This document shows positions 1 to 64,000 of a DNA stretch of 64,000 bases, one piece after another; within the stretch, counting starts at the first letter, position 1, and the number at the start of each line of letters is the position of its first letter. This DNA comes from a virus, in IMG/VR virus record IMGVR_UViG_3300046517_001864, positions 3,880-67,879 of that record; one strand, given 5' to 3'. The notes under the pieces are model-generated. The model searched no databases and was not told the origin of the DNA. It worked only from the letters and a program-made list of their open reading frames with translations. Both the position numbers and the translations under genes were made by a program.

Positions 1-460
1 CCACGTGTACATCGCCACGGTCCACCACGTGGTAACCATGTCCCGGGATTTCTCCACAAACATTATCTTCTGACGCAGCCACGCCTGCGTTAAAGGTTCC
101 GTGTACGGGAATATCGTAAACGGTCTCACCGTAGGCAACGCGACGAAGTAACCATCGAGATCCGCTTGGCCCATTGATGATACATCCATCGAATGAGCTA
201 TCTCCAGATGGACATGTTTCGTATCGAACGTCCTGCCCTGCCCGTCTCGACATAGATTGCATTCGTACAACTCCTTCGGATCTCGGGTATACACGTATGG
301 GACGAAATGCTTCGACTTGTCGAGCCAATACAACACATCTCCCGCACAGCGGTCCCACTCCTGCTCCCCGAGCTGAGCGTAGATCTGCTCACGCTCCTTG
401 GCAGAACACCTCGCGAGGTATTCGACTAATTCTCCGTTAAGTTCCAGCGTAGAAGCCATC
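1..460 (-). CDS. hypothetical protein, 5' part only (continues beyond window start); not in ORF track because no stop in window
   Basis: ATG at 460..458 on minus strand; open frame to position 1 (about 153 codons, MASTLELNGELVEYLARC...); globular-looking composition; no clear SD. Confidence 0.3.
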
Positions 461-740
461 GGTAGACTTTACTATACAACCCCATCGGATACAGGGAGTA
501 GTGAAACCACATCCCAAACTCAGAATGACGAATCCGCTCCCGGGATTTCTTGAGGTAGTACTTCAAATACACCCTTGGGGTGGGCATCTTTGGTCCAGCG
601 AAGGTCGGATTTTTACGATAGTTCTCCAACCTCCGACGTTCCGCGATGTACTGTTCGTAATCATTCAACGGACGGGGCACCCGCCAGAACAGAAACTTCC
701 CCCGGAGTAATTCAAACTGATACTTGTAGTATTGCGTCAT
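426..740 (-). CDS. hypothetical protein (104 aa, Tyr/Lys/Arg-rich)
   Basis: ORF in the leftward block; start ATG overlaps stop of upstream cupin gene (ATGA overlap at 737..740). Confidence 0.45.
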   Translation of the reverse strand: MTQYYKYQFELLRGKFLFWRVPRPLNDYEQYIAERRRLENYRKNPTFAGPKMPTPRVYLKYYLKKSRERIRHSEFGMWFHYSLYPMGLYSKVYRWLLRWNLTEN

Positions 741-1138
741 GACCGACCGTCATCCTCCACCAATTCCTTGCTCTCCTCAATCCTCGTCACATCCGCGTCG
801 GAGTGAGGGGTGCTCACTTCAAGCAGGAGCGATCCGTCCCCTCCGAAGCTCCAGAACCGGTGGGGAGTACCTGGAGGTAGAGACAGTACATCTCTCCTCC
901 ACCCGGCGAGTACTGTATCAAAACGTTTGTCCCCAATATAATACTCAACTCTTGTAAGTCCATCAAGAGCAATAAACGTCTCGTGCTTAATCTCGTGATA
1001 ATGCAACGAACACTGAAATCCAGGAGTGATCCAAAGAAGTTTCGAACAGTACTTTTCATTGTTTACTAGAACCTCCTCCAGCCCCCACCGCTTCGCGACG
1101 TACTCTCGCGTCTCTAGCCCACTTTCGTAGCTTGACAC
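737..1138 (-). CDS. cupin-fold protein, candidate sugar(-phosphate) isomerase/epimerase
   Basis: Canonical cupin motif 1 G(X)5HXH(X)4E(X)6G in 'GFQCSLHYHEIKHETFIALDG' and motif 2 PXGXXH in 'PPGTPHRF'. ORF-track start at 1327 would overlap the kinase gene by 214 nt with a junk-like N-terminus. Proposed GTG start at 1138, 26 nt inside the kinase 3' end. Confidence 0.6.
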   Translation of the reverse strand: MSSYESGLETREYVAKRWGLEEVLVNNEKYCSKLLWITPGFQCSLHYHEIKHETFIALDGLTRVEYYIGDKRFDTVLAGWRRDVLSLPPGTPHRFWSFGGDGSLLLEVSTPHSDADVTRIEESKELVEDDGRS

Positions 1139-1935
1139 TCTGCTACCTCCTTGGCTTTCGCCATAACTTCCTCCACGGTAGCCGTAGCTGTCCACGGCTT
1201 CTCCACCACCACCGCTGCTGCGGCATTCGCAAACGGAAGGGCGTGCAGTCCAACACAGGATGCGTAGCTGTAAGCGGCGAGGACTGTATCGCCTGCACCA
1301 CAGACGGAAACGACTTGCTTTGCCCATGCGGGGTATTCCTCCACGATCTTTCCCTGTTCGAGTCGAGCGATTCCCGCGCCGCTCCGCTTCAGTACCACCG
1401 AAGGCCGGTGATCGTAATCGAACTTGAACTGCTCGTACTCATGCTGGTTCGGGAACAACGTCACCCCGTGCCAAGACCACGCCTCAGGGGAACTTTTCGA
1501 ATCCACAAAGGTTCGTACCCCGAGCTGGTACACCCATCCTCGGACGTCATAGTTGATCGAACCTTTCCCGTAATCGCTCACGACAACCGCATCCGGTTGC
1601 CAGTGGAGCACCGCTCGATCCAACCGTTCCAGGTCAATCGGATCCACTTCGTCGTATTCATCCCACCGTGCGAGCTGTTGGGTTCCGACCATCAACCGAT
1701 TCTTCTCCGGTACCCGAATCAGAGTTCCCTCGGAGGAATTCCACCCATACTCCACTCGAATTTCCGCCCCGAGGGATTGAAGATTCGCGGATACATTTAA
1801 CGCACCACCGCCGAAGAACTCTTGTTTGGTTACTTTCACCACCGGGATAGGAGCCTCAGGGGAGATTCGAGTCGTGGTACCGATGTAATACCGATCATAC
1901 ATCGCGTCGCCGATTACGAGGATTTTAGGTTTCAT
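1114..1935 (-). CDS. hldA: D-glycero-beta-D-manno-heptose-7-phosphate kinase (HldE N-terminal domain / HldA-like, PfkB family), standalone
   Basis: '[31 protein letters not shown]' closely matches E. coli HldE '[31 protein letters not shown]'; 'VVSDYGKG', 'GAGDTV' PfkB signature and '[10 protein letters not shown]' are all colinear with HldE domain I; strong SD (AAGGAAGGGA) before ATG. Confidence 0.85.
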   Translation of the reverse strand: [273 protein letters not shown]

Positions 1936-2215
1936 TCCCTTCCTTTCGCCTGAAGGTTCGTACCCGAGGGAGGATGGGAGGCATACATCCTTTCGGCGGG
2001 GAGCCGTCCTCGGGTACTCTCACTAGGCGGGATCAAACAACAACATCAATAACTCGTGTGCGTTCCATACGTAGCTGTCGTATGGGTTCCATAAACAGTA
2101 TTATACTGTTGGACCGGGGCCGTTTCCTCACGTCTTTGCCGTTCGCGTTCCTCTTCTTCCTTCCGACGACGCTCGTCTTCAAGGATCGTAAACATTGCTA
2201 TCACAGCTCCAGCCA

Positions 2216-2524
2216 TTACGTTACCTTCGGTCCCTCAACCGCATCGTCCCACTTCACCGGGGCGAGGTTATCATTCCCCCAGCTCATCGTCTTCCCACCC
2301 TCGTACCGGATATGCAACGGATACGGCTCAGTCCAACCTGGGGCGATGTGAATCCCCGACCACTTATCCGACTTCGCTTCGAGCATCACCCACCGGGGGA
2401 AGAACTGGCTGACCCCCGCGTGAACCAACTCTGCGTCGAGCGGGACCTGATCCTCGTGGTCCTGGTAGTAGTGCACGAGGAGCTTCAGCAGACTGTTCGC
2501 GTCAAACTCAATCCGCTTCGTCAT
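2216..2524 (-). CDS. hypothetical protein (102 aa)
   Basis: ORF in leftward block; stop overlaps start of upstream 72-aa gene (ATGA). Confidence 0.45.
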   Translation of the reverse strand: MTKRIEFDANSLLKLLVHYYQDHEDQVPLDAELVHAGVSQFFPRWVMLEAKSDKWSGIHIAPGWTEPYPLHIRYEGGKTMSWGNDNLAPVKWDDAVEGPKVT

Positions 2525-2739
2525 ACACTAAACACCCGTTTGATATCAAAATTCACCCGGATCGGGGTATCATCCTTCCAGCTAGGGGATTCTGCCATAA
2601 TCGCAAACATCCCCTGCTGAGAGGTATTGACCTGCAACCCCACCGGCATGGCATCGTCGGGGATGTCCCCGGTATCCTTCGTATAATCCCGAAAGATTGC
2701 CATGATCGCGTCGATAGGGATGATGATCTTCCTACGCAT
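2521..2739 (-). CDS. hypothetical protein (72 aa)
   Basis: ORF in leftward block, coupled to downstream gene. Confidence 0.4.
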   Translation of the reverse strand: MRRKIIIPIDAIMAIFRDYTKDTGDIPDDAMPVGLQVNTSQQGMFAIMAESPSWKDDTPIRVNFDIKRVFSV

Positions 2740-2853
2740 GACTATTCACCCCAGATTATTGAGAACAACCTAATCAACGTGTCCATTACTTTCCTTTCGT
2801 GAGCCGACCGAACAGGTACCCGATCGCAGCCGCAAAAATCAACGGTAGTTCCA

Positions 2854-3024
2854 TTACTTCGCCTTTCCTTTCTTTACATCTTTCTTATGTTTCGCTTCCA
2901 TCGCAGCGCCTTTGGCAGTTTCCTTACTCCCATGCATCGCCCCGATAGAATTCATGATCTTATACGGCACATCCGACTGAGCGCCGTACTTACGCTTGAG
3001 CTCCTCTTCGAGAAACTTCGGCAT
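2854..3024 (-). CDS. small Lys-rich protein (56 aa, MPKFLEEELKRKYGAQ...KKGKAK), below ORF-track cutoff
   Basis: ATG overlaps the stop of the upstream gene (TAATG at 3022..3026); followed by further TAATG-coupled micro-ORFs (22-aa hydrophobic peptide MELPLIFAAAIGYLFGRLTKGK at about 2787..2855). Confidence 0.3.
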   Translation of the reverse strand: MPKFLEEELKRKYGAQSDVPYKIMNSIGAMHGSKETAKGAAMEAKHKKDVKKGKAK

Positions 3025-3410
3025 TAGACCCTCTCCTTCCCAGGAGGAATCTTCCCAGATGGGATATGATCCCCATATCCGGAATGATTATCACTCCGAT
3101 AACTCTGCTTCTCCTGCGTATCCTGATCATCCCCACCAACCGTCTGAGGTTCAGGTTGACCCTGGCCACCCGCACGAGGAGTTGGACCGAAGCCAATTTC
3201 CACCAACCGCTTGCATTCCCAGCAATACGGCTGGGACGGCCCGATGCTTTGTCCACAGGACGGGCATTTCTTAAACGGCGTCCCCCGCGTAGCCGCGAAC
3301 ACTTGCTCGTCCGTCGGCTTCTGAATGTTACTTTTCTGTTGTTTTGCCACTTGTTTGATCCTTTGTGAGTTTAGCGGACTCGTCCGCTTCGGTCTGGGCG
3401 GCGTGCCCAA
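3024..3410 (-). CDS. zinc-ribbon protein (CPSCGQ...CWECK); true start probably downstream of ORF-track start (possible GTG near 3350)
   Basis: Cys-X2-Cys...Cys-X2-Cys; 83-nt overlap with upstream gene if ORF-track start is used. Confidence 0.4.
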   Translation of the reverse strand: MGTPPRPKRTSPLNSQRIKQVAKQQKSNIQKPTDEQVFAATRGTPFKKCPSCGQSIGPSQPYCWECKRLVEIGFGPTPRAGGQGQPEPQTVGGDDQDTQEKQSYRSDNHSGYGDHIPSGKIPPGKERV

Positions 3411-3759
3411 AGACTATCTCAACCACTATAACTTCCATATTCGTCTTACTACCCGGTATACACAACGGAACTGGGTATGGAACCGGCCCGGTGTGATCCA
3501 CCCGGAGCTTCAACTTCTTCGTTGGCTCGTTACATTGCGGACATTGCTGCATCTGTATCGCCAGCATCGGAGCTCCACAGCCATTCCATCCATGTGGCGA
3601 ACCACATCCACATCTCGCCAGAGCAAGATTCGGCGGCCACTGATGTCCGTTCGAACATTCTAATGTCGAACATGGAGTGAGTTTAACTGTTTGCGGAAAC
3701 TCCACCGGAGTCGCCTGGGGAGTTGCTGGAGCTTCTTGGGGTACGGCTGCCTCGACCAT
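3328..3759 (-). CDS. Cys-rich hypothetical protein (143 aa), first gene of leftward operon
   Basis: ATG at 3759 lies immediately downstream of a consensus promoter -10; multiple CxxC/CGCG motifs. Confidence 0.45.
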   Translation of the reverse strand: MVEAAVPQEAPATPQATPVEFPQTVKLTPCSTLECSNGHQWPPNLALARCGCGSPHGWNGCGAPMLAIQMQQCPQCNEPTKKLKLRVDHTGPVPYPVPLCIPGSKTNMEVIVVEIVFGHAAQTEADESAKLTKDQTSGKTTEK

Positions 3760-3765
3760 GAATAT

Positions 3766-3794
3766 ATTATAACACGTTCATGAAGTTTTGTCAA
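3766..3794 (-). promoter_or_regulatory. sigma70-type promoter with perfect consensus hexamers (TTGACA-17 nt-TATAAT) reading leftward
   Basis: Minus-strand sequence GTTGACAAAACTTCATGAACGTGTTATAAT; -35 at 3789..3794, -10 at 3766..3771; predicted start about 3759, i.e. at or adjacent to the ATG (leaderless or near-leaderless). Confidence 0.6.
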
Positions 3795-3922
3795 CTATCA
3801 ACACTTTACACCGAGCGAGCGATGAATTACCGCTGAGCTTCGCGAGCGAGGCGGCATTTTTTCCCCCGTTTCCCGTATTAACCCTGCTTAATCTTGGATT
3901 ATTATTCGACGCACGAACGGAT

Positions 3923-3992
3923 TTATCAACAACTTACGACGACGCCGCAAGGGGAAAAATCGATCGGATCGGTTCTTGTAACTTGTTGATAA
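3923..3992. repeat. 15-bp imperfect inverted repeat (TTATCAACAACTTAC / GTAACTTGTTGATAA) with 40-bp spacer in the divergent control region
   Basis: 14/15 complementary arms at 3923..3937 and 3978..3992. Confidence 0.45.
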
Positions 3993-4842
3993 TCCCTCCG
4001 ACCGAATTTCTAAAAATTTTTTCATTTTCAATTCTAACCTGCAGAAAACACGGGGTGCTAGCGCCTGTGTGGGAGCCATCGCGGACGAAACTGATTCGCC
4101 CTGCCCCGGCACTCGCTGGGTACCATCAGGTACCGTGGTCGTAGTACCAGGAGTATGTCTCGTGGGCGTGAGGGTGTAGGCCAGCCGTACCAATACTGTC
4201 GTACGTCCCACGTACGTATGACCTTCGTACTATGGGAGCACCCGCATATGGGGGCACCTGGGTAGTACCTTCGGTTCATATTGGGCTGTTTCGCCTTTTG
4301 TTCTACTTGACACCGGAATTTGTTACATGGTAAGAATGACCATGCACGAAAATACCGTTGTAATGGTCACCCTTCCGGCGTCGCCAATGTCTGAAGCCGA
4401 TCGGCGAATAGCTGATGAATTCCCAGGAGTTTTCACGACTGGCACGTCTCGCCTAGCCTGCACCCAGGTTGAGCTTGACTGGCTCACTGGAGGCGAAGAA
4501 ACGGCGAATGAGTAAAATTTACCGCCCAGGTTTACCGATTCGGGTAAAATTGACAAGGCGAACAATGGGCGAAGGCGTTGAAAACAAACGAGTTAAAGTT
4601 TGGCAAGGGGCTTGCACTTGTTTGGGCCGTCCGGCGAAACAAGCAAGCGAGTTAACCTGTAAGCCTTGCTGAGTGTAGCTGGATGTTCTGAGAGTCTCTT
4701 AGTGGGACGTTGTAGAGAGTACGGCATGGCTGGAGTGGAATCCAGATGGTTATGCACGATGAATGCCATGTGTAACGCCACACGTCCGCACTAAGGGGCT
4801 TTCGGATCGACAAACACGTGATGGCTCATTGGAGGGTATCCA

Positions 4843-5100
4843 ATGATTAAACCAAGACGTCAATACGCGGTATTTGTGAAACGTGGTCGTAAGTGGTCAC
4901 GCATCTCGCATGGATCGTATACGCTAGAAGCATGTCGCAGGCTGTATCAGGATGTGTTGCTAGCGGGATTCATGAACGGTGTGGCGACTGAACTGAAGCC
5001 AGTGTCGAAGATACCAGAGGATCGCTCTGTGATCGACGAGAACTGGCAGTGGTTTAAGATCGCGATTCATGCAACGGTTACAAACGCTCACGCAGCGTAG
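4843..5100 (+). CDS. hypothetical early protein (85 aa)
   Basis: First plus-strand gene after the 1.1-kb control region; SD GGAGGG 7 nt upstream. Confidence 0.5.
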   Translation: MIKPRRQYAVFVKRGRKWSRISHGSYTLEACRRLYQDVLLAGFMNGVATELKPVSKIPEDRSVIDENWQWFKIAIHATVTNAHAA

Positions 5101-5169
5101 GTGAATCGTCCGCAATGCAGGGGAGGTACCCTGCAATGAGTCATAACGTCATAGCAAAGGAGAACTACC

Positions 5170-5538
5170 ATGTCTACAATGGCAACGGTACGGCCAACAG
5201 GGGCAGCCCCTCTCGAAGGGACACCTGCAACGGCCAAACTGGCACCTAACGTGGAAGCGGTGTTGTTCAATGAAACGAAGGAATCGACTCCTACCAAGGG
5301 GATTGAAGCCGACGTGGAGATTGACGAAAAGGGGAATTACCATATTCTCATCCCTTCCACAATGGATTTTGGCAGAATCGGTGTGACCGAAAACGGTAAC
5401 ACATACGTCGGCGTGAAAGCCGATGCGATTACGCTGAAATTCACGGGCAAGAAAGCCGACGGTACGGACCACACACCGAAGGAGTTAGAGACGTATTCCA
5501 TCTCGTTCCGGCTTGGTCTGCGCATGAAGGCGAAGTAG
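5170..5538 (+). CDS. hypothetical early protein (122 aa)
   Basis: SD AAAGGAGAA upstream of ATG. Confidence 0.5.
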   Translation: MSTMATVRPTGAAPLEGTPATAKLAPNVEAVLFNETKESTPTKGIEADVEIDEKGNYHILIPSTMDFGRIGVTENGNTYVGVKADAITLKFTGKKADGTDHTPKELETYSISFRLGLRMKAK

Positions 5539-5772
5539 AAGCATACACAACACCTTTGCGGGTGGGGGCGATAGTACACCCGCGTAGTCTAAACGTGCCA
5601 CACCGTAGCCTGTAGGATCGGTGTGCCTGTCACAAGCCAGGAACAAACGCGAGTGGACACTGGTATAGGTATCAGTGGTGGAAACAGGTGTGTACATGCC
5701 TGTATGCCACAACCTGTGGGGGTACACGTGACTCCACAGCTCGACATCCGAAACGAGGGAAAGGAGTGTAGC

Positions 5773-6204
5773 ATGGCTACGCAGGATAGTACACGTGTGT
5801 TCAAGCTTCGGCTTGCGTCCGCTTCAATACGTAACGCGTCGGTAGTGATGACGGGTGACCGGTTGAATGCGTTGATTGCAGCCAAACAGATTGATCGAAG
5901 TAACAAGTATCTCAAATCCGAGCGTGGGTTTAACACGTCGATGCGAGTGTCGTCAGATCGTCCATCGCAAGTGAAGCGGTGGTCGGAAGGTATGACGGTT
6001 GGGTTTCAACGTACCACGTATGGTGCGGAGACGTCAGCGAAAGCGTATCGTCACGCTACAGCAGCATCGGAATGGCATCGGCGCAAGCGCGAGCAGGAGT
6101 TACTCGCGGATGCTAAACGACGTGGCGAGGTTACCACAACCACGAAATCACGTGCGTTACGAGTACCACCTGGACGGACCGTTGCGGAGGTGTTGTTTGC
6201 ATGA
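5773..6204 (+). CDS. hypothetical early protein (about 143 aa; ORF-track start 5623 probably too far upstream)
   Basis: Internal ATG at 5773 preceded by GAAAGGAG. Confidence 0.45.
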   Translation: MATQDSTRVFKLRLASASIRNASVVMTGDRLNALIAAKQIDRSNKYLKSERGFNTSMRVSSDRPSQVKRWSEGMTVGFQRTTYGAETSAKAYRHATAASEWHRRKREQELLADAKRRGEVTTTTKSRALRVPPGRTVAEVLFA

Positions 6205-6368
6205 CCACCAAAGCGGTCGTACGTCGTCAGCTTAACGAGTGGCTTGCACGTAACGAGAGTGAGTTGGATCGGCAGTTACGGGAAATCCGTGCGAAGAACC
6301 AACAACTGAGATTTATCCGTGATACGGAACGTCGGGTGAAAGCGCGAGCTAAAGGAGCATCGGTATGA
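6201..6368 (+). CDS. small coiled-coil protein (55 aa), below ORF-track cutoff
   Basis: ATGA overlap with upstream gene; helical Arg/Glu-rich sequence. Confidence 0.3.
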   Translation: MTTKAVVRRQLNEWLARNESELDRQLREIRAKNQQLRFIRDTERRVKARAKGASV

Positions 6369-6756
6369 GCGATCTTTCGTTGTATCTTGAATCCCTGCGG
6401 CTCTCCGCGATACTCGTGCGAACGTTTGTCGGGATTACCACAACGGTGATGATTGGAATTTCTGCAATGGAAGGAATCGTCGCGTATGCCATTCGCTAAG
6501 TATCTGTACGATGCGGCATGTAAGGTGTGGGGTTGGCCCGCAGTGTGGGAATCACTCTCATCTGGTGAGCAGGAGAAATGGGAGGAGTACGCTAGGTTAT
6601 GCTCCGCTTACTTCGTTCCGTAACTCCCGCGTGTATCACGTCGGACACGTCGTTGTTCGAGTACTTCTGGTTGCTTCGGATTCAAGGATGGCCGATGTGG
6701 TGGGGGCTACTTCCCACGTGGGCTATCACACGAATTTTGGAAAGGAGAATTGTAAT

Positions 6757-6909
6757 ATGAAACTCGCGTTAGCTATTCTCGCACTTGGGTCGATGTTTAA
6801 CATCGGCTACGCTGCGGCTACTTACGGACGGCACACCATGCGTCCACGACCGATTCACGTACCAGCTCCGCGCCCACCGCGTCCGTTGCGGATGCCACGA
6901 GTCGCGTAA
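6757..6909 (+). CDS. small protein with N-terminal hydrophobic signal-like segment and Pro/Arg-rich tail (50 aa)
   Basis: SD GAAAGGAGAA before ATG 6757; ORF-track version 6511..6909 has poor N-terminus. Confidence 0.3.
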   Translation: MKLALAILALGSMFNIGYAAATYGRHTMRPRPIHVPAPRPPRPLRMPRVA

Positions 6910-6945
6910 CCACGACTTTTCCTCGTTGCTCCCTCCAAACCTCAA

Positions 6946-6987
6946 CCCCGTTAGGACCGCGTAGGCGGCTGACGGGGATTTTTTCAT
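6946..6987 (+). terminator. rho-independent terminator candidate
   Basis: GC-rich hairpin(s) (CCCCG...CGGGG with inner CCGC-GTAG-GCGG) followed by ATTTTTTCATTT. Confidence 0.5.
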
Positions 6988-7002
6988 TTAACGAGCAAAG
7001 CT

Positions 7003-7233
7003 ATGTCACACCGTAACCGCGAGGCATCACATATGGAGAAGATCGAACAGCAGAAGGTAACAGTTGTTCGGGAATCGGGAATCACTCCTCTGGTTGGCAC
7101 TCAGATGCCTACCGAACACGTTCATGTGGATAACTTGAATCAACACGCCGTGGCTCTCGGGCTAGCAGGTTGGGATGAACTATGTGTGGGGTGTGGGTAT
7201 CCGAACGATTGGTGCAGGTGTTTTGGCGGTTAG
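7003..7233 (+). CDS. hypothetical protein (76 aa)
   Basis: ORF in early block. Confidence 0.45.
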   Translation: MSHRNREASHMEKIEQQKVTVVRESGITPLVGTQMPTEHVHVDNLNQHAVALGLAGWDELCVGCGYPNDWCRCFGG

Positions 7234-7426
7234 GCGATGAACGTCAGTAAACGTACCCTGTCCCTCGCCGCGTTAGCATGTTGGTGCGTGTGGGCGATGG
7301 ATGTGAAGGATTTGGAGTTGTCGATTCGGATCATGTTCGTGCTGTGGTTGACGGATAAGTGGTGGAAGGAGTGATTCATGGACGACCTCGCTGCCCGTTG
7401 GCCCGAACTCGTAGCAGTGCTGGAGA

Positions 7427-7693
7427 ATGGTGATGCTTATTACCGCCTCAGTAGTAGCGTTGTTCCATCTCATCCGAGTGCGAGAAGGGTTCTTCCGAGA
7501 AGGAAGTCTTCCGCAAAGGCTGCACAATCCGTGCGCTCTGGTGTACGCAGGACAACCCGGCGCTCTACCCGCAGATCGAGGGTTCGCGTGGTTCGTGGCA
7601 GATGAAGATGGGGCGATGGCCTGTGCGAGGGATCTGACGAAGAAGATCGAACAACACCGCTCGTTACGACGTGCATGGGGGTACTTGAGATGA
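7427..7693 (+). CDS. hypothetical protein (88 aa); preferred over overlapping 7378..7605 Arg/Ser-rich frame
   Basis: Globular composition; stop overlaps next ATG (ATGA at 7690..7693). Confidence 0.4.
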   Translation: MVMLITASVVALFHLIRVREGFFREGSLPQRLHNPCALVYAGQPGALPADRGFAWFVADEDGAMACARDLTKKIEQHRSLRRAWGYLR

Positions 7694-7923
7694 AACGAGT
7701 ATATACTGATCTTAACTCGCCTTGGTCTACTGTAGCCGCTGAGGAAGTGCTCTCCCCGGAACAAGCGCGAGCCGAGCATGAGAAATGCGGTTGGAAAGAT
7801 CAGGAGGGATACATTCCTGTTGAGCTAGCAACTCGTCTTGAAGCTGCGTGGAATGTGCTTCAAACCATCTCAGAGGAAGTTGATAGATTTCGTACTGAAA
7901 CAGGTCAAGGAGATGGAAGATGA
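7690..7923 (+). CDS. hypothetical protein (77 aa)
   Basis: ATGA coupling on both sides. Confidence 0.4.
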   Translation: MKRVYTDLNSPWSTVAAEEVLSPEQARAEHEKCGWKDQEGYIPVELATRLEAAWNVLQTISEEVDRFRTETGQGDGR

Positions 7924-8050
7924 AACTCCGAGCAATCTGGGCTTGGCTCTGGGCGGATGATCCGCTTCGGCACTCGCGACAACAGGCCATGCGGGCGTTA
8001 CTTGCGAAAGCCGAATACGAATGTCATCCAAGATGGATAAGGTATAAGAA

Positions 8051-8404
8051 ATGAAATTCGAAGCCCCAACTAACGAAGGTATGACCGCTGCGTTTGCAGC
8101 GTCAACAGCAACGCTTACGGTCGATGCAGCAAAGGAATGTCATCCGATGATGTTCCACGAAGCGTTGTTGAGATTGTACAACGGTACGGTGGTGTCGATT
8201 AATCACGACAACAAACCTCCGGAACTCCAATGGCGATACGCGTTGATTCTCGCGTTTCGTGCGGGGTGGTATCTGCGGGAGTTACAGGACGGTACGCCGG
8301 TTACACCGAACGGTGTGGATCTTTCGGTGTTGTTCGGGGTGAATGAATCCGAGCTCGAATCGATTTTTCAGCAAATCAAACAAGAAGGAGAACAACAGAT
8401 ATGA
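8051..8404 (+). CDS. hypothetical protein (117 aa)
   Basis: ATGA-coupled ORF. Confidence 0.5.
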   Translation: MKFEAPTNEGMTAAFAASTATLTVDAAKECHPMMFHEALLRLYNGTVVSINHDNKPPELQWRYALILAFRAGWYLRELQDGTPVTPNGVDLSVLFGVNESELESIFQQIKQEGEQQI

Positions 8405-8598
8405 TGCGTAAGGATCAAGTGGAAGCGGTACTCGCGGATCTCGCGGAGCAAGAGCGTGTGCTCGTGGATCGGATTGATTCGACCACAAGTTCGCTCGTGC
8501 GGGTGCGGGGGAATATCGCTGGACTTCGGGAGAAGTACGCAAAGGTACTCGCCGTGGATGCTCCGTCCGTCGTGGTCGAAGCCCAAGCGGTTTCGTAA
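8401..8598 (+). CDS. small coiled-coil protein (65 aa)
   Basis: ATGA overlap with upstream gene. Confidence 0.4.
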   Translation: MMRKDQVEAVLADLAEQERVLVDRIDSTTSSLVRVRGNIAGLREKYAKVLAVDAPSVVVEAQAVS

Positions 8599-8604
8599 TC
8601 GGTC

Positions 8605-8796
8605 ATGACCGAAGCACAACAAACCGAACTAGTCGCGATGGTCGAAGGTGTTGTGGCGGGTCGGCTGGTGGATCATCGCAAGTGGCAGATGGCTCGGCGA
8701 GCTACGCCAATCTCTCGTGAGGTGATCAAACGGATCTCTCACAACGTCAGCAGGTACCTCGCTGGGGAGTTGAAACAGGAGTTTTCGAAAGGATAA
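8605..8796 (+). CDS. hypothetical protein (63 aa)
   Basis: ORF in early block. Confidence 0.4.
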   Translation: MTEAQQTELVAMVEGVVAGRLVDHRKWQMARRATPISREVIKRISHNVSRYLAGELKQEFSKG

Positions 8797-8799
8797 CAC

Positions 8800-9381
8800 A
8801 TGGCAACCTGTCGTCCGGAAGTACTCGCGGAGTTTATGGATTCGTATCTCCCGAAGTTGGAGAAGATCCTCGACGTACCGGTGAAGTGGTTTTTATACCA
8901 AGCCCCCGGCGCTGACGCTCTCAGCCCACGGTTAGGAGAAGGTGGGACGTGGTACCTCGTTGAGAAAAACTCACGGCCTGTTCCGAACACGCCATCACCC
9001 TCGTACTTCGCGTCGTTCATGATCGAACAACTTCGGGGATGTTGCGGAGTATGCGTCAGCACCGGTGCTCACGTTCGGGCGGAGTACACCCGCCAGGGCA
9101 TCGGCACGATGTTAAACGAGATGCGGCTCGGAATGGCAAAACGTCTCGGGTACGGGGTGATGCTCTGCACAACTGTGATGGATAACATCGGGGAGGGAAA
9201 AATCCTCGCCACGAATGGATGGCGGGAGATGTACACGTTCGTTAACCCTCGAACCAGTCGGAAGCTGGGGGTTTTCCTTCGCACCCTCCACGACATTCCG
9301 ATGGATGGTCCAGTGTTTGCAAAAGGTGCGCCAGCCGCACGAGCGACGAAGAGTTCGTTGTTGAAAGCGGGGAAGCTGTGA
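8800..9381 (+). CDS. GNAT-fold-like protein, paralog A (GCCG motif)
   Basis: 'RGCCGVCV', 'QGIGTMLNEM', 'NGWREMYTFVNPRTS' are colinear with 'PGCCGINV', 'KGIGTLFMEL', 'LNFTQVCTVVNPNTS' of 12228..12821; the (Q/R)xGIG segment resembles the GNAT acetyl-CoA motif A. Confidence 0.45.
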   Translation: MATCRPEVLAEFMDSYLPKLEKILDVPVKWFLYQAPGADALSPRLGEGGTWYLVEKNSRPVPNTPSPSYFASFMIEQLRGCCGVCVSTGAHVRAEYTRQGIGTMLNEMRLGMAKRLGYGVMLCTTVMDNIGEGKILATNGWREMYTFVNPRTSRKLGVFLRTLHDIPMDGPVFAKGAPAARATKSSLLKAGKL

Positions 9382-9526
9382 TCCGAATCTGCTCATCCGG
9401 GCATGTTACCGGGTACAAACGCTGCCCACGCTGTGGGGCAACCTCACAACCCGAGCGGGTGCGAGCATCCGAGCTGAAGCTCAAACCCGGTCAGACCATC
9501 AAACACCTGAGGAGTATCGGGAAGAT

Positions 9527-9934
9527 ATGAAATCCATCCGATCATTCATTCTCGCGGGGCTTCTGTCGTTCGGGGCTCTCGCACAAACCGGACCGGGAAC
9601 GTTGTTCTTCTTTGGCACCCACCACTACGCGGATCAGGTGCTCGAACCGTACCCGATCGGTGGGCTATCGAATTGGTACATTGTTCGAGCTCCAACCGCC
9701 GCCGCGTACGAGACGTTTGAAAACCTCCTCGACGTCCACAGCATCACTGTGATCAAAAACGGTGTGGTGCTCACGGCGCAGGGAAATAATCCGGATTATG
9801 GATTTTTCGTTCTTTCCAGTTTCACAAAATCATCCCAAGTAGTGGTGATTCTCGCAGCGCCAGTGCTTCCCACGGATCGGCTCCGAGTAAGTTTCGACTA
9901 CATCCAACAGGCTGCGCCGTGTGTGGTGTGTTAA
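9527..9934 (+). CDS. secreted protein (135 aa) with N-terminal signal peptide
   Basis: MKSIRSFILAGLLSFGALAQTG signal-like N-terminus. Confidence 0.5.
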   Translation: MKSIRSFILAGLLSFGALAQTGPGTLFFFGTHHYADQVLEPYPIGGLSNWYIVRAPTAAAYETFENLLDVHSITVIKNGVVLTAQGNNPDYGFFVLSSFTKSSQVVVILAAPVLPTDRLRVSFDYIQQAAPCVVC

Positions 9935-10181
9935 GGAAGATATGATCGGTTTAAAACGAGCGTTACGTATTGCAAAGGAAAAAGAAGGATACGAACAATG
10001 TTTTCGAAAAGATCATGGGCTTGGGTCGCCTTGTACATATGACGGTAAAACAGCTCCAGCGGGGTTTATTATCTGCCCAATTGTTCAGTTCTACCCAAAA
10101 CCAACGTACATGTTCCACTCAGTGAAAGATTTTCTTAAAAGTTCTGATATAGCCTATCGTAAAAAAGGCTGGATCAAATGA
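9921..10181 (+). CDS. hypothetical protein (86 aa)
   Basis: ORF in early block, overlaps upstream stop. Confidence 0.35.
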   Translation: MWCVKEDMIGLKRALRIAKEKEGYEQCFRKDHGLGSPCTYDGKTAPAGFIICPIVQFYPKPTYMFHSVKDFLKSSDIAYRKKGWIK

Positions 10182-10219
10182 TGTTCGTGAAGTACAAATC
10201 AAACTAGGAGAAATAACCA

Positions 10220-10597
10220 ATGCCAGCTCGCCAATGTCCCGAATCGACAACGATCACCGTCGCGCAAGCGTACGGACGTTCGATGTTGCAACTATCCACT
10301 CAGCTCAAACGCAACCAGCAGTTCATCGACTTCGCCATTCCCTCCGGTGCTGTGAAGTTCCTCGCCAAAGACGGCACCATCAAAACCCACAGCCCGAGTT
10401 CCAACTACGTCTTCGGTGGCCCCCGATTGATCGTCGGCGAACGCACCGTGGGACGCGTGACTTTCACTCCCACCGGTCGTGTGGCCGTGCCGACCAACGG
10501 ACAGCCGTACCTCAACGATGATGGCGGGATCTCGTACGGCACTCGTGGCATGACGGATGAATATCCGATCATGACCATGACCACGTCAGCGGCGTAA
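10220..10597 (+). CDS. hypothetical protein (125 aa)
   Basis: SD AGGAGAAATAACCAATG. Confidence 0.5.
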   Translation: MPARQCPESTTITVAQAYGRSMLQLSTQLKRNQQFIDFAIPSGAVKFLAKDGTIKTHSPSSNYVFGGPRLIVGERTVGRVTFTPTGRVAVPTNGQPYLNDDGGISYGTRGMTDEYPIMTMTTSAA

Positions 10598-10875
10598 ACA
10601 TCGGTACTCACCGAAAGGCGGCTATGCGCCGTTAAACACTCTCGCCCCGAAAGGTCGTAACTGGCCTAACGGGGCTTGTGGTGTTTTATGCTAAGCAAGT
10701 TACAGGAGATCTCCCGACGGTTGGAACTCATGCGAGTACGAGCGGCACATCTCATTAGCGTAACCGATCAGGACACAGCAGCAAATGCTCGAATTCGTTT
10801 GGAAGTGATGGATGAGGTTTTGAAAGAGTTTTGGAAAATCGTTGAACGATAGACGTAGGAATATAAAGGAGACAT

Positions 10876-12231
10876 ATGCCGCAGATTGAAATCCTCCAGG
10901 TTCGACCTGGAAATGTCGTGAGCTTTCTCGCCGAACCGCATTTGGTGCTTCAGCGGTTTAGCTACATGAACATCCATACGTTACTTCTCTTGAACAAAAA
11001 AGGCGAGGTAACGGAGCTTCGGGATTCGCAACTCAGTAAAACCGTTCCGACGGTGATGGAAAAGCTCGAAGACGCCGCAGCCTCAGAATGGCGAGAGAGT
11101 ATCGTCGGGAGCAAAACCGTTTTTGAAAAAGGTCACATGACCACCGGCGGCGGGTCGTGGATGCACATCGGAACTGATCCGGAGATTTTCGCGATGGATC
11201 GAAACGACCATGTGATTCCAGCGTTTGCGTATCTCCCTTCGAAACCCACCCCGAATCCGAACGGGCCACCCATTCCTGCGATATTCTTCGACGGGTTCCA
11301 AGCCGAATGGACAACAAATCCTTCCTCATGTCTCGGGCATCAAACGGATTATGTTCGGCAGGGGATGCAAGGTGTGCTCAACGCCGCACGGAAAATCGAT
11401 CCACAAGCAAAACTCTCACATCTGTCGGTAACCGACATCACATTCGATCCGACGCTACCCCCGGAGCGTTACCAGCTTGGATGCTCACCCTCAATGAACG
11501 CGTACGACGAACCCTCCGTGTTGATGGGGACGCCGGAGCTCCTTCCGTTTCGTTCAGCAGGATGGCATATGCATTTTCGAGGAACTACACCGCCGGTGAA
11601 TGCGGGTGATCCAGTGGATGGTTTCCATAGTGTTGATTCGAAAGAACTTGCCGCGAAGATCATCCAACTCGAAGATGCGATTCTTGGCACGGCATTGGTG
11701 AGTTTCGGCCAACATCACGTCGACCCCCGACGGAGGTTGATGTATGGTCGTGCGGGTGAATACCGGTTGGGGAAGACGCTCGAATACCGAGTGCCAGAGG
11801 TACTGATGGGATGCCATCCCGCCACGTGGAATCTGTTTTGGGACTTAGGCCGTGCGGTGTATTGGCTTGGGATGAGAGGGTTCAACTTCATCTGGGATGC
11901 CGATCCAACCGAGGTTCGAGAGGCGATCAACAACTCGAACGTGGCGTTAGCGCAGAAGATCCTTACGAAGAATATCCAGGTCCTGAATAGTATCTTCAAG
12001 TACCTCTACCGTGTGGGGCCGCTCAAGCCGACACCGGACTGGGCTCCGGATAAGATGGCTGTGAAAGCGATCCTCGAAGGTGCGAACGCGGTGTTGAACG
12101 ATCCAACAGCGGTGAGCAGGAATTGGCGGTTGGAGTCTGGCCAAACCTGGCAGAATGAAAGCCAAGGGCATCTCACCGGAACAAACTGGCGGACGTCTGT
12201 ACCAATGCTCCAAAGAGGAGAGAAACTATGA
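10876..12231 (+). CDS. large protein of unknown function (451 aa), flanked by the two GNAT-like paralogs
   Basis: SD AAGGAGACATATG; stop overlaps next gene (ATGA); no family recognised by eye. Confidence 0.6.
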   Translation: MPQIEILQVRPGNVVSFLAEPHLVLQRFSYMNIHTLLLLNKKGEVTELRDSQLSKTVPTVMEKLEDAAASEWRESIVGSKTVFEKGHMTTGGGSWMHIGTDPEIFAMDRNDHVIPAFAYLPSKPTPNPNGPPIPAIFFDGFQAEWTTNPSSCLGHQTDYVRQGMQGVLNAARKIDPQAKLSHLSVTDITFDPTLPPERYQLGCSPSMNAYDEPSVLMGTPELLPFRSAGWHMHFRGTTPPVNAGDPVDGFHSVDSKELAAKIIQLEDAILGTALVSFGQHHVDPRRRLMYGRAGEYRLGKTLEYRVPEVLMGCHPATWNLFWDLGRAVYWLGMRGFNFIWDADPTEVREAINNSNVALAQKILTKNIQVLNSIFKYLYRVGPLKPTPDWAPDKMAVKAILEGANAVLNDPTAVSRNWRLESGQTWQNESQGHLTGTNWRTSVPMLQRGEKL

Positions 12232-12821
12232 GCATACCCGCTCGGTTAGCAAACCTAATCAAACTCGATCCGTGGAAAACTCGGATTGAGAAACTCGAAC
12301 TCAGTGATATTCGTTTCGAAGGTGCATCGATTGCATCAAACTCGGATATTACTATTAAATTCCGGTATCAAAAGTGTGATCCGGTCATCACGGGTGTGAT
12401 TCCCGTCGGATGGTTTCCGGGATGCTGCGGGATTAACGTAATCCACCACATCAATTTTCCGTCGTGGGTGAAGTACGAAATCGACCCGGTGAAACGAGTT
12501 CCAATCGGACGAAAAGGAATCGGGACGTTGTTCATGGAGCTGGTGCTCGAAGCTTACAAGCAAGCTGGGCGAGAACGCACCGGGCCGGGGTTGTTACTCG
12601 CGGCCACAACGGGGTTCCAACGATCTGGGATAAAGATTCTCGAAAAGCTGAACTTCACCCAGGTTTGTACGGTCGTCAACCCTAACACCTCTCAAGAGGT
12701 AACGTTGTGGTATTACAAAACCTCGAAGTTCAAAACAGAGGCGGATATCAAACTCATGGAGAAAAGGAAAAAAGCTAAAGCAAAGCCGAAACCAAAGGCT
12801 AAACCGAAACCGAAACATTAA
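12228..12821 (+). CDS. GNAT-fold-like protein, paralog B, with C-terminal Lys/Ala/Pro repeat tail (KAKAKPKPKAKPKPKH)
   Basis: See paralog A; translationally coupled to the 451-aa gene. Confidence 0.5.
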   Translation: MSIPARLANLIKLDPWKTRIEKLELSDIRFEGASIASNSDITIKFRYQKCDPVITGVIPVGWFPGCCGINVIHHINFPSWVKYEIDPVKRVPIGRKGIGTLFMELVLEAYKQAGRERTGPGLLLAATTGFQRSGIKILEKLNFTQVCTVVNPNTSQEVTLWYYKTSKFKTEADIKLMEKRKKAKAKPKPKAKPKPKH

Positions 12822-13392
12822 CTTCTCATCGCCGCCCGTCGGGGTTACAACATAACCTGCTGCGGCATACTAACGGGATTAAAGCCATACCCAATGGCGA
12901 TGTGAAAATCCTCTACATGAATAACACGTCTAGATAACAGGATCTACCACGGATGACTCTTGCCTCTCCGATGTTTGTACGTCTCGAAGGAGAGTGCTCG
13001 ACACACGATGGTCTAGTGGGATCGAGTATTCGTAACCTCCATTGCAGGGCCGCTGAAGCCCTCGAAGGGTGTTACCGTAGCTCACTTAAGCCCACACGGC
13101 TCCTCAAGCCGTCATAAAGACCCTGGAGGCAAAAACGGAAAGAGCTCGGGAACCTATCCATCCGCGTGGGGTGGAGCAGAAACTCGCATCGGGCCGTGTA
13201 GAGGTGCCAAGGATCGTATTTGAAGTACAAGTTTACCAAGTAGCTGGCGCTGAGCTACCTAAGAATCTCCATATCTCATCGTGGCCGACGTTAGGTTCGT
13301 CAAAAGGCCGTGGAGGGGAACCGCTCCCACGGCATCGATCATGTTATGGAGAGATCTTAGATCGGGTTGGAGACGTAATTCCCGTGAGGTAA

Positions 13393-13439
13393 TTCATTTT
13401 GTGGGGAGTGTAGACTGGGTCAGGCGGGTTCGATTCCCG
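13393..13439 (+). ncRNA. tRNA-like minihelix (acceptor stem plus T-arm only) / truncated tRNA remnant
   Basis: GGGGAGT...CGGGTTCGATTCCCG...ACTCCCC: 7-bp acceptor-like stem with canonical T-arm (GGTTCGATTCC) but only 47 nt and no anticodon arm; sits in an 0.85-kb ORF-poor gap. Confidence 0.3.
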
Positions 13440-13764
13440 TGAACTCCCCTTCAAGTTTTCCACCCTTCGTTTGGTTAACACCTATGACGAATGGGGTACG
13501 CCGATTACCGGCGAGCTAAAGCACCGTTGGAGGCTAGGAAGCATGTTTATGTTGTAGAAGTTAGGACAGGTGCTAATCGGCGTCGCTTCGGCTTCGCCAT
13601 TAATATTAGCGTTATAACCTGCTGACAGAGTTTCTCACGGCATAACATACGGAAGGTCCGAGCGGAGGGTGGGAATAATAACCTATGAAAAACGAACTAA
13701 TCACAATCGGATGGATCGCGACGGGGATATTTATGCTTTGGGTAGCGTTTGCTCGGTGAGTGTT

Positions 13765-13944
13765 ATGGAATACCATTCATTATGTGATCACTGCGGGGAT
13801 CTGTTGATCGAAGATCATCGTCCCGCGCCGGGAGAATCGGTACATTGTTCTAGCTGTGGGATTACGTTCCCGCATGGACTTCGGGATTCCCATTGGCGGG
13901 AATGGTCTGATCCCTCCAAACCCGATTGGGCAGGTTGCGCGTGA
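13765..13944 (+). CDS. small zinc-ribbon protein (59 aa; CDHC...CSSC)
   Basis: Internal ATG of ORF-track 13669..13944; two CxxC pairs. Confidence 0.3.
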   Translation: MEYHSLCDHCGDLLIEDHRPAPGESVHCSSCGITFPHGLRDSHWREWSDPSKPDWAGCA

Positions 13945-14092
13945 ATGGTCTATGGGAGTTTTTCTTCTGCCCCGCTCACGGTGTGTTGCGATTCGTGGAC
14001 GGCGCTCATCTAACCTACGCTTGGGTATGGGTGCGTCATTCGAGCTACTACGTCCAGGCGTGGTTGTTATCACGTAAGGAGATTGTAAAATA

Positions 14093-14854
14093 ATGTACGC
14101 GTCTTACATTCCCGACAAAGGTACGATAGTCATGTACCCGGATTACAACTCCGCGATGGCGGATCGATTCCCGTATGAAGAAGTTGATTCCGACGCGTAT
14201 AACAAACTCATCCCAACGTTAGAATCAAACAGTCGGGTTTGTTTGACGTGTAGACGCGCTCGACTCGAACACTTCCGGGATCGATGTCGAACAATCGCGG
14301 ATTATGTAACAGGAGGACTTCCAACCGGCCATCCGATTGTTCGTCCACTTGTGGATATCATCATCTGTTCGTGTGGGGTCTCCGTAAATCGGGTGAAGAT
14401 CAACGGGAAAACTCGGTGCTACAAAGCCACCCGAGAGGAAATTCGTCGTTCGATCACAGGGAGATTAGCCACTACCCTGGCGAACGTACCTCAACCGAAT
14501 TGGACACTTGAGGCCCCAGGTCGATTCGCGCCAGACGTGTTACCTCGGCCAAGAGCTGGACGGACTCCGAGAACCGATCGGGATAATCTTGTCTTCAACG
14601 CAAGAATCGAGACAGATAACCTCACCCCACTTCAACAACGGGTTCGTCAGCTTACAGAAGCTATCATCGATCGTGATCGTCCAATGTTTCAGTGGGATCC
14701 GATGGTACGTCCGACAGCACCTCAACCGGAACCAGCCGAACCAAGAGTAACCGATCCGCCTCGTGTAGCGGATAACCAATTCACGGCTCTCCGACTAGAT
14801 GAGACAACCTTCGAACGGGTGGATGATGACATTCAACGAGAGGAGGAAGATTAA
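14093..14854 (+). CDS. hypothetical protein (253 aa), first gene of amidoligase cluster
   Basis: SD AAGGAGATTGTAAAATAATG; acidic C-terminus. Confidence 0.55.
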   Translation: MYASYIPDKGTIVMYPDYNSAMADRFPYEEVDSDAYNKLIPTLESNSRVCLTCRRARLEHFRDRCRTIADYVTGGLPTGHPIVRPLVDIIICSCGVSVNRVKINGKTRCYKATREEIRRSITGRLATTLANVPQPNWTLEAPGRFAPDVLPRPRAGRTPRTDRDNLVFNARIETDNLTPLQQRVRQLTEAIIDRDRPMFQWDPMVRPTAPQPEPAEPRVTDPPRVADNQFTALRLDETTFERVDDDIQREEED

Positions 14855-14857
14855 CCC

Positions 14858-15559
14858 ATGATTCACGGACGTTTTCACGGCGTAACAATCGTCAAACTCT
14901 CGCGAGCTGAGGGGGTGGAGATGCTAGCTTACCTCGGTTGGACTCGGATGATGTATGAAAAACTCATCCGACCGAAAGCTACGACCGAAAGTCCAACGGT
15001 CAAGCGACTACTTTCCTCTGTGCATGGGATTGAAACATGTATTCGAATGTACATACCTGGCGGTGGGTGGACCCCCGTAGATGCGCTGTACCATGAACGG
15101 TTAAACCAAAACAACCTCCTCCAACCAGGAGCAGCGGATGAAGGGTTATCGATTCTGTTAGGTTTTTCCGAAGAATTCATTCGGTCCATTAGCTCATACC
15201 CGAATCTATTCTCCGCTCCAACCGTCACCCGATTGTGTAAATCCGTTGATCGAAGGTTTCCGATCCGGGAATACCACCCCAAATCCGCTACGCTCGAACA
15301 ACGAACTCATTCCATCGAGTTAGTTGTACAACTATTCCAAATCCTCTCTGGGAATAACTCCGGAGAACTTTCCGGCGCGAATGATCGACAGTTGTTGTAC
15401 AACCAATCAACCGGGTTGGTGGAGATGTTGCGGATCTCCCACGATTTGAAGAACATCATCGCAAAGATCGATCATTGGACCGAAGTACTTGGTGCAGAAC
15501 GTCATGTATCGAAAGAGTTTGTTACAAAGACATTAAACACAAGGAGTATTTGTGGTTAA
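14858..15559 (+). CDS. hypothetical protein (233 aa)
   Basis: Tightly packed between 14093 gene and amidoligase (overlaps amidoligase start by 8 nt). Confidence 0.55.
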   Translation: MIHGRFHGVTIVKLSRAEGVEMLAYLGWTRMMYEKLIRPKATTESPTVKRLLSSVHGIETCIRMYIPGGGWTPVDALYHERLNQNNLLQPGAADEGLSILLGFSEEFIRSISSYPNLFSAPTVTRLCKSVDRRFPIREYHPKSATLEQRTHSIELVVQLFQILSGNNSGELSGANDRQLLYNQSTGLVEMLRISHDLKNIIAKIDHWTEVLGAERHVSKEFVTKTLNTRSICG

Positions 15560-16757
15560 CAAGGAAAAATTCTGCGTCAACTGCCTTCGTCGGGCTCGGG
15601 ATACGGAAAAAGCTTTAAAAACCGTCCACTCCCATCCGCTACGGCTCCCGAAGGAACACTGCGCGATCTGCCATCGATGCTCTTCTTGCCGGTGTATCTG
15701 TGTCATCTGCACGAAGTGTAAAGCACGTGTTGCAATGGCCCCAACGAAGTACTGCTCGCACTGTCGGATGTGTAAGAAGTGCGACTCATGCAGGAAAATG
15801 CCGCACTACCTTTCCACCGATCGGTGGGTGGGGACGCGGACATCTTCGCTCATCAACCCGTTGAATCGTACGCTTGGGTTGGAACTTGAGATTGCAAACT
15901 GGGGTACGTTGGAGAACTACCTCATGAACTACGCTCACTACGACCGAGCGCATGATTGGTCGGTGAAGCCATCTGAATCAGAGATGGTCCTCCAACCGTT
16001 AAAAGGGGATTACTTCCTCAAAGCGATGATGGAGTTGGCCGTAACCCTTGCAAAATCAAAAGCTTCGGTGAATGAAACCTGTGCGTTACACGTACACGTC
16101 GGAGGAACGGAGTTGTCATACTGGGAACTTCGACGTCTCCTGCGGGTATACGCGAAGCTTGAGCAAGAGATATACGATTATCTCATTTTACCACATCGGA
16201 GGGACACTCCGACGGTAGTTCACTACTGTCAGATGATGACTAAGCCTCACATCCATTGTGATCGATGTGATCGGTACGATCAACAGTATCCCCGAACCCG
16301 TCGGGTGCTGGAGGATCTCCACACTACGGTAGCTCGAATGGACCGGGCGCAGACCACCACAGATCTCAAAGCATGTTTTTTGAAGATGCTGTATAACATC
16401 CCCCGACCTTCGGAGAAGTATTCGAAAGAGCATCTTCCATCTCGGCTCCAAACCCTCCAAACCCACAAAGGCGGGAGATACGAATGGTGCCGGTACGTTG
16501 GGCTCAACCTCCACGCGTGGCAGTATCGTGGTACGGTCGAATGGCGAATGAAAGAAGCCACTACCCAGCTTGACGAGCTGATCTGCTGGCCGTTGTGGTG
16601 TGGGTGGTTTGTGGAAACCATCACCAAAATGACCGAGAAAGACTCCACCCGTTGGTGGACGTTGATCGAATTCACCGAGCGGTACATGCCAAAGTATCTC
16701 ACTGCATGGGTGAGTAATAAAGTTTCGCAAAGAAAGGTAGGACCGACGTTGTCATGA
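15552..16757 (+). CDS. amidoligase of the GCS2/YbdK (glutamine synthetase-like) fold with N-terminal multi-Cys zinc-ribbon region
   Basis: 'TLGLELEIAN' (G-x-E-x-E start motif) and 'ALHVHVG' (HVHVG motif) typical of gamma-glutamyl-cysteine-ligase-2-type amidoligases; N-terminal CxxC x6 cluster. Confidence 0.55.
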   Translation: MVNKEKFCVNCLRRARDTEKALKTVHSHPLRLPKEHCAICHRCSSCRCICVICTKCKARVAMAPTKYCSHCRMCKKCDSCRKMPHYLSTDRWVGTRTSSLINPLNRTLGLELEIANWGTLENYLMNYAHYDRAHDWSVKPSESEMVLQPLKGDYFLKAMMELAVTLAKSKASVNETCALHVHVGGTELSYWELRRLLRVYAKLEQEIYDYLILPHRRDTPTVVHYCQMMTKPHIHCDRCDRYDQQYPRTRRVLEDLHTTVARMDRAQTTTDLKACFLKMLYNIPRPSEKYSKEHLPSRLQTLQTHKGGRYEWCRYVGLNLHAWQYRGTVEWRMKEATTQLDELICWPLWCGWFVETITKMTEKDSTRWWTLIEFTERYMPKYLTAWVSNKVSQRKVGPTLS

Positions 16758-16948
16758 GTAAACTTTGGACTCCAAAGGACTACTGGCGTAAGGAAATCAT
16801 CGACGTCGCACTGAAAGAGATCGATCGAAACCAGGCGATTGTCTACTATCATCGAATGGACTGTCCACATCCGGAGTTTGTTCCGAAAGGAAACTTCTCG
16901 TCAGTCTGTGCGGTCTGTGGAAGAAATAAGGAGTTTATTAAATCATGA
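16754..16948 (+). CDS. small Cys/His protein (64 aa)
   Basis: ATGA overlaps on both sides; CPHPEF...CAVCGRNK. Confidence 0.4.
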   Translation: MSKLWTPKDYWRKEIIDVALKEIDRNQAIVYYHRMDCPHPEFVPKGNFSSVCAVCGRNKEFIKS

Positions 16949-17157
16949 AAACCCAATTCTGTTCCTTTTGTGGGAAAGACACGCTCCACAACCCATTGAA
17001 GAAAACCCCAAAAGGTGAACAGTTCTACCGTTGTGTGGTATGCGGGAACCCCCGCCGGTACAATGGAAAGAACTTTGCAATAGCTCTTGCGCCGGGTTCG
17101 AGAGCTGTGAACCTTCCCTACCCGATCCCACCGAAAGGTGCGTTGGGGGCATCATGA
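16945..17157 (+). CDS. zinc-ribbon protein (70 aa; CSFCGK...CVVCGNP)
   Basis: Two CxxC pairs; ATGA coupling. Confidence 0.45.
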   Translation: MKTQFCSFCGKDTLHNPLKKTPKGEQFYRCVVCGNPRRYNGKNFAIALAPGSRAVNLPYPIPPKGALGAS

Positions 17158-17447
17158 TGTTTGGATACAAACAAGGAGAAATCGTTGAAACCGATACCGG
17201 ACCTCACTTTGTGGTCCAAAATTCTTGCTACGGAAACATTGGCTTCGCATCGCTCAACCCCGTGGAAGGTCCGCCGACGAAAACGCAGCAGGAGTACCGG
17301 GACTATCACGCCGAGCAGAAGCGACGAGCGGAAGCCAAAGCCGCTGCGCTCCGGGAACGAATCCGTAATCGAATAGAACCCGATCTATCCGAAGAAAAAT
17401 TAATCGACCTTATCGTGGACCTTATCCACGAAGAAAGCGAGTACTAA
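17154..17447 (+). CDS. hypothetical protein (97 aa; ORF-track start 17031 likely too far upstream)
   Basis: ATG at 17154 overlaps upstream stop (ATGA); helical Glu/Arg-rich C-terminus. Confidence 0.4.
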   Translation: MMFGYKQGEIVETDTGPHFVVQNSCYGNIGFASLNPVEGPPTKTQQEYRDYHAEQKRRAEAKAAALRERIRNRIEPDLSEEKLIDLIVDLIHEESEY

Positions 17448-17450
17448 CTC

Positions 17451-18482
17451 ATGTGTGGAATATTCGGCTTTAGCCGTGTAACGGATGTGACCAAACAGAT
17501 GGCCATTCCGTTGATGTGGGAGATGGAGGATCGAGGACGGGACTCTTGGGGCTGCTCCAACGGAATCGAATGGATCAAACAGATCGGTCCGATCACCAAA
17601 ACGTGGCGGAAATACGAATCCGAATGGCACCAGTGGGAACGAGCAATCTTTCACACCCGTGCTGCTTCGCAGGGGAAGGTCTCCATCGAAAACCAACACC
17701 CGTTCCGTATTGACCATACGGAAGAGGATCAATCCGTCCGCACCCTCGTCGGAATCCACAACGGTGTCGTCTCCAATCATGACCAACTTAACGCCAAGTA
17801 CAAACGGGATTTTGATTGTGATACCCCGCATATCTACATGGCCCTCGCGGGGTTCTCTCCTACTCAGGAGATTCACGGGTATGGTAACCTGGCGTGGTAT
17901 GATTACTCGACCACAAACCCGACTCCAATCCTGCACTTCCTCCACTTTAACGCAGGGAACCTGAACGTCGCGAAGCTCGAATCTGGTGAGATGGTGTTCT
18001 GTTCCACGAAAGATCCCATCGATCGTGCTGCGGATTTCGCAGGAACCAAAATCGATCGGTACTTTCACCTGGAAGGGGATAAGATTTACTGGGTGGAACT
18101 GAACTACCAGGATGTCCCAGGATCGGACATGCTCATCGCTGGGCCGAAGCAATCCTTCGGCGGGAGGTCGATTCAAGGAACTGGTTGCGCTACTCCTTGG
18201 GATGGGCACCGTCCAGTTGGGTTACCCTTGTACGAGCACATCGCCGGAGCGAATCCCCGCAGGATGGGTCCTTCCCAAGTCCGGAACACGAATATATCCG
18301 AACTTGGCTCAGAGGATCGACAGAACAACATCTGCCTTAACAATCAATGCAAGAACAAAGTGAAACAATCTCGGCGGAAACAGCTCCTCTGTGAGACCTG
18401 CCTCGTAGCGGTAAAACAAAACCTCGCTTACATGACCACAATTCATGATCGGGTTCGTGGCCGAATGGGAGGTGCTGAATGA
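17451..18482 (+). CDS. class-II (Ntn) glutamine amidotransferase domain protein with C-terminal Cys cluster
   Basis: N-terminus MCGIFGF (catalytic Cys2 as in PurF/AsnB/GlmS); C-terminal CLNNQC...CETC. Confidence 0.65.
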   Translation: MCGIFGFSRVTDVTKQMAIPLMWEMEDRGRDSWGCSNGIEWIKQIGPITKTWRKYESEWHQWERAIFHTRAASQGKVSIENQHPFRIDHTEEDQSVRTLVGIHNGVVSNHDQLNAKYKRDFDCDTPHIYMALAGFSPTQEIHGYGNLAWYDYSTTNPTPILHFLHFNAGNLNVAKLESGEMVFCSTKDPIDRAADFAGTKIDRYFHLEGDKIYWVELNYQDVPGSDMLIAGPKQSFGGRSIQGTGCATPWDGHRPVGLPLYEHIAGANPRRMGPSQVRNTNISELGSEDRQNNICLNNQCKNKVKQSRRKQLLCETCLVAVKQNLAYMTTIHDRVRGRMGGAE

Positions 18483-18808
18483 ATGCAGGAAGACCTACCG
18501 GCTCGGTTGCGACGCCGGGTCGCATTCTTCGAAAGAGCCTCCAGGACTCGGCGAGGCTTGCTTCGCGTACGAGAAAATTACTTGAAGGGCGATTAGTAGC
18601 GATTGAGAAACGTCTCGCGGATGATCTAATTGGGGAGAACACTGACGGGTTGGTGGATCAGCTTCTAAAGATCATGTCCGCTCTCGACCGGACTGTCGAA
18701 CAAACCGGGCGGTTGCTAACGCAGAAACATACTCCGGTGGAAACCACCGAATCCGCCTCACCGACTGATATCATGCACGAACTTACGAAAGGAAAGAAAC
18801 CAAAATGA
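18479..18808 (+). CDS. hypothetical protein (109 aa)
   Basis: ATGA-coupled to GATase gene. Confidence 0.45.
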   Translation: MNAGRPTGSVATPGRILRKSLQDSARLASRTRKLLEGRLVAIEKRLADDLIGENTDGLVDQLLKIMSALDRTVEQTGRLLTQKHTPVETTESASPTDIMHELTKGKKPK

Positions 18809-19302
18809 GTACGGTTTACGAATACGCAACGGGACAGTTTCACATTCACGTGAAACTTGCGGGAGAGTTGGACAAGATCGAACTTTTCCACGCGATCATC
18901 GAAAAGATCGACGGGTCTTGGCCTTGGGGTCCTTCGAAAGGTAACCACGGCACGGTTCGGGTTTGTAGGAAGTGCAAGGGATTCCTTCTATCCAACCCCC
19001 GCTTCGCGCCACAGGATCTCAAAGCCGCAGGCGAACAGGCCGGGATTCATATCAAAATCTACGGTTATTCCCCTCAGCTCAACTGTTTCGAAGGAACCGA
19101 ATACCAGCACACCGAATCCATCGACCGTGTGGCCTGCCGTGCTCTCTACGGACACAAACCGAAACGGATCACGGTGCTGGGTGGGAAGCTTTGGATCGGG
19201 GATTCTACCCCAACAACCGGCCCTCGGTTGATCGAAGCTGTGGATCGAAAGGTCATTGAACTTCCTTCGGTCGCTCCGAAGGACAGCCAGTTGGTGAACT
19301 GA
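18805..19302 (+). CDS. hypothetical protein (165 aa)
   Basis: ATGA-coupled. Confidence 0.5.
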   Translation: MSTVYEYATGQFHIHVKLAGELDKIELFHAIIEKIDGSWPWGPSKGNHGTVRVCRKCKGFLLSNPRFAPQDLKAAGEQAGIHIKIYGYSPQLNCFEGTEYQHTESIDRVACRALYGHKPKRITVLGGKLWIGDSTPTTGPRLIEAVDRKVIELPSVAPKDSQLVN

Positions 19303-19471
19303 GATGTTCCACAAACAATTCTATCGCGGTCTCGACGGTCACTGGTATCTCCGAGGGTTATTCCACATCCTCCTTTGGCGGTCACCAGGACGAACTAAAC
19401 CAGGGAGCTTTGTTGGGTTATGCGGGAACTTATCGCCGGAGTAATCCTCCTCGAACTACTTCTCGCGCCGG

Positions 19472-20320
19472 TTGAACATTGGTTACATAGGAGAATATAT
19501 GGGAATACACGTCATCGGGCCGCAGGACTGGGAAACAGTCATTGCTTTAAATGACATGCTTCGGCATGTCCCGGAGGAAGGGACGTTCAAGCTGGGCGGA
19601 CGTCATTTCGAAGCGCAGGGGCAGTTCAAACGGTTTGACAAAGCCGGGGTCCCGACCGTCGAGTGGACCACGAATCTCACTACAGCGAAAGGATGGGTCC
19701 GAAACGGAGCAGCGGTGCTTGGACGAGACCGGTACCATTCTCGGGGGGAGGATATTGTTCTAGTATCCCACACTGCTGATATCACAGACGCTTGGGAAAG
19801 TAAGTCCGTCTGGACCAAGTTTGTCCCCTCCCAAGCCGAATGGCGATTCCATATCGTTAACGGGCAGTCCATCTCCCGGGATCTGAAGGTCTTCAACCGA
19901 CCCGGGCAGGGGCGAGGGTCCCTCGCGAGCATTAGAGCCCGCGCATGGGATTGGTCGGCCCGACATGATGTTGAGCCCCCAGCCGAGGCTCGCCGAGCTG
20001 CTGTAGCGGCTGTGGACGCGTTGGAGGGGTATACCCACGGTGCGGTCGACCTGCTTATCGACATGGAGTTCCGTCCAGTCGTGCTTGAAGTCAACCGCTG
20101 TCCGGGGATGGATGCCTACACCCGTGAGCGGTGGTGTAACGCGATTCGAAAGTTTGTACGATCTCACGGGCGGGGTAACGCGTCCGCTGAAACAGCAGCG
20201 GCCCGTCCACCAGTTCCAGCTTGGGTTCATCGACCCTCGACGGTCATGGCTCGGACCGAAACCGGGCGAATTTCGTCCCGGTCGAGAGAGGAATTCTACG
20301 AAGGCGTTGAGGTTGTATAA
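19472..20320 (+). CDS. ATP-grasp fold protein (candidate amide ligase)
   Basis: 'GAVDLLIDMEFRPVVLEVNRCPGMD' matches the ATP-grasp 'D...ExN..PG' C-terminal motif; alternative start at 19499 (SD AGGAGAA). Confidence 0.45.
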   Translation: MNIGYIGEYMGIHVIGPQDWETVIALNDMLRHVPEEGTFKLGGRHFEAQGQFKRFDKAGVPTVEWTTNLTTAKGWVRNGAAVLGRDRYHSRGEDIVLVSHTADITDAWESKSVWTKFVPSQAEWRFHIVNGQSISRDLKVFNRPGQGRGSLASIRARAWDWSARHDVEPPAEARRAAVAAVDALEGYTHGAVDLLIDMEFRPVVLEVNRCPGMDAYTRERWCNAIRKFVRSHGRGNASAETAAARPPVPAWVHRPSTVMARTETGRISSRSREEFYEGVEVV

Positions 20321-20336
20321 CTTACAAATGTCGGTT

Positions 20337-20446
20337 CCCCTGGGGCTGAGTATACTCCCTTGAATCTTTTCAATATTTTATATACTCCTAAGACGTTTAT
20401 ATTAAGATTTATTAAGAACAGTAAGAGAATATACTCCGCCCCAGGG
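20337..20446. repeat. 20-bp imperfect inverted repeat flanking a 67-bp AT-rich core; three copies of TATACTCC
   Basis: CCCTGGGGCTGAGTATACTC (20338..20357) versus rc of GAATATACTCCGCCCCAGGG (20427..20446), 18/20; a third TATACTCC at 20381..20388. Confidence 0.5.
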
Positions 20447-20466
20447 AGACCGAGACGGCCAAGTCG

Positions 20467-20844
20467 ATGAAAAGAGAGCACAAATCGGTTTCGGAGAATT
20501 TCCGTCGTCGAAATTCCCGGTTCGAAGCCCGACCGGGGCATCGGCAACGGCGAACGCCGAGGGTGTTTCAACCAAGGTTGTCGAATGAGCAGGTTCGAGA
20601 GTTGCTCGGTCCGGAAGCATTAAGAACTCTTAAGGAACTCGCTCAGGAGGAGATGAATGTGATTCGTCAGATGGAAGTATCAAAGTTCTGTGGAACATGT
20701 CATAGGATTCTTGTTGCGGAAGAGAACTTCCACAAGGACAACCACGAGCCAGATGGATGGTGCTGGGAGTGTAAGACCTGTGTACGAGCACGACGAACGG
20801 AACGACACCAACGAATTCACGACTTGATCTGGAGACGAGTATGA
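20467..20844 (+). CDS. zinc-finger protein (125 aa)
   Basis: CGTCHR...CWECKTC; basic N- and C-termini. Confidence 0.45.
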   Translation: MKREHKSVSENFRRRNSRFEARPGHRQRRTPRVFQPRLSNEQVRELLGPEALRTLKELAQEEMNVIRQMEVSKFCGTCHRILVAEENFHKDNHEPDGWCWECKTCVRARRTERHQRIHDLIWRRV

Positions 20845-21347
20845 TTTATTTATCCTCACCAATTTTCGAATCAACCGCTGATGGAGTAATCCTCCCGGTC
20901 TCCGGGACGGAGGATATCCCGGAAGGATCGTTGCATGAGAAGTTCCTTTCCGAGTTGGATCTCTCCTACTGTGAGCATTACTTCCGAGAGGTAAAATTGG
21001 ATTCGTGGGCGTTTACCCCCGCGACGTGTTCGTTTATCCGAGAAGGTGAGCCGTGGTATCACAAGTGGGTAGTAGAGATGCCATGTCTTCCGGAGGATCG
21101 GTTTCATACACTATCCCCTCGGGTACATCGAGCCGCGTATTTGGTGAATAAGCTCGGGTTGAAGACCGTAGCGGTTTCGCATTTGAATTGTAAGATCAGT
21201 CGGAACGCTCAGGAGATTCTCTGGCAATGGGTGGAAAACCAACTCGACGGAGTGGAGATACACCTTCACACGCAGGAGTATGACGATGCGGAGCAGCCAG
21301 CGATTGTTCTAGCAACGCAGGTGGATACGGTGGTGGGTTGTGCATAG
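20841..21347 (+). CDS. hypothetical protein (168 aa)
   Basis: ATGA-coupled ORF. Confidence 0.5.
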   Translation: MIYLSSPIFESTADGVILPVSGTEDIPEGSLHEKFLSELDLSYCEHYFREVKLDSWAFTPATCSFIREGEPWYHKWVVEMPCLPEDRFHTLSPRVHRAAYLVNKLGLKTVAVSHLNCKISRNAQEILWQWVENQLDGVEIHLHTQEYDDAEQPAIVLATQVDTVVGCA

Positions 21348-21476
21348 TTGTAAGGATCTAAAACAAGGAAAGTTCGAAGTGTATAACTACTGGCAGAACT
21401 TGTTTTATATCTATGACAAGTTGAGCCACGTGTACATCTTTGGAATTCGGTTCTGCCCGTTCTGTGGAGGAAAGTT

Positions 21477-21695
21477 ATGAAGTTCTTTTTTCACTACAAT
21501 AAACCTGCTTCGCAGCAGAAGGGATTCCCGGTGATCTCCCTCCACTACCAAGGCGCGTGTCATCTATGTCGGGCCCTTACCTGCGAGGTTCCCACCCAGA
21601 CCAAGTCCCGAGCGACCGCTCCAAAACTCGTGGTGGAAGGGCACGCGAATAAGATCTACTGGCGAAGTGAAGGTGGAACAGCGAGGATAGTATGA
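21477..21695 (+). CDS. hypothetical protein (72 aa)
   Basis: SD GGAGGAAAGTTATG; stop overlaps nuclease start. Confidence 0.4.
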   Translation: MKFFFHYNKPASQQKGFPVISLHYQGACHLCRALTCEVPTQTKSRATAPKLVVEGHANKIYWRSEGGTARIV

Positions 21696-22801
21696 TCATC
21701 GATTACTCACAGTACTCCCTCTGGAACTTCTGCCCGTGGGCGTGGTATGAACGTTACGTCAATCAGCGACAACTTCGCTACGAGGGTCAAAGGTCGGATG
21801 CTCTTGCTTTGGGTTCATTGGTTCATAACGGTTTGGATAATTTTGCGAAGTTCCACAAGCCGATAATCGATCAAGCGACGATGACGGAGATGAATCCCAC
21901 GCCGGAGTGTTACGCGATGGCGGTGTTGTTAATCGAAGGGTACATCAACCGGTACCCAGCGGAGCTGTGGCCGGTGGAGTTGACGGAGCAGCCGTTGAGG
22001 TTTCCGTTGCGCCCAACTGAAATCGGATGGGACGGTGAAAAGATCAAATACGAAGGAGTTCCGGAGTACAACGGTCTCGCGAAACTCGACGGATACTTCT
22101 ACGTTCCGGAGGACACCACAATCGAATCCGGATGCGGACCGAATATCACCCTTTCCCGGGGATGGTGGGGGAAGGAATACAAAACGAAGTCCTTCGGGCG
22201 TAAACGAGCGGAGTGGATCAAAGAATGGCAGACGAAGCGTCAAGCGGATTTTCAGATCCTTGCGTTAAAAAATCTCGTGAACAGCCGTGAGTTCTCGCCG
22301 AAGATAATACAACTCATGGAACAACACGGTAACTCTACTAGTGAAGTACAGGGCATTCTCGTATGTGTGTTAGAGAAACCCCACGAGTATGTTCCGAAAC
22401 GTAAGTGTGCCGGGTGTAAGGAAACGTGGGAGATGTCGAGTTTTATTCCTCAGTCGGAAGGATTCATGTGTCCTTCCTGTAACTGTGTGCAGGAGTTATC
22501 GCCGTACATCCCGAAGTCTCCAAAGGTACCCGAATACTTCCGTATCACTGTTACTCGCGACGCCCGGCAGTTAGAGATCGCAAAGCACGAGATCCTTCGC
22601 ACCGCTAACCGAATGGAAGCAGTACGGGCGAATGGTATGGAAGCCGAGATCCCTAACCGTGACGCTTGTGTAAACAACGTCCATCGTCGGGAGTGTGAGT
22701 ATCACGCCCCACATACGTACGGAGGGACCACGTCGGATGGAACGAAGTACGTTCAAATCGATTCGACGAAGTACATGGGGTTAGCAGAGGTGGGGGTATG
22801 A
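21692..22801 (+). CDS. PD-(D/E)XK nuclease of the Cas4/RecB exonuclease type with Cys cluster (candidate Fe-S)
   Basis: N-terminal 'YSQYSLWNFCPWAWYERY' (Cas4/RecB N-motif with Cys); C-terminal CAGC...CPSCNC. Confidence 0.5.
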   Translation: MIIDYSQYSLWNFCPWAWYERYVNQRQLRYEGQRSDALALGSLVHNGLDNFAKFHKPIIDQATMTEMNPTPECYAMAVLLIEGYINRYPAELWPVELTEQPLRFPLRPTEIGWDGEKIKYEGVPEYNGLAKLDGYFYVPEDTTIESGCGPNITLSRGWWGKEYKTKSFGRKRAEWIKEWQTKRQADFQILALKNLVNSREFSPKIIQLMEQHGNSTSEVQGILVCVLEKPHEYVPKRKCAGCKETWEMSSFIPQSEGFMCPSCNCVQELSPYIPKSPKVPEYFRITVTRDARQLEIAKHEILRTANRMEAVRANGMEAEIPNRDACVNNVHRRECEYHAPHTYGGTTSDGTKYVQIDSTKYMGLAEVGV

Positions 22802-23142
22802 GATCCGATTTTGATACTTGGCTCGTTCACACGTACGGGTTCAAACCCAACGGCGATCCAATGGATGAAGCTGCTGACGCAGATTCCCCACAACAGTTCC
22901 TTACACGCGACGGAACATTCGACGTAGTCGGTTACGAAAGGTGGGTAGAAAGGATGAAAGCAAAGTATGATGTCATCAACATGGTTCGTCTCTCGGATGG
23001 TAGCTACGGGGCTCCTGGCAGTTTGCCTGCTAGCCCAACAAACCTCCTCCCAGCCCCAGCGGAGCCGACCTTCGCCGAAGCCGCGCCAGCCCCTTCCCAC
23101 GGTAGTAGTACCAGTGGACCCGAGTCCATCGCCGGATCCTGA
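22798..23142 (+). CDS. hypothetical protein (114 aa)
   Basis: ATGA-coupled to nuclease gene; overlaps 22967..23452 in another frame. Confidence 0.35.
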   Translation: MRSDFDTWLVHTYGFKPNGDPMDEAADADSPQQFLTRDGTFDVVGYERWVERMKAKYDVINMVRLSDGSYGAPGSLPASPTNLLPAPAEPTFAEAAPAPSHGSSTSGPESIAGS

Positions 23143-23452
23143 GGAGTATTGGGCGTGCGGTCTAGGCACGCACCAGGACAAGATCGGCCATCACTGCCAT
23201 TGTGTGGAGATGGTGGAGGAGATCCAAACGGAGCATAGGGATTCGTGTATCAAATACACGGATCGCAAGGCGTACGAGGCTTGTATGAATCAAATCCCAG
23301 AGTTCTGTGACATCGTGAAGAACTCGGATTTGAAGCATCCGGTTCATAACTGCAAGCGAAGCTGTAACAAAAACGCGATTTGCAAGTGTGCGGATGGGCC
23401 AAGTTGTCATCTGCCGCCGCTGTCGCCAGTGGAAGATCCAGATCAAAACTAA
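22967..23452 (+). CDS. candidate secreted Cys-rich protein (161 aa) overlapping the preceding ORF out of frame
   Basis: Signal-peptide-like N-terminus (MVATGLLAVCLLAQQ); 12 Cys in C-terminal half; extent/start uncertain. Confidence 0.3.
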   Translation: MMSSTWFVSRMVATGLLAVCLLAQQTSSQPQRSRPSPKPRQPLPTVVVPVDPSPSPDPEEYWACGLGTHQDKIGHHCHCVEMVEEIQTEHRDSCIKYTDRKAYEACMNQIPEFCDIVKNSDLKHPVHNCKRSCNKNAICKCADGPSCHLPPLSPVEDPDQN

Positions 23453-23462
23453 AGGAGACCCA

Positions 23463-23648
23463 ATGACCCTACACCGACTAGAAACCGAAGACGTTACCCA
23501 GTACGTCTTCCGATTCAAACTCTTCAACGGGCAGGAGTATAACTTCATCGCCCCAACAATGGAACTCGCGTTTGTGAAGTTTCAGAAACACGCTTCGTAC
23601 GAACCGAAGATTATCGCGGCGACGCAGATCTCGAAGTTGGATGGGTGA
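23463..23648 (+). CDS. hypothetical protein (61 aa)
   Basis: SD AAAGGAGACCCAATG. Confidence 0.35.
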   Translation: MTLHRLETEDVTQYVFRFKLFNGQEYNFIAPTMELAFVKFQKHASYEPKIIAATQISKLDG

Positions 23649-23832
23649 TATGATATCCTTCATCCAACGGTGGGCGATCGTCCTTGCGGTGATGATCATC
23701 GCGCTTAGTATAGCAAGTATCCTAATCCTAACTGGGATCTACGTCTCCGATCACTTTGGTGGGGTCGGAGTAATCGCATTTATTCTTATCCTCCTAAGTG
23801 GCTTTGTCGCCTCTTGCATCGATAGGGATTAA
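23641..23832 (+). CDS. small membrane protein with two predicted TM helices (63 aa)
   Basis: WAIVLAVMIIALSIASILILTGIYV and VGVIAFILILLSGFVASCI hydrophobic segments. Confidence 0.4.
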   Translation: MGDMISFIQRWAIVLAVMIIALSIASILILTGIYVSDHFGGVGVIAFILILLSGFVASCIDRD

Positions 23833-23867
23833 ACCCAGTTCATGAACCGACTTTAACCCCCAAACCA

Positions 23868-23896
23868 CTTGACATCGAGCGGTCGATGTGGTAAAC
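23868..23896 (+). promoter_or_regulatory. sigma70-like promoter candidate (TTGACA-17 nt-TAAACT) upstream of Sak4-like gene
   Basis: -35 23868..23873 perfect, -10 23891..23896 4/6; preceded by 10-bp palindrome GTTCATGAAC (23837..23846). Confidence 0.35.
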
Positions 23897-23927
23897 TAGT
23901 TTAAGCTCGAAACGGAGGCAACCTACT

Positions 23928-24797
23928 TTGAGCACCCCAGCCCTGACCCTTCCGGGTCTTTCTATTGGCGGCATCCCCGTCCAAAACACGAAGAATCTGA
24001 TCAACAAGGATACCCGCCTATGCATGATGATCTACGCGGTTGCAAAGCGTGGGAAGACCACGTTTGGCAAAACGCTCGACGATCTATGCAAGAAGTACTT
24101 CGGGAAGCCCGCACTTTTCATCGCGCTGGAGCCCACCGAAGGTGGTGGGACGATGTCGATCCAGGACTTTGACGTAGATTTCGTAACACCAAGGACTTAT
24201 GAAGAGTATAACAAAATCGCAGCGGCGCTTGCAGCTGATACAAAGTACGGGGGAGTTATTGTGGATTCTAGCTCCGAGTACGTATCTCGTTTCCTTAAAC
24301 CGTACGCCCTTAAATTTCCTTACGAACGAGGAAATCCTCCCGCTACACGAGTTGCTGGAGTCCCTGCACAAAACGATTACCAAACGATGGGTGAGCAGCT
24401 ACGGCTCGACTTCAACAAACTGATCGCTTTGACAACCGCTGCGGATATTAACGTCCGTAAGCACCTGCTCGTTACCGCGTTGGAGAAGGAGAAATTTTCA
24501 CGAGATGGCAAAGAACTTCTATCGGTTCACCCAGACCTTCCTGGCGCTATGGCGGGTGTGGCAACGTCCATGTTTCAAACTGTGGGTTCGATTGATCTTC
24601 GTACCAACGTTATTCCTGATCCTGCTAATCCTAAAACTACAAAGCGTGTTACCACCCGGTACCTTTGTACAGATGCTTCTGAGGAAAACAAGAGAGTGGT
24701 CGGTGATCGTACTAAACTCATTCCCACAGGCGCTCCGTTAGACTTTGTGGAGATCTGGGAAACCTACTGGCTACCGAAGCTGAAGGCCTCAGCGTGA
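23928..24797 (+). CDS. RecA-like P-loop ATPase of the Sak4/AAA_24 type (candidate recombination ATPase); TTG start
   Basis: Early Walker A 'MMIYAVAKRGKTTFGKT' near N-terminus as in Sak4/AAA_24; SD GGAGG before TTG. Confidence 0.45.
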   Translation: MSTPALTLPGLSIGGIPVQNTKNLINKDTRLCMMIYAVAKRGKTTFGKTLDDLCKKYFGKPALFIALEPTEGGGTMSIQDFDVDFVTPRTYEEYNKIAAALAADTKYGGVIVDSSSEYVSRFLKPYALKFPYERGNPPATRVAGVPAQNDYQTMGEQLRLDFNKLIALTTAADINVRKHLLVTALEKEKFSRDGKELLSVHPDLPGAMAGVATSMFQTVGSIDLRTNVIPDPANPKTTKRVTTRYLCTDASEENKRVVGDRTKLIPTGAPLDFVEIWETYWLPKLKASA

Positions 24798-24933
24798 AAC
24801 CCCACCACTACGTAGCTATTGTTATGCTTGGGATGCAAGGGGTACTTTGCATCCTTACCTTCTGCGAGGGTGATTGGCGTAAGGGCCTGTATTGGCTCGG
24901 TGCTTTTATTCTTACCATCGGAGTTACAATCTA

Positions 24934-25131
24934 ATGCCGCAACGATGTAGTTTCTGTGGTAAAACCAAACGTCAACACCAAGGACCGTGTATTGATCCTA
25001 TGTTAAAACCAATTTATGAAAACAGCAAAGACTGTTGGGTTCGTCCTACTCTGCCTCGCTCTGTTCCCGCTAGCCATAGTATTCCTCTCGGTAATCCGAG
25101 ACGTATGGCATCGGATGAGCGATCGGTATGA
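24934..25131 (+). CDS. small zinc-ribbon protein (65 aa; CSFCGK...C)
   Basis: Internal ATG of ORF-track 24892..25131. Confidence 0.35.
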   Translation: MPQRCSFCGKTKRQHQGPCIDPMLKPIYENSKDCWVRPTLPRSVPASHSIPLGNPRRMASDERSV

Positions 25132-25248
25132 GTAGCTCTTGCCCCTCTTGCGGGTGTTGGTATTGCCCCACCTGCCGTATCCCCTCAGATCGTCTTCCCG
25201 CTCGACGTAAACCTGCGGAATCAAACAACAAAGGAGAGACACAATATA

Positions 25249-25734
25249 GTGTCAGCAACAATGGAAGAAACGGTTAACTCGTTTCAGTACGTACACTTGG
25301 ATCAGGTCGATCCCAGCTTCACGATGATCGATGAGGGTTTTTACAACCTCAAGCTCATCACAGCGGAAACCCGTGAGTATGATAAAACCGCCTCTGGAGG
25401 TAAGAAGGGTGAGTTTATCAAACTTGGCTTCGCTGTTCAAGATCACACAAAGTTCACCGGCAGACGGGTATACCCTCAGCCGTTGTTTCCTAGCGAGTTC
25501 TCTTTCCGTGTCCTGCGTCGAATCCAGGATGCTACCGGCGTGCAGCAGAACGGCGACACCAATTCGTGGTTGGCTAAGCTCCAAGCGATTGGTCCGGTGA
25601 TGAAGCTGAAGGTGACGGTTGTGCCGGATGCAAACTTCGCCGGTGTGCCTAACCCCAAGACGGTCAAACCAGATGGTAGTCCGTCGGATCGCAACGACAT
25701 CGACTGGAAGGCAGGTATCCAGCCGGGTGAGTAA
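25249..25734 (+). CDS. hypothetical protein (161 aa); positional candidate for ssDNA-binding protein
   Basis: GTG start with SD AAAGGAGAG; lies between Sak4-like ATPase and polymerase; followed by a terminator; no motif recognised. Confidence 0.4.
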   Translation: MSATMEETVNSFQYVHLDQVDPSFTMIDEGFYNLKLITAETREYDKTASGGKKGEFIKLGFAVQDHTKFTGRRVYPQPLFPSEFSFRVLRRIQDATGVQQNGDTNSWLAKLQAIGPVMKLKVTVVPDANFAGVPNPKTVKPDGSPSDRNDIDWKAGIQPGE

Positions 25735-25740
25735 CCACCC

Positions 25741-25795
25741 GTAGGATAGTATCCTACGGTTTCTGCCGGTATATCCGGCAGTTTCGTGCTCTTTG
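25741..25795 (+). terminator. tandem-hairpin rho-independent terminator candidate
   Basis: CCGTAGGAT-AGT-ATCCTACGG then CTGCCGG-TATAT-CCGGCAG followed by TTTCGTGCTCTTT. Confidence 0.5.
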
Positions 25796-25803
25796 GAGAA
25801 ATA

Positions 25804-26166
25804 ATGAGGAATACTCTAACACAGGTTGAAGATCGGATATGCGAAGCGAAAGCCTCGACCCATAGTTCCGATAGAGCATCTCTTCTCACACGTCGTAGGT
25901 GGTTGCGGACACTGGTAATGTTGTCCTTAGGTGTATTCGGGATTCGTAATGCATCCTCAGGTGCTTCCACCCCAACGTGCGAGGATACGATTAACAAGTT
26001 TCAATGTTTGTTCAACGCGTGGGTGGAGCAGGTGAAGGAAAACAATCCTAACATCCTCGATGCGAAGCATCCCACAGCTATCCAAGACGAAATCGCCACG
26101 TGGCAAGTGGTACGTCACGAGTGGCGGGGGTTTGAGAAGCAGATTAACAAGATGTATGGAATTTAA
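25804..26166 (+). CDS. hypothetical protein (120 aa)
   Basis: SD GGAGAAATAATG; stop overlaps polymerase start (TAATG). Confidence 0.45.
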   Translation: MRNTLTQVEDRICEAKASTHSSDRASLLTRRRWLRTLVMLSLGVFGIRNASSGASTPTCEDTINKFQCLFNAWVEQVKENNPNILDAKHPTAIQDEIATWQVVRHEWRGFEKQINKMYGI

Positions 26167-28838
26167 TGTCAGAATTCAACAAAGCATTCATCGAACGTAA
26201 ACTCGCACCGAAGCCAGAGTTCTGCTCCCGGTGCCCCATCAACGAATTTACCGAAGGTTACGTCCCACTCGAACGAGGATCGGGAACGGAGCTTTGGGTA
26301 GGCGAGGCGGCAGGGGATGAGGAGGCAAGTCGTGGAAAACCTTTCATTGGCGGTGCTGGTAGTTGGCTTAACAGTATGCTTCAGTCTGCTAGGATTTCTC
26401 GTAGCAGCATTAGTCTTATTAACACTATCGGCTGTCATCCACCTGACAATATCTACCCTGGTTCAGATAAGTGGAATTTTACTGATCGTGCCGTTGCTCG
26501 GCAGGCGATTGATTACTGTCGTCAACAACACCTTGAACCAGCGTTAGTCCAGCTCAAACCAACCCGGATCGTGGCTCTTGGCAACGAGGCGATGAAAGCT
26601 GTTACGCCTCGGCAGGGTGTATTGCAATGGCGCGGATCGCCGTTACCACTGAAGGGAGCTCTGCACGCAGGCCCCCGGGTGGTACCAACCTTACACCCTG
26701 CTTTCCTAATGCGACAGGCGGGATTGTTCTCAGTCGCGGTGAAAGACTTACGTCGTGGGTTGGAATTACCTCCGGAGAATTATGATCTATACCCTAGCAT
26801 TGATACTGTTAAAGCGTTTACTGCGACTACGTTTTCTTTTGACTTCGAGTGGGACACGCTCAATAACATCACGATGTGTGGTCTCAGTGATCGATGGTAC
26901 CATGCGATTGTTGTGCCGTTTGTTCAACCTTTTATCACCGAGCTTAAGAGGATATTCGAAGCAGCAGAATGCCTCATTGGTCACAATATCGTCGATGCCG
27001 ATACGAGCTACTTCGATTCGTTGGGATGGAAGGTAACGGCGAGGCTTCATGATACGATGCTCGCGCAGCATCTGATCCAGCCCGACATGCGGCATGGACT
27101 TGGGTTTGTCGCGTCAGTGTTTTCGTCAAAGGTGTTTTGGAAAGGTAGTGGGGAGGAAACAGAAGATGATGCTGGAAATATTCTTCCAACCGGAGCTCAA
27201 TGGCGGACGTGGGATAGCCCCGACGCAATACCTCGGGAGTTTGGAGGTTACGGAGGCTGTCGTTCGAGCGATGAAGCTTGGAGATTATATAACGCTAGAG
27301 ACACCGATGGGACACTCCAATGCGAAGCTCGTATCTTTCGGACCCTCCGGGATTTCGGGCAGGAGTTCGTCTATACGAACGTCTCGGTCCCAGCGGCGTA
27401 CATCTGCCGAGACATCAACCGAACAGGTCTCAGGATTAACCCCAACAAAGTCACTGAAATTAGGGATACACTCTCGCGAGAAATCTCCGCGACGGAAGCC
27501 CTCCTCCCGGAAGGGTTAGCAGCGTATGAAAAACCAATCACCAAACAAATTGAGGCTCCTGCTGGAACGTATGCGCCGAAAGTCTTACGGTGTAAGGGAA
27601 CTCGAAAAGCTGGAACAGTTCACGATCTGGTTGAGTGGACAGTATCCACTCCTGGAGTATGCGGATGTCCTACGTGTGGTAAGGAATTCTCTCCTAAACT
27701 TAAACAAGTTAAACGAATCAAAGTTCCAGGAACTAAACGGATTGTGCCGTGGAACAGCACGGCACAAGTAATCACGTATGCTAAAGCCAAAGGTTGTAAA
27801 GAAGTCCCGCACGCGAAGACCGGTAATTCTTCTGGAGACAAACGTGCCCGTAAAATTTGGGGCCGTGAACATACAGAATTCACCCTTGTGGATACTCTTA
27901 AGAGGCTTGTCACACAGCGAAATAGCTTCGCTAAAGAAGCATTGCAAGGTCTTGACTGGGTCAGGTTTCGCCTCGCAGTTACGGGTACTTCCGAAGGACG
28001 TCTCTCATGTTCTGGAGTCTATCCTGCGAACCTGAACCTCCAGAATCAACCCAAAGCGATCAAAAAGATCTTCATCCCTGATAAAGAAGGTTATGGAATT
28101 CTCTCCCATGATATCGTCCAAGGAGAAAACATGCTCACCGCATGGCTGGCGGAGGATTGGCCACGATGGGAGAGACTCAATACTCCGGGGTTTGATGAGC
28201 ATAGTTACATGGCTAGTCGGTTTTTCAATACCCCGGTTGGTCCAAATGACCCACTCAGAAAACCTGGTAAGGTTATCAATCACGGTCGGAATTACGGACT
28301 CGGTGAGCGGAAAACACAAGACTATCTGTCTTTGGAAGGATTCCAATTCTCGATTGCGGATATCCGAGAGATGATAAATATATGGAAAAAGGAAAACGCT
28401 CGTACCGCAGCATGGCAACAGGAGACCGTACACCTCGCACAGAAGCAAAGCTACCTCGACAATCCGTTCGGAAGACGGAGGTGGTTCCAAGGGCGAGACT
28501 TCGCTACCAAGGCATTGGCATTCTTACCGGCTTCGACACTAGCCGATATGGTTCTTCGAATGATGTTAGCTCACTACCCAGAGAGATTTGGATCAGAGAT
28601 TTTAAATTTAGGACTTGGTGTTTGTACATCGCTAATGGAGAACTGGCGTTTGGCTCTACAAGTCCACGACGATCTCGTATTCATCGGTCCAGATGAATCC
28701 CACCGCGAGATGGCCCAACGCACCCGAGCGGTGATGTCGCAGGAATGGAAAGAGCTTGGAGGTTTCCACTTCCGGGTGGAGACGAAGTATAGCACCACGA
28801 CATGGGGTGATGGGAAGGTTCTGGAGATGGTGGCATGA
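26166..28838 (+). CDS. family A DNA polymerase with N-terminal family-4 uracil-DNA-glycosylase-like domain and 3'-5' exonuclease domain
   Basis: N-term 'GEAAGDEEASRGKPFIGGAGSWLNSML' = UDG family-4 motif A, 'HPAFL' = motif B; 'FDFEWDT' exo I; 'RKPGKVINHGRNYGLG' = PolA motif B (RRxAKxxNFGxxYG); 'QVHDDLVF' = motif C. Confidence 0.9.
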   Translation: MSEFNKAFIERKLAPKPEFCSRCPINEFTEGYVPLERGSGTELWVGEAAGDEEASRGKPFIGGAGSWLNSMLQSARISRSSISLINTIGCHPPDNIYPGSDKWNFTDRAVARQAIDYCRQQHLEPALVQLKPTRIVALGNEAMKAVTPRQGVLQWRGSPLPLKGALHAGPRVVPTLHPAFLMRQAGLFSVAVKDLRRGLELPPENYDLYPSIDTVKAFTATTFSFDFEWDTLNNITMCGLSDRWYHAIVVPFVQPFITELKRIFEAAECLIGHNIVDADTSYFDSLGWKVTARLHDTMLAQHLIQPDMRHGLGFVASVFSSKVFWKGSGEETEDDAGNILPTGAQWRTWDSPDAIPREFGGYGGCRSSDEAWRLYNARDTDGTLQCEARIFRTLRDFGQEFVYTNVSVPAAYICRDINRTGLRINPNKVTEIRDTLSREISATEALLPEGLAAYEKPITKQIEAPAGTYAPKVLRCKGTRKAGTVHDLVEWTVSTPGVCGCPTCGKEFSPKLKQVKRIKVPGTKRIVPWNSTAQVITYAKAKGCKEVPHAKTGNSSGDKRARKIWGREHTEFTLVDTLKRLVTQRNSFAKEALQGLDWVRFRLAVTGTSEGRLSCSGVYPANLNLQNQPKAIKKIFIPDKEGYGILSHDIVQGENMLTAWLAEDWPRWERLNTPGFDEHSYMASRFFNTPVGPNDPLRKPGKVINHGRNYGLGERKTQDYLSLEGFQFSIADIREMINIWKKENARTAAWQQETVHLAQKQSYLDNPFGRRRWFQGRDFATKALAFLPASTLADMVLRMMLAHYPERFGSEILNLGLGVCTSLMENWRLALQVHDDLVFIGPDESHREMAQRTRAVMSQEWKELGGFHFRVETKYSTTTWGDGKVLEMVA

Positions 28839-29188
28839 TCTGGCCTGATGGACATGTTAGTGATGAAAAGTTTGAGAAGATCTACACATGGATACCGGCG
28901 CATAATAATAAACGTCAATATGCTTTTATCGGCTGTATCTATCCTGAACACCGAATCTTTCAAACTACTTTCTATCGTCATGATGATTATTTCGCAATCC
29001 CAAACGAAGAAGTGATGATGTTACGATGGTTAAAAAATCATGATCGATTTGATACTATTCGATTAGTAAGCCGTGATCGTGAATACATTGGAGATCTTAC
29101 CTGGGAAGTTTTTATTTCTAATCTCGAAGATAACGCACCAGGGAATAAGTTCATGAATAATAAGTTCGTACCCACGTGTTTAGTATAA
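28835..29188 (+). CDS. hypothetical protein (117 aa)
   Basis: ATGA-coupled to polymerase. Confidence 0.45.
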   Translation: MIWPDGHVSDEKFEKIYTWIPAHNNKRQYAFIGCIYPEHRIFQTTFYRHDDYFAIPNEEVMMLRWLKNHDRFDTIRLVSRDREYIGDLTWEVFISNLEDNAPGNKFMNNKFVPTCLV

Positions 29189-29203
29189 AGGAGGGACACT
29201 AAG

Positions 29204-29392
29204 ATGTCTCAGGAAGATCGGATAGCGGAGCTGGAACTCGCGTTGGAGAACCTGCTAGAGTGCTTTGAGGAAACCCCCACAGGGTTTGATATTGAAACCT
29301 CGGATGGGATAGGTCGGATAACCGAAGCCGCCGAGGAGATGGTTATTCAAGCTCGGGAGGCGTTGGATCACGACGATGCTACGGGAGAATAA
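29204..29392 (+). CDS. small acidic protein (62 aa)
   Basis: SD AAGGAGGGACACTAAGATG. Confidence 0.4.
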   Translation: MSQEDRIAELELALENLLECFEETPTGFDIETSDGIGRITEAAEEMVIQAREALDHDDATGE

Positions 29393-29853
29393 TGGCTGAT
29401 CAATTTGAAGTAGTAGTTACAGCGTTTATCTTTCAAGAAGATAAACTTCTCCTAACTCGGCGATCACCGAATAAAAAACGTTTCCCGGGATTATGGACCG
29501 TTCCAGGCGGGCATCTTGAGAAATCGGATTTTCAGAATCGTTCAAAAGATGGTGTGTATTGGTATGATGTTCTTGAGATTGCTCTACAACGAGAAGTACG
29601 AGAAGAAGTTGGTTTAGAAATCAATAATATTCGTGTTGTAGAGAATCTTGCAACTATCGATCCTTCTGGTGCGGTGCTAGTTTTATCTTGTACCGCGAAC
29701 TACGTTAGCGGAAATGTAACATTACAACAAGATGAAACAGATGCATTTGGTTGGGTAGAAAGAAATGAGGTTAAGAATTATGATCTTATCAGCGGTTTAC
29801 CGGAAGAAATCGAACGAGCGTTTGAAAGGCGAGTAAGTAATGCTGCGAATTAA
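29392..29853 (+). CDS. Nudix hydrolase
   Basis: 'LLLTRRSPNKKRFPGLWTVPGGHLE' plus Nudix box variant '...ALQREVREEVGLEI' (REUxEExGU). Confidence 0.7.
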   Translation: MADQFEVVVTAFIFQEDKLLLTRRSPNKKRFPGLWTVPGGHLEKSDFQNRSKDGVYWYDVLEIALQREVREEVGLEINNIRVVENLATIDPSGAVLVLSCTANYVSGNVTLQQDETDAFGWVERNEVKNYDLISGLPEEIERAFERRVSNAAN

Positions 29854-30028
29854 AATTGGCTGTCCTAACCATCCTCGGTACAATCCCGAGCAGGGAGAGG
29901 GCGCGATTCGAGGGGCGTGTAAGTTTTGTTATGGGTTGTTTGGGTTATACAATCAATACCTAATCCTTCAAAGTATGGAATGGCGAGATCGACATACCGA
30001 AACCGAGGATGAACTTGGCGGAATATAA
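29840..30028 (+). CDS. small Cys-containing protein (62 aa)
   Basis: ORF overlapping Nudix stop. Confidence 0.3.
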   Translation: MLRIKIGCPNHPRYNPEQGEGAIRGACKFCYGLFGLYNQYLILQSMEWRDRHTETEDELGGI

Positions 30029-31235
30029 GATCCCCCTCCCTGAGGAATCGTTCCTCAACCTATGGGTTACCCGTTTCGAGAACACCGAGATCTGGCATTC
30101 GTGGAAGGTTGCCACGGGGCTTGCGATGATTGGTGCTGTACTGGGTCGAGACGCTATGTTCGACTACGGCGAAGTAACGCCTATCTGGCCAAATACTTCC
30201 GTAATTCTAATCGGCGAGTCGGGAGATGGGAAAGATACGATTATCGCGCCGAGCGAAGAAGTGCTACTCGCCTGCGGGATACAGCACGTCGCTGGAAAGA
30301 CAATCGAAGCGGTGAAGACGTCGTTGTTTAACATCGGAAAGACAGGTAAGAATGCTATCGGTTTTATCGCGGCTAAAGAACTATCTGAATTCCTTGGAAG
30401 CAAAGACTACCAAGCCGGACTCATTCAATCGCTTACGGATTTACTATCGAATAACAAGCTCGTTGATATCACCACCAAATCCGACCTCGCATTCGGACAA
30501 CCGAAGTACATCCGCAACCCGACGTTAACGATGTTTGGGGGATCGACGGTTGATTGGTTTCAATCCTCCCTGCCGGTAGATACGATGAAAGGCGGATTCC
30601 TCCCACGGTTTATCATCATGACCGAGTTCGATAAACGAGCTGCGAAGATGAAGATGATTGATAACCCGGGGAAGTACGAATCCACCGATCAACGCGATCG
30701 GGTCCGTGCTTCGAAAGGTGCGTTCCTGGATCAGATGAAAGCCCTTCGAAGAATGGTTGTGGAAAAAGGTCCGATTCGGTTCATGGATAATGAGGAAGGG
30801 GAGTATTACTTCAAGAACTGGTACGCGAATCGGTTCTCGTACTTCCCCCGTTCGATGAAAGCCTATGCGAATCGATCCGGGAATCTCATGCGGAAGGTCG
30901 CGATGCTCATGGCAGCGAGCCGTTGGCATACGTGGATCGATGAGGTCGACTACGCATTCTCGTCGGAGTTCATCCGATACGGGGCGGGACGGCTCGAAGA
31001 TACAATCCTCTCCACCTCCCGAGAGGTGATCGTTGGGAAGGATATCCTTGCGTTACTCCCAGCAGATCAAATGACGATCCTTCGCAAACTCTCAAAAGTT
31101 CACACGATGTTCTGGGTAAAAAACGGCATCCGGTTCCTCGTGGAGTCAGGTCAGGTAGTAACCCAAAAGGGTGAGTTGGTAGAAGTGAAAGAAGAACAAA
31201 AGGAGAATAATGTCAGCACCACTACATCGGCTTAA
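30009..31235 (+). CDS. P-loop NTPase (408 aa); helicase-/VirE-like or kinase, family unresolved
   Basis: Walker A-like 'VILIGESGDGKDT'; no other motif recognised. Confidence 0.4.
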   Translation: MNLAEYKIPLPEESFLNLWVTRFENTEIWHSWKVATGLAMIGAVLGRDAMFDYGEVTPIWPNTSVILIGESGDGKDTIIAPSEEVLLACGIQHVAGKTIEAVKTSLFNIGKTGKNAIGFIAAKELSEFLGSKDYQAGLIQSLTDLLSNNKLVDITTKSDLAFGQPKYIRNPTLTMFGGSTVDWFQSSLPVDTMKGGFLPRFIIMTEFDKRAAKMKMIDNPGKYESTDQRDRVRASKGAFLDQMKALRRMVVEKGPIRFMDNEEGEYYFKNWYANRFSYFPRSMKAYANRSGNLMRKVAMLMAASRWHTWIDEVDYAFSSEFIRYGAGRLEDTILSTSREVIVGKDILALLPADQMTILRKLSKVHTMFWVKNGIRFLVESGQVVTQKGELVEVKEEQKENNVSTTTSA

Positions 31236-31881
31236 AAAGGCCGATATCGTATGGTTAGGTGGACACTCATGCAAAGCCCACCAGCATCGTTACATTGAAC
31301 ACTACAAGTGTTACTTGAAAGAACATCCGGAACAGGATGAACGGCGGGCTTACTTTGATATCGAGGCGAGCAACCTTGATGCGGATTTTGGAATCATGCT
31401 TTCGTGGGCAATCAAACCCTCGGATAGCAAGGTAGTAATCGGAGATGTACTTACACCAACTGATGTCAAACGTGGGTATGAGGATAAGAGAATTGTCCAA
31501 TCAGCTATTGATGCCCTTGGACAGTTTGATCGAGTTGTTACCTATTACGGAACTGGTTTTGATTTACCTTTTCTTCGTGCTAGGGCTCTTATCGTTGGTG
31601 TGGAATTTCCAACCTTTGGGACCCTTAAGCACAAGGATCTCTACTACACCGTAAAGTCGAAGTTCAAACTGAGCTCACGACGGTTGGAGAACGCCTGCCG
31701 ACATCTGATCGGGCAGACGGACAAAACTCGAATCGATGCGAAGTACTGGCGGAACGGGGTCCGGGGCGATCCAAAGAGTCTGAAGTACATCTACGAACAT
31801 AATCGTTACGATGTGCTGGACTTGGAGAAGTTGTATGATAAAATCATTAGCTTTGGAAAGGTGAACAACACGAGTATATGA
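31210..31881 (+). CDS. DEDDh 3'-5' exonuclease (DnaQ-like)
   Basis: Exo I 'YFDIEASNL', Exo II 'YYGTGFDLPFL', Exo III 'YEHNRYDVLDLEKLY'. Confidence 0.65.
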   Translation: MSAPLHRLKKADIVWLGGHSCKAHQHRYIEHYKCYLKEHPEQDERRAYFDIEASNLDADFGIMLSWAIKPSDSKVVIGDVLTPTDVKRGYEDKRIVQSAIDALGQFDRVVTYYGTGFDLPFLRARALIVGVEFPTFGTLKHKDLYYTVKSKFKLSSRRLENACRHLIGQTDKTRIDAKYWRNGVRGDPKSLKYIYEHNRYDVLDLEKLYDKIISFGKVNNTSI

Positions 31882-32243
31882 GTCAGGAGATTCTTGCTAA
31901 GGGAGTTTATCCCCCAGCAGCTCCTGCCGGTACCAAACACGACTCTGGAAAGGACCCATGGGATCTTGCCCCATGGGACTCCTTTCGGGAGGTCGTACGG
32001 GTGCTGGCTTTTGGGGCTACGAAATATGCTCCGCGTAACTGGGAGAAAGGGATCGTATTCTCTCGGTTGTACGCGGCGACGATCCGACATCTTACAGCGT
32101 GGTGGAACGGAGAGGATGTAGATCCTGAGACGAAAACATCCCATCTCGCTAACGCGATGTGTGACGTCGGGTTCCTACTCGCGTTTGTTATTCGAGGAAG
32201 AAAGGATTTAGATGACAGGCCAAGAAGCAGTTCAGTATCTTAA
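31878..32243 (+). CDS. hypothetical protein (121 aa), resembles small phage domain family found beside nucleotide pyrophosphohydrolases (SGKDPWDL...FGATKY...RH...GED.D.E...HL)
   Basis: ATGA-coupled; motif resemblance only, family name uncertain. Confidence 0.4.
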   Translation: MSQEILAKGVYPPAAPAGTKHDSGKDPWDLAPWDSFREVVRVLAFGATKYAPRNWEKGIVFSRLYAATIRHLTAWWNGEDVDPETKTSHLANAMCDVGFLLAFVIRGRKDLDDRPRSSSVS

Positions 32244-32748
32244 CTCTCAAGCGGAACGGTTACCCAAGGAGGTAGCCACTCTGTGTTATGAGATTACTAA
32301 CGCGAAGGAGTTTGCCGAAGGGTGGGCTTCGACTTCGAAGCATCATGCCTATGAAGGCTCGCTCCCGATCCACGTTGCGGAGGTGATGGAAGTAGCCCTT
32401 GCAATAGCAGAGACGAAAGCCACAAAGGAAGTAAACCTCACCGTGTTAATCCCAGCAGTGATCTTTCATGATTGTATGAAAGTGAGAGATAACCCCGGTG
32501 GAGTCAAGTCTGATTACTATTCTCAGATCTACCACATCGCTGGAAGCTACGCCTGCTGGCAGAACCTTGCTCAAGGAATGTTTCCCCCTGAGTACGTTGA
32601 CGCTGTGGGGCATTGCATACTTGCACATCACGGGCGGAGGGATTGGAAAGCTGTGGTGGAGCCCCAGACAATCGAAGCATGGATACTTCACTTCGCGGAT
32701 ATGGTGTCGGCGGGGTATGGTAAGAATCGAGAAGCCCCAGATGCGTAA
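32212..32748 (+). CDS. HD-domain phosphohydrolase
   Basis: H...HVAEV / FHDCMK / HCILAHHG / LHFADM spacing typical of HD metal-dependent phosphohydrolases. Confidence 0.7.
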   Translation: MTGQEAVQYLNSQAERLPKEVATLCYEITNAKEFAEGWASTSKHHAYEGSLPIHVAEVMEVALAIAETKATKEVNLTVLIPAVIFHDCMKVRDNPGGVKSDYYSQIYHIAGSYACWQNLAQGMFPPEYVDAVGHCILAHHGRRDWKAVVEPQTIEAWILHFADMVSAGYGKNREAPDA

Positions 32749-33325
32749 GAAGATCTCCTTCGATTGTGATGGAGTGATTGCGGAGGGCGGGTGGGTGGAT
32801 GTACCCGACCGCACCAATTCGTTCTATTTCAAAAAATCCCCGTTACCAGAAGCCATTCCTTCTCTAGAATGGCTTTCCACGGTGTATGACATCTACGTAA
32901 TTTCCACCCGAGGACATGAGGATGCCAACCTCGGACTTCGAGCGTGGCTGCACTTCGGCCTACGGCTCGAACTGGATACAATCGCGGGGGTAATCACATA
33001 CCCCAACTCCCCAGATAAGGACAGAGATGCAGTTACCAAAATGGATAAATCCGCTGTTGTTCGCGCTCTTGGTATTTGTTGCCACTTTGATGATGATCCA
33101 GTTATGGTTGAAGCCTGTGGTAGCGCCGGTGTTCTTGTGCCGTCCGATATGCCCGTGAGTATCGCAGCGGCGAATCGACTACCTACCGCAAAGGACTGGG
33201 ATACGATTCGGACGTTTCTCACCACGCCAGGGATGACCTTGCATGGGTCGAATGGAATGTCGATCGTTAGCCCAGCGGATGTAAAGAAGGAATACCCTAA
33301 ACTCAAACAAGAGGTGGTGATGTAA
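32741..33325 (+). CDS. HAD-superfamily phosphatase (5'-nucleotidase-like or sugar-phosphate phosphatase)
   Basis: Motif I 'ISFDCDGVIA' (DxDGV), later 'CHFDDDP'; ATGCGTAA overlap with HD gene. Confidence 0.55.
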   Translation: MRKKISFDCDGVIAEGGWVDVPDRTNSFYFKKSPLPEAIPSLEWLSTVYDIYVISTRGHEDANLGLRAWLHFGLRLELDTIAGVITYPNSPDKDRDAVTKMDKSAVVRALGICCHFDDDPVMVEACGSAGVLVPSDMPVSIAAANRLPTAKDWDTIRTFLTTPGMTLHGSNGMSIVSPADVKKEYPKLKQEVVM

Positions 33326-33471
33326 TGTTCTTCCTACGATCCCTTTGGATGACAATCCTTGCGGCGTTCCTGATCCTCCTTGCCACGTGGTGTATGGAGG
33401 ATCTAATCGGACGAACCGCTCCGATGATCCCCCAGCAGAACTACGACATGAGCGAGGATAGACATGTTTGA
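33325..33471 (+). CDS. 48-aa membrane micro-protein (MFFLRSLWMTILAAFLILLATW...)
   Basis: TAATG coupling to HAD gene; 8-nt overlap with SPFH gene; single TM helix. Confidence 0.3.
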   Translation: MFFLRSLWMTILAAFLILLATWCMEDLIGRTAPMIPQQNYDMSEDRHV

Positions 33472-33988
33472 TCGGCTGATCCAATTCTTCATCGACTCAC
33501 TCAAACTCTTCCAGTTCTTCGCCGTGGTGCGAAGCTACGAAGGTGGGGTGATACTTCGGTTTGGAAAATTCCACCGCATGGGGAACCTCGGCTTCAACTG
33601 GCTTTGGCCATTCTCAATCGAAGAACTTCACTTTGATCACATCGTCTTGCGAAGCTCCGCCGTCGGACCACAATCCGTCACAACCAAAGACGGTGTGAAC
33701 GCGGTGATATCCATCGTAGTGATGTTTCGAATCGATGACGTGAAACAATGGTTGCTCGAACTCGATCACGGCCCGACTGTACTCGACAACCTCGCCTGCG
33801 GACTGATGTCCCGTAAGGTGATGGATCACACCTGGGATGAGCTCGTAGCGATGGATCTCGCGGATGAACTCGCGAAGATCGTTCGACGTCAGGCGAAGAA
33901 ACTCGGGGTGGATATCATCCAAGTGCAGGTAACAGATTTTACGAGGAGCCTATCTTTCCGGTTGATTGGTCACCAACTGATGGGATAG
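33464..33988 (+). CDS. SPFH/band-7 (stomatin/prohibitin/HflK-like) domain protein
   Basis: 'VVRSYEGGVILRFGKFHRM', '...VTTKDGVNAVISIVVMFRIDDV' match SPFH core pattern (V..ge.gvv.rfGk ... TkD...v.vd..v.yrI.D). Confidence 0.6.
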   Translation: MFDRLIQFFIDSLKLFQFFAVVRSYEGGVILRFGKFHRMGNLGFNWLWPFSIEELHFDHIVLRSSAVGPQSVTTKDGVNAVISIVVMFRIDDVKQWLLELDHGPTVLDNLACGLMSRKVMDHTWDELVAMDLADELAKIVRRQAKKLGVDIIQVQVTDFTRSLSFRLIGHQLMG

Positions 33989-34052
33989 GTAAGGAGGCGG
34001 TTGAGGACGCCGGTCTGATGGAGCCGGAAGTCCTCCCGCCTAGTGAGAGAGT

Positions 34053-34253
34053 ATGATAACAGATAAGATATGTCCCGTATGTAAACATCCTCGACATGAA
34101 CATCATCGGGGTTATGGTGGCCCACCATACCACTACCGATGTTGGTTCATGTGGGATCCTGATTCAGACTTTCCCGATCCGTGTTATTGTGAGCATGAGT
34201 TTCATGATGGAGTTGATTGGGAAGGAAGACCGCAAACCAAAATGAAACGTTAG
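34053..34253 (+). CDS. small Cys/His-rich metal-binding protein (66 aa), last gene of rightward block
   Basis: CPVCKHPRHEHH...YHYRCW...CYCEHEFHDG. Confidence 0.4.
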   Translation: MITDKICPVCKHPRHEHHRGYGGPPYHYRCWFMWDPDSDFPDPCYCEHEFHDGVDWEGRPQTKMKR

Positions 34254-34480
34254 TGAGAGTTTAAGATATGAGCAAGCAGCACTCCACCAAACGCGAGGAG
34301 GACAAATGTCACAACCGACAGAGCCCCGATCAACCGACTACGGTACATCACGAGACTCTTCACGTCTTTGTTAATCTTATCAATCTCCCCAGGTTGTCCG
34401 TTTCCAAACAATCTCGTATGCATCTCCCGAACGAGGGTACTTACTTCAATCAGCATGTCTCGGTCGGTCTGGTTGTTCAT
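34250..34480 (-). CDS. small protein with C-terminal TM helix (76 aa), last gene of late operon; holin/lysis-accessory candidate
   Basis: LIGALSVVTFVLLAFGGVLLAHIL TM segment; SD AGAGGAAAATGACAAATG on minus strand; converges on 34053..34253. Confidence 0.45.
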   Translation of the reverse strand: MNNQTDRDMLIEVSTLVREMHTRLFGNGQPGEIDKINKDVKSLVMYRSRLIGALSVVTFVLLAFGGVLLAHILNSH

Positions 34481-34584
34481 TTGTCATTTTCCTCTTAGGA
34501 CCTCTCGCCCCGCGAGCTACGATCCAAAAATCTTTCTTTAAATCTCGGTCCCACGTACGATCCCAGGGCTTCGGCGAAATCAGA

Positions 34585-35511
34585 TTAATACTGATTAACC
34601 ATCGGCGGAGTGCCGGAAGAATTCCCACCCACAGAAGGATTCGTAGGGTTGTCACGATAACTCTCCACAGTGCCAGTCTTTTCCCCTCGGCCCGCTCCGC
34701 TTCGCAGCATATCCGGACGAGGTGTGTTAAACTCCGTATCCCCATGACGTTGCAAGTAAACTCCTGGACGTAGCCCTCCTCGGGCTTGTAGGTTTACTCC
34801 CTCCTCGTATTTCCACTTCCCGTCATCCCCGACCGTAAGTCGGTCGGTTGGGGCGGTACCTTTCGAATGAGTTAACGTATCCCCAGAACGATCCACGGAG
34901 TAGTCCTTCGGGAACCCTGCCTTCGCCCAAGCTTGGATGGTTCGCATATCCCCGGAGTGAGCGGCGACGATTGAAACCAGCGACGGGTGCCGAGCGGATT
35001 CTTTCATAATCTGCTCCATTGCCGGGAGCATCCGCTGTTCGTAATCCCGTTGGCTCTCCCCTCGTTGGCCGGTGAGCGGGGATTCCCCGGGAGGTTCGTT
35101 GGTGGGGGTTTGGGTTTTAAGCCGTTTTACGAGCTCCTGTACGTCGGTCGACCGTTCCCCTTCCAGACTCCCCATCCGTTGCGGGGCGAGCCCAGGAACC
35201 TCGGTAATCGTAGGTTTAAACGGCGCGAGGTGTTGGGCGAGGATCTGGGAGGTCTCCTTCGTACGAGCCCAGGGGGATGAATAGATTTTAACCTGACGAG
35301 GTCGGCCAGACTCCGCAAGGCGTTGACCGAAGTGAGACCCCACCTGATGGATCTGGTTACGACCTTCATCCAGGAGGTTGAAGTTACTTGCCCCACGCTC
35401 ACGAACGAACGGATCGGGTCCCATATCCTGCGGAGGCGTAGCCGGACGAAGCTGTGGGGGTTTGCCAAGTTGTCCGAGAAGATCAAATGCGCGGCTCATG
35501 GTTTTAACCAA
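34585..35511 (-). CDS. histidine-phosphatase-superfamily-like protein with motifs in noncanonical order
   Basis: 'VYLQRHGDTEFNT' (RHG catalytic motif) near C-terminus; 'KIYSSPWARTKETSQIL' and 'IVAAHSGDMRTI' earlier in sequence. Confidence 0.4.
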   Translation of the reverse strand: MVKTMSRAFDLLGQLGKPPQLRPATPPQDMGPDPFVRERGASNFNLLDEGRNQIHQVGSHFGQRLAESGRPRQVKIYSSPWARTKETSQILAQHLAPFKPTITEVPGLAPQRMGSLEGERSTDVQELVKRLKTQTPTNEPPGESPLTGQRGESQRDYEQRMLPAMEQIMKESARHPSLVSIVAAHSGDMRTIQAWAKAGFPKDYSVDRSGDTLTHSKGTAPTDRLTVGDDGKWKYEEGVNLQARGGLRPGVYLQRHGDTEFNTPRPDMLRSGAGRGEKTGTVESYRDNPTNPSVGGNSSGTPPMVNQY

Positions 35512-37685
35512 GGAAACATTTTGTACTCTGGCTGCTTCATCCGTTGCTCTAACGGTCGGTTTGATCCGATTGGTTCGGCTGGGAACTGTCCAGTTTCGGC
35601 ACGTCCGAGGATCCCACCGATATCATTAGCACCCTCTCCGGCTTCTTGACCTTCGGGGAATAACTGCTGTTGGTTCAACCTCATCGATCCCGGAGGTGGG
35701 GTTGGTTCGAGGTTGATCTTCATCGGAGGATACCCGGAGAGAGTCGGAGCCACCCGAGGGATACTCTTCGGGGGGAGTTTGTACTTCGCCGCAGCTTCAT
35801 CCGTGTAGTTGTTATACGCGTCGAGAGCTTTGTTGATACGAGCTACGGAGTCGTAAGGACTTTTATCCGGGCGGGTGTACTTCTGTACCAAAGCTTTCCC
35901 TGCAGCTTTCGCGGTTGCCTCTGGAGAGGTAAGATCGAAAATGGAGAAGTTGTATCCACCCTTCGCCTGTTGCGCTGGAGTCACCCGAAGATCTCGGTAA
36001 AGGTTTTCGTGAGCTTCTTTGAAATCTAGGATTGACTTTAGCCGATCGTTGAGTTCCTGGTATTGTTCTCCGCCATGCTCGGGATCCACGCCTTTTGCAA
36101 TGATATCCCTCGCAGCTTCGGTTTCAGCACGAAGAGAAGATGATCGAACATGCGAGGCCATATCATTATACTGACCAAAGTCCGTCTTCCCGTAGTACTT
36201 ATCCAACATCGCGTTGTTCGTCGCACGAAGAGCTCGGAGTTGTTTCAGGGATAGTTGTTTACCGTTGTAACTCTCCGCATCTTTCACCAACGCATCGTAA
36301 GTTGGTCTATCCACCTCCGCGAGATGTTCGGGTATCGCCGCGAGTTTTGCCTTGTAAATCGGAGTAGTATCTCCTTTCCACCCTACCCCAATCGCTCGGT
36401 TCTCCATTGCCTCGGCTTGGAATTTGTTATCCGCTTCCGCGATTCGAATAGCTTCGGGAAGATGTGCGAAGTCTAGTCGTTCGGAGGCCGGTAGCGCAGC
36501 ACGAAGTACCGGCAATCCCTTCTGAACCGACGAATCAAACCCAGCGTCTTTCACCCCGAACCCTTCCGCGAGTCCTTTCGTGATTGGATTCGGCCAATCG
36601 GGACCGAGGAGTTTCTGTTGTTTAATCCAATCCTTTGAAAGGTACTCTCCCGGTTTCTCCAGCCCGCCGGAGAATTTCAACCCGAGCAGATCCCGCACCG
36701 TGTTGAAGGTAAGATCCCCTGCACCTCCAGCGACATCCCCCGCAGCAATCTTCTCCACCCCACCGACGTATCCACCGAGCGGCGGAATCATCGCCGCAGC
36801 AGTGTGAGCGGTAGCATCCGCGAGAGCTTTCGCAGCTTCCCCATGTTCCCCTCGGGCAGTGTGGTCGATGAGACTCTGCACCGCTTCGTACGCTTTCGGC
36901 AGGTGCTCCGCAGCTCCGGAGACTATCGCCCCACCTGGGGTGTGACCCACGAGCATCTGTCCTAACGCCAGCCCAGCGTGCCCGAGTCGGCCTTCTTTCA
37001 GAGCATCCCAAACTTCCTGAATATCCTCCCTCGGTGGTTCGGTCCAACCCTGGACGGTATCCGGTAACCCCAGCGCACGAGGAGCCCCGCCAAGAAACGC
37101 CGCTGCCTGCTGCGCTCGGGAGACTTGGGTCTGTTGTTCCTGGTGGTAAGCGTCGAACAGATCCGGACCGGTCGAACCGACCCCACCTGCTGATGCCGGA
37201 GGAGGAGTCTCCGCACCCGGCCCACCTGTTGGAGCGGAGGGATTGTTCAATCGGGTAGGAACCGAACTCGACTCACGCTTTGCTTGGAACGCCGCAAGCC
37301 GCTCGGGATCGATCTGTGCTAGCGGAGCAGAGCGGTTAACTCCAAGCTGTGACGCAGCGTCGGAGATGTACTTCTCCGTGTCGTTCTCTCCCGGCGGGGC
37401 GTAAGTGGAGATGTACTGTTCAAGCGTATGCCCCTGTCGGGTATGCTGGCCGATTAGCTGATGGAGGGCTTGGTAACCCGCTCCTGGATCAGAGAACTTC
37501 GCAAACCCACCTTCCCCTTGCGTAGCCCCCGGCTGTCCAGCAAACCGAAGATTTCCTGGGTTGTTGTTCCGATACGCGAGCTGTGGGGTGAACGAATTCT
37601 GCCCCGGAGCGAACTGAGGAATGGTAATCCCCGCGTCCGGTGCTTTCGACTGCTGTTCGTGGTAGAGATCGAATAGATCCGCCAT
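35496..37685 (-). CDS. large virion-associated protein (729 aa), internal/ejection-protein candidate
   Basis: Position at distal end of structural block; internal duplication (MADLFDLYHEQQ... / GPDLFDAYHQEQQ...); 'NNNPGNLRFAG' motif; Pro/Gly-rich linkers. Confidence 0.55.
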   Translation of the reverse strand: MADLFDLYHEQQSKAPDAGITIPQFAPGQNSFTPQLAYRNNNPGNLRFAGQPGATQGEGGFAKFSDPGAGYQALHQLIGQHTRQGHTLEQYISTYAPPGENDTEKYISDAASQLGVNRSAPLAQIDPERLAAFQAKRESSSVPTRLNNPSAPTGGPGAETPPPASAGGVGSTGPDLFDAYHQEQQTQVSRAQQAAAFLGGAPRALGLPDTVQGWTEPPREDIQEVWDALKEGRLGHAGLALGQMLVGHTPGGAIVSGAAEHLPKAYEAVQSLIDHTARGEHGEAAKALADATAHTAAAMIPPLGGYVGGVEKIAAGDVAGGAGDLTFNTVRDLLGLKFSGGLEKPGEYLSKDWIKQQKLLGPDWPNPITKGLAEGFGVKDAGFDSSVQKGLPVLRAALPASERLDFAHLPEAIRIAEADNKFQAEAMENRAIGVGWKGDTTPIYKAKLAAIPEHLAEVDRPTYDALVKDAESYNGKQLSLKQLRALRATNNAMLDKYYGKTDFGQYNDMASHVRSSSLRAETEAARDIIAKGVDPEHGGEQYQELNDRLKSILDFKEAHENLYRDLRVTPAQQAKGGYNFSIFDLTSPEATAKAAGKALVQKYTRPDKSPYDSVARINKALDAYNNYTDEAAAKYKLPPKSIPRVAPTLSGYPPMKINLEPTPPPGSMRLNQQQLFPEGQEAGEGANDIGGILGRAETGQFPAEPIGSNRPLEQRMKQPEYKMFPWLKP

Positions 37686-37688
37686 GGG

Positions 37689-39392
37689 TTATTTCCCTGC
37701 CGAGGTATCCCAACCAACTCCTTGGGCGAGTTCTTTCGCCTTCGCTGGATCTTTCCCAGCGAGATTGTAAAACAACGGAATCAAACTCGGATCGAGTTTC
37801 TGACCTTTGGTTTTCGGTTTGAGATTATCCGGAACCGTGGTGGATTTGGATTGGTTCAACATCCCCTCCAGCGGTTTCCCCGGATCGATTCCCATGTTTT
37901 TCAAAAAAGCCTCATTCTCATCCGTGATGAGTTTCTGTTTCCCCCGCCCGTACGTCCCTCGGTTGTATTGATCCTGGTTAGCTTTGATCTTCGAAGCCGC
38001 TAGGATCATCGTCGCCCGAGCGTTACCCTCTAACTGTTTCGGCCCGAGGGCGATGTCGAAGTCGACCTTGTTTGCCTTACGATCTTCCAAAGTACCCGCA
38101 CCGGATTGAATGTAAGCTTTCGTGATTTCCGGCCCGAGTCGGTTGACAATCGTGTTGTAAATCGTCGGAGCCGAATCACCCAACTGAGCGCCAATCTTCT
38201 TCGCGATAGCGTTGAGGGATTGTACGTCAGTGTTATGTAACGCCTTCGAAGCTTCGAGTAACGTCTGAGTATGCCCGAGCATAACGTTCAATGCATTGCT
38301 GGAGTTACCCAGCGGACCCGACGTCGCGGATTTTTCCATGTTGTTAAACGCGTTGTAGTTCGTCGCTTGGTAATCCGGGTTCTCTTTCAACACCTGGGAC
38401 ATGATCCCAATCCCCTCGCGGGTTCTCGCGGCGAAGCTCGACAGCGGGGCCATCTGGTAGTTCGCAATCCCCTTCGCGTAGCTTTTTTGAGATTCAGGAT
38501 CAGCCGGAAGTCCCGCCGCTCCAGCGAAATGCGTCGCTAGGAAATTCTCCCACTGATCGGTCCCCTTCTTATCCCCACGCTTCTGAGCGTCGATCAAACT
38601 GTTTAGAGCCATCGCCTTCACAGCGTCGGAGCTTTCCGGACGAGCTTGCTTCAATCCCGTTCGGGCTTCGATCATATACGCGTTGTACTCGTTCGGGTTG
38701 GTGTTACGAAACTCTTCCATCTCCGGAGTTGAGGCGACAGCGTCCCACGCGTTAGACTTCGCCGCGAGCTCACCCTCCGCTTTCCCCTGGGCATCAGCGG
38801 ATTGCTTCTGTCCTGCTGCCGCTGCAATCCCAGCCGGTCCTCCGGGAATCATCATCACCCCACCCGGTCCGGGGACGGACATCTGCTGCTGGCCCGTCTC
38901 AAGATCGATCGGGGATTGGTTACGAAACGTCGGACCCTGCGTGGTTACTCCACCACGGGTGATATCCGGGGTCGACTCCACGGTCGGTGCTGGGATCGCT
39001 CCACCGGAGTTCTGCAACTCGAACAACTTCGCTGCGGGGATTTCATCCGGAGAGTTAGCAACTGAGGCCTCTCCACCTGTTCCACCCGTCCTCGTCGAAG
39101 CCGTCGCTGCCCTCGCACCGCGTGAGGTGTGCTGCGCCAGCTCATCCGGCGACATCGGCGTACCATCCGGGTGCTGACCCATTTGATACTTCCGATACGC
39201 GTCGTTGGATTTAAACTCCTGCTGTTCGAGATTCATCTTCTGCACGGATTGATTCTCGTTAAACAACCGTTCCCGCAGGAGATCCGACATCTGTTGCCGT
39301 TTGAGTTGCTGTTCACCCCAGGCGGGGTTACGCCCAGCAACGAACCCGCTCCCCATCTGGTTGAAGAATTTTCCTACATCCGACCAAGCCAT
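37689..39392 (-). CDS. large virion-associated protein (567 aa)
   Basis: Adjacent to 729-aa protein; long Ala/Gly/Pro-rich linker, helical segments. Confidence 0.55.
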   Translation of the reverse strand: MAWSDVGKFFNQMGSGFVAGRNPAWGEQQLKRQQMSDLLRERLFNENQSVQKMNLEQQEFKSNDAYRKYQMGQHPDGTPMSPDELAQHTSRGARAATASTRTGGTGGEASVANSPDEIPAAKLFELQNSGGAIPAPTVESTPDITRGGVTTQGPTFRNQSPIDLETGQQQMSVPGPGGVMMIPGGPAGIAAAAGQKQSADAQGKAEGELAAKSNAWDAVASTPEMEEFRNTNPNEYNAYMIEARTGLKQARPESSDAVKAMALNSLIDAQKRGDKKGTDQWENFLATHFAGAAGLPADPESQKSYAKGIANYQMAPLSSFAARTREGIGIMSQVLKENPDYQATNYNAFNNMEKSATSGPLGNSSNALNVMLGHTQTLLEASKALHNTDVQSLNAIAKKIGAQLGDSAPTIYNTIVNRLGPEITKAYIQSGAGTLEDRKANKVDFDIALGPKQLEGNARATMILAASKIKANQDQYNRGTYGRGKQKLITDENEAFLKNMGIDPGKPLEGMLNQSKSTTVPDNLKPKTKGQKLDPSLIPLFYNLAGKDPAKAKELAQGVGWDTSAGK

Positions 39393-39401
39393 GTGTGTTC
39401 C

Positions 39402-39998
39402 TTATCCTAACGGTATCCCAAACAACGACGGATGGGATGAAGCATTCGAGGATGAAGTCCCAGTTTGGGATTGATTAAACTGCTGATTACCCTGAGTGGC
39501 ATTCGTGGTTGTCGACCCGATTGGGCTCTGGCCAAGGAACGACGTCGCCAACCCGAGGAGATTCTGCGTGTTACCAAACTTCGCCTGTTGGTTCAAGAAC
39601 GGAATCTGATTCTGGAAGTTCGTGATCTGTCCGGTCACTCCCTGTTGGATCGCGGTGTTCGCAGCGTCGGTCGAACCAGAGTTAAGCGTCCCACGTCTCG
39701 CGGCGTTGTTAGCCACCGCAGTCTCCGCAGCTTGCCCAGCTTGATTCGCTTGGTTCGCGATCTGTGCCGTTTGAGCATCCCCGTACACCGGCTTCTGAGC
39801 GTCAGAGTACTGCTGCGCTATCGCTGGGAGGATCGACTCACGGAACATCTTAAACAACGGGTTTTCATTCGGGGTGACCGTTCCCTCCCCTGATTGCCCA
39901 AACTGTGACGTCCCAGTCGAGGAGCTCGAAGAGTTCTGGCTCCCACTCTGTCCTTGTCCCATGAGGGACGAAAGTAGCCCACCGATTAAACTTGCCAT
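39402..39998 (-). CDS. Gln/Ser/Gly/Asn-rich low-complexity protein (198 aa)
   Basis: Composition; structural block. Confidence 0.5.
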   Translation of the reverse strand: MASLIGGLLSSLMGQGQSGSQNSSSSSTGTSQFGQSGEGTVTPNENPLFKMFRESILPAIAQQYSDAQKPVYGDAQTAQIANQANQAGQAAETAVANNAARRGTLNSGSTDAANTAIQQGVTGQITNFQNQIPFLNQQAKFGNTQNLLGLATSFLGQSPIGSTTTNATQGNQQFNQSQTGTSSSNASSHPSLFGIPLG

Positions 39999-40001
39999 AT
40001 A

Positions 40002-40367
40002 TTATCCTTGAGGAGTACCCCATGCATCAGATCCCCATTGTGCGTTAGGGGTAGCCGGGACAGGTGAACCAAACTGTGATACCTTCGGAGCTGGGACGAT
40101 CCCAGGTTGAACTAGCGGAGAGGTTGTAGCAAACGGATCATTCGGTGGAGAGGCATTCCCCTGAGCGCCGATGTTATTCACCGTGGAGGTAAACAGCCCT
40201 GAGAGCCCGTTGTTCCCGCCGTTCCCGGTGAAAGAATTGTTCGGCCCAAGCCGACCGTTCACAAACCCGGTACCCATTCCACGGAGAAACCCACCAAATC
40301 CCCCACCGGAATCATCCTCCGAGGCTCCGCCCCCACTCCCACCGAGATTTGAAAATAGATCCCCCAC
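40002..40367 (-). CDS. Gly-rich protein (121 aa; GGSGGG, GGFGGF repeats)
   Basis: Composition; structural block. Confidence 0.45.
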   Translation of the reverse strand: MGDLFSNLGGSGGGASEDDSGGGFGGFLRGMGTGFVNGRLGPNNSFTGNGGNNGLSGLFTSTVNNIGAQGNASPPNDPFATTSPLVQPGIVPAPKVSQFGSPVPATPNAQWGSDAWGTPQG

Positions 40368-40368
40368 C

Positions 40369-40974
40369 TTACACTCCTACGGTTTCCGCCTTGGATTTAG
40401 CCGGTACGATTGGCTCAATCGGTGTGTTGAATAATTCCTTCGTAACCCAATCCCGGCGGGTTAACCCAAACAACGCCATGTTCTGTGGGACTTCGTTAAT
40501 CACCACCGCGTCACGGAGGCATCCTTCGTAAGAGAACCCGAGCCGCTTCGCCAGAGCTTTCGCCGGTGCGTTGGAGCTCAGAACCGTAACCGACACTCGG
40601 TTGATCGTTGGAGCGTGGAAGAAGATGTGGTTGAGCAACACCTGACCCGCTTGATCCACCAGCCGAGAGCCCCAGGCCTTTCGGGTGGATGCCACGTGAG
40701 CGTTCCCGTTAACAATCGTATCCTGATCAAAGGTATACAACCCGATCAGCGGGACCTCATGTCGAATGCCGAGGATGTTGTTCTTGTCAATAATCCCAAA
40801 CGTCTGAAGGGTCTTCATCCCAGCGAATCGCTCGGCGAGCTCCTCAGGGGTTTTGGGAAAGTTTGGTGTTTGCACTATCGTTCGATAACAGTGCAACCAG
40901 TTGAAAATACGGTGGTATTCTTTAGCGGGGAACGGTGAAACGAGGTCTACGTCACGACCTTCGATAATCTGCAT
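40369..40974 (-). CDS. GNAT family N-acetyltransferase (RimJ/RimL-like)
   Basis: '...NAPAKALAKRLGFSYEGCLRDAVVINEVPQNMALFGLTRRDW' matches the RimL-type C-terminal pattern (...a.v...N..S.rl.ek.GF..eG.lr...........D...y.l...ew). Confidence 0.65.
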   Translation of the reverse strand: MQIIEGRDVDLVSPFPAKEYHRIFNWLHCYRTIVQTPNFPKTPEELAERFAGMKTLQTFGIIDKNNILGIRHEVPLIGLYTFDQDTIVNGNAHVASTRKAWGSRLVDQAGQVLLNHIFFHAPTINRVSVTVLSSNAPAKALAKRLGFSYEGCLRDAVVINEVPQNMALFGLTRRDWVTKELFNTPIEPIVPAKSKAETVGV

Positions 40975-41073
40975 AGCAGAGCTCCTGGTTTGGTTTGTCC
41001 ACCGTTCGTCGTGGATCTGACGGTACTGTTAGTAGTATACCACACCTGACGGATTAACCGCTGTTAATCCATC

Positions 41074-41943
41074 CTACGCTTCGTAGATCTGCCAGATGGA
41101 GTTGTTCCCACGTTTGATAACCTCCACAACCCCCTGGGTTACCAGAGCTTGAGGTACAAAGCGTTTGATGGGTTCGACGACCCCCTGCGTGACACGCGCT
41201 TGCGGAGTCGGACGTTTGATCGGCTCAACCACAGCTTGAGTTACGAGAGCTTTTGAACCCCCTGTGAACGGAAAGATTACCCCAGCGTTTCCATCTATCC
41301 CGTATAAATCATCGATAAACCCGTTACCGTCAAATTCGATAGCGGTAATTTGAACATTCGGATTAGCAGTAGTAGTTGGAACAGGAAGCAGAAATGGGTT
41401 GAGGGATGTGGTGCCGTTACCCGCAACTACCAAAGTTCCATTCACCCAACCAGTTCCACCAACGGTTACGTACGTGTTCGTGGAAGATCCAACGGTGATC
41501 GTCGCGAGGGCGATAGTAAAACTAGCTTCAAAATCCTGCCAAGTATCAGCAGTAACTACCGCTGCGCCAGAATTACCAAGTAACGCCGCACCCGCGAACA
41601 ACGCTCCCCCGAGAGTGTTTGCTGCATACAGCGAAACAGATCGATCTGATTCGACATGGAATTTCCCAAACGGCTGGGAATTACCCGTTGCGGAGTTGAC
41701 GCAAACTAGATCCGGGGTATTCGCACCTTTCCAATAAACGGTGATCGATGGTGGTCCAGGAGTCTCGGGAATTGGAAATTGTAACTGTCCACTCAACCCC
41801 ATCTGGTACACTCGTGTACCATTGGCTCGATTGAGCGTGTTTGTAGTTATCGCACCGTGGAAGAATCCAATGTCAAAAAAACCAGTAGGTGGATCTACCC
41901 CAATCGCGTAAGTTTCAAGATCGTCAGTAAGCCAAGCAGACAT
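41074..41943 (-). CDS. tail-associated protein (289 aa)
   Basis: Ser/Thr/Gly/Asn-rich beta-type composition; within tail gene run. Confidence 0.45.
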   Translation of the reverse strand: MSAWLTDDLETYAIGVDPPTGFFDIGFFHGAITTNTLNRANGTRVYQMGLSGQLQFPIPETPGPPSITVYWKGANTPDLVCVNSATGNSQPFGKFHVESDRSVSLYAANTLGGALFAGAALLGNSGAAVVTADTWQDFEASFTIALATITVGSSTNTYVTVGGTGWVNGTLVVAGNGTTSLNPFLLPVPTTTANPNVQITAIEFDGNGFIDDLYGIDGNAGVIFPFTGGSKALVTQAVVEPIKRPTPQARVTQGVVEPIKRFVPQALVTQGVVEVIKRGNNSIWQIYEA

Positions 41944-42981
41944 TTAGAGTATACACTGAAAACCGAAAGTTTCGGTGGAAAGATTCCCGGTGGTCCAGGC
42001 TACGCCGTTGTCGGTGTCCAACGGAGCGATGTAGTACACGTAGAAATCCGACAGGTAAGTGTGCCCGTTCTGGAATTCAATAGTATACGGATTACTCGCA
42101 CCAACGGTTGAATCGATACCCCGGATACCTTCCGTATCCTTACGAGCACAGACGAGGTACTGTGCTCCGAGAATAGTACCGGTAAAACCGCTGATTGGCT
42201 GGTATTTGAATCCCTCCGAGGTCGTAGCTGTGTTAGAGGTGAACACGTACGATGTATCATCATCAGCAGGGTTTTCATTCACACAGGTGTACGCGTGTGT
42301 ACCATCCCCTCCCACAGTTCCCCAGTTCGTAGTAACATCCGTCGCTGGGAAGATCGCATCAATCTCCACATCCCCGAGAAATGCTGTATTCGTGGTAGCA
42401 TTCCCGTTGAAATCCGTACCTTGTTCATCCAGGCAGTAGTAATCCATGAACGACAAAGTACCGTTAGTAATGATTCCAACCATGTTCGCGGTGGAGTTAT
42501 TGTCGATCAGATTTGAACCCACCACATTCGACGGACCGGTAAATGTCCCAAACTGAAACCCATCCACACGGATTGTCCCAGCAACCGTAATCGTACCAGT
42601 CCCACCACTGAGGGTGACATCAAGCTCGTAGTAATGCCAAGAACCTTTATCCGCTACCGCTAGCCCCGAGTTTCCGACCACCACAGTCCCGCCGAGAAGG
42701 GATACCGTACCGTCGGTATTTACTAACAACTGTGCAATAGGCACCCCGTTGTTTGCCATAGTAAGATTAGGCCCACCCGCTGAGGAGTACTTCACTGCTG
42801 CGCCTTGAATATACCTATTCCGATGACTCAACGTTTTGGTAATCCCGTTACCAGCTATGGAGATGTTCGGAGCATTCCGGCGACCACCGGAGGAATTCCA
42901 CGTGGACCCGGCTTGGTTCGTCCACTTACGGGGTTGCTGCACGTTGTTGTAATGCGCCATGCTGTCAATAAAACGTAGCAT
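41944..42981 (-). CDS. tail fiber/receptor-binding protein candidate (345 aa)
   Basis: Gly/Thr/Asn-rich; adjacent to fiber N-terminal-like gene. Confidence 0.45.
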   Translation of the reverse strand: MLRFIDSMAHYNNVQQPRKWTNQAGSTWNSSGGRRNAPNISIAGNGITKTLSHRNRYIQGAAVKYSSAGGPNLTMANNGVPIAQLLVNTDGTVSLLGGTVVVGNSGLAVADKGSWHYYELDVTLSGGTGTITVAGTIRVDGFQFGTFTGPSNVVGSNLIDNNSTANMVGIITNGTLSFMDYYCLDEQGTDFNGNATTNTAFLGDVEIDAIFPATDVTTNWGTVGGDGTHAYTCVNENPADDDTSYVFTSNTATTSEGFKYQPISGFTGTILGAQYLVCARKDTEGIRGIDSTVGASNPYTIEFQNGHTYLSDFYVYYIAPLDTDNGVAWTTGNLSTETFGFQCIL

Positions 42982-43613
42982 TATGGTTGTACCTCTACTT
43001 CCAGCGTTACGTACGATGATCCCCCTGCGGTGGAAACCACCGGTACGAGGATATCGTTGGTTTGAAAAGATATACTCGGGCTGAAGTTTGTTACATTCAC
43101 CGGACCGTAGTTGCTCACCGGGAGGGTGAGATCCGCTGCGAGGATGTTCTGTGACGTGGTTGCCGTGCCGTTCGTGACCCGTATCCGAGCCATGTTGAAC
43201 TTCGCCCCACCGGTTGCGGTCGCGGTTCCAAGAGCGGTGACCTTTACATTCACCGGCGTGGCTCCGTGGAAGAATATATACCCTGGTGCTTGGGACCCGG
43301 ACACCAACGTCCCGGTGACTGCGAACACCACACGGAAGTTCCCACTTCCTCCAGCACTCCCAGCCTGACGCCGTTGGACGTGCTGCATGGTGATGTCATC
43401 CAGGTGTTTCTTCAACGTGCGGAGATTCACCGCATCGGTAGGAGCGCCGGGATCAGCTACCCCGGTTACCCGGTTTCCCTGCATCTCCATATTCGCCGTA
43501 CGACGATCCGACGCGGCGATCTTCTCCCCGATCCGGTTCATGTACTGAGTGACTTGCTTACGGACATTCTCCGGATCACCGGGCGGGATGTTAACAGGGA
43601 TATTCTTCGGCAT
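42981..43613 (-). CDS. tail fiber protein, N-terminal tail-attachment-like domain
   Basis: 'NRVTGVADPGAPTDAVNLRTLKKHL' resembles conserved tail-fiber N-terminal motif (..L.DP....DAVNK.Y.D). Confidence 0.5.
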   Translation of the reverse strand: MPKNIPVNIPPGDPENVRKQVTQYMNRIGEKIAASDRRTANMEMQGNRVTGVADPGAPTDAVNLRTLKKHLDDITMQHVQRRQAGSAGGSGNFRVVFAVTGTLVSGSQAPGYIFFHGATPVNVKVTALGTATATGGAKFNMARIRVTNGTATTSQNILAADLTLPVSNYGPVNVTNFSPSISFQTNDILVPVVSTAGGSSYVTLEVEVQP

Positions 43614-43615
43614 GG

Positions 43616-46600
43616 TTATTCCCCGTACCTAAACGCGGAGTAGGTCGATTCCTCCGGCGTACCGTTGATGGTATTCCGGCTGACGCCTTTCGCTCCGATA
43701 TGCTCAGTGTCAATCGTACTGCGCCACATCTCCACCGGTCCGGAGAAGGATATCCGGTGCTGGAACAAACGACCCCTCCCACCGGGCGGGAATGGAATCC
43801 GATCCACGTAGTTACGAATCCCGTTTGTAAGTGTGAAGGTATTCGTGGAGAACCCCGGCAGCCCATCGATGTCAAACACGGATGTCATGGTGACATTCGG
43901 ACCGGGTGGAACCTCCACATCAAACGTCCAGAACCTCGCCATGTCAATCTGTGAGGACCCGCCGATCTTCTTATACGAATAAGCCCAGGTAGATTTCCCA
44001 AACGGCTTCGGGGTAGATTCGATTTCGGTTTTGTAGTGTTTGAAACCTAACCCACCAATCCCCTGTCCACCCTGCCCGGAGTACCGCACCTCTACCGCTG
44101 TGGCGGTTTGCAGAGCGATGGTAGTTGGAGCATCCATCCCAACCCGGTACGTTTCACGAATCGTTCCGGTGAACGTCGCGGTGGCGATGACAAACCCGTC
44201 GATCATAAACGTTCCGGTCATCGTTCCAAGCGGGTTCACTTCCGCGATCCAGGTTTTAACGTAGTGCTCCGAGGGGTACGGCGGGAAGATCTTCTGCACA
44301 AACGTCAACCGATCCGGTTCGGTTGTACCGATGAAGTTATCCGAGTAGAACTTAAACCTCCCACCTTTCGGGTTGAGGGAGGTATCCGTGCTAGCTACAA
44401 CGTTGTACTGAGCCCATACCGTTTTCCCGTACGTCTCCGCAGGGAAGGGGAGCACGATCCGGTCCCGTTGGGTGTGGGTGTACGTAAACGTCGTTACCGC
44501 AACACTATCGATGAAACACGTCCCGAGTACCGTATTCCCAAATGGATCCATATCCACCTCGAACGCATCGAAGTGTTTCTCCTGTGCGGATCGCCGTTCG
44601 GATACGTAATTCGTCCATCGATCCGGTTCAGGCCGTCGATGGAACCAGGTGTTGTAGTGTTTGAACGAATTCCCCGAGCCGGAGTTGTACAACACGTAGA
44701 TCGTCCTGCCGTAAACCTCCACGGGGAGTTTAAACGTGTAACTCTCCCTATGCTGGAGGTTCGTCCCCACCGAGGTGATCGTCGCTGTTAGCAACGGTGT
44801 ACCGTCAACAAAACACGTACCAAACACTGTTCCGTTTGGATTAATATCCACATCAAACGCGTCGCAGATCGCTTCGTCCAACGATTCGATAGTGGTGCGC
44901 CATACCGTAACCTTCGGAGGTTCGTTCCGAGCCGAATACCGATGTTCCCAAACTTTAAACAACCCCATAGTTGAAGCGGTTTGAGTACCCGACGTGGTTG
45001 AAGTATACGTCGTGTAGGCGATCTCCCCGTAGGTCTCCGCTGGGAATGAGAACGTGTAGATATTCCGCCCCGCAGACGGAGTCCCGGTACCAAGTATGGT
45101 GTTGGTCATCACGGCAACTCCGTCCACGAAGGTAACGGCGGTAACCGTTCCTGTAGCGGAAACTGTAGAGGTTTGGGTGCCCGTACCTTGGTTCACCGGG
45201 GTATTCGCCTGGAGCATCCCGATGTCGTGGAACTCCACATCCCAAAGCTTATCCCCGGGATGACCATTGTCATCGTACGGGGTTTGGTGGAAGTGAACCT
45301 TCTGCGGTTCAGGGATCGAATCAAACGTCAGCCCGTACACGGCTGTGTGCGGGGCGAACGCTGAAGAGGTGATCGTAGTAGTAGTCGTTCCCGAGGTCGT
45401 AGTGGTGTTCGACCCGGTGAGCTGTTGGAACTGGAACGATAGGTTATTCGTCACCAACCCATTCAACGGAAGGTGTTGGTAGGTCTTCTGTCCGGTTCCC
45501 CCTGGCAGGGATGAGCAAGTCCCCACGGTGATCGTAGCGGTGTTATCGTAAATCGCATTCACCACAAACGGCCCGCCGATGAATTCCACCGCGAGGTTTT
45601 CCACTAACGCGTCGGTCGGTGTGGTCCACGCACGGGTTTGGAAGTTCCACGGCACGGCTGAGGTACCTGTCCCGCTTTGCTCGGTAACGAAGTTTTCGAT
45701 CTGAATAATCCCCGCCGTTCCCCCTGCGTAGAGGTTCGAGTTTACAAAATCCCAATACAACGAGTTGATCGGCTGTCCACCCACCCCGACGTTCTGGTAC
45801 TGGTACCACCAGCACTTCTGCATGTTGAAGTCGAGGACGAAGACGGTGTCGTTAAAGGTGCTGGTACCTGTTGGAACCGCGAGATACAACTTCCCTTCCC
45901 GATACGCCGCGAAGCTCATCCCGAGGGAACCGTTCACCGCAGGGACCCGAGCGTAATCTAACGCGGCAGGATCAAACCCACCAGCCCCACGGAACGCGTC
46001 GCCGATCTGTTCGGTCACCCAGGGGAGATCCACATCTACTCCCGCGCCGGGTTGGTACATCGAAATCCCATCCCAGTTCAACAGCGGAATTCCATGTGGG
46101 GTTTTAATACAGCATCCCGCCGCGATAGATCCCCTACGACACGAGGCCCGCTGGAATTGATAATCCGCGTTGGGTCCTTCGAACACCGAACCGGTTAGCT
46201 CGTACACCGACTTCCAATTCACCACTACCAGTCCCGGTGGCCACACCACAATCGCCGTCATGTTATCCCCAGCATCCGGGGAAACCAACGCAGAGTTCGT
46301 GGAGATGAACTGATCCGGTCGTCCTACCTGTGACCACCGCAGCCGGGTTTGGTTCCCCGACGCATCCCCAACGTAGATCCGGTCGTAAAACGCCTCCGCC
46401 CCCGCTAGTTGCACGAAGCCGAAGTCGGCCTGCTTCATTACGTTGATCGTCATCGGGGTGTTGATCAACAGCGACGTAAGATCTGACATCGAGTCGGTGA
46501 AGGTCAATGTTGCCAGAGCCCGAGTGCTCACCGCGTATGGGGTCTGAGCGTACCCACCCTGGCGGTAAGTGATGATATGAGTAATCCCATTCGTGGACGA

Positions 46601-47947
46601 TCCCGTTGCCGAGCTGGTATCCGATACGGTTACATTCGCGTTGATCATCTTTAACGGACCTGTAGCAGGGCTCGCAGCCGACTCACCGACGAAGTTCCCG
46701 TTCGAGTCGATCTCCGCGAACGTCTGATACCACGTGTATCCGATGTTCATATCCGTAAGCTGGTGAGCTCCATCCCCCACCTCGGTTACATTCGCGAGGT
46801 ACACGGTCTGTGCGGTGACGTACGATTCCACAGTGATACGGCAGCCGGTAAGCCCCTGCCACGGATCTCCGCTCCCAGTCCACGTACCGACGTAGTTGAA
46901 GTCCGAGATCGGGATGGAGAGGTTCGACAGCACATTCCCCGCGAAGGGTATGTTCGTCTGCGGGGTGGTTTGATTCGAGTTGATCAACGACTGTAGCTGG
47001 GATACCTGCGGAGCGGTGAGGGCAACCCCATTCACCTGCTGTGCCGCCGCAGCGATTTGGTCCGAGGAGGGATACGCCTGGGTGAGGCTTCGCCCGATGT
47101 TCGGGAGGTACTCCCCATGCCAGAAGTTCTGGAACCCCGCCGTGAGTTGGTAATCCGTGGATGTGATGGTCGAAGTGATCGTCCCATTTGTAACCGTAGA
47201 GGTAAACGTTGCCGTCCCTGCGACCGTCAGCGCATCGAGCGAGAAATCAATCGATACTCGGTAAACATTCTGGGGATCGGAGAACCCCATATTCGCGTAG
47301 ATGATCCCATTCGTCGCGGAGACGATGTTCCCACTGTTCGTCCCAAGGTTGATCGTAGCGGATTGGAGGACCGTCACCCGTCCGGTTACCGAATCTCCCA
47401 CGAGGGTGTTCGTCCCACCTGAAGGATTCGATACACCTTCCAACACCTGTGTGACCGTCCCACCGGTGATAATCGATATCGCCGGAGCAGTGTTCACCAC
47501 CACATGCGGAGCTAACGGAACCTGTTTGATCCACTCGGTGGTGTTCGTTCCATCATCTTTGTAAAGATTATGCCCGGAGGCAATGTACGTCCGGGTACGG
47601 TACTTCGCAAACTGCCCGTTCTGATTCAACGCCGGTGCGATGTAAGTGTAACTCGCGGTGGAAACTCCGTTAACCCTCACAGCTCCAACCGACGCGGTAC
47701 CATACGAGTAAAACGAAAACGTTCCCGCATCCGCACCGTAGGATTTGAATATCCCATAATGGGCCGTCCCCGCCGTGGGAATGTAAGTCCCATACCCCCG
47801 CCTAGGCCGTGCAGCTCCGCGTTCGATGGAGAAATCGAGATTCGTAGCGGTTTGAACTTCATCCTCTGGGACGAGGTGAGCGGGTCGAGAGGCATTCACA
47901 CCCCCACCGAAGTTCAACTTATTCTGATACACCGTTACTTGAGCCAT
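43616..47947 (-). CDS. giant tail/baseplate protein (1443 aa) with four C-terminal tandem domain repeats of about 125 aa
   Basis: Repeat unit '...R..YTF.FP.E.YG..Y..Y....F.(E/H).(D/A)AF(D/E)VD..P.G..GTCF(I/V)D...' seen four times. Confidence 0.6.
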   Translation of the reverse strand: MAQVTVYQNKLNFGGGVNASRPAHLVPEDEVQTATNLDFSIERGAARPRRGYGTYIPTAGTAHYGIFKSYGADAGTFSFYSYGTASVGAVRVNGVSTASYTYIAPALNQNGQFAKYRTRTYIASGHNLYKDDGTNTTEWIKQVPLAPHVVVNTAPAISIITGGTVTQVLEGVSNPSGGTNTLVGDSVTGRVTVLQSATINLGTNSGNIVSATNGIIYANMGFSDPQNVYRVSIDFSLDALTVAGTATFTSTVTNGTITSTITSTDYQLTAGFQNFWHGEYLPNIGRSLTQAYPSSDQIAAAAQQVNGVALTAPQVSQLQSLINSNQTTPQTNIPFAGNVLSNLSIPISDFNYVGTWTGSGDPWQGLTGCRITVESYVTAQTVYLANVTEVGDGAHQLTDMNIGYTWYQTFAEIDSNGNFVGESAASPATGPLKMINANVTVSDTSSATGSSTNGITHIITYRQGGYAQTPYAVSTRALATLTFTDSMSDLTSLLINTPMTINVMKQADFGFVQLAGAEAFYDRIYVGDASGNQTRLRWSQVGRPDQFISTNSALVSPDAGDNMTAIVVWPPGLVVVNWKSVYELTGSVFEGPNADYQFQRASCRRGSIAAGCCIKTPHGIPLLNWDGISMYQPGAGVDVDLPWVTEQIGDAFRGAGGFDPAALDYARVPAVNGSLGMSFAAYREGKLYLAVPTGTSTFNDTVFVLDFNMQKCWWYQYQNVGVGGQPINSLYWDFVNSNLYAGGTAGIIQIENFVTEQSGTGTSAVPWNFQTRAWTTPTDALVENLAVEFIGGPFVVNAIYDNTATITVGTCSSLPGGTGQKTYQHLPLNGLVTNNLSFQFQQLTGSNTTTTSGTTTTTITSSAFAPHTAVYGLTFDSIPEPQKVHFHQTPYDDNGHPGDKLWDVEFHDIGMLQANTPVNQGTGTQTSTVSATGTVTAVTFVDGVAVMTNTILGTGTPSAGRNIYTFSFPAETYGEIAYTTYTSTTSGTQTASTMGLFKVWEHRYSARNEPPKVTVWRTTIESLDEAICDAFDVDINPNGTVFGTCFVDGTPLLTATITSVGTNLQHRESYTFKLPVEVYGRTIYVLYNSGSGNSFKHYNTWFHRRPEPDRWTNYVSERRSAQEKHFDAFEVDMDPFGNTVLGTCFIDSVAVTTFTYTHTQRDRIVLPFPAETYGKTVWAQYNVVASTDTSLNPKGGRFKFYSDNFIGTTEPDRLTFVQKIFPPYPSEHYVKTWIAEVNPLGTMTGTFMIDGFVIATATFTGTIRETYRVGMDAPTTIALQTATAVEVRYSGQGGQGIGGLGFKHYKTEIESTPKPFGKSTWAYSYKKIGGSSQIDMARFWTFDVEVPPGPNVTMTSVFDIDGLPGFSTNTFTLTNGIRNYVDRIPFPPGGRGRLFQHRISFSGPVEMWRSTIDTEHIGAKGVSRNTINGTPEESTYSAFRYGE

Positions 47948-47948
47948 G

Positions 47949-48791
47949 TTAGTTCAACCGTTTTCCGATTTTAATTACACCCTTCCCCGCCGCGATGGTC
48001 ACGTCCGTTCCACGAGATCCCACTCCAGGTTTCATCCTCCGCATGTTGTTCGAAGAGGAATTCCGTAACCGGATTCGATATCGATTCAACAACTCCTCGG
48101 ATTCTTTCATGTAGATATCCGCTGTATCCGGACGGGTGGTTTGAAGAATCGTGGCTGCTGCTTTGTAAGCGATGGAGAGTTTCAGAATCGGATCAGCGGT
48201 GATATCCTCCGTTCCGGTTCCAAGCTCCACCTGCCATGGCACCCCGAACAGCGTAAACGTATACGTCACATCCGGGGAAGGGAAGGTACGGATGTGGAAC
48301 GCATCCCACAGGACGAAGAACTTCGGCGTCGCTGGGGTGAACTGTCGCCAGTTGTTGTTGTACTGCTCCAGCTTCGTCACGTCGGTGATCCAGTACTTCT
48401 GATCCACGGTTTGAGCCGCAGCTCCGGAATTGGTGGAGGAATTCAGCACCACGTACCGGGGAATCATAATCGACGCGGTGGTGTATGTGAAAATATCCGT
48501 TCCTGACGTAACCACAAACGGAGTGTTCACCTCTTGGACCGGCACGGATTGCTTCGCCAGCATCGGCCAATAATCCACCAACGCTTCGTTCCCCGCGTCG
48601 TACAACTGTGCTGACGGCCAGAAGATATCCCCAGCGGTGGGGTAGTCGAGCAGGGTTCCCGTGCTCGTGGCCTGATCGATCAGTAGTCTAACAATTCCAA
48701 CTAAAGTCATATGCTGCTCTGTGATAAACCGTAACGATTCCTGCCAGTAGATAACCGCTGGGTTGTAGATGATTCTATTCTGCCGACGCAT
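47949..48791 (-). CDS. tail/baseplate protein (280 aa)
   Basis: Position and composition. Confidence 0.5.
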   Translation of the reverse strand: MRRQNRIIYNPAVIYWQESLRFITEQHMTLVGIVRLLIDQATSTGTLLDYPTAGDIFWPSAQLYDAGNEALVDYWPMLAKQSVPVQEVNTPFVVTSGTDIFTYTTASIMIPRYVVLNSSTNSGAAAQTVDQKYWITDVTKLEQYNNNWRQFTPATPKFFVLWDAFHIRTFPSPDVTYTFTLFGVPWQVELGTGTEDITADPILKLSIAYKAAATILQTTRPDTADIYMKESEELLNRYRIRLRNSSSNNMRRMKPGVGSRGTDVTIAAGKGVIKIGKRLN

Positions 48792-48800
48792 TGCGGGTCC

Positions 48801-50153
48801 TTATGGTTGAGTAACAAACGTGATAACATTATCCGCCGCTCCTGTGGCTGAGAGAATCAACGAGATGGAGTTTCCATTCAGATCCGATGCGGCGAGATCC
48901 AACCGGTAGATGCCCTGTCCAACTGCTGCGACAGAGTTCGCGGTCAACCCAATCGCCCCACCGTCAATGGAGCGGGAGGATATCACCGTCAGTCCGGACA
49001 TCAACTGGCCGGTAACGGAGGAGAACATCGGGAAGGTGAACCCAGCAAGGGCTTGGTTCTTCTTAACCGTGATCTGTCCCGCTACGAGAGTATACCCGGT
49101 CTTGTCGTTGTTCGTCCCAACGGTAACCGCTCCACCAGCGGTGATCGCAAGGGCTGAGAAGTTGGTTGGAAACGCCTGGGTCAAACTGTACCCGGTTTTA
49201 TCCTCGTTCACGAGTACATCCACCTTCGGCAGGCCGGTGGTGGAAACCACCACAGTCGCAGCACCCTGCCAATCTTCCACGTCTACCTTTGGAAGGTTAC
49301 TCGCATCGGTCACAGCGGGATGGTTGTTGTAGTTCTTCGTGTTGACGTCGGGTACTCCTGCTGTCGCAGCGGTGACTACCGTTCCCAACCAATCCGTTAC
49401 ATCCACCTTCGGCACCCCCGCGAGATTCGGGGCGGAGATCGCCGCACCTTTCCAATCCTCGGCGTCTACCTTTGGAAGGTTGTTCGCGTCAAGGGCTGCA
49501 GCCGCACCTGCGAACTGCACCACATTCGCTCCGAGCTGGGCGGAAGTGGTACTCACCGCCACGCCTTTGATGTCTTCCAAATCCACCTCGGGGAGGTTGT
49601 TAACATCCGTGACCGCAGCGTGGTTGTTGTAGTTCTTCACATTCACATCCGGCACGCCCCCCGTCACCGCTGTTACCGCTGTCCCAAGCCAATCCACGAC
49701 ATCCACACGAGGCACCCCCGACACATTCGTGGTTACCGCTGCGTTGAGCCACTGCGTGACATTCACCGGTTGGGTTGCTACTGTAAGATCAAACGCACTG
49801 AGTTCCAGCTCAATATTCACCGGGACCATACTCGCCGCACCTTGTAGTTGCATGTACACCCACGTAGGGCTGTTCGTGCTGGCTATCGCGGCGTTCGGCA
49901 CACCGATCTCGTAAAACCCCGGGAGGTGGGTAGCATCAATCTCCACGAATCCTCCCGACGTCCACGTGCCAAGGGTTTCCCCGACGATGCTCACAAGAGT
50001 CGCAGAGGTCTGATCATCCCGGTAGTAGTACCACGTTAGCCCCGCTGAGGCGGAGGTAAGCCCGGTCAGTCCCACCCCGGTCTGAACGGAAGCTTTGGGG
50101 ATAAAAATAACCAACCTCTTCGACGTCGTCCCAGCTTTGATAATCTGTTTCAT
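48801..50153 (-). CDS. tail fiber with about 21-aa periodic shaft repeats
   Basis: Repeats '(L/V)P(K/R/E)VDV.DW.G(T/A)' and 'VPDVN.KNYNNH(A/P)AVTD' recur at least eight times; DNA-level tandem repeats at about 49000..49800. Confidence 0.55.
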   Translation of the reverse strand: MKQIIKAGTTSKRLVIFIPKASVQTGVGLTGLTSASAGLTWYYYRDDQTSATLVSIVGETLGTWTSGGFVEIDATHLPGFYEIGVPNAAIASTNSPTWVYMQLQGAASMVPVNIELELSAFDLTVATQPVNVTQWLNAAVTTNVSGVPRVDVVDWLGTAVTAVTGGVPDVNVKNYNNHAAVTDVNNLPEVDLEDIKGVAVSTTSAQLGANVVQFAGAAAALDANNLPKVDAEDWKGAAISAPNLAGVPKVDVTDWLGTVVTAATAGVPDVNTKNYNNHPAVTDASNLPKVDVEDWQGAATVVVSTTGLPKVDVLVNEDKTGYSLTQAFPTNFSALAITAGGAVTVGTNNDKTGYTLVAGQITVKKNQALAGFTFPMFSSVTGQLMSGLTVISSRSIDGGAIGLTANSVAAVGQGIYRLDLAASDLNGNSISLILSATGAADNVITFVTQP

Positions 50154-50416
50154 CCCCAGAACCCACCTGTCATGTTACCATCCCCGGAGTAGAAATTCCC
50201 CGACCAATCCGGGTAGATCAGCCCACCCGTTGGAGAGATAAACGGATACGCCCATCGAGCACCACCCCAGTTCGCGTACCCCCACAGCGCGGTGAACGCG
50301 TTGTTGAAGGTTGGGTTATCCGGTCGGAGCTTCTGTGGGGTTCCTGCCGGAGGAGCACCGGGGAGTTCCACTCCCGCGAGTTCCACCGCCCCGAGAGCTG
50401 AAGCGCCGAGGATCAT
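50150..50416 (-). CDS. hypothetical protein (88 aa)
   Basis: ATGA-coupled between two fiber genes; Trp/Gly-rich. Confidence 0.4.
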   Translation of the reverse strand: MILGASALGAVELAGVELPGAPPAGTPQKLRPDNPTFNNAFTALWGYANWGGARWAYPFISPTGGLIYPDWSGNFYSGDGNMTGGFWG

Positions 50417-51846
50417 GCGGGTCCTATCGCCTGTCGGGTGAAGTTTTCAATCGTCATCGTTACTCGTGGATACCCTGCTGTAATACTCGTAAGATTCGAA
50501 TTAATATTCAACTGCACCACACAAGGATTTGCGGCTGAGGTTGAGATTGTTCGAGCTAAAGTTGTTCCTCCAGAGTTTTGAACCGTAGATTCTCCTGTAA
50601 CCGCTGTTGGAACTGCTGTTACCACACCAGCTTTGTTAATTACATTTATCACCCACACATCAAACGCGGATTGAACATCCGTACCATTTGTACACTCAGA
50701 AGCTACGGAAAGACGTACGATGGCTACTGAGTTATTCGCACAGGTGAGCGAGAATACTGTCGTTGCGGTGTTGTTCGTGAGGGATTTGAAGGGGCGTACC
50801 AATCGACGAACGGAGACACCGCCATCTACTGATTCAAGAAAACTGTTCGCTTGCGCTAATCCCCCTCGGATACACAAATCATTCACACCGGAATCAGCAA
50901 TCATCTGACCCGCAGCAGTAGGGCATCCAACTGACGCTTGAAGGGTTCCTGTGGTAAGAACTCGGTACTGCGGGTTACCTGTGCTATCTACAAGAACGTT
51001 CCCCCCGACTACATGTAGCTGTCCACCGGGAGTTGCCGTTCCGATTCCCACCGCTCCCGCGTCGGTGATTCGCACCACTTCCGCGATAGTTGTGGAACCC
51101 TTTGGAGTAGTTTGAATCGAGATATACGCACCGTTTGATGCTGTACCCCAGTTCTCCGCAGCGTTCATTTCAATGGCGGCTTTACGGGCGGTAAACACGG
51201 ACCCGTTATACCCCTGCATCCCGTATCGAGCTACAAGATCCCCGCTGGATAACGCTGTGGGTCCACCACCAGAGCCGTTCGCTCGTCGTAAGAGAACCTG
51301 GGCGAGATTGGAATATCCATCGGCAACAATACTTACACCAGCACCAGACCCAGTGTTTACCGCATGGATTTTTCCGGCCATCGTGTTCGTTCCAACACCG
51401 ACATTCGTTCCATCCCAGAATAGATTTGTCGCATCTTCGGTAATCGCACCCGACCCGGTTACGTATGCTATCCCACCACTCGTAGTCATCGTGGCGTTGT
51501 ACGCGGTGAACGTCGCTGGAATGTCGGTGTTCAGGGACTTCGCGGTCAACCCGGCGATGAGTTTGTAAACCTTCCCAGCCGTGTTATGCGTAAATGCCGA
51601 AGTCTCCGCAGCACGGGCGATTGTCAGAGTGTCGTTTGACGACGTAACTGTCGTAACTCGGATAATCTCTTTATTCGGATCATCCGTCGGATCGGTGTAC
51701 GTCGTGGAATCCCACCACTCCGCGTTGAACGGAGCCGTGGGGAGTTTCGCTGCATCCCCAGCTTGGAGCACAATTGACGTAGCTACCGCGTCGTACCCCA
51801 GCGATACCGTAACTTTCGAGTTGTTCTTGAAATTATCCAACGCCAT
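50413..51846 (-). CDS. tail fiber protein (477 aa)
   Basis: Gly/Thr/Ser/Asn/Ala-rich with fiber-like segments (FWDGTNVGVGT..., GNVLVDSTGNPQYRVLTTG). Confidence 0.55.
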   Translation of the reverse strand: MALDNFKNNSKVTVSLGYDAVATSIVLQAGDAAKLPTAPFNAEWWDSTTYTDPTDDPNKEIIRVTTVTSSNDTLTIARAAETSAFTHNTAGKVYKLIAGLTAKSLNTDIPATFTAYNATMTTSGGIAYVTGSGAITEDATNLFWDGTNVGVGTNTMAGKIHAVNTGSGAGVSIVADGYSNLAQVLLRRANGSGGGPTALSSGDLVARYGMQGYNGSVFTARKAAIEMNAAENWGTASNGAYISIQTTPKGSTTIAEVVRITDAGAVGIGTATPGGQLHVVGGNVLVDSTGNPQYRVLTTGTLQASVGCPTAAGQMIADSGVNDLCIRGGLAQANSFLESVDGGVSVRRLVRPFKSLTNNTATTVFSLTCANNSVAIVRLSVASECTNGTDVQSAFDVWVINVINKAGVVTAVPTAVTGESTVQNSGGTTLARTISTSAANPCVVQLNINSNLTSITAGYPRVTMTIENFTRQAIGPA

Positions 51847-51847
51847 A

Positions 51848-52729
51848 CTAACTCAACACCAGATGAAATCCTTCAATAATCGCCGGGGTCGTGCTATCCG
51901 CGTTACAGAAAAACCCGGCCTGCGTTTCCGTAAACGACGTAAGCGCCGTCTGCTGGAACACCTGAGTCCAGTTCCGCATACGACGATCCGCTTGGTAGAA
52001 CGTTCGATGCGTGGCGTCTTGAACGATTTTACAAAACACCCCGTTGTTCCCCAACGGAACCATACTTGTTGTAGTGAACTGTGTGGTGAAACTGTTAAAC
52101 GCCGACCAATAGTAGATATCCACCGCGTTAGTCGGGTTGGGAAACCGCCATACAATGAACTTCGTCCCGTCCGTGACACACGGACCGATCTGGTTGAAGT
52201 TACTCGGACCAAGCATCCCTTCGAAACCAAATATCGCCGTGTACGTCGAATGCGGCAGCGCCGTGGAACAGTAGATAATCGAGTTCGAGTTGTTACCCGG
52301 TACGCTTAGCGTGAGCCCGTAACTATCCGTACTGAGCGTCGCCCCACCTACTCCGTCATGCAGCGTGAGTCCAATCGGCGGGGTGTAGATCGGTCCCTGT
52401 TGAGTGATGATCGTTGTCATCGCCCCTACCGTCAGGTCGTGGCTTACGATACTCCCCCCAGCGTGGGAAACCAACGTCGGTGTGGGTGTTTCCAACAAAC
52501 AACCCGCCCCTCGGCTCGCGGTGAACGTATCCGTCGCTCGGGAGGTGACCATCATCACCTCGGCGTTCGCACCGTTCGTGTCGCAGACCGTTACACGAAA
52601 AAACCCCCCAGCGGTAGCCGGGAACAACGCACCATCCCCGGACTGCACGGAGAACGTGATCGGGTTGGTCACCGCGTCGATCGAACCAACCGTAGTCGAG
52701 TTAGCGAGGTTGTTATACTGCTCAGCCAT
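51848..52729 (-). CDS. tail protein (293 aa)
   Basis: Position/composition. Confidence 0.5.
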   Translation of the reverse strand: MAEQYNNLANSTTVGSIDAVTNPITFSVQSGDGALFPATAGGFFRVTVCDTNGANAEVMMVTSRATDTFTASRGAGCLLETPTPTLVSHAGGSIVSHDLTVGAMTTIITQQGPIYTPPIGLTLHDGVGGATLSTDSYGLTLSVPGNNSNSIIYCSTALPHSTYTAIFGFEGMLGPSNFNQIGPCVTDGTKFIVWRFPNPTNAVDIYYWSAFNSFTTQFTTTSMVPLGNNGVFCKIVQDATHRTFYQADRRMRNWTQVFQQTALTSFTETQAGFFCNADSTTPAIIEGFHLVLS

Positions 52730-52732
52730 GTG

Positions 52733-53500
52733 TTAGAACCATGTTTGGAACAGCGTGTTGTGCTGACCGACGTTAAGGATATCCCCTTCATACTGCCCGC
52801 CGAGACGTAAGCTCGGAGCCTTATCCGGGAAGTGCTGTTCCCAGATCGTCCGTATCCGAATCCCCCTCGCGATGAACAACGTCTTGTACCTCGTCGCACG
52901 GGTGAGGTCCTGCTGCGGCCCCGGACGGGAGTAACACCGATACAACACGTACGGCATCGCGGAGTACTTCGTCCACGCAGGGATGGACATTGGGTTAGTG
53001 GTCAAAGTACCGAACGTAATCGTCGCGGGGTATTCGAACACGAGGGTATCTGTCGTCAACGCCGAAGGCGGAGGCCATACCGAGATCGTATTAATATCAT
53101 CCTGGTACATCGCCTCGGGAGTACCTGGCTGCACGCCCCTCCAATCCCGAACGAGGATCTCCAGCTCAGCTTTATCCCTCCCCGCAAGCCGAAACGCGTT
53201 CCACCAAACCCTACCCGGTCGGAGGATGTTCGTCGCGACATTCGACATCGTAAACGTATTCGTACCGTAAACCGTCGAAGTATTCGTTCCGAAGGTCATC
53301 GTAGCTGTGCCCGAGTTGGTGATTGTCGCCGAACCCCATACGAACTCAAACCGATCCTGAAGGATGTTCTGCCAGTCTTCAATGTAGGTGTTAATCTCCA
53401 CGTCCGACCACGACCATCCGGTAGTACCCGTGGGATCCATCAACTCCCGTCGTACCGCTGCGTTAATCTGCGCCTGTGTCCAAAGATCTGAGAGAGCCAT
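52733..53500 (-). CDS. virion protein (255 aa), tail/adaptor candidate
   Basis: Position between endolysin and tail genes. Confidence 0.5.
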   Translation of the reverse strand: MALSDLWTQAQINAAVRRELMDPTGTTGWSWSDVEINTYIEDWQNILQDRFEFVWGSATITNSGTATMTFGTNTSTVYGTNTFTMSNVATNILRPGRVWWNAFRLAGRDKAELEILVRDWRGVQPGTPEAMYQDDINTISVWPPPSALTTDTLVFEYPATITFGTLTTNPMSIPAWTKYSAMPYVLYRCYSRPGPQQDLTRATRYKTLFIARGIRIRTIWEQHFPDKAPSLRLGGQYEGDILNVGQHNTLFQTWF

Positions 53501-53502
53501 GA

Positions 53503-53736
53503 CTACTTCTCCTGCCCATCATCCGCAGCATCTAACTTATCCGCGTGAATGATTGCGTTCTCCACGTGGTTTGGTTGTATCTTATCCAACAACGCCGCAG
53601 TCCACCTAGACAACCGCGCCTTACGTCTACGCCGCCCAACCTCAGAGGAGATTGTCTCCTGGGGCGGAGCTCCTAACACCAACGAGGCGTACGCACGATC
53701 TATGTTGTAGATGAAATTCCCCAACCGACGTTTCAT
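53503..53736 (-). CDS. hypothetical protein (77 aa)
   Basis: ATGA-coupled to endolysin gene. Confidence 0.4.
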   Translation of the reverse strand: MKRRLGNFIYNIDRAYASLVLGAPPQETISSEVGRRRRKARLSRWTAALLDKIQPNHVENAIIHADKLDAADDGQEK

Positions 53737-63508: not shown

Positions 63509-63964
63509 TCATTTGATTACCTTCCGAAACAACTCATCGATTCGCATCGTGGGGGAGGTGTTTGGCCCGAGCTGTACGAAGGTGTCATTCCCAGTTCGGG
63601 GAGATTTTTCCCAATGATTACAACAACCATCCGGGGAGATTTCCCCAGGAGCGGGAGGTCCATCCTCTCCGACTTTCTTACACCGAAGTTTCGCGGGGTT
63701 AAACTCCTCACAACGTTTGCAGGAAAATCCAGCTCGGTTTTCCGTATACCCCGTCGTCGCTCGGGTAGCGGCCCCGTTTCCAGCCATCCGACCTTTGTAC
63801 AAATCCTGCCAAAGATTACACCCTCCGTAGAAGGCTACTTTCGCTTCAGATCCGCTGTACATACTACACAGCCCATCCGCTGTGATAAACGCACATTCGG
63901 AACAGAAATAACACGAACCAGGCGTAAGGACATACCCTGCTTCCGCCTTGGTTACCTTATTCAT
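63509..63964 (-). CDS. Cys-rich protein (151 aa; 12 Cys, CxxC pairs)
   Basis: CYFCSEC, CKRCEEF, CC motifs; upstream of portal. Confidence 0.45.
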   Translation of the reverse strand: MNKVTKAEAGYVLTPGSCYFCSECAFITADGLCSMYSGSEAKVAFYGGCNLWQDLYKGRMAGNGAATRATTGYTENRAGFSCKRCEEFNPAKLRCKKVGEDGPPAPGEISPDGCCNHWEKSPRTGNDTFVQLGPNTSPTMRIDELFRKVIK

Positions 63965-64000
63965 CCTAACGGGCCTGAGTCTTTCGAACTTCCGGTAGTG

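What the first reader, a model, noticed from the sequence alone, without database searches (positions are those of the whole stretch)
15552..20320. Amide-bond-forming toolkit: GCS2-type amidoligase, class-II glutamine amidotransferase and ATP-grasp protein in one early operon
Three enzyme types that make amide bonds by different mechanisms are encoded within 5 kb, interleaved with zinc-ribbon proteins and joined by start-stop overlaps:
- amidoligase 15552..16757 with 'TLGLELE' and 'ALHVHVG' motifs and an N-terminal Zn ribbon
- class-II glutamine amidotransferase 17451..18482 with N-terminal 'MCGIFG'
- ATP-grasp 19472..20320 with '...VLEVNRCPGMD'

Phage-encoded amidoligase plus GATase combinations have been linked bioinformatically, and in some phages experimentally, to hypermodification of thymidine-derived bases via 5-hmdU, or to synthesis of peptide-like tags. 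Here no thymidylate-synthase-like hydroxymethylase or recognisable 5-hmdU DNA kinase is visible, so this could be a divergent or new variant of such a pathway, or it could act on a different substrate.
Basis: partly seen in the sequence, partly recalled or inferred. Interest (0 to 1): 0.9.

Follow-up and report, generated by a model that had tools for sequence, protein, structure and literature searches.

The report
Conserved phage amide-ligase gene module
This phage carries a copy, with some unusual accessory genes, of an amide-bond-forming gene module described in 2009 and shared by many phages; the module's function has never been tested, and nothing here links it to DNA base modification.

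Summary
15552-16757 is an Amidoligase_2 enzyme. 17451-18482 is a stand-alone class-II (Ntn) glutamine amidotransferase with an intact catalytic set. 19499-20320 is a RimK-like ATP-grasp ligase. The genes are tightly coupled by start-stop overlaps.

The same four enzymes, in the same order and upstream of the replication genes, occur in LUZ24-like, phiEco32/7-11/GAP52-like, PA11-like, phiM6, Vibrio and Alcaligenes phages. This is the phage amidoligase module of Iyer et al. 2009, so it is not a new toolkit.

The suggested link to thymidine hypermodification is not supported:
- No dUMP hydroxymethylase, 5-hmdU DNA kinase, aGPT-Pplase or TET/JBP was found in any ORF of at least 110 aa scanned.
- Two cultured phages that carry the module have restriction-digestible DNA.

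The most likely role is stepwise ATP-dependent ligation plus glutamine-dependent amidation on a peptide-like, non-DNA substrate. The target is unknown.

This copy differs from the known ones:
- It has no GGCT.
- The amidoligase has a 15-cysteine N-terminus.
- The cassette GATase, GRP-arm coiled-coil protein, HCCC zinc domain, ATP-grasp is specific to this clade.

Interest is moderate to low.

The parts
10876..12231 (+). COOH-NH2 ligase type 2 (phiEco32-like, GS/GCS2-type fold), 451 aa.
   Evidence: PHROG 3815 'COOH.NH2 ligase', E=4.5e-17. Pfam PF14395 is sub-threshold at 12.3 bits. tblastn hits annotated COOH-NH2 ligases in 89 phage records. Invariant D101-P-E103, H231, H233 and R305 in alignment A6.
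12228..12821 (+). p197: clade-specific 197-aa protein translationally coupled to the COOH-NH2 ligase. It has an invariant GCCG motif. A GNAT-like fold is possible but unproven.
   Evidence: Homologues follow the ligase in L010 and L013. It is not homologous to the ~190-aa protein at this position in LUZ24-like, GAP52, QDWS535 or WD615 phages (hhalign probability 0.1%). The AF2 model is poor (pLDDT 51). The only PDB profile hit is a GNAT at E=0.48. No homologues were found in the 5.8-billion protein database.
14093..14854 (+). p253: unknown protein, first gene of the coupled run that leads into the amidoligase.
   Evidence: Conserved only in the close relative L010. No Pfam, PHROG or NCBIfam hit.
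14858..15559 (+). p233: unknown protein whose stop overlaps the amidoligase start by 8 nt.
   Evidence: Conserved in L010 with the same 8-nt overlap. No family hit.
15552..16757 (+). Amidoligase_2 (GS/GCS2-like COOH-NH2 ligase) with a 15-Cys N-terminal zinc-cluster-like region.
   Evidence: Pfam PF12224, E=2e-16. Core residues E, D.S, H.H, Y..N and E.R are invariant across 10 phage homologues. The Cys-rich N-terminus is shared only with L010, L005 and L007.
16754..16948 (+). p64: small ORF with overlapping start and stop codons, seen only in this window.
   Evidence: No homologue in any fetched locus.
16945..17157 (+). p70: small CxxC...CxxC zinc-ribbon protein.
   Evidence: A homologue lies elsewhere in L005 (E=6e-12), so it is mobile and not a core module part.
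17154..17447 (+). p98: small protein with a conserved acidic C-terminal tail (...LIDLIVDLIHEESEY).
   Evidence: Its C-terminal 15 residues are identical in the L010 homologue. It is absent from L005, L007 and L013, where the GATase directly follows the amidoligase.
17451..18482 (+). Stand-alone class-II (Ntn) glutamine amidotransferase/amidohydrolase domain plus a C-terminal zinc ribbon.
   Evidence: family hits and invariant catalytic residues. It lies immediately downstream of the amidoligase in all relatives and in two MAG contigs.
18479..18808 (+). p109: clade-specific helical/coiled-coil protein with an N-terminal GRPxG arm and a conserved C-terminal D[VI]MxEL.KGKK.
   Evidence: It sits between the GATase and the HCCC protein in L005, L007, L010, L013 and L014. 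It is absent from the LUZ24-like, GAP52, QDWS535, phiM6 and WD615 modules. PDB profile search gives only coiled-coil noise.
18805..19302 (+). HCCC-domain protein: uncharacterised ~95-aa zinc-binding-type domain (invariant H13, C54, C57, Q78; near-invariant C94) with a ferredoxin-like fold.
19499..20320 (+). RimK-like ATP-grasp ligase.
20841..21347 (+). p168: conserved downstream protein of unknown function. Its membership of the module is uncertain.
   Evidence: Homologues lie downstream of the ATP-grasp gene in L010, L013 and, weakly, L005. It is not GGCT-like (hhalign probability 0.4%).

Best explanation
The region is one copy of the conserved phage 'amidoligase module': COOH-NH2 ligase type 2, Amidoligase_2, a stand-alone class-II GATase and a RimK-like ATP-grasp ligase. 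It probably works as a multi-step, ATP-dependent amide-ligation pathway on a peptide-like, non-DNA carboxylate substrate.

Inferred mechanism:
1. The two GS/GCS2-fold ligases activate carboxylates as acyl-phosphates and join an amine to each.
2. The Ntn glutaminase, which is always adjacent to Amidoligase_2 and has no synthase domain of its own, hydrolyses glutamine. It most likely hands the ammonia to that ligase, giving a glutamine-dependent amidation.
3. The RimK-like ATP-grasp enzyme adds one or more L-glutamate-type residues to a terminal carboxylate.

The published proposal for the target is the peptidoglycan stem peptide or its precursor, for superinfection exclusion or lysis priming. 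A protein C-terminus, as in RimK/S6, is equally compatible with the data.

What is shown: enzyme family, intact catalytic residues and conserved synteny. What is inferred: the order of the steps, the coupling between enzymes and the substrate.

In this clade the module has extra, uncharacterised partners (p197, p109, the HCCC domain protein and a Cys-rich N-terminus on the amidoligase). These may act as scaffold, targeting or regulatory parts.
For: - **Family assignments:**
- **Catalytic residues intact:** GATase, ATP-grasp, both GS-type ligases.
- **Collinear module upstream of replication genes in unrelated phages:** Alcaligenes QDWS535, phiM6, GAP52 of the 7-11/phiEco32 group, the LUZ24-like phages TL and UFV-P2, Vibrio WD615 and uncultured relatives L005, L007, L010, L013 and L014.
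- **Amidoligase-GATase adjacency is the most conserved feature.** It also occurs alone in OM43 phages and in two MAG contigs.
- **RimK structures are the best PDB matches** for the ATP-grasp profile.
- **Literature reading of the module:** peptidoglycan modification or superinfection exclusion, after Iyer et al. 2009.
- **Virion kinship:** a SU10_adaptor hit ties this phage's virion module to phiEco32/SU10-type podoviruses, which carry the module.
Against: - No member of the module has been characterised experimentally in anything I could find.
- The substrate is unknown.
- Neither GS-type ligase family has a solved structure detectable by sequence.
- The GATase could act as a plain amidohydrolase rather than an ammonia donor.
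- All the proteins appear cytoplasmic, so a cell-wall role would have to act on precursors.
- The module is also reported in viruses assigned to archaea that lack murein, which weakens the peptidoglycan version.
- This copy lacks the GGCT and the ~190-aa protein found in the classic module, so its product may differ.
Confidence: 0.55

Rival explanations
1. Auxiliary metabolic pathway for a free small molecule. In this reading the GS/GCS2-type ligases and the ATP-grasp enzyme (glutathione-synthetase-like) build a gamma-glutamyl di- or tripeptide, or another amide metabolite, and the GATase feeds nitrogen. The product would be a glutathione-like thiol, a signal or an antibiotic-like compound that benefits the infected cell or excludes competitors.
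For: - The GCS2/GS-like fold of both ligases and an ATP-grasp enzyme annotated elsewhere as 'glutathione synthase'.
- Related modules carry a gamma-glutamyl cyclotransferase.
- The AMG interpretation appears in PMC10945688 and PMC10580990.
- A secondary-metabolite reading is cited for phage Marvin.
Against: - The best structural relatives of the ATP-grasp enzyme are RimK protein-tail ligases, not GshB.
- This copy has no GGCT.
- The growth-promotion evidence in PMC10945688 is indirect.
- The clade-specific zinc-rich and GRP-arm partners are not expected for a simple metabolite pathway.
Confidence: 0.2
2. Nucleic-acid hypermodification. In this reading the ligases extend or amidate a side chain on a DNA (or RNA) base, as the first reader suggested for 5-hmdU-derived thymidine modifications.
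For: - Amidoligase and GATase Pfam hits co-occur with 5-HMUDK/aGPT-Pplase genes in some viral contigs (PMC8989533).
- In this clade the enzymes carry or neighbour zinc-rich domains and a GRP-arm (AT-hook-like) protein that could bind DNA.
- The phage encodes several nucleotide-pool enzymes: NUDIX, a MazZ-like dATP/dGTP pyrophosphohydrolase, an HD protein and a HAD phosphatase. Its DNA polymerase is fused to a UDG-like domain.
Against: - No dUMP/dCMP hydroxymethylase, 5-HMUDK, aGPT-Pplase, TET/JBP, PurZ or deazaguanine genes were found in any ORF of at least 110 aa scanned.
- Canonical DNA offers no carboxylate for these ligases.
- The module-bearing phages tf and U17 have restriction-digestible DNA.
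- The same module sits in many phages sequenced and cloned by ordinary methods.
Confidence: 0.08
3. The genes are neighbours without a joint pathway. Each enzyme would act independently, for example on separate host-takeover targets, and the clustering would only reflect the early-gene layout.
For: - The gaps of about 170-196 and 146 nt around the ATP-grasp gene, and the 1.27-kb gap after p197, mean that one transcript is not shown.
- Some phages keep only the amidoligase-GATase pair.
Against: - The same four enzyme families recur together, in the same order, in phages whose other genes share no detectable similarity.
- Translational coupling runs through most of the block.
Confidence: 0.05

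Closest known systems
Phage amidoligase / 'putative peptidoglycan modification' module of LUZ24-like (Bruynoghevirus) phages (UFV-P2 ORF21-29; TL gp15-gp21; PaP3, tf, U17)
   Same: - The order COOH-NH2 ligase type 2, one ~190-aa protein, Amidoligase_2, class-II GATase, small ORF(s), ATP-grasp.
- The module lies on the replication-gene strand, just upstream of the primase and polymerase genes.
- The enzymes are homologous at 21-32% identity.
   Different: - The LUZ24-like module ends with a GGCT/AIG2 gene; none is present here.
- The ~190-aa protein after the first ligase is not homologous to p197.
- The LUZ24-like amidoligase lacks the 15-Cys N-terminus.
- p109 and the HCCC protein are absent there.
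- Here two extra unknown genes and a 1.27-kb non-coding gap split the module.
phiEco32 / 7-11 / GAP52 / SU10-type podovirus module (source of the Pfam name 'phiEco32-like COOH.NH2 ligase type 2'; Iyer, Abhiman, Burroughs and Aravind 2009, Mol Biosyst 5:1636)
   Same: - The same four enzyme families in the same order.
- This phage's virion module also has a SU10-type adaptor protein.
   Different: - The GAP52 enzymes are much larger: amidoligase 513 aa, GATase 657 aa, ATP-grasp 394 aa.
- The accessory small ORFs are not homologous.
- I could not read the 2009 paper itself. Its proposals are taken from papers that cite it.
RimK (ribosomal protein S6 : L-glutamate ligase) family of ATP-grasp enzymes
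   Same: - RimK structures are the best PDB profile matches (7qyr 1.2e-9, 5zct, 4iwx).
- The ATP/Mg residues and the E-x-R-x-H strand are conserved.
   Different: - Only about 25% identity.
- Pfam RimK (PF08443) does not hit the window protein directly.
- No S6-like substrate is known.
- The protein has a conserved C-terminal FYEGVEVV tail that RimK lacks.
Two-component glutamine-dependent amidating enzymes such as MurT/GatD, or AsnB/LtsA acting on peptidoglycan carboxylates (from my own knowledge of these families)
   Same: The logic of an ATP-dependent carboxylate-activating subunit paired with a glutaminase that supplies ammonia. This is a working analogy for the Amidoligase_2 plus GAT-II pair.
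   Different: - The folds differ: MurT is Mur-ligase-like and GatD is a class-I GATase.
- No sequence relationship was tested or claimed.
- Coupling of the phage pair is inferred only from their conserved adjacency.
5-hmdU-based thymidine hypermodification clusters (5-HMUDK, aGPT-Pplase, PLP/rSAM enzymes; Lee et al., PMC8989533)
   Same: Some such clusters contain ORFs with amidoligase and GATase Pfam hits.
   Different: None of the defining genes is present in this window.

Membership tests
Phage amidoligase module (Iyer et al. 2009; LUZ24/phiEco32 type) | COOH-NH2 ligase type 2 (PF14395-type) gene present | tested here: met
   10876-12231: PHROG 3815, E=4.5e-17. It is homologous to annotated COOH-NH2 ligases in 89 phage records. 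The Pfam hit itself is sub-threshold (12.3 bits against 25).
Phage amidoligase module (Iyer et al. 2009; LUZ24/phiEco32 type) | Amidoligase_2 gene immediately followed by a stand-alone class-II GATase | tested here: met
   15552-16757 and 17451-18482. Three small lineage-specific ORFs lie between them here. The two genes are directly adjacent in L005, L007 and L013.
Phage amidoligase module (Iyer et al. 2009; LUZ24/phiEco32 type) | ATP-grasp ligase downstream, with the whole block upstream of the replication genes on the same strand | tested here: met
   The ATP-grasp gene is at 19499-20320. It is followed by an exonuclease at 21692, Sak4 at 23928, PolA at 26166 and a primase at 30009. The layout is the same.
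Phage amidoligase module (Iyer et al. 2009; LUZ24/phiEco32 type) | Gamma-glutamyl cyclotransferase (AIG2/GGCT) gene at the end of the module (present in LUZ24-likes and phiM6; not universal) | tested here: not met
   No Pfam or PHROG GGCT hit in the window. hhalign of p168, HCCC, p233 and p253 against phage GGCTs gives probabilities of at most 1.5%.
Phage amidoligase module (Iyer et al. 2009; LUZ24/phiEco32 type) | Conserved ~190-aa protein after the COOH-NH2 ligase (TL gp16 / GAP52_083 / QDWS535_42 family) | tested here: not met
   p197 occupies that position but is unrelated (hhalign probability 0.1%).
Pfam Amidoligase_2 (PF12224) | Score above the gathering threshold and conserved GS/GCS2-type Glu/His/Arg residues | tested here: met
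   61 bits against 22. E48, H84, H86, R120, Y219, N223, E234 and R236 (alignment A5 numbering) are invariant.
Class-II (Ntn) glutamine amidotransferase | N-terminal nucleophile Cys directly after Met, plus the Arg / Asn-Gly / Asp glutamine-site residues | tested here: met
   MCGIFG at the N-terminus. C2, R70, N104, G105 and D124 are invariant in 9 phage homologues and align to the GlmS residues. GATase_6 scores 27.9 bits against 27.
Class-II (Ntn) glutamine amidotransferase | Fused acceptor (synthase) domain, as in GlmS, PurF, AsnB and GltB | tested here: not met
   Only residues ~1-220 match. The C-terminal ~120 aa has no family hit and holds only a zinc ribbon.
RimK-type ATP-grasp alpha-L-glutamate ligase | Sequence membership (Pfam RimK PF08443 or a profile match to RimK structures) with the ATP/Mg residues | tested here: inconclusive
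   The family profile hits RimK structures best (1.2e-9), and D184, E197 and N199 are kept. The window protein itself gets no PF08443 hit; only the distant homologue P0008 does.
RimK-type ATP-grasp alpha-L-glutamate ligase | Adds L-Glu to the C-terminal Glu of a protein substrate | not testable with these tools
   This needs an enzyme assay.
5-hmdU thymidine hypermodification pathway | dUMP hydroxymethylase (thymidylate-synthase-like) or TET/JBP to make 5-hmdU | tested here: not met
   No such Pfam hit in any ORF of at least 110 aa scanned.
5-hmdU thymidine hypermodification pathway | 5-HMUDK P-loop kinase and aGPT-Pplase | tested here: not met
   No Pfam hit. The only weak 'polynucleotide kinase' PHROG hit (32498-33325) is a HAD-type phosphatase with a DxDGV motif and no Walker A motif.
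5-hmdU thymidine hypermodification pathway | Modified thymidine in virion DNA | not testable with these tools
   This needs LC-MS. Indirect evidence: the module-bearing phages tf and U17 have digestible DNA.

The most novel reading that the evidence does not exclude
In this clade the amide-ligation enzymes may have been retargeted to nucleic acid. The amidoligase has a 15-Cys N-terminus and the GATase has a zinc ribbon. Its conserved partners are a GRP-arm (AT-hook-like) coiled-coil protein and a new HCCC zinc domain. The phage also encodes several dNTP-pool enzymes and a UDG-fused polymerase. Together these could point to an aminoacyl or peptidyl decoration of DNA (or of a tRNA-like RNA) made by a route that does not use 5-hmdU.
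Probability: 0.07. Interest if true: 0.85.

Novelty: new variant of a known kind. Interest (0 to 1): 0.35.

Why it matters
The four-enzyme module is one of the most widespread unexplained gene sets in lytic phages. It is present in therapy-relevant Pseudomonas LUZ24-like phages, in phiEco32-like coliphages and in marine and soil phages. Its product has been a guess since 2009.

This window does not solve that question. It does add three things:
- The module also exists in a divergent uncultured lineage.
- The amidoligase-GATase pair is the invariant core, which supports a glutamine-dependent amidation step.
- One lineage has swapped the accessory genes for a conserved cassette that holds two uncharacterised protein families.

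For this scan, the main value is negative. The finding should not be counted as evidence for a new DNA-hypermodification pathway.

Tried and rejected
- **DNA similarity to known phages:** a blastn search of the 4.8-kb region against 50,697 phage records found nothing. Only protein-level relatives exist.
- **ATP-grasp close relatives in IMG/VR:** none were found by pattern scan.
- **p197 as a GNAT:**
  - It has no Pfam, PHROG or NCBIfam hit and no database homologues.
  - The single-sequence AF2 model is poor (pLDDT 51), and Foldseek on it gives noise, with GNATs only at probability 0.3-0.5.
  - A PDB profile search gives one GNAT at E=0.48.
  - I left this as 'possible, unproven'.
- **p109:** PDB profile matches are coiled-coil noise only.
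- **Solved structures for the two GS-type ligases:** none are detectable by sequence.
- **GGCT hidden among the unknown ORFs:** rejected.
- **Z-genome (2-aminoadenine) idea**, raised by the MazZ-like and HD genes: there is no PurZ-sized or PurZ-like ORF.
- **tRNA in the 12.8-14.1 kb gap:** ARAGORN and Rfam find no gene, only a T-arm-like minihelix.
- **Host inference from the genome collection:** only distant GATase relatives turned up, and none of them is a close relative of this phage.
- **Iyer et al. 2009:** the paper is not held in the library.

Full report
**1. What is there**

The window is most of an uncultured phage genome.
- Replication and early genes lie on the + strand from about 4 to 34 kb. 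They include a PD-(D/E)XK exonuclease, Sak4, a family-A DNA polymerase, a primase and an exonuclease subunit.
- Virion genes lie on the - strand.
- The exact ATP-grasp protein of the window is on record on JGI metagenome contigs, the longest 67,879 bp. The window therefore covers nearly the whole genome.
- At the DNA level nothing in 50,697 phage records resembles the region.

**2.

- **15552-16757** is a Pfam Amidoligase_2 protein (E=2e-16). It has the GS/GCS2-type Glu/His/Arg residues that are invariant across ten phage homologues.
- **17451-18482** begins MCGIFG and aligns to the glutaminase domain of GlmS. The nucleophile Cys, the Arg, the Asn-Gly oxyanion pair and the Asp are all kept and are invariant in nine phage homologues. 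The Pfam score is only just above threshold (27.9 against 27). Only the ~220-residue Ntn domain is recognisable; the rest is a zinc-ribbon tail, and there is no synthase domain.
- **19472/19499-20320** is an ATP-grasp enzyme (PHROG 2599, E=1.4e-22). A profile of the family finds RimK structures first (1.2e-9), then RiPP ATP-grasp ligases and D-Ala-D-Ala ligases. The Asp/Glu/Asn Mg-ATP triad is invariant. The likely start is ATG 19499, behind an AGGAG.
- **Start-stop overlaps** link p233, the amidoligase, p64, p70 and p98, and also the GATase, p109 and the HCCC protein. The ATP-grasp gene is flanked by gaps of 150-200 nt, so one operon is not demonstrated. 'Early' is only a positional inference.

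**3.

- A fourth amide ligase sits upstream at 10876-12231: a phiEco32-type COOH-NH2 ligase type 2 (PHROG 3815, E=4.5e-17; homologues in 89 phage records).
- With it, the gene order is COOH-NH2 ligase, one small protein, Amidoligase_2, class-II GATase, small ORFs, ATP-grasp, lying upstream of the primase and polymerase genes.
- That is the order in:
  - LUZ24-like Pseudomonas phages (UFV-P2 ORF21-29 in PMC3890496; phage TL);
  - Alcaligenes phage QDWS535;
  - Cronobacter phage GAP52 of the 7-11/phiEco32 group;
  - Vibrio phage WD615;
  - Sinorhizobium phiM6, in expanded form.
- Citing papers trace the module to Iyer, Abhiman, Burroughs and Aravind 2009. They call it a putative peptidoglycan-modification module, or a system for superinfection exclusion or secondary-metabolite synthesis. 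I could not read the 2009 paper itself.
- I found no experimental characterisation of any member.
- A SU10-type adaptor protein among the virion genes suggests that this phage is a distant structural relative of the phiEco32/SU10 podoviruses that carry the module.

**4. The DNA-hypermodification idea**

- Pfam scans of every ORF of at least about 110 aa on both strands, except the 1443-aa structural ORF (PHROGs only), found no thymidylate-synthase-like hydroxymethylase, no aGPT-Pplase and no TET/JBP.
- The one weak 'polynucleotide kinase' PHROG hit is a HAD-type phosphatase with a DxDGV motif and no Walker A motif.
- Cultured phages with the homologous module have ordinary DNA as far as has been tested. 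Phage tf was cloned from RsaI, HpaI, EcoRV and SmaI digests and cut with HaeIII. The LUZ24-like phage U17 was the most restriction-sensitive of four phages, at 11 of 16 enzymes.
- I therefore rate a DNA target at under 10%.

**5. How it most likely works**

Shown:
- four enzyme families that each make or break amide bonds;
- intact active sites;
- conserved co-linearity.

Inferred:
- The Ntn glutaminase has no acceptor domain. It is always next to Amidoligase_2, including in phages and two MAG contigs that have only this pair. The simplest reading is a two-component, glutamine-dependent, ATP-driven amidation of a carboxylate by a GS-fold enzyme.
- The second GS-type ligase and the RimK-like ATP-grasp enzyme would add amino acids, with glutamate the default for the RimK clade.
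- The product would be a short Glu/Gln-type peptide or an amidated peptide on a carboxylate-bearing acceptor.
- Whether that acceptor is a peptidoglycan precursor, a protein tail or a free metabolite cannot be decided from sequence.
- I give the peptide-like, non-DNA reading 0.55 and a free-metabolite pathway 0.2.

**6. What is different in this copy**

- There is no GGCT.
- The protein after the first ligase (p197) is unrelated to the one in LUZ24-like and GAP52 phages. It has an invariant GCCG motif and only weak hints of a GNAT fold.
- The amidoligase carries a 15-Cys N-terminal region shared only with its closest relatives.
- Between the GATase and the ATP-grasp gene lie two proteins that always travel with them in this lineage (L005, L007, L010, L013, L014). 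Both are absent from the classic modules:
  - **p109** is a coiled-coil protein with an N-terminal GRPxG arm.
  - **The HCCC protein** is a ~95-residue domain with invariant His/Cys/Cys/Gln and a near-invariant Cys. It is found in 138 sequence clusters and has no Pfam family. Its confident AF2 model (pLDDT 88.6) shows only a generic ferredoxin-like resemblance to known folds.
- These accessory parts are the only new element of the finding. Their roles are unknown.

**7. Verdict**

- The feature is real and correctly described.
- It is an already recognised, widely distributed phage module, here as a lineage-specific variant.
- The headline interpretation, a possible new thymidine-hypermodification route, is not supported.
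- Interest is moderate to low (0.35). The module's function remains an open question, but this window does not make it more testable than the cultured LUZ24-like or phiEco32-like phages already do.

Noticed in passing
window 29392-29853, 31878-32243, 32212-32748, 32741-33325 (+): A run of nucleotide-pool enzymes follows the primase: a NUDIX hydrolase (E=4e-17), a PF18909 dATP/dGTP diphosphohydrolase (MazZ-like, E=1e-29), an HD-domain protein (E=9e-8) and a HAD-type phosphatase (FDCDGV motif). No PurZ-like ORF is present, so a 2-aminoadenine genome is not indicated. The set still suggests deliberate reshaping of the dNTP pool.
   Followed up: partly
window 26166-28838 (+): The family-A DNA polymerase carries an N-terminal uracil-DNA-glycosylase-superfamily domain (residues 45-192, E=1e-17). 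The close relative L010 has the same fusion.
   Followed up: no
window 13403-13450 and 13458-13505 (+), inside the 12822-14092 gap that has no long ORF: - A tRNA-like minihelix: a 7-bp acceptor-like stem plus a perfect T-arm, GCGGG-TTCGATT-CCCGT. Neither ARAGORN nor Rfam calls it a tRNA.
- Beside it is a ~50-nt block that is almost identical in the relative L010 and can form a hairpin. L010 also has a T-arm-like sequence in the same gap.
- It could be a decayed tRNA, a regulatory RNA or a promoter region.
   Followed up: partly
window 8800-9381 (+): A 193-aa ORF is a distant paralogue of p197 (HMM E=2e-5) and shares the invariant GCCG and NP.T motifs. L010 has the same paralogue.
   Followed up: partly
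window 17154-17447 (+): The small protein p98 ends in ...LIDLIVDLIHEESEY. Those last 15 residues are identical in L010, although the proteins are only ~48% identical overall. An acidic tail of this kind is what RimK-type ligases extend. However, p98 is missing from the more distant relatives.
   Followed up: partly
window 20290-20320 (+), C-terminus of the ATP-grasp protein: After a variable linker the ATP-grasp protein ends in a conserved tail, [FY]YEGVE[VI][VM]. The tail is shared with relatives at 42-69% identity. It could be a docking or self-modification motif.
   Followed up: no
window 52733-53500 (-): A Pfam SU10_adaptor hit (E=3e-11) links the virion module to phiEco32/SU10-type podoviruses, the group after which the COOH-NH2 ligase type 2 family is named.
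   Followed up: no
window 737-1327 and 1114-1935 (-): A cupin/mannose-6-phosphate-isomerase-like protein and a PfkB-family sugar kinase lie at the end of the - strand block. These are unusual phage cargo and may relate to sugar metabolism or glycosylation.
   Followed up: no
window 40369-40974 (-), 34585-35511 (-), 33464-33988 (+): A bona fide GNAT acetyltransferase sits among the virion genes (E=1.7e-7). A histidine-phosphatase-family protein and an SPFH/Band-7 protein lie at the strand switch.
   Followed up: no
window 20841-21347 (+): p168 is conserved downstream of the ATP-grasp gene in L010, L013 and, weakly, L005. It has an 'ADG-hhh-PV' N-terminal strand and a later 'hAVP/S' strand that reminded me of macro-type domains. 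No tool supported any family assignment.
   Followed up: partly
L007 6978-7829: The relatives L006 and L007 carry a second, shorter Amidoligase_2 paralogue directly after the COOH-NH2 ligase, in the position that p197 occupies in the window.
   Followed up: no

Follow-up and report, generated by a model that had tools for sequence, protein, structure and literature searches.

The gap between a gene for an ATP-grasp enzyme and a gene for a zinc-ribbon protein holds a previously undescribed cis-element of an uncharacterised phage clade, consisting of two long arms, which drift in sequence from lineage to lineage and stay complementary, around an AT-rich core. Because its architecture is real, present in a single copy and conserved, it is a functional cis-element, and comparison of related sequences indicates a genuine control element (an expression gate and/or a replication origin) and not a general promoter motif. 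The element was analyzed within a DNA stretch of 64,000 nt (hereafter the window), the genome of an uncultured, podovirus-like phage.

Genes on the + strand of the window, between ~3.8 and 34 kb, include those encoding a COOH-NH2 ligase, an amidoligase, a glutamine amidotransferase and the ATP-grasp enzyme. Past the element they continue with the zinc-ribbon ORF, a PD-(D/E)XK exonuclease, Sak4, a UDG-PolA fusion, a primase/helicase-like protein and a polymerase exonuclease subunit; the first five of these make up the replication/recombination block to which the element is the entry. Genes on the - strand are structural and encode the major head protein, a portal/adaptor-like protein and large internal proteins with a transglycosylase. 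The window contains no tRNA genes. At the DNA level the phage collection contained no relatives, and its best match to PolA was 24-26% identical. A search with the exonuclease returned 146 matches, many of them on contigs of 64-71 kb; no homologues of this protein were found in the phage collection or in GTDB genomes, and the clade is known from metagenomes only.

Two statements of the initial annotation, that a 20-bp inverted repeat is present and that it lies in a 146-bp gap, were confirmed: CCCTGGGGCTGAGTATACTC occupies 20338-20357, its reverse complement, with two mismatches, occupies 20427-20446, and the gap separates the ATP-grasp stop at 20320 from an ATG at 20467. The segment between the 20-mers, given there as 67 bp of about 75% AT, is indeed AT-rich and on recomputation measures 69 nt with 76.8% AT. 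Ungapped extension of the repeat yields arms of 31 nt, 84% complementary, with 61 nt between them. The coordinates of these arms and of the other features are collected in the table below.

Features of the element and of its two flanking genes, numbered as in the window
Feature	Position	Strand	Sequence and remarks
ATP-grasp (RimK-like) gene, upstream	19499..20320	+	PHROG RimK-like, E=1.4e-22; stop 10 nt 5' of left arm
Left arm of inverted repeat	20331..20361	.	Outer part G+C-rich, TCGGTTCCCCTGGGGC; inner part with GAGTATACTCCC; relatives covary
Motif AGTATACTCCC	20349..20359	+	Consensus AGTAYWYTCYC; just inside left arm; mirror AGTATATTCTC at 20425-20435 (-)
AT-rich core	20362..20422	.	No conserved secondary structure; conserved sequence blocks (alignment)
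Second TATACTCC copy, then TAAGA	20381..20393	+	Consensus TATAMTCTCT-TAAGA in four close lineages
ATTAAGATTTATTAAGAAC	20401..20419	+	TTAA-N6-TTAA, starts 20402 and 20412; kept in all five first lineages
Right arm of inverted repeat	20423..20453	.	AAGAGAATATACTCCGCCCCAGGGAGACCGA; ends 13 nt 5' of zinc-ribbon ATG
Third TATACTCC copy	20430..20437	+	Within right arm; not kept as direct repeat in relatives
Conserved block GCNAAGTNNTTGAAA	20458..20472	+	Spans start codon; no Shine-Dalgarno
Zinc-ribbon gene, downstream	20467..20844	+	125 aa; Arg-rich basic N-terminus, helix, CxxC...CxxC

Within the window this structure stands alone. The CCCTGGGGCTGAGTATACTC pair was its only match when up to three mismatches were allowed (shuffled sequences gave 0), the extended arms form the longest inverted repeat among those with arms within 250 nt of each other, and neither motif searches nor an inverted-repeat scan nor a covariance model detected a second copy in the window. 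Folding of the element gave -50.4 kcal/mol, far below shuffles (z = -6.4); z-scores ranged from -5.5 to -6.4 for the window and the related lineage L003, and reached -2.6 for another lineage, L004.

To gather relatives, the ATP-grasp, zinc-ribbon and exonuclease proteins were used in protein searches, contig look-ups and collection scans. An inverted repeat was found in the same slot, just 5' of the zinc-ribbon ORF, in the window and in eight further lineages, the nine counted being the window, L003, L008/L016, L011, L004/5/6, L055, L063, L067 and L056. The left and right arms are AGTTTGGGCCTTGTGGGGCT and AGCCCCACAAGGGCCGAACT in L003, TGTTCCGGTCTTATTT and AAATAAGACCGGAACA in L008/L016, TGGGACGGCCTTA and TAAGGCCGTCCCA in L011, and CGTTACCCATGGTCGGAG and CTCCGACCTTGGGTAACG in L004/5/6. 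Those of L055 are 31 nt long and 84% complementary, those of L056 are 18 nt long and 94% complementary, and 17 of 18 positions pair in L063 and 16 of 17 in L067. In each of five lineages tested against 200 dinucleotide shuffles, the natural inverted repeat surpassed all 200. Spacers between the arms measure 60-156 nt and are 63-77% AT across lineages. Two variants, from members at a greater distance, occupy the same place: an AT-only inverted repeat around three copies of the 14-nt direct repeat TGCATTACTGTACA in L057, and two local 12-bp hairpins in L064. Distant contigs that have only the ATP-grasp cassette in common with the window (L007, L009/10) show no gap at that place; in L007 a perfect TTGACA-17-TATAAT promoter is enclosed by a 25-nt inverted repeat. 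Exact and degenerate arm and flank patterns run across IMG/VR brought up nothing new, single-protein and zinc-ribbon-profile scans of IMG/VR recovered one already known contig only, and a scan of GTDB genomes found none.

Pairing, and not sequence, is the property that the arms have kept. RNAalifold applied to four close lineages predicted the closing helix only, with compensatory changes at 15 of its 19 pairs. An independent count over the four lineages found 91.8% of cells paired, a level reached by none of 500 shuffles, whereas sliding the partners by 1-3 columns left only 35-63% paired; the covariation score was 0.78, vs 0.30 in shuffles. The arms are at the same time the fastest-changing part of the element: between L016 and L011, some 7 of the 19 arm positions have changed and the core block TTAACTTTTATTAAGAA is identical, and core blocks and flanking coding sequence are much more alike than arms between close relatives. 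Since the arms diverge and pairing persists, selection acts on pairing and not on arm sequence; and arms that evolve fast yet remain complementary favor a hairpin, in RNA or in single-stranded DNA, over a fixed dyad recognized by protein. At its foot the helix nevertheless has eight base pairs, TTGTCGGT/ACCGACAA, whose sequence is conserved in the window, L055, L063 and L067, so that some sequence recognition at the base is possible. Part of the compensatory signal could be mimicked by concerted evolution of the arms through template switching at quasi-palindromes. The covariance model was built from the four close lineages and does not reach the more distant ones, and covariation beyond four sequences thus rests on the inverted-repeat statistics of each lineage.

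As regards the strand, fold energies favored the + strand in three lineages and the - strand in two. Among arm positions, 211 are Watson-Crick pairs and 33 are not (6 G-T, 9 A-C and 18 other), so that G-U pairs show no excess on either strand, nor do they speak clearly against an RNA of one strand. Lack of a G-U excess together with inconsistent strand energies means that the helix could act equally well in single-stranded DNA. An arm separation of 60-156 nt is easily bridged by RNA and is unfavorable for cruciform extrusion. RNase III needs roughly two turns of double-stranded RNA, and the helices of the nine lineages, at ~18-31 bp, have the structure of a substrate for this enzyme (~20 bp or more of largely continuous double strand).

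The core differs from the arms in that blocks of its sequence are conserved. The most AT-rich 60-mer of the window is located at the element, with 80% AT against a mean of 47%, a content that fits the unwinding element of a replication origin. Three blocks are common to the four close lineages: AGTAYWYTCYC, just inside the left arm; TATAMTCTCT-TAAGA; and ATTAA-N5-TTAAG, in which TTAA starts lie 10 bp apart. In a shorter notation what is kept reads TATAYTCYC, ATTAA-N5-TTAAG and phased TAAGA, and TTAA-N6-TTAA also occurs in L004. AGTAYWYTCYC matches the window at the AGTATACTCCC and AGTATATTCTC sites only, and is found as well in L003, L016, L011 and L064. TAAGA starts at 20389, 20403, 20413 and 20422, the last three ~10 bp apart. 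Other repeats are specific to single lineages, namely TATATACT, twice, in L056, and ATTTTCAC, twice, with the DnaA-box-like TTATCAACA in L055.

The octamer TATACTCC, reported initially as triplicated, does occur three times, at 20351, 20381 and 20430 on the + strand, but this triplication is not kept in relatives and only the first two copies correspond to the motif of the close lineages. The third copy arises because GAGTATACTC in the left arm is a palindrome, and the triplication is hence partly a by-product of the dyad. A further copy, at 23534 on the - strand, sits within a small ORF read off the sequence and is thus coding and on the opposite strand. The total of four compares with 0.97 expected and was reached by 2 of 100 shuffles. 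Spacing of the copies in the element is not regular (30 and 49 nt), whereas TAAGA and TTAA are phased at 10 bp. The search of the whole genome for TATACTCC upstream of genes, which the initial annotation had proposed, revealed no enrichment, and TATAHTCYC and AGTAYWYTCYC are not spread through intergenic regions. Hence TATACTCC is not a genome-wide promoter motif, and one half of the outcome named there as speaking against its reading (lack of enrichment elsewhere, together with neither promoter nor origin activity in the region) is what was found. A micro-ORF noted in the core (ATG at 20328, 11 codons) was rejected, being not conserved in L003 as judged by eye. Resemblances to boxA/boxB of lambda nut and to the CtrA site TTAA-N7-TTAA were considered and dropped on account of a misfit in spacing and sequence.

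The arms are fitted closely between the neighboring genes. Wherever the upstream ORF was identified, the left arm starts 3-17 nt after its stop codon, and the stop-codon context TAACTTAC of the ATP-grasp gene is common to four lineages. The right arm ends 0-20 nt 5' of the start codon, at 0 nt in L055, 2 nt in L063 and, L056 apart, 10-20 nt in the others. An ATP-grasp gene precedes the element in the window, L003, L008, L011 and L004; in L067 the element follows a 157-aa ORF, and an ATP-grasp gene is missing from L055. Comparison of these gene orders indicates that the element travels with the downstream gene and not with the upstream one. That downstream ORF, although missed by some gene callers, is a real gene and is conserved: in all lineages its product keeps an Arg-rich N-terminus (Arg-Gly-rich in L056), a helix and CxxC-N20-22-CxxC. 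The protein gave no significant match in Pfam, among PDB sequences or in AlphaFold/Foldseek, and its PHROG matches cover the CxxC...CxxC part only. A Shine-Dalgarno sequence is absent from the gene in eight of the nine lineages and present in 38 of 60 genes of the window. In L056 the arm itself appears by eye to hold GGAGG and a GTG start, which the ORF scan did not list.

Promoter sequences in the window indicate that the phage uses host-type promoters. Taking as a sigma-70 promoter a TTGACA-like -35 and a TATAAT-like -10 hexamer 16-18 bp apart, its true promoters score 10-12/12, and the consensus ones are TTGACA-17-TGTTATAAT, which is perfect, at 3794 (-) and TTGACA-17-TAAACT at 23869 (+). 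The suggestion that the element is a strong regulated promoter is not borne out, as the element lacks a sigma-70 consensus though the same phage has consensus promoters elsewhere. A canonical sigma-70 promoter was absent from the element of every lineage, where the best match scored 9-10/12 at positions that are not conserved; the best one in the window, TTGAAT-15-TATACT, scores 9/12 and has too short a spacer. No candidates appeared in the elements of L011, L056 and L057 at the thresholds used. An intrinsic terminator, defined as a short G+C-rich hairpin with a loop of 3-8 nt followed by a U-tract on the transcribed strand, was likewise rejected: the + strand of the gap gave no match, the loop measures 61 nt, and the right arm is not followed by a T-run.

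Beside its consensus early promoters the window carries a 15-mer, TTATCAACAACTTAC, as an inverted pair. Among relatives this 15-mer is found within the core of L055, in the core of L004 (13/15 matching, with the last 12 nt exact) and 60 nt upstream of the element of L003; the element of the window retains only AACTTAC of it, at the stop codon. This distribution hints at a shared trans-acting regulator that visits promoter sites and the element across the clade.

Our tentative preference, at somewhat short of an even chance, is for an element working at two levels, in which a helix in read-through mRNA would gate or process zinc-ribbon gene expression, and a protein-binding, promoter or unwinding site in DNA would be provided by the AT-rich core. 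We infer that the helix acts in RNA, and the same applies to each functional step described here. In mRNA reading through from the upstream amidoligase/ATP-grasp genes, a closing helix of 20-30 bp would form, looping out the core and bringing the upstream stop codon beside the zinc-ribbon start codon. Gating may then be exerted in three ways: the helix may occlude the start region of the zinc-ribbon gene, an RNase III-type enzyme may cleave this ~two-turn helix, or ribosomes may terminate and reinitiate across its base. As DNA, the core would be a platform of short conserved and lineage-specific repeats binding phage or host factors, and may be a region that unwinds easily or an internal promoter/operator dependent on a factor. 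Any transcript starting inside the core would carry the right arm only and escape the gate.

Translation of every mRNA carrying both arms must be affected by a helix of about two turns that borders on the start region. That all lineages have kept such a helix beside the start codon speaks for an effect that is put to use, not just tolerated. Because no promoter is conserved inside the core, the escape of internal transcripts needs some further factor. Counted against the two-level reading is that an RNA loop would not require an AT content of 63-77%. No other long helix occurs in the 64 kb, so that the phage does not use RNase III processing as a general strategy.

That the element is a replication origin, with the core as unwinding element and the short direct repeats in it as iterons, is possible and on balance unlikely, and an origin may coexist with the two-level element. 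In such an origin each arm could bind a copy of an initiator or helicase, the two copies being oppositely oriented, or hairpins on both strands could hold the melted core open for loading of primase and helicase. The likeness to an origin drawn initially stands as far as an AT-rich dyad, present once and at the head of the replication genes, is concerned, and fits less well as regards a cluster of DnaA boxes and conserved, regular iterons. In favor of an origin, the element is unique in the genome, contains its most AT-rich stretch and its longest inverted repeat, and lies directly upstream of the replication and recombination genes; it has short repeats (TATACTCC three times, TAAGA/TTAA at a 10-bp phase), and this slot holds repeats particular to the lineage in L055, L056 and L057. 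Arm mismatches are strand-symmetric, as expected of a dyad at the DNA level, and the AT-richness of the element is not accounted for by a consensus promoter. On the other side, no initiator gene was identified, and DnaA-box-like 9-mers are absent from the window's element (L055 alone has three). The window's copy has no conserved, regularly spaced iterons: the spacing of the TATACTCC repeats is irregular and their triplication not conserved. The drift of the arm sequences would oblige a sequence-specific initiator to be re-specified repeatedly, though TTGTCGGT/ACCGACAA is kept in four lineages. The turns in GC skew, at ~4 kb and ~34 kb, coincide with switches of the gene strand, and there is none at 20.4 kb; the general disadvantage of cruciform extrusion across a 60-156-nt spacer also weighs against an origin.

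The arms might instead be paired operators, that is, inverted sites for a phage regulator, dimeric or tetrameric and possibly identical with the zinc-ribbon protein, which would loop or occlude the core and so switch the downstream module on or off; we hold this to be quite improbable. It would agree with the palindromic sites that the phage has near its promoters (3923-3992 and 23825-23860), with conservation of the 8-mer at the helix base in four lineages, with the constant position of the element beside a gene for a basic protein of nucleic-acid-binding type, and with the inverted repeat of L007, which brackets a real promoter. However, the arms are the least conserved part in close relatives, where the core and the 15-mer operator TTATCAACAACTTAC are conserved, their spacing varies over 61-156 bp without helical phasing, and the 15 compensatory pairs out of 19 are most simply explained by base pairing.

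An equally small probability is given to a combination of DNA and RNA functions that would be a dual-use device of a new kind. Its core would serve as origin or switch site and be recognized as DNA by factors specific for structures or repeats, perhaps by the Arg-rich zinc-ribbon protein, and the covarying helix in mRNA would loop this site out and hand the terminating ribosome, or RNase III, to a start codon devoid of Shine-Dalgarno. If so, synthesis of the first protein of the replication module would be tied to the state of the origin.

Slightly less probable still is a small non-coding RNA gene, or an RNA excised from the operon transcript by cleavage of the closing helix, with a conserved AU-rich loop acting in trans. 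A covarying closing helix with conserved loop blocks and the strong folding z-scores would suit such an RNA. Against it, there is no promoter or terminator of its own, the loop is without conserved internal structure and no strand is preferred; moreover, no family of Rfam 15 was recognized in the window at the gathering threshold, and the E-value mode of Rfam returned only generic miRNA-precursor hairpins, at 14-29 bits vs thresholds of 60-144. Very improbable, finally, is an invertible promoter switch or a MITE-like insertion with terminal inverted repeats, as suggested by inverted repeats that flank an AT-rich segment and by the opposite orientation of TTATCAACAACTTAC in L055 and L004: the element is identical and in the same orientation in two independent samples of the phage, the core keeps one orientation in four close lineages (alignment scores of 36-61 forward vs 16-23 reversed), no recombinase was found among the proteins scanned, a 61-nt spacer is too short for known invertases, and the MITE variant conflicts with one copy per genome, lack of a target-site duplication, a position kept across a deep clade and terminal arms that are the least conserved part.

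The element is the clearest non-coding signal of the genome, and it marks the junction of the amidoligase/ATP-grasp cassette with the replication genes. Whether origin or expression gate, it offers an experimental handle on a clade known from metagenomes only, and its signature of sequence and structure can be used to find the same junction in other members. Its presence also shows the zinc-ribbon gene to be real and linked to the element.

Several known systems share traits with this element. The primary origin of phage T7, between genes 1 and 1.1, comprises the promoters phi1.1A/B, the R1.1 RNase III hairpin and an AT-rich stretch. Like the element, it is an AT-rich intergenic stretch of a podovirus placed before DNA-metabolism genes, and it combines transcription signals with a processed RNA hairpin. 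The T7 hairpin is, however, local and does not enclose the AT-rich region, and T7 has its own RNA polymerase and promoters, none of which were found here; the two phages are unrelated, the best known PolA match being 24-26% identical. Origins in which inverted initiator sites bracket an AT-rich unwinding element include archaeal oriC with ORB elements (e.g. in Haloferax), HSV oriS and the SV40 and papillomavirus origins. They resemble the element in having a dyad around an AT-rich core, in one copy per replicon and beside replication genes, but their arms are conserved in sequence because protein reads them, whereas here the arms drift and complementarity alone is kept.

Long imperfect hairpins also serve as single-strand origins or promoters, as in ssoA of rolling-circle plasmids and Frpo of the F plasmid. 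As in these, structure is kept over sequence, short motifs are conserved and a -10-like TATACT lies in the paired inner arm. By contrast, ssoA and Frpo are strand-specific and act on single-stranded intermediates of replication or transfer, and no strand bias was observed here; and unlike rolling-circle plasmids, the phage encodes PolA, primase and helicase and lacks a rolling-circle Rep.

Long-range helices in mRNA that gate a downstream cistron are known from rpmI-rplT coupling in the E. coli IF3-L35-L20 operon, from the coat and replicase genes of MS2 and from the RNase III-sensitive leader of lambda N. The present element differs from them by the AT-rich block of 60-156 nt, with conserved, DNA-like motifs, that would be looped out. 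It agrees with them in that sequences lying far apart in one mRNA would pair and cover or adjoin the start of the next gene, and in the known systems translation of the upstream gene or RNase III alters the effect. As to lambda N, the zinc-ribbon protein has no similarity to N and no site of boxA/boxB type was recognized; in both, though, the gene that is gated, or would be, encodes an Arg-rich basic protein.

In the public gene calls for two contigs (L001, 996-1517; L003, 10774-11297), about 520 bp are left without a gene, because the basic zinc-ribbon ORF (125-134 aa) that follows the inverted repeat was missed. Conservation in nine lineages establishes this ORF as a real gene. The only further exact copy of ATTAAGAAC in the window falls within it, at 20619-20638, where the TTAA-N6-TTAA arrangement occurs again (TTAAGAACTCTTAAGGAAC), and L003 retains this arrangement at the DNA level. 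The TTAAGAACTCTTAAGGAAC stretch may be a by-product of the coding sequence (LRTLKEL) or a second binding site.

Other features, among them putative regulatory sites, are listed in the table below. The leftward genes of the window are driven by a predicted sigma-70 promoter, beside which two copies of the 15-mer TTATCAACAACTTAC stand in inverted orientation to each other. In three relatives (L055, L003 and L004) the 15-mer lies within or next to the counterpart of the inverted repeat under study, and it is probably the operator for a regulator common to the clade. Ahead of the Sak4 gene, a 22-nt palindrome (GGGATTAAACCCAGTTCATGAA...) stands directly 5' of a good promoter, an arrangement that looks like an operator with an internal promoter.

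The gene cassette immediately upstream of the inverted repeat was also found in the distant phage L007. Downstream, a single 890-aa protein, DNA polymerase A (26166-28838), combines an N-terminal uracil-DNA-glycosylase-superfamily domain with a 3'-5' exonuclease domain. At the tRNA-like non-coding stretch no tRNA was detected by ARAGORN, and the Rfam match was confined to the 15-nt T-arm; the stretch may represent a tRNA-like minihelix or what is left of an attachment site.

Features in the window and in compared contigs
Feature	Contig	Coordinates	Strand	Details
Sigma-70 promoter	window	3789-3821	-	perfect match, TTGACA-17-TGTTATAAT
15-mer pair	window	3923-3937, 3978-3992		40 nt between copies
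15-mer	L055	3101-3115	-	
15-mer	L003	10701-10715		
15-mer	L004	10879-10890		13/15 match, last 12 nt exact
Ligase cassette	window	10876-20320		COOH-NH2 ligase, amidoligase, glutamine amidotransferase, RimK-like ATP-grasp
tRNA-like stretch	window	13395-13450		resembles acceptor stem and T-arm (GGGGAGT...CGGGTTCGATTCCCG...AACTCCCC)
Palindrome and promoter	window	23825-23897		22-nt palindrome; TTGACA-17-TAAACT with TG
Inverted repeat	L057	2961-3124		perfect, 16 nt, AT-only
Two local hairpins	L064	2430-2512		12 bp each
Inverted repeat and promoter	L007	12206-12294		25 nt, 80% complementary, around perfect TTGACA-17-TATAAT

Variant architectures were found in other genomes. In the clade member L064, local hairpins take the place of the long-range helix, and the motifs TATATTCTCTC and AAGTCGTTGAAA are retained. 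The inverted repeat of L007, with the promoter that it surrounds, lies directly 5' of a DnaB-type helicase gene. In L057, a relative of 40% identity, the inverted repeat occupying the same position as the element encloses a 14-nt direct repeat, TGCATTACTGTACA, in three copies with spacings of 17 and 19 nt, and the palindrome TATATCTTCTT/AAGAAGATATA comes after this array; the L057 arrangement looks iteron-like.

What the first reader, a model, noticed from the sequence alone, without database searches (positions are those of the whole stretch)
31878..33325. HD phosphohydrolase, HAD phosphatase and small conserved phage domain in one coupled cassette (nucleotide-pool editing?)
Three overlapping genes are linked by ATGA/ATGCGTAA overlaps:
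- a 121-aa protein with SGKDPWDL...GATKY...RH...GED motif
- an HD-domain hydrolase (H..HD..H..H..D)
- a HAD phosphatase (DxDGV)

A Nudix hydrolase (29392..29853) lies 2 kb upstream. HD dNTPases and pyrophosphohydrolases are the enzymes phages use to remove a canonical dNTP when the genome carries a substituted base. Alternatively the HAD enzyme could be a GmhB-like heptose bisphosphate phosphatase tied to the heptose genes.
Basis: partly seen in the sequence, partly recalled or inferred. Interest (0 to 1): 0.6.

Follow-up and report, generated by a model that had tools for sequence, protein, structure and literature searches.

The report
Phage dNTP-degrading gene pair plus nuclease
An uncultivated phage carries three back-to-back phosphoesterase genes; the conserved unit is a dNTP pyrophosphatase followed by a deoxynucleotidase-like phosphatase, which probably drains selected DNA precursors, and nothing found links it to an altered DNA base or to heptose metabolism.

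Summary
The three genes are real and sit at the stated coordinates, in the replication operon of an uncultivated tailed phage (~68 kb).

- **Gene A** (31878-32243) is a stand-alone DUF5664/PF18909 protein. One family member is a proven dATP/dUTP/dGTP-to-dNMP pyrophosphohydrolase.
- **Gene C** (32741-33325) has a HAD fold with all four motifs. Its closest relatives are NT5C-type 5'(3')-deoxyribonucleotidases, not GmhB. It has no Pfam model and no homolog in 50,697 GenBank phages.

Related contigs show that A followed by C is the conserved unit. It holds in 10 of 11 independent contigs (nine beside the window), with two very different DUF5664 subtypes in the A slot. B is inserted only in the window's sublineage. 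The Nudix gene is a low-GC recent addition. Overlapping junctions run through the whole operon, so they do not mark a cassette.

The best reading is a two-step irreversible drain, dNTP to dNMP to deoxynucleoside, with B as an accessory nuclease. No base-modification genes were found. This is a modest new variant of a known kind of system. Substrates are untested.

The parts
31878..32243 (+). Gene A: stand-alone DUF5664 / PF18909 (dGTP_diPhyd_N) protein, 121 aa; predicted dNTP diphosphohydrolase (dNTP -> dNMP + PPi)
   Evidence: Pfam E 1e-29 over the full model; phrog_801 'dATP/dGTP pyrophosphohydrolase' E 8e-35. All 89 close relatives are stand-alone proteins with only PF18909. Activity of the family member from phage Wayne: PMC12884076.
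32212..32748 (+). Gene B: YhaM-type HD metal-dependent phosphoesterase domain without an OB fold, 178 aa; predicted 3'-exonuclease or phosphodiesterase. A lineage-specific insertion between A and C.
32741..33325 (+). Gene C: divergent NT5C-like HAD phosphatase, 194 aa, with a clade-specific C-terminal extension (about residues 150-194, W153...FLTTPG...SP178); predicted 5'(3')-deoxyribonucleotidase
31210..31881 (+). Upstream DnaQ-like 3'-5' exonuclease gene (RNase_H_2 / PolB-exo-like), joined to A by an ATGA overlap. Context, not part of the conserved pair.
   Evidence: PF13482 E 1.5e-16; phrog_403. Replaced by a metallophosphatase in L008 and L009.
29392..29853 (+). Nudix hydrolase gene; a low-GC accessory gene, not part of the conserved unit
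   Evidence: PF00293 E 4e-17. GC 0.396 against 0.529 for the window. Absent from L004.
33325..33988 (+). Downstream coupled genes: a 48-aa hydrophobic (predicted transmembrane) peptide (33325-33471) and an SPFH/Band_7 protein (33464-33988). Context.

Best explanation
This segment of a phage replication operon encodes three metal-dependent phosphoesterases. The evolutionarily linked unit is gene A plus gene C.

- Gene A is a DUF5664 dNTP pyrophosphohydrolase.
- Gene C is an NT5C-like HAD 5'(3')-deoxyribonucleotidase.

Proposed mechanism (inferred, not shown): A cleaves one or a few dNTPs to dNMP and pyrophosphate. The family precedent is dATP, dUTP and dGTP. C then removes the remaining phosphate to give the deoxynucleoside. 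Host nucleotide kinases can then no longer rebuild the triphosphate, so the drain is irreversible. This is a two-enzyme equivalent of a one-step dNTP triphosphohydrolase.

Gene B is an OB-less YhaM-type HD domain that was inserted between A and C in this sublineage. It most likely acts as a 3'-exonuclease or oligonucleotide phosphodiesterase that releases (d)NMPs, which C can also dephosphorylate. This would resemble host-DNA disposal by phage T5 (A1 and Dmp).

Shown here: gene models, folds, intact catalytic motifs, family relationships and synteny. Inferred: substrates, the order of the reactions, and the biological purpose (pool sanitation or rebalancing versus host-nucleotide disposal).
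For: - **Gene A:** full-length PF18909 match. A stand-alone family member from phage Wayne converts dATP, dUTP and dGTP to dNMP, with kinetics reported in PMC12884076.
- **Synteny:** A is directly upstream of C in L004 (with B between), L005, L008, L011, L012, L013, L016, L017 and L019. In L009 a 72-aa helix-turn-helix gene intervenes. A and C overlap in L005, L008, L011, L012, L013 and L019; in L016 and L017 a gap of about 110 nt separates them.
- **The link persists while its surroundings change.** The A slot ranges from 81% identity to undetectable by BLASTP, which indicates two DUF5664 subtypes. The exonuclease is swapped for a metallophosphatase in some relatives. Band_7 comes and goes. 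C itself has diverged to 27% identity in L005.
- **Precedents for adjacent or fused two-step dNTP elimination:** DutZ and DmtZ (PMC12884076), and T5 Dmp, which dephosphorylates dNMPs released from host DNA (bioRxiv 10.64898/2026.04.02.716235).
Against: - No enzyme activity was measured for any of the three proteins.
- C scores below Pfam's NT5C threshold. Its nearest outgroups score only 17-23 bits against a cutoff of 24.8.
- C has a much shorter insert between motifs I and II than 3bwv, plus a unique C-terminal extension. Its substrate could therefore differ, for example a polynucleotide 3'-phosphate or a sugar phosphate.
- The relatives span only one phage clade (PolA 45-88% identical), so A-C adjacency could partly reflect inherited gene order.
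- Remote C-like genes (L010, L024) have no DUF5664 gene nearby.
- B lacks the OB domain that YhaM needs to bind ssDNA (PMC12107432), so nuclease activity is uncertain.
- Degrading dNTPs inside a replication operon needs a selectivity that cannot be read from the sequence.
Confidence: 0.5

Rival explanations
1. One reading: the cassette removes a canonical dNTP because the phage genome carries a substituted base, as DatZ and MazZ do in 2-aminoadenine phages.
For: DUF5664 proteins take part in dATP and dGTP removal in Z-genome phages (PMC12884076). A pyrophosphatase plus a dNMP-degrading enzyme is the same logic as DutZ and DmtZ. Most ORFs of the window have no known function. An unexplained amidoligase cluster lies at 10.8-20.3 kb.
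Against: No PurZ, thymidylate-synthase-like hydroxymethylase, DpdA or 7-deazaguanine genes, Dut or dCMP deaminase was found in any ORF of 110 aa or more. The HD protein is YhaM-like, not DatZ-like. DUF5664 occurs in 1194 GenBank phage records, including phages with canonical genomes (PMC12884076).
Confidence: 0.1
2. Nucleic-acid end processing or repair. C is a polynucleotide 3'-phosphatase, like the HAD domain of T4 Pnkp. B is a 3'-exonuclease that trims ends. Together they heal DNA or RNA ends damaged by host nucleases, and A is only a neighbour.
Against: NT5C hits outnumber repair-type HAD hits 30 to 6, and the NT5C-like structure ranks first. No kinase or ligase partner was found in the window. 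C is linked to A, not to B, across relatives.
Confidence: 0.12
3. Counter-defence. The enzymes destroy nucleotide-derived immune signals or toxic nucleotides made by host defence systems, or B degrades signalling oligonucleotides.
For: The genes are accessory and variable: B and Nudix come and go. All are phosphoesterases that act on nucleotides. Phage enzymes that degrade immune nucleotides are a known class (general knowledge, not tested here).
Confidence: 0.1
4. No functional unit. Three independent housekeeping genes (a MazG-like sanitiser, a nuclease and a phosphatase) sit together only because this clade inherited that gene order in a tightly packed operon.
For: Overlapping junctions occur throughout the operon. 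All relatives with the A-C pair belong to one clade. Remote C-like genes lack a neighbouring A.
Against: A-C adjacency survives replacement of the DUF5664 subtype, replacement of the upstream gene, insertions, and divergence of C to 27% identity in L005.
Confidence: 0.15
5. One reading: the HAD enzyme is a GmhB-like heptose-1,7-bisphosphate phosphatase that works with heptose genes in the window.
Against: NCBIfam, which holds models for named bacterial enzymes, gives no hit at E up to 1. GmhB ranks 17th, within the generic HAD plateau. No cysteine is conserved that could form a zinc-binding loop. The sugar genes are 30 kb away on the other strand, and no GmhA or heptose nucleotidyltransferase was found. 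C is linked to DUF5664 in all relatives.
Confidence: 0.02

Closest known systems
DUF5664 (PF18909) dNTP diphosphohydrolases, e.g. Arthrobacter phage Wayne DUF5664-1 and the DUF5664-DUF550 enzyme of Acinetobacter phage SH-Ab 15497
   Same: Gene A matches the whole Pfam domain and is stand-alone like the Wayne enzyme. The expected chemistry is dNTP to dNMP plus PPi.
   Different: The phage has no PurZ or PurZ0 and no DUF550 fusion. Substrate preference is unknown. The partner gene here is a HAD phosphatase rather than DmtZ or DatZ.
DutZ plus DmtZ two-step dATP elimination in PurZ0 phages (PMC12884076)
   Same: A dNTP pyrophosphatase gene is adjacent to, or fused with, a gene for an enzyme that destroys the resulting dNMP.
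   Different: The second enzyme there is an NDT-family N-glycosidase or transferase that releases the base. Here it is a HAD phosphatase predicted to release the nucleoside. There is no evidence of a Z genome.
NT5C family 5'(3')-deoxyribonucleotidases (PF06941; human cdN and mdN; 3bwv from Staphylococcus)
   Same: HAD fold, DxDGV[IL]A[DE] motif I and DDxP motif IV. Best structural and profile match.
   Different: Below the Pfam threshold. Much shorter cap insert. A conserved 45-aa C-terminal extension. Only 114 relatives among 1.84 billion representatives, and none in cultured phages.
YhaM / Cbf1 3'-5' exonuclease (PDB 9h3f, 9o7t)
   Different: It lacks the N-terminal OB fold that YhaM needs to bind ssDNA (PMC12107432). 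It is 178 aa, against about 313-321 aa.
Phage T5 host-DNA disposal (A1 metallophosphatase plus Dmp 5'-dNMP phosphatase)
   Same: The concept is the same: nuclease-released dNMPs are dephosphorylated to nucleosides by a phage enzyme, which alters pools.
   Different: The gene families and operon differ. No homology to the T5 proteins was tested here. From memory, not checked here, Dmp is an HD-family enzyme rather than a HAD.

Membership tests
PF18909 / DUF5664 dNTP diphosphohydrolase (gene A) | Full-length match to the Pfam model above the gathering score | tested here: met
   102.9 bits against a cutoff of 27; model positions 3-99 of 99
PF18909 / DUF5664 dNTP diphosphohydrolase (gene A) | dNTP to dNMP plus PPi activity | not testable with these tools
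   Shown only for the phage Wayne homolog (PMC12884076)
DatZ / YfbR-like or dGTPase-type HD dNTP hydrolases (gene B) | Sequence or structural similarity to HD dNTPases or 5'-nucleotidases (PF12917, PF13023, dGTPase fold) | tested here: not met
YhaM 3'-exonuclease (gene B) | HD catalytic module with conserved metal ligands | tested here: met
YhaM 3'-exonuclease (gene B) | N-terminal OB-fold nucleic-acid-binding domain | tested here: not met
   The protein is 178 aa and aligns only to YhaM residues from about 141 onward. NCBIfam YhaM scores 49.7 bits against a cutoff of 460. Only the distant homolog P0022 carries PF01336
HD-GYP / c-di-NMP phosphodiesterases (gene B) | HD-GYP-type fold and motifs | tested here: not met
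HAD superfamily phosphatase (gene C) | Rossmannoid HAD fold with motifs I-IV (DxD, S/T, K, DD) | tested here: met
NT5C 5'(3')-deoxyribonucleotidase, PF06941 (gene C) | Match to the family model above the gathering score | tested here: not met
   No Pfam hit for C itself. The nearest outgroups score 17-23 bits against a cutoff of 24.8
NT5C 5'(3')-deoxyribonucleotidase, PF06941 (gene C) | Closest relationship by profile and by structure | tested here: met
NT5C 5'(3')-deoxyribonucleotidase, PF06941 (gene C) | dNMP phosphatase activity | not testable with these tools
   Needs an enzyme assay
GmhB heptose-1,7-bisphosphate phosphatase (gene C) | Match to GmhB or histidinol-phosphatase-type HAD models, and a zinc-binding Cys/His loop | tested here: not met
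Z-genome (PurZ) nucleotide-editing system | PurZ or PurZ0 adenylosuccinate-synthetase homolog, with DatZ, MazZ or DutZ | tested here: not met
   None of these Pfam families was found in any ORF of 110 aa or more in the 64-kb window

The most novel reading that the evidence does not exclude
The conserved pair of DUF5664 and an NT5C-like HAD is a previously unrecognised, dedicated two-enzyme 'dNTP-to-nucleoside' eliminator. It would mark an entire uncultivated phage clade whose DNA contains a non-canonical base made by still-unannotated genes, for example the amidoligase, GATase and ATP-grasp cluster at 10.8-20.3 kb. The clade-specific C-terminal extension of C would mediate a complex with the pyrophosphatase.
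Probability: 0.07. Interest if true: 0.8.

Novelty: new variant of a known kind. Interest (0 to 1): 0.38.

Why it matters
If A and C do act in sequence, they form a second natural design for irreversibly removing a dNTP during infection: a pyrophosphatase followed by a nucleotidase. The known designs are one-step triphosphohydrolases (DatZ) and the DutZ and DmtZ pair.

The analysis also defines a small HAD family that has no annotation in Pfam, NCBIfam or GenBank phages. It shows as well that the YhaM catalytic domain circulates in phages without its OB fold.

Practically, it corrects an attractive but unsupported inference that an HD protein, a Nudix protein and a HAD protein together imply a modified genome.

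Tried and rejected
- **Nucleotide search.** Megablast of 24 kb around the locus against GenBank phages found nothing.
- **tblastn against GenBank phages.** C has no match. B has only 13 weak matches, mostly YhaM-like sequences in records from Firmicutes hosts. PolA is at best 24% identical. No cultured relative is therefore available for annotation transfer.
- **PDB sequence search with A.** It gave only spurious ankyrin/DARPin matches to the GKDPWDLA stretch, which I rejected as chance.
- **IMG/VR scan for C.** It returned only three loci. The broad alignment A4 was too diverse to scan with. A look-up of the remote relative P0173 gave a 922-bp contig with no context.
- **GmhB and DatZ hypotheses.** Both were tested and rejected.
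- **Nudix as part of the unit.** Rejected: its GC content is 0.396 and it is absent from L004.
- **Gene overlaps as evidence for a cassette.** Rejected, because overlaps are operon-wide.
- **Fusions of DUF5664 with HAD or HD domains.** None were found among 89 close relatives.

Full report
**1. Observation**

The ORF table and the sequence confirm three consecutive + strand genes.
- A: 31878-32243, 121 aa.
- B: 32212-32748, 178 aa.
- C: 32741-33325, 194 aa. Its start is the ATG at 32741 inside ATGCGTAA.

The junctions differ slightly from the description.
- The ATGA overlap joins the upstream exonuclease gene to A.
- A and B overlap by 32 nt.
- B and C overlap by 8 nt.

From the polymerase gene (26166) to the Band_7 gene (33988), 10 of the 11 junctions overlap. 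Overlap therefore characterises the whole operon, not a three-gene cassette.

The window is a tailed-phage genome. It encodes a UDG-PolA fusion, a DUF3987 primase-like protein, a DnaQ-like exonuclease, an SU10-type adaptor and a glucosaminidase. It has no nucleotide-level relative among 50,697 GenBank phage records. Its polymerase is at best 24% identical to the closest GenBank hit.

**2. Gene A**

A matches PF18909 (dGTP_diPhyd_N, formerly DUF5664) over the full model at E 1e-29. It also matches phrog_801, 'dATP/dGTP pyrophosphohydrolase'.

A 2026 paper (PMC12884076) purified the stand-alone DUF5664 protein of Arthrobacter phage Wayne. It converts dATP, dUTP and dGTP to the monophosphates (kcat/Km for dATP 2.4e4 M-1 s-1).

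The domain is very common. Homologs occur in 1194 GenBank phage records. The same paper notes DUF5664-like proteins in phages with canonical genomes. All 89 close relatives of A are stand-alone proteins. The presence of A alone is therefore not evidence for a modified genome.

**3. Gene B**

Pfam reports only the generic HD domain. More specific comparisons all point to YhaM.
- The best PDB sequence match is the HD module of the 3'-exonuclease YhaM (9h3f, E 1.5e-12).
- NCBIfam's YhaM model matches at E 2.7e-13, but far below its cutoff because only the C-terminal part aligns.
- dNTP triphosphohydrolases, SAMHD1-like proteins and HD-GYP or PgpH enzymes score 8-10.
- All histidine and aspartate metal ligands are invariant in 22 homologs.

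B lacks the OB fold. In YhaM the OB fold is required for ssDNA binding (PMC12107432). B is therefore a YhaM-type catalytic module whose substrate is uncertain. It is not a DatZ-like dNTPase and not a cyclic-dinucleotide enzyme.

**4. Gene C**

C has no Pfam or NCBIfam hit and only a weak PHROG hit of unknown function. It has no homolog in GenBank phages.

Fifty-eight metagenomic homologs conserve the HAD motifs: D8xD10, S55/T56, K103 and D117-D118. They also conserve a C-terminal extension, W153...FLTTPG...SP178.

Three independent lines place C beside the NT5C-type deoxyribonucleotidases.
- The family profile finds only 3bwv in the PDB (E 0.004). The alignment is collinear at motif I (DxDxVLA[DE]) and motif IV (DDxP).
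- A profile search of 1.84 billion representatives finds only 114 relatives. I scanned 86 sequences (85 of these remote hits plus the window's own C, which matches no family). Thirty match PF06941 NT5C (best E 1e-36), and at most 7 match any other HAD family.

The closest outgroups reach only 17-23 bits against the NT5C cutoff of 24.8. C is therefore an NT5C-related family that lies outside the curated model.

**5. Synteny**

I fetched contigs that encode homologs of B and C. I then searched them with the window proteins and with an HMM of A.

A DUF5664 gene lies directly upstream of C in L004 (with B between), L005, L008, L011, L012, L013, L016, L017 and L019.
- A and C overlap in L005, L008, L011, L012, L013 and L019.
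- In L016 and L017 a gap of about 110 nt separates them.
- In L009 a 72-aa helix-turn-helix gene intervenes.

The link persists while its surroundings change.
- PolA is 45-88% identical across these contigs.
- C drops to 27% identity in L005.
- The A slot ranges from 81% identity to undetectable by BLASTP. L008, L012, L016, L017 and L019 carry a different DUF5664 subtype, which precomputed Pfam still calls PF18909 in L012.
- The upstream exonuclease is replaced by a metallophosphatase in L008 and L009.
- Band_7 is present in some relatives and absent in others.

B lies between A and C only in the window, L001 and L004. In L005 and L006 it sits elsewhere in the replication module. In L003 it is next to an RlaP gene. 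It is absent within 8 kb of C in L011, L012 and L013.

The Nudix gene has a GC content of 0.396, against 0.529 for the window. It is missing from L004.

Remote C-like genes (L010, L024) have no DUF5664 neighbour.

**6. Mechanism**

The conserved unit is A plus C. The most economical reading is sequential catabolism: A converts a dNTP to dNMP plus PPi, and C converts the dNMP to the deoxynucleoside plus Pi. Removing the last phosphate stops host nucleotide kinases from rebuilding the triphosphate, so the drain is irreversible.

Two precedents exist for such logic in phages.
- The adjacent or fused DutZ and DmtZ pair of PurZ0 phages (PMC12884076).
- T5 Dmp, which dephosphorylates dNMPs released from host DNA.

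B would add an exonuclease or oligonucleotide phosphodiesterase that feeds (d)NMPs to C.

Which nucleotide is targeted, and why, is inference. The purpose could be sanitation of dUTP or damaged dNTPs, pool rebalancing, host shut-off, or exclusion of a canonical base.

I found no gene for synthesising a non-canonical base in any ORF of 110 aa or more. Most ORFs are of unknown function, however.

**7. Verdict**

Nucleotide-pool manipulation is plausible, but the HD protein is a nuclease-type domain. The GmhB idea fails. The Nudix gene is unrelated. A modified genome is unsupported.
- The novelty is modest but real: an unannotated NT5C-like HAD family tightly linked to DUF5664 in an uncultivated phage clade, and an OB-less YhaM domain in phages.

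Noticed in passing
window 29392-29853 (+): The Nudix gene has a GC content of 0.396, against 0.529 for the window, and is absent from the closest relative L004. It looks like a recently acquired accessory gene rather than part of the nucleotide cluster.
   Followed up: partly
window 10876-20320 (+): A cluster of amide-bond-forming enzymes: a COOH-NH2 ligase-like gene (10876-12231, phrog_3815), Amidoligase_2 (15552-16757), a class-II glutamine amidotransferase (17451-18482) and a RimK-like ATP-grasp gene (19472-20320). Amidoligase_2 and GATase_6 also occur in the related contig L005. The function in the phage is unknown.
   Followed up: no
window 34585-35511 (-); L004, L012, L019; L009 10206-14372 (-): A histidine-phosphatase (His_Phos_1) protein ends the convergent late operon right next to the cluster and is conserved in relatives. 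In L009 the His_Phos-like region lies inside an open reading frame of about 4.2 kb. This may indicate a phosphatase domain of a large virion or ejected protein.
   Followed up: no
window 33325-33988 (+): A 48-aa hydrophobic (predicted transmembrane) peptide (TAATG overlap with C) and an SPFH/Band_7 protein (8-nt overlap) follow the cluster. The pair is present in L004 and L012 but absent in L011 and L013.
   Followed up: no
window 32212; L004 10001; L005 18161: The start codon of the gene after DUF5664 lies inside the codons of the conserved C-terminal DDRP motif (GATGAY). This holds in the window and L004, where the next gene is B, and in L005, where it is C. It suggests that B was inserted just after a pre-existing overlapping start.
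   Followed up: partly
window 26166-28838 (+): The family A DNA polymerase has an N-terminal UDG-like domain (Pfam on the 88%-identical L004 ortholog). It is only about 24% identical to the best hit among 50,697 GenBank phages, so this is a deeply divergent, uncultivated clade.
   Followed up: partly
window 737-1935 (-): A PfkB-like sugar kinase (only the C-terminal part matches) and a cupin resembling mannose-6-phosphate or lyxose isomerase. No GmhA or heptose nucleotidyltransferase was detected.
   Followed up: partly
L008 6721-7467 (+); L009 6597-7436 (+): In two relatives the slot of the DnaQ-like exonuclease upstream of DUF5664 is occupied by a calcineurin-like metallophosphatase (GCNHG...GDYVD...GNHD motifs).
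   Followed up: no
L013 9828-10970 (-): One relative (a 70-kb contig) carries a tyrosine integrase about 1.2 kb downstream of gene C. At least part of this clade may therefore be temperate.
   Followed up: no
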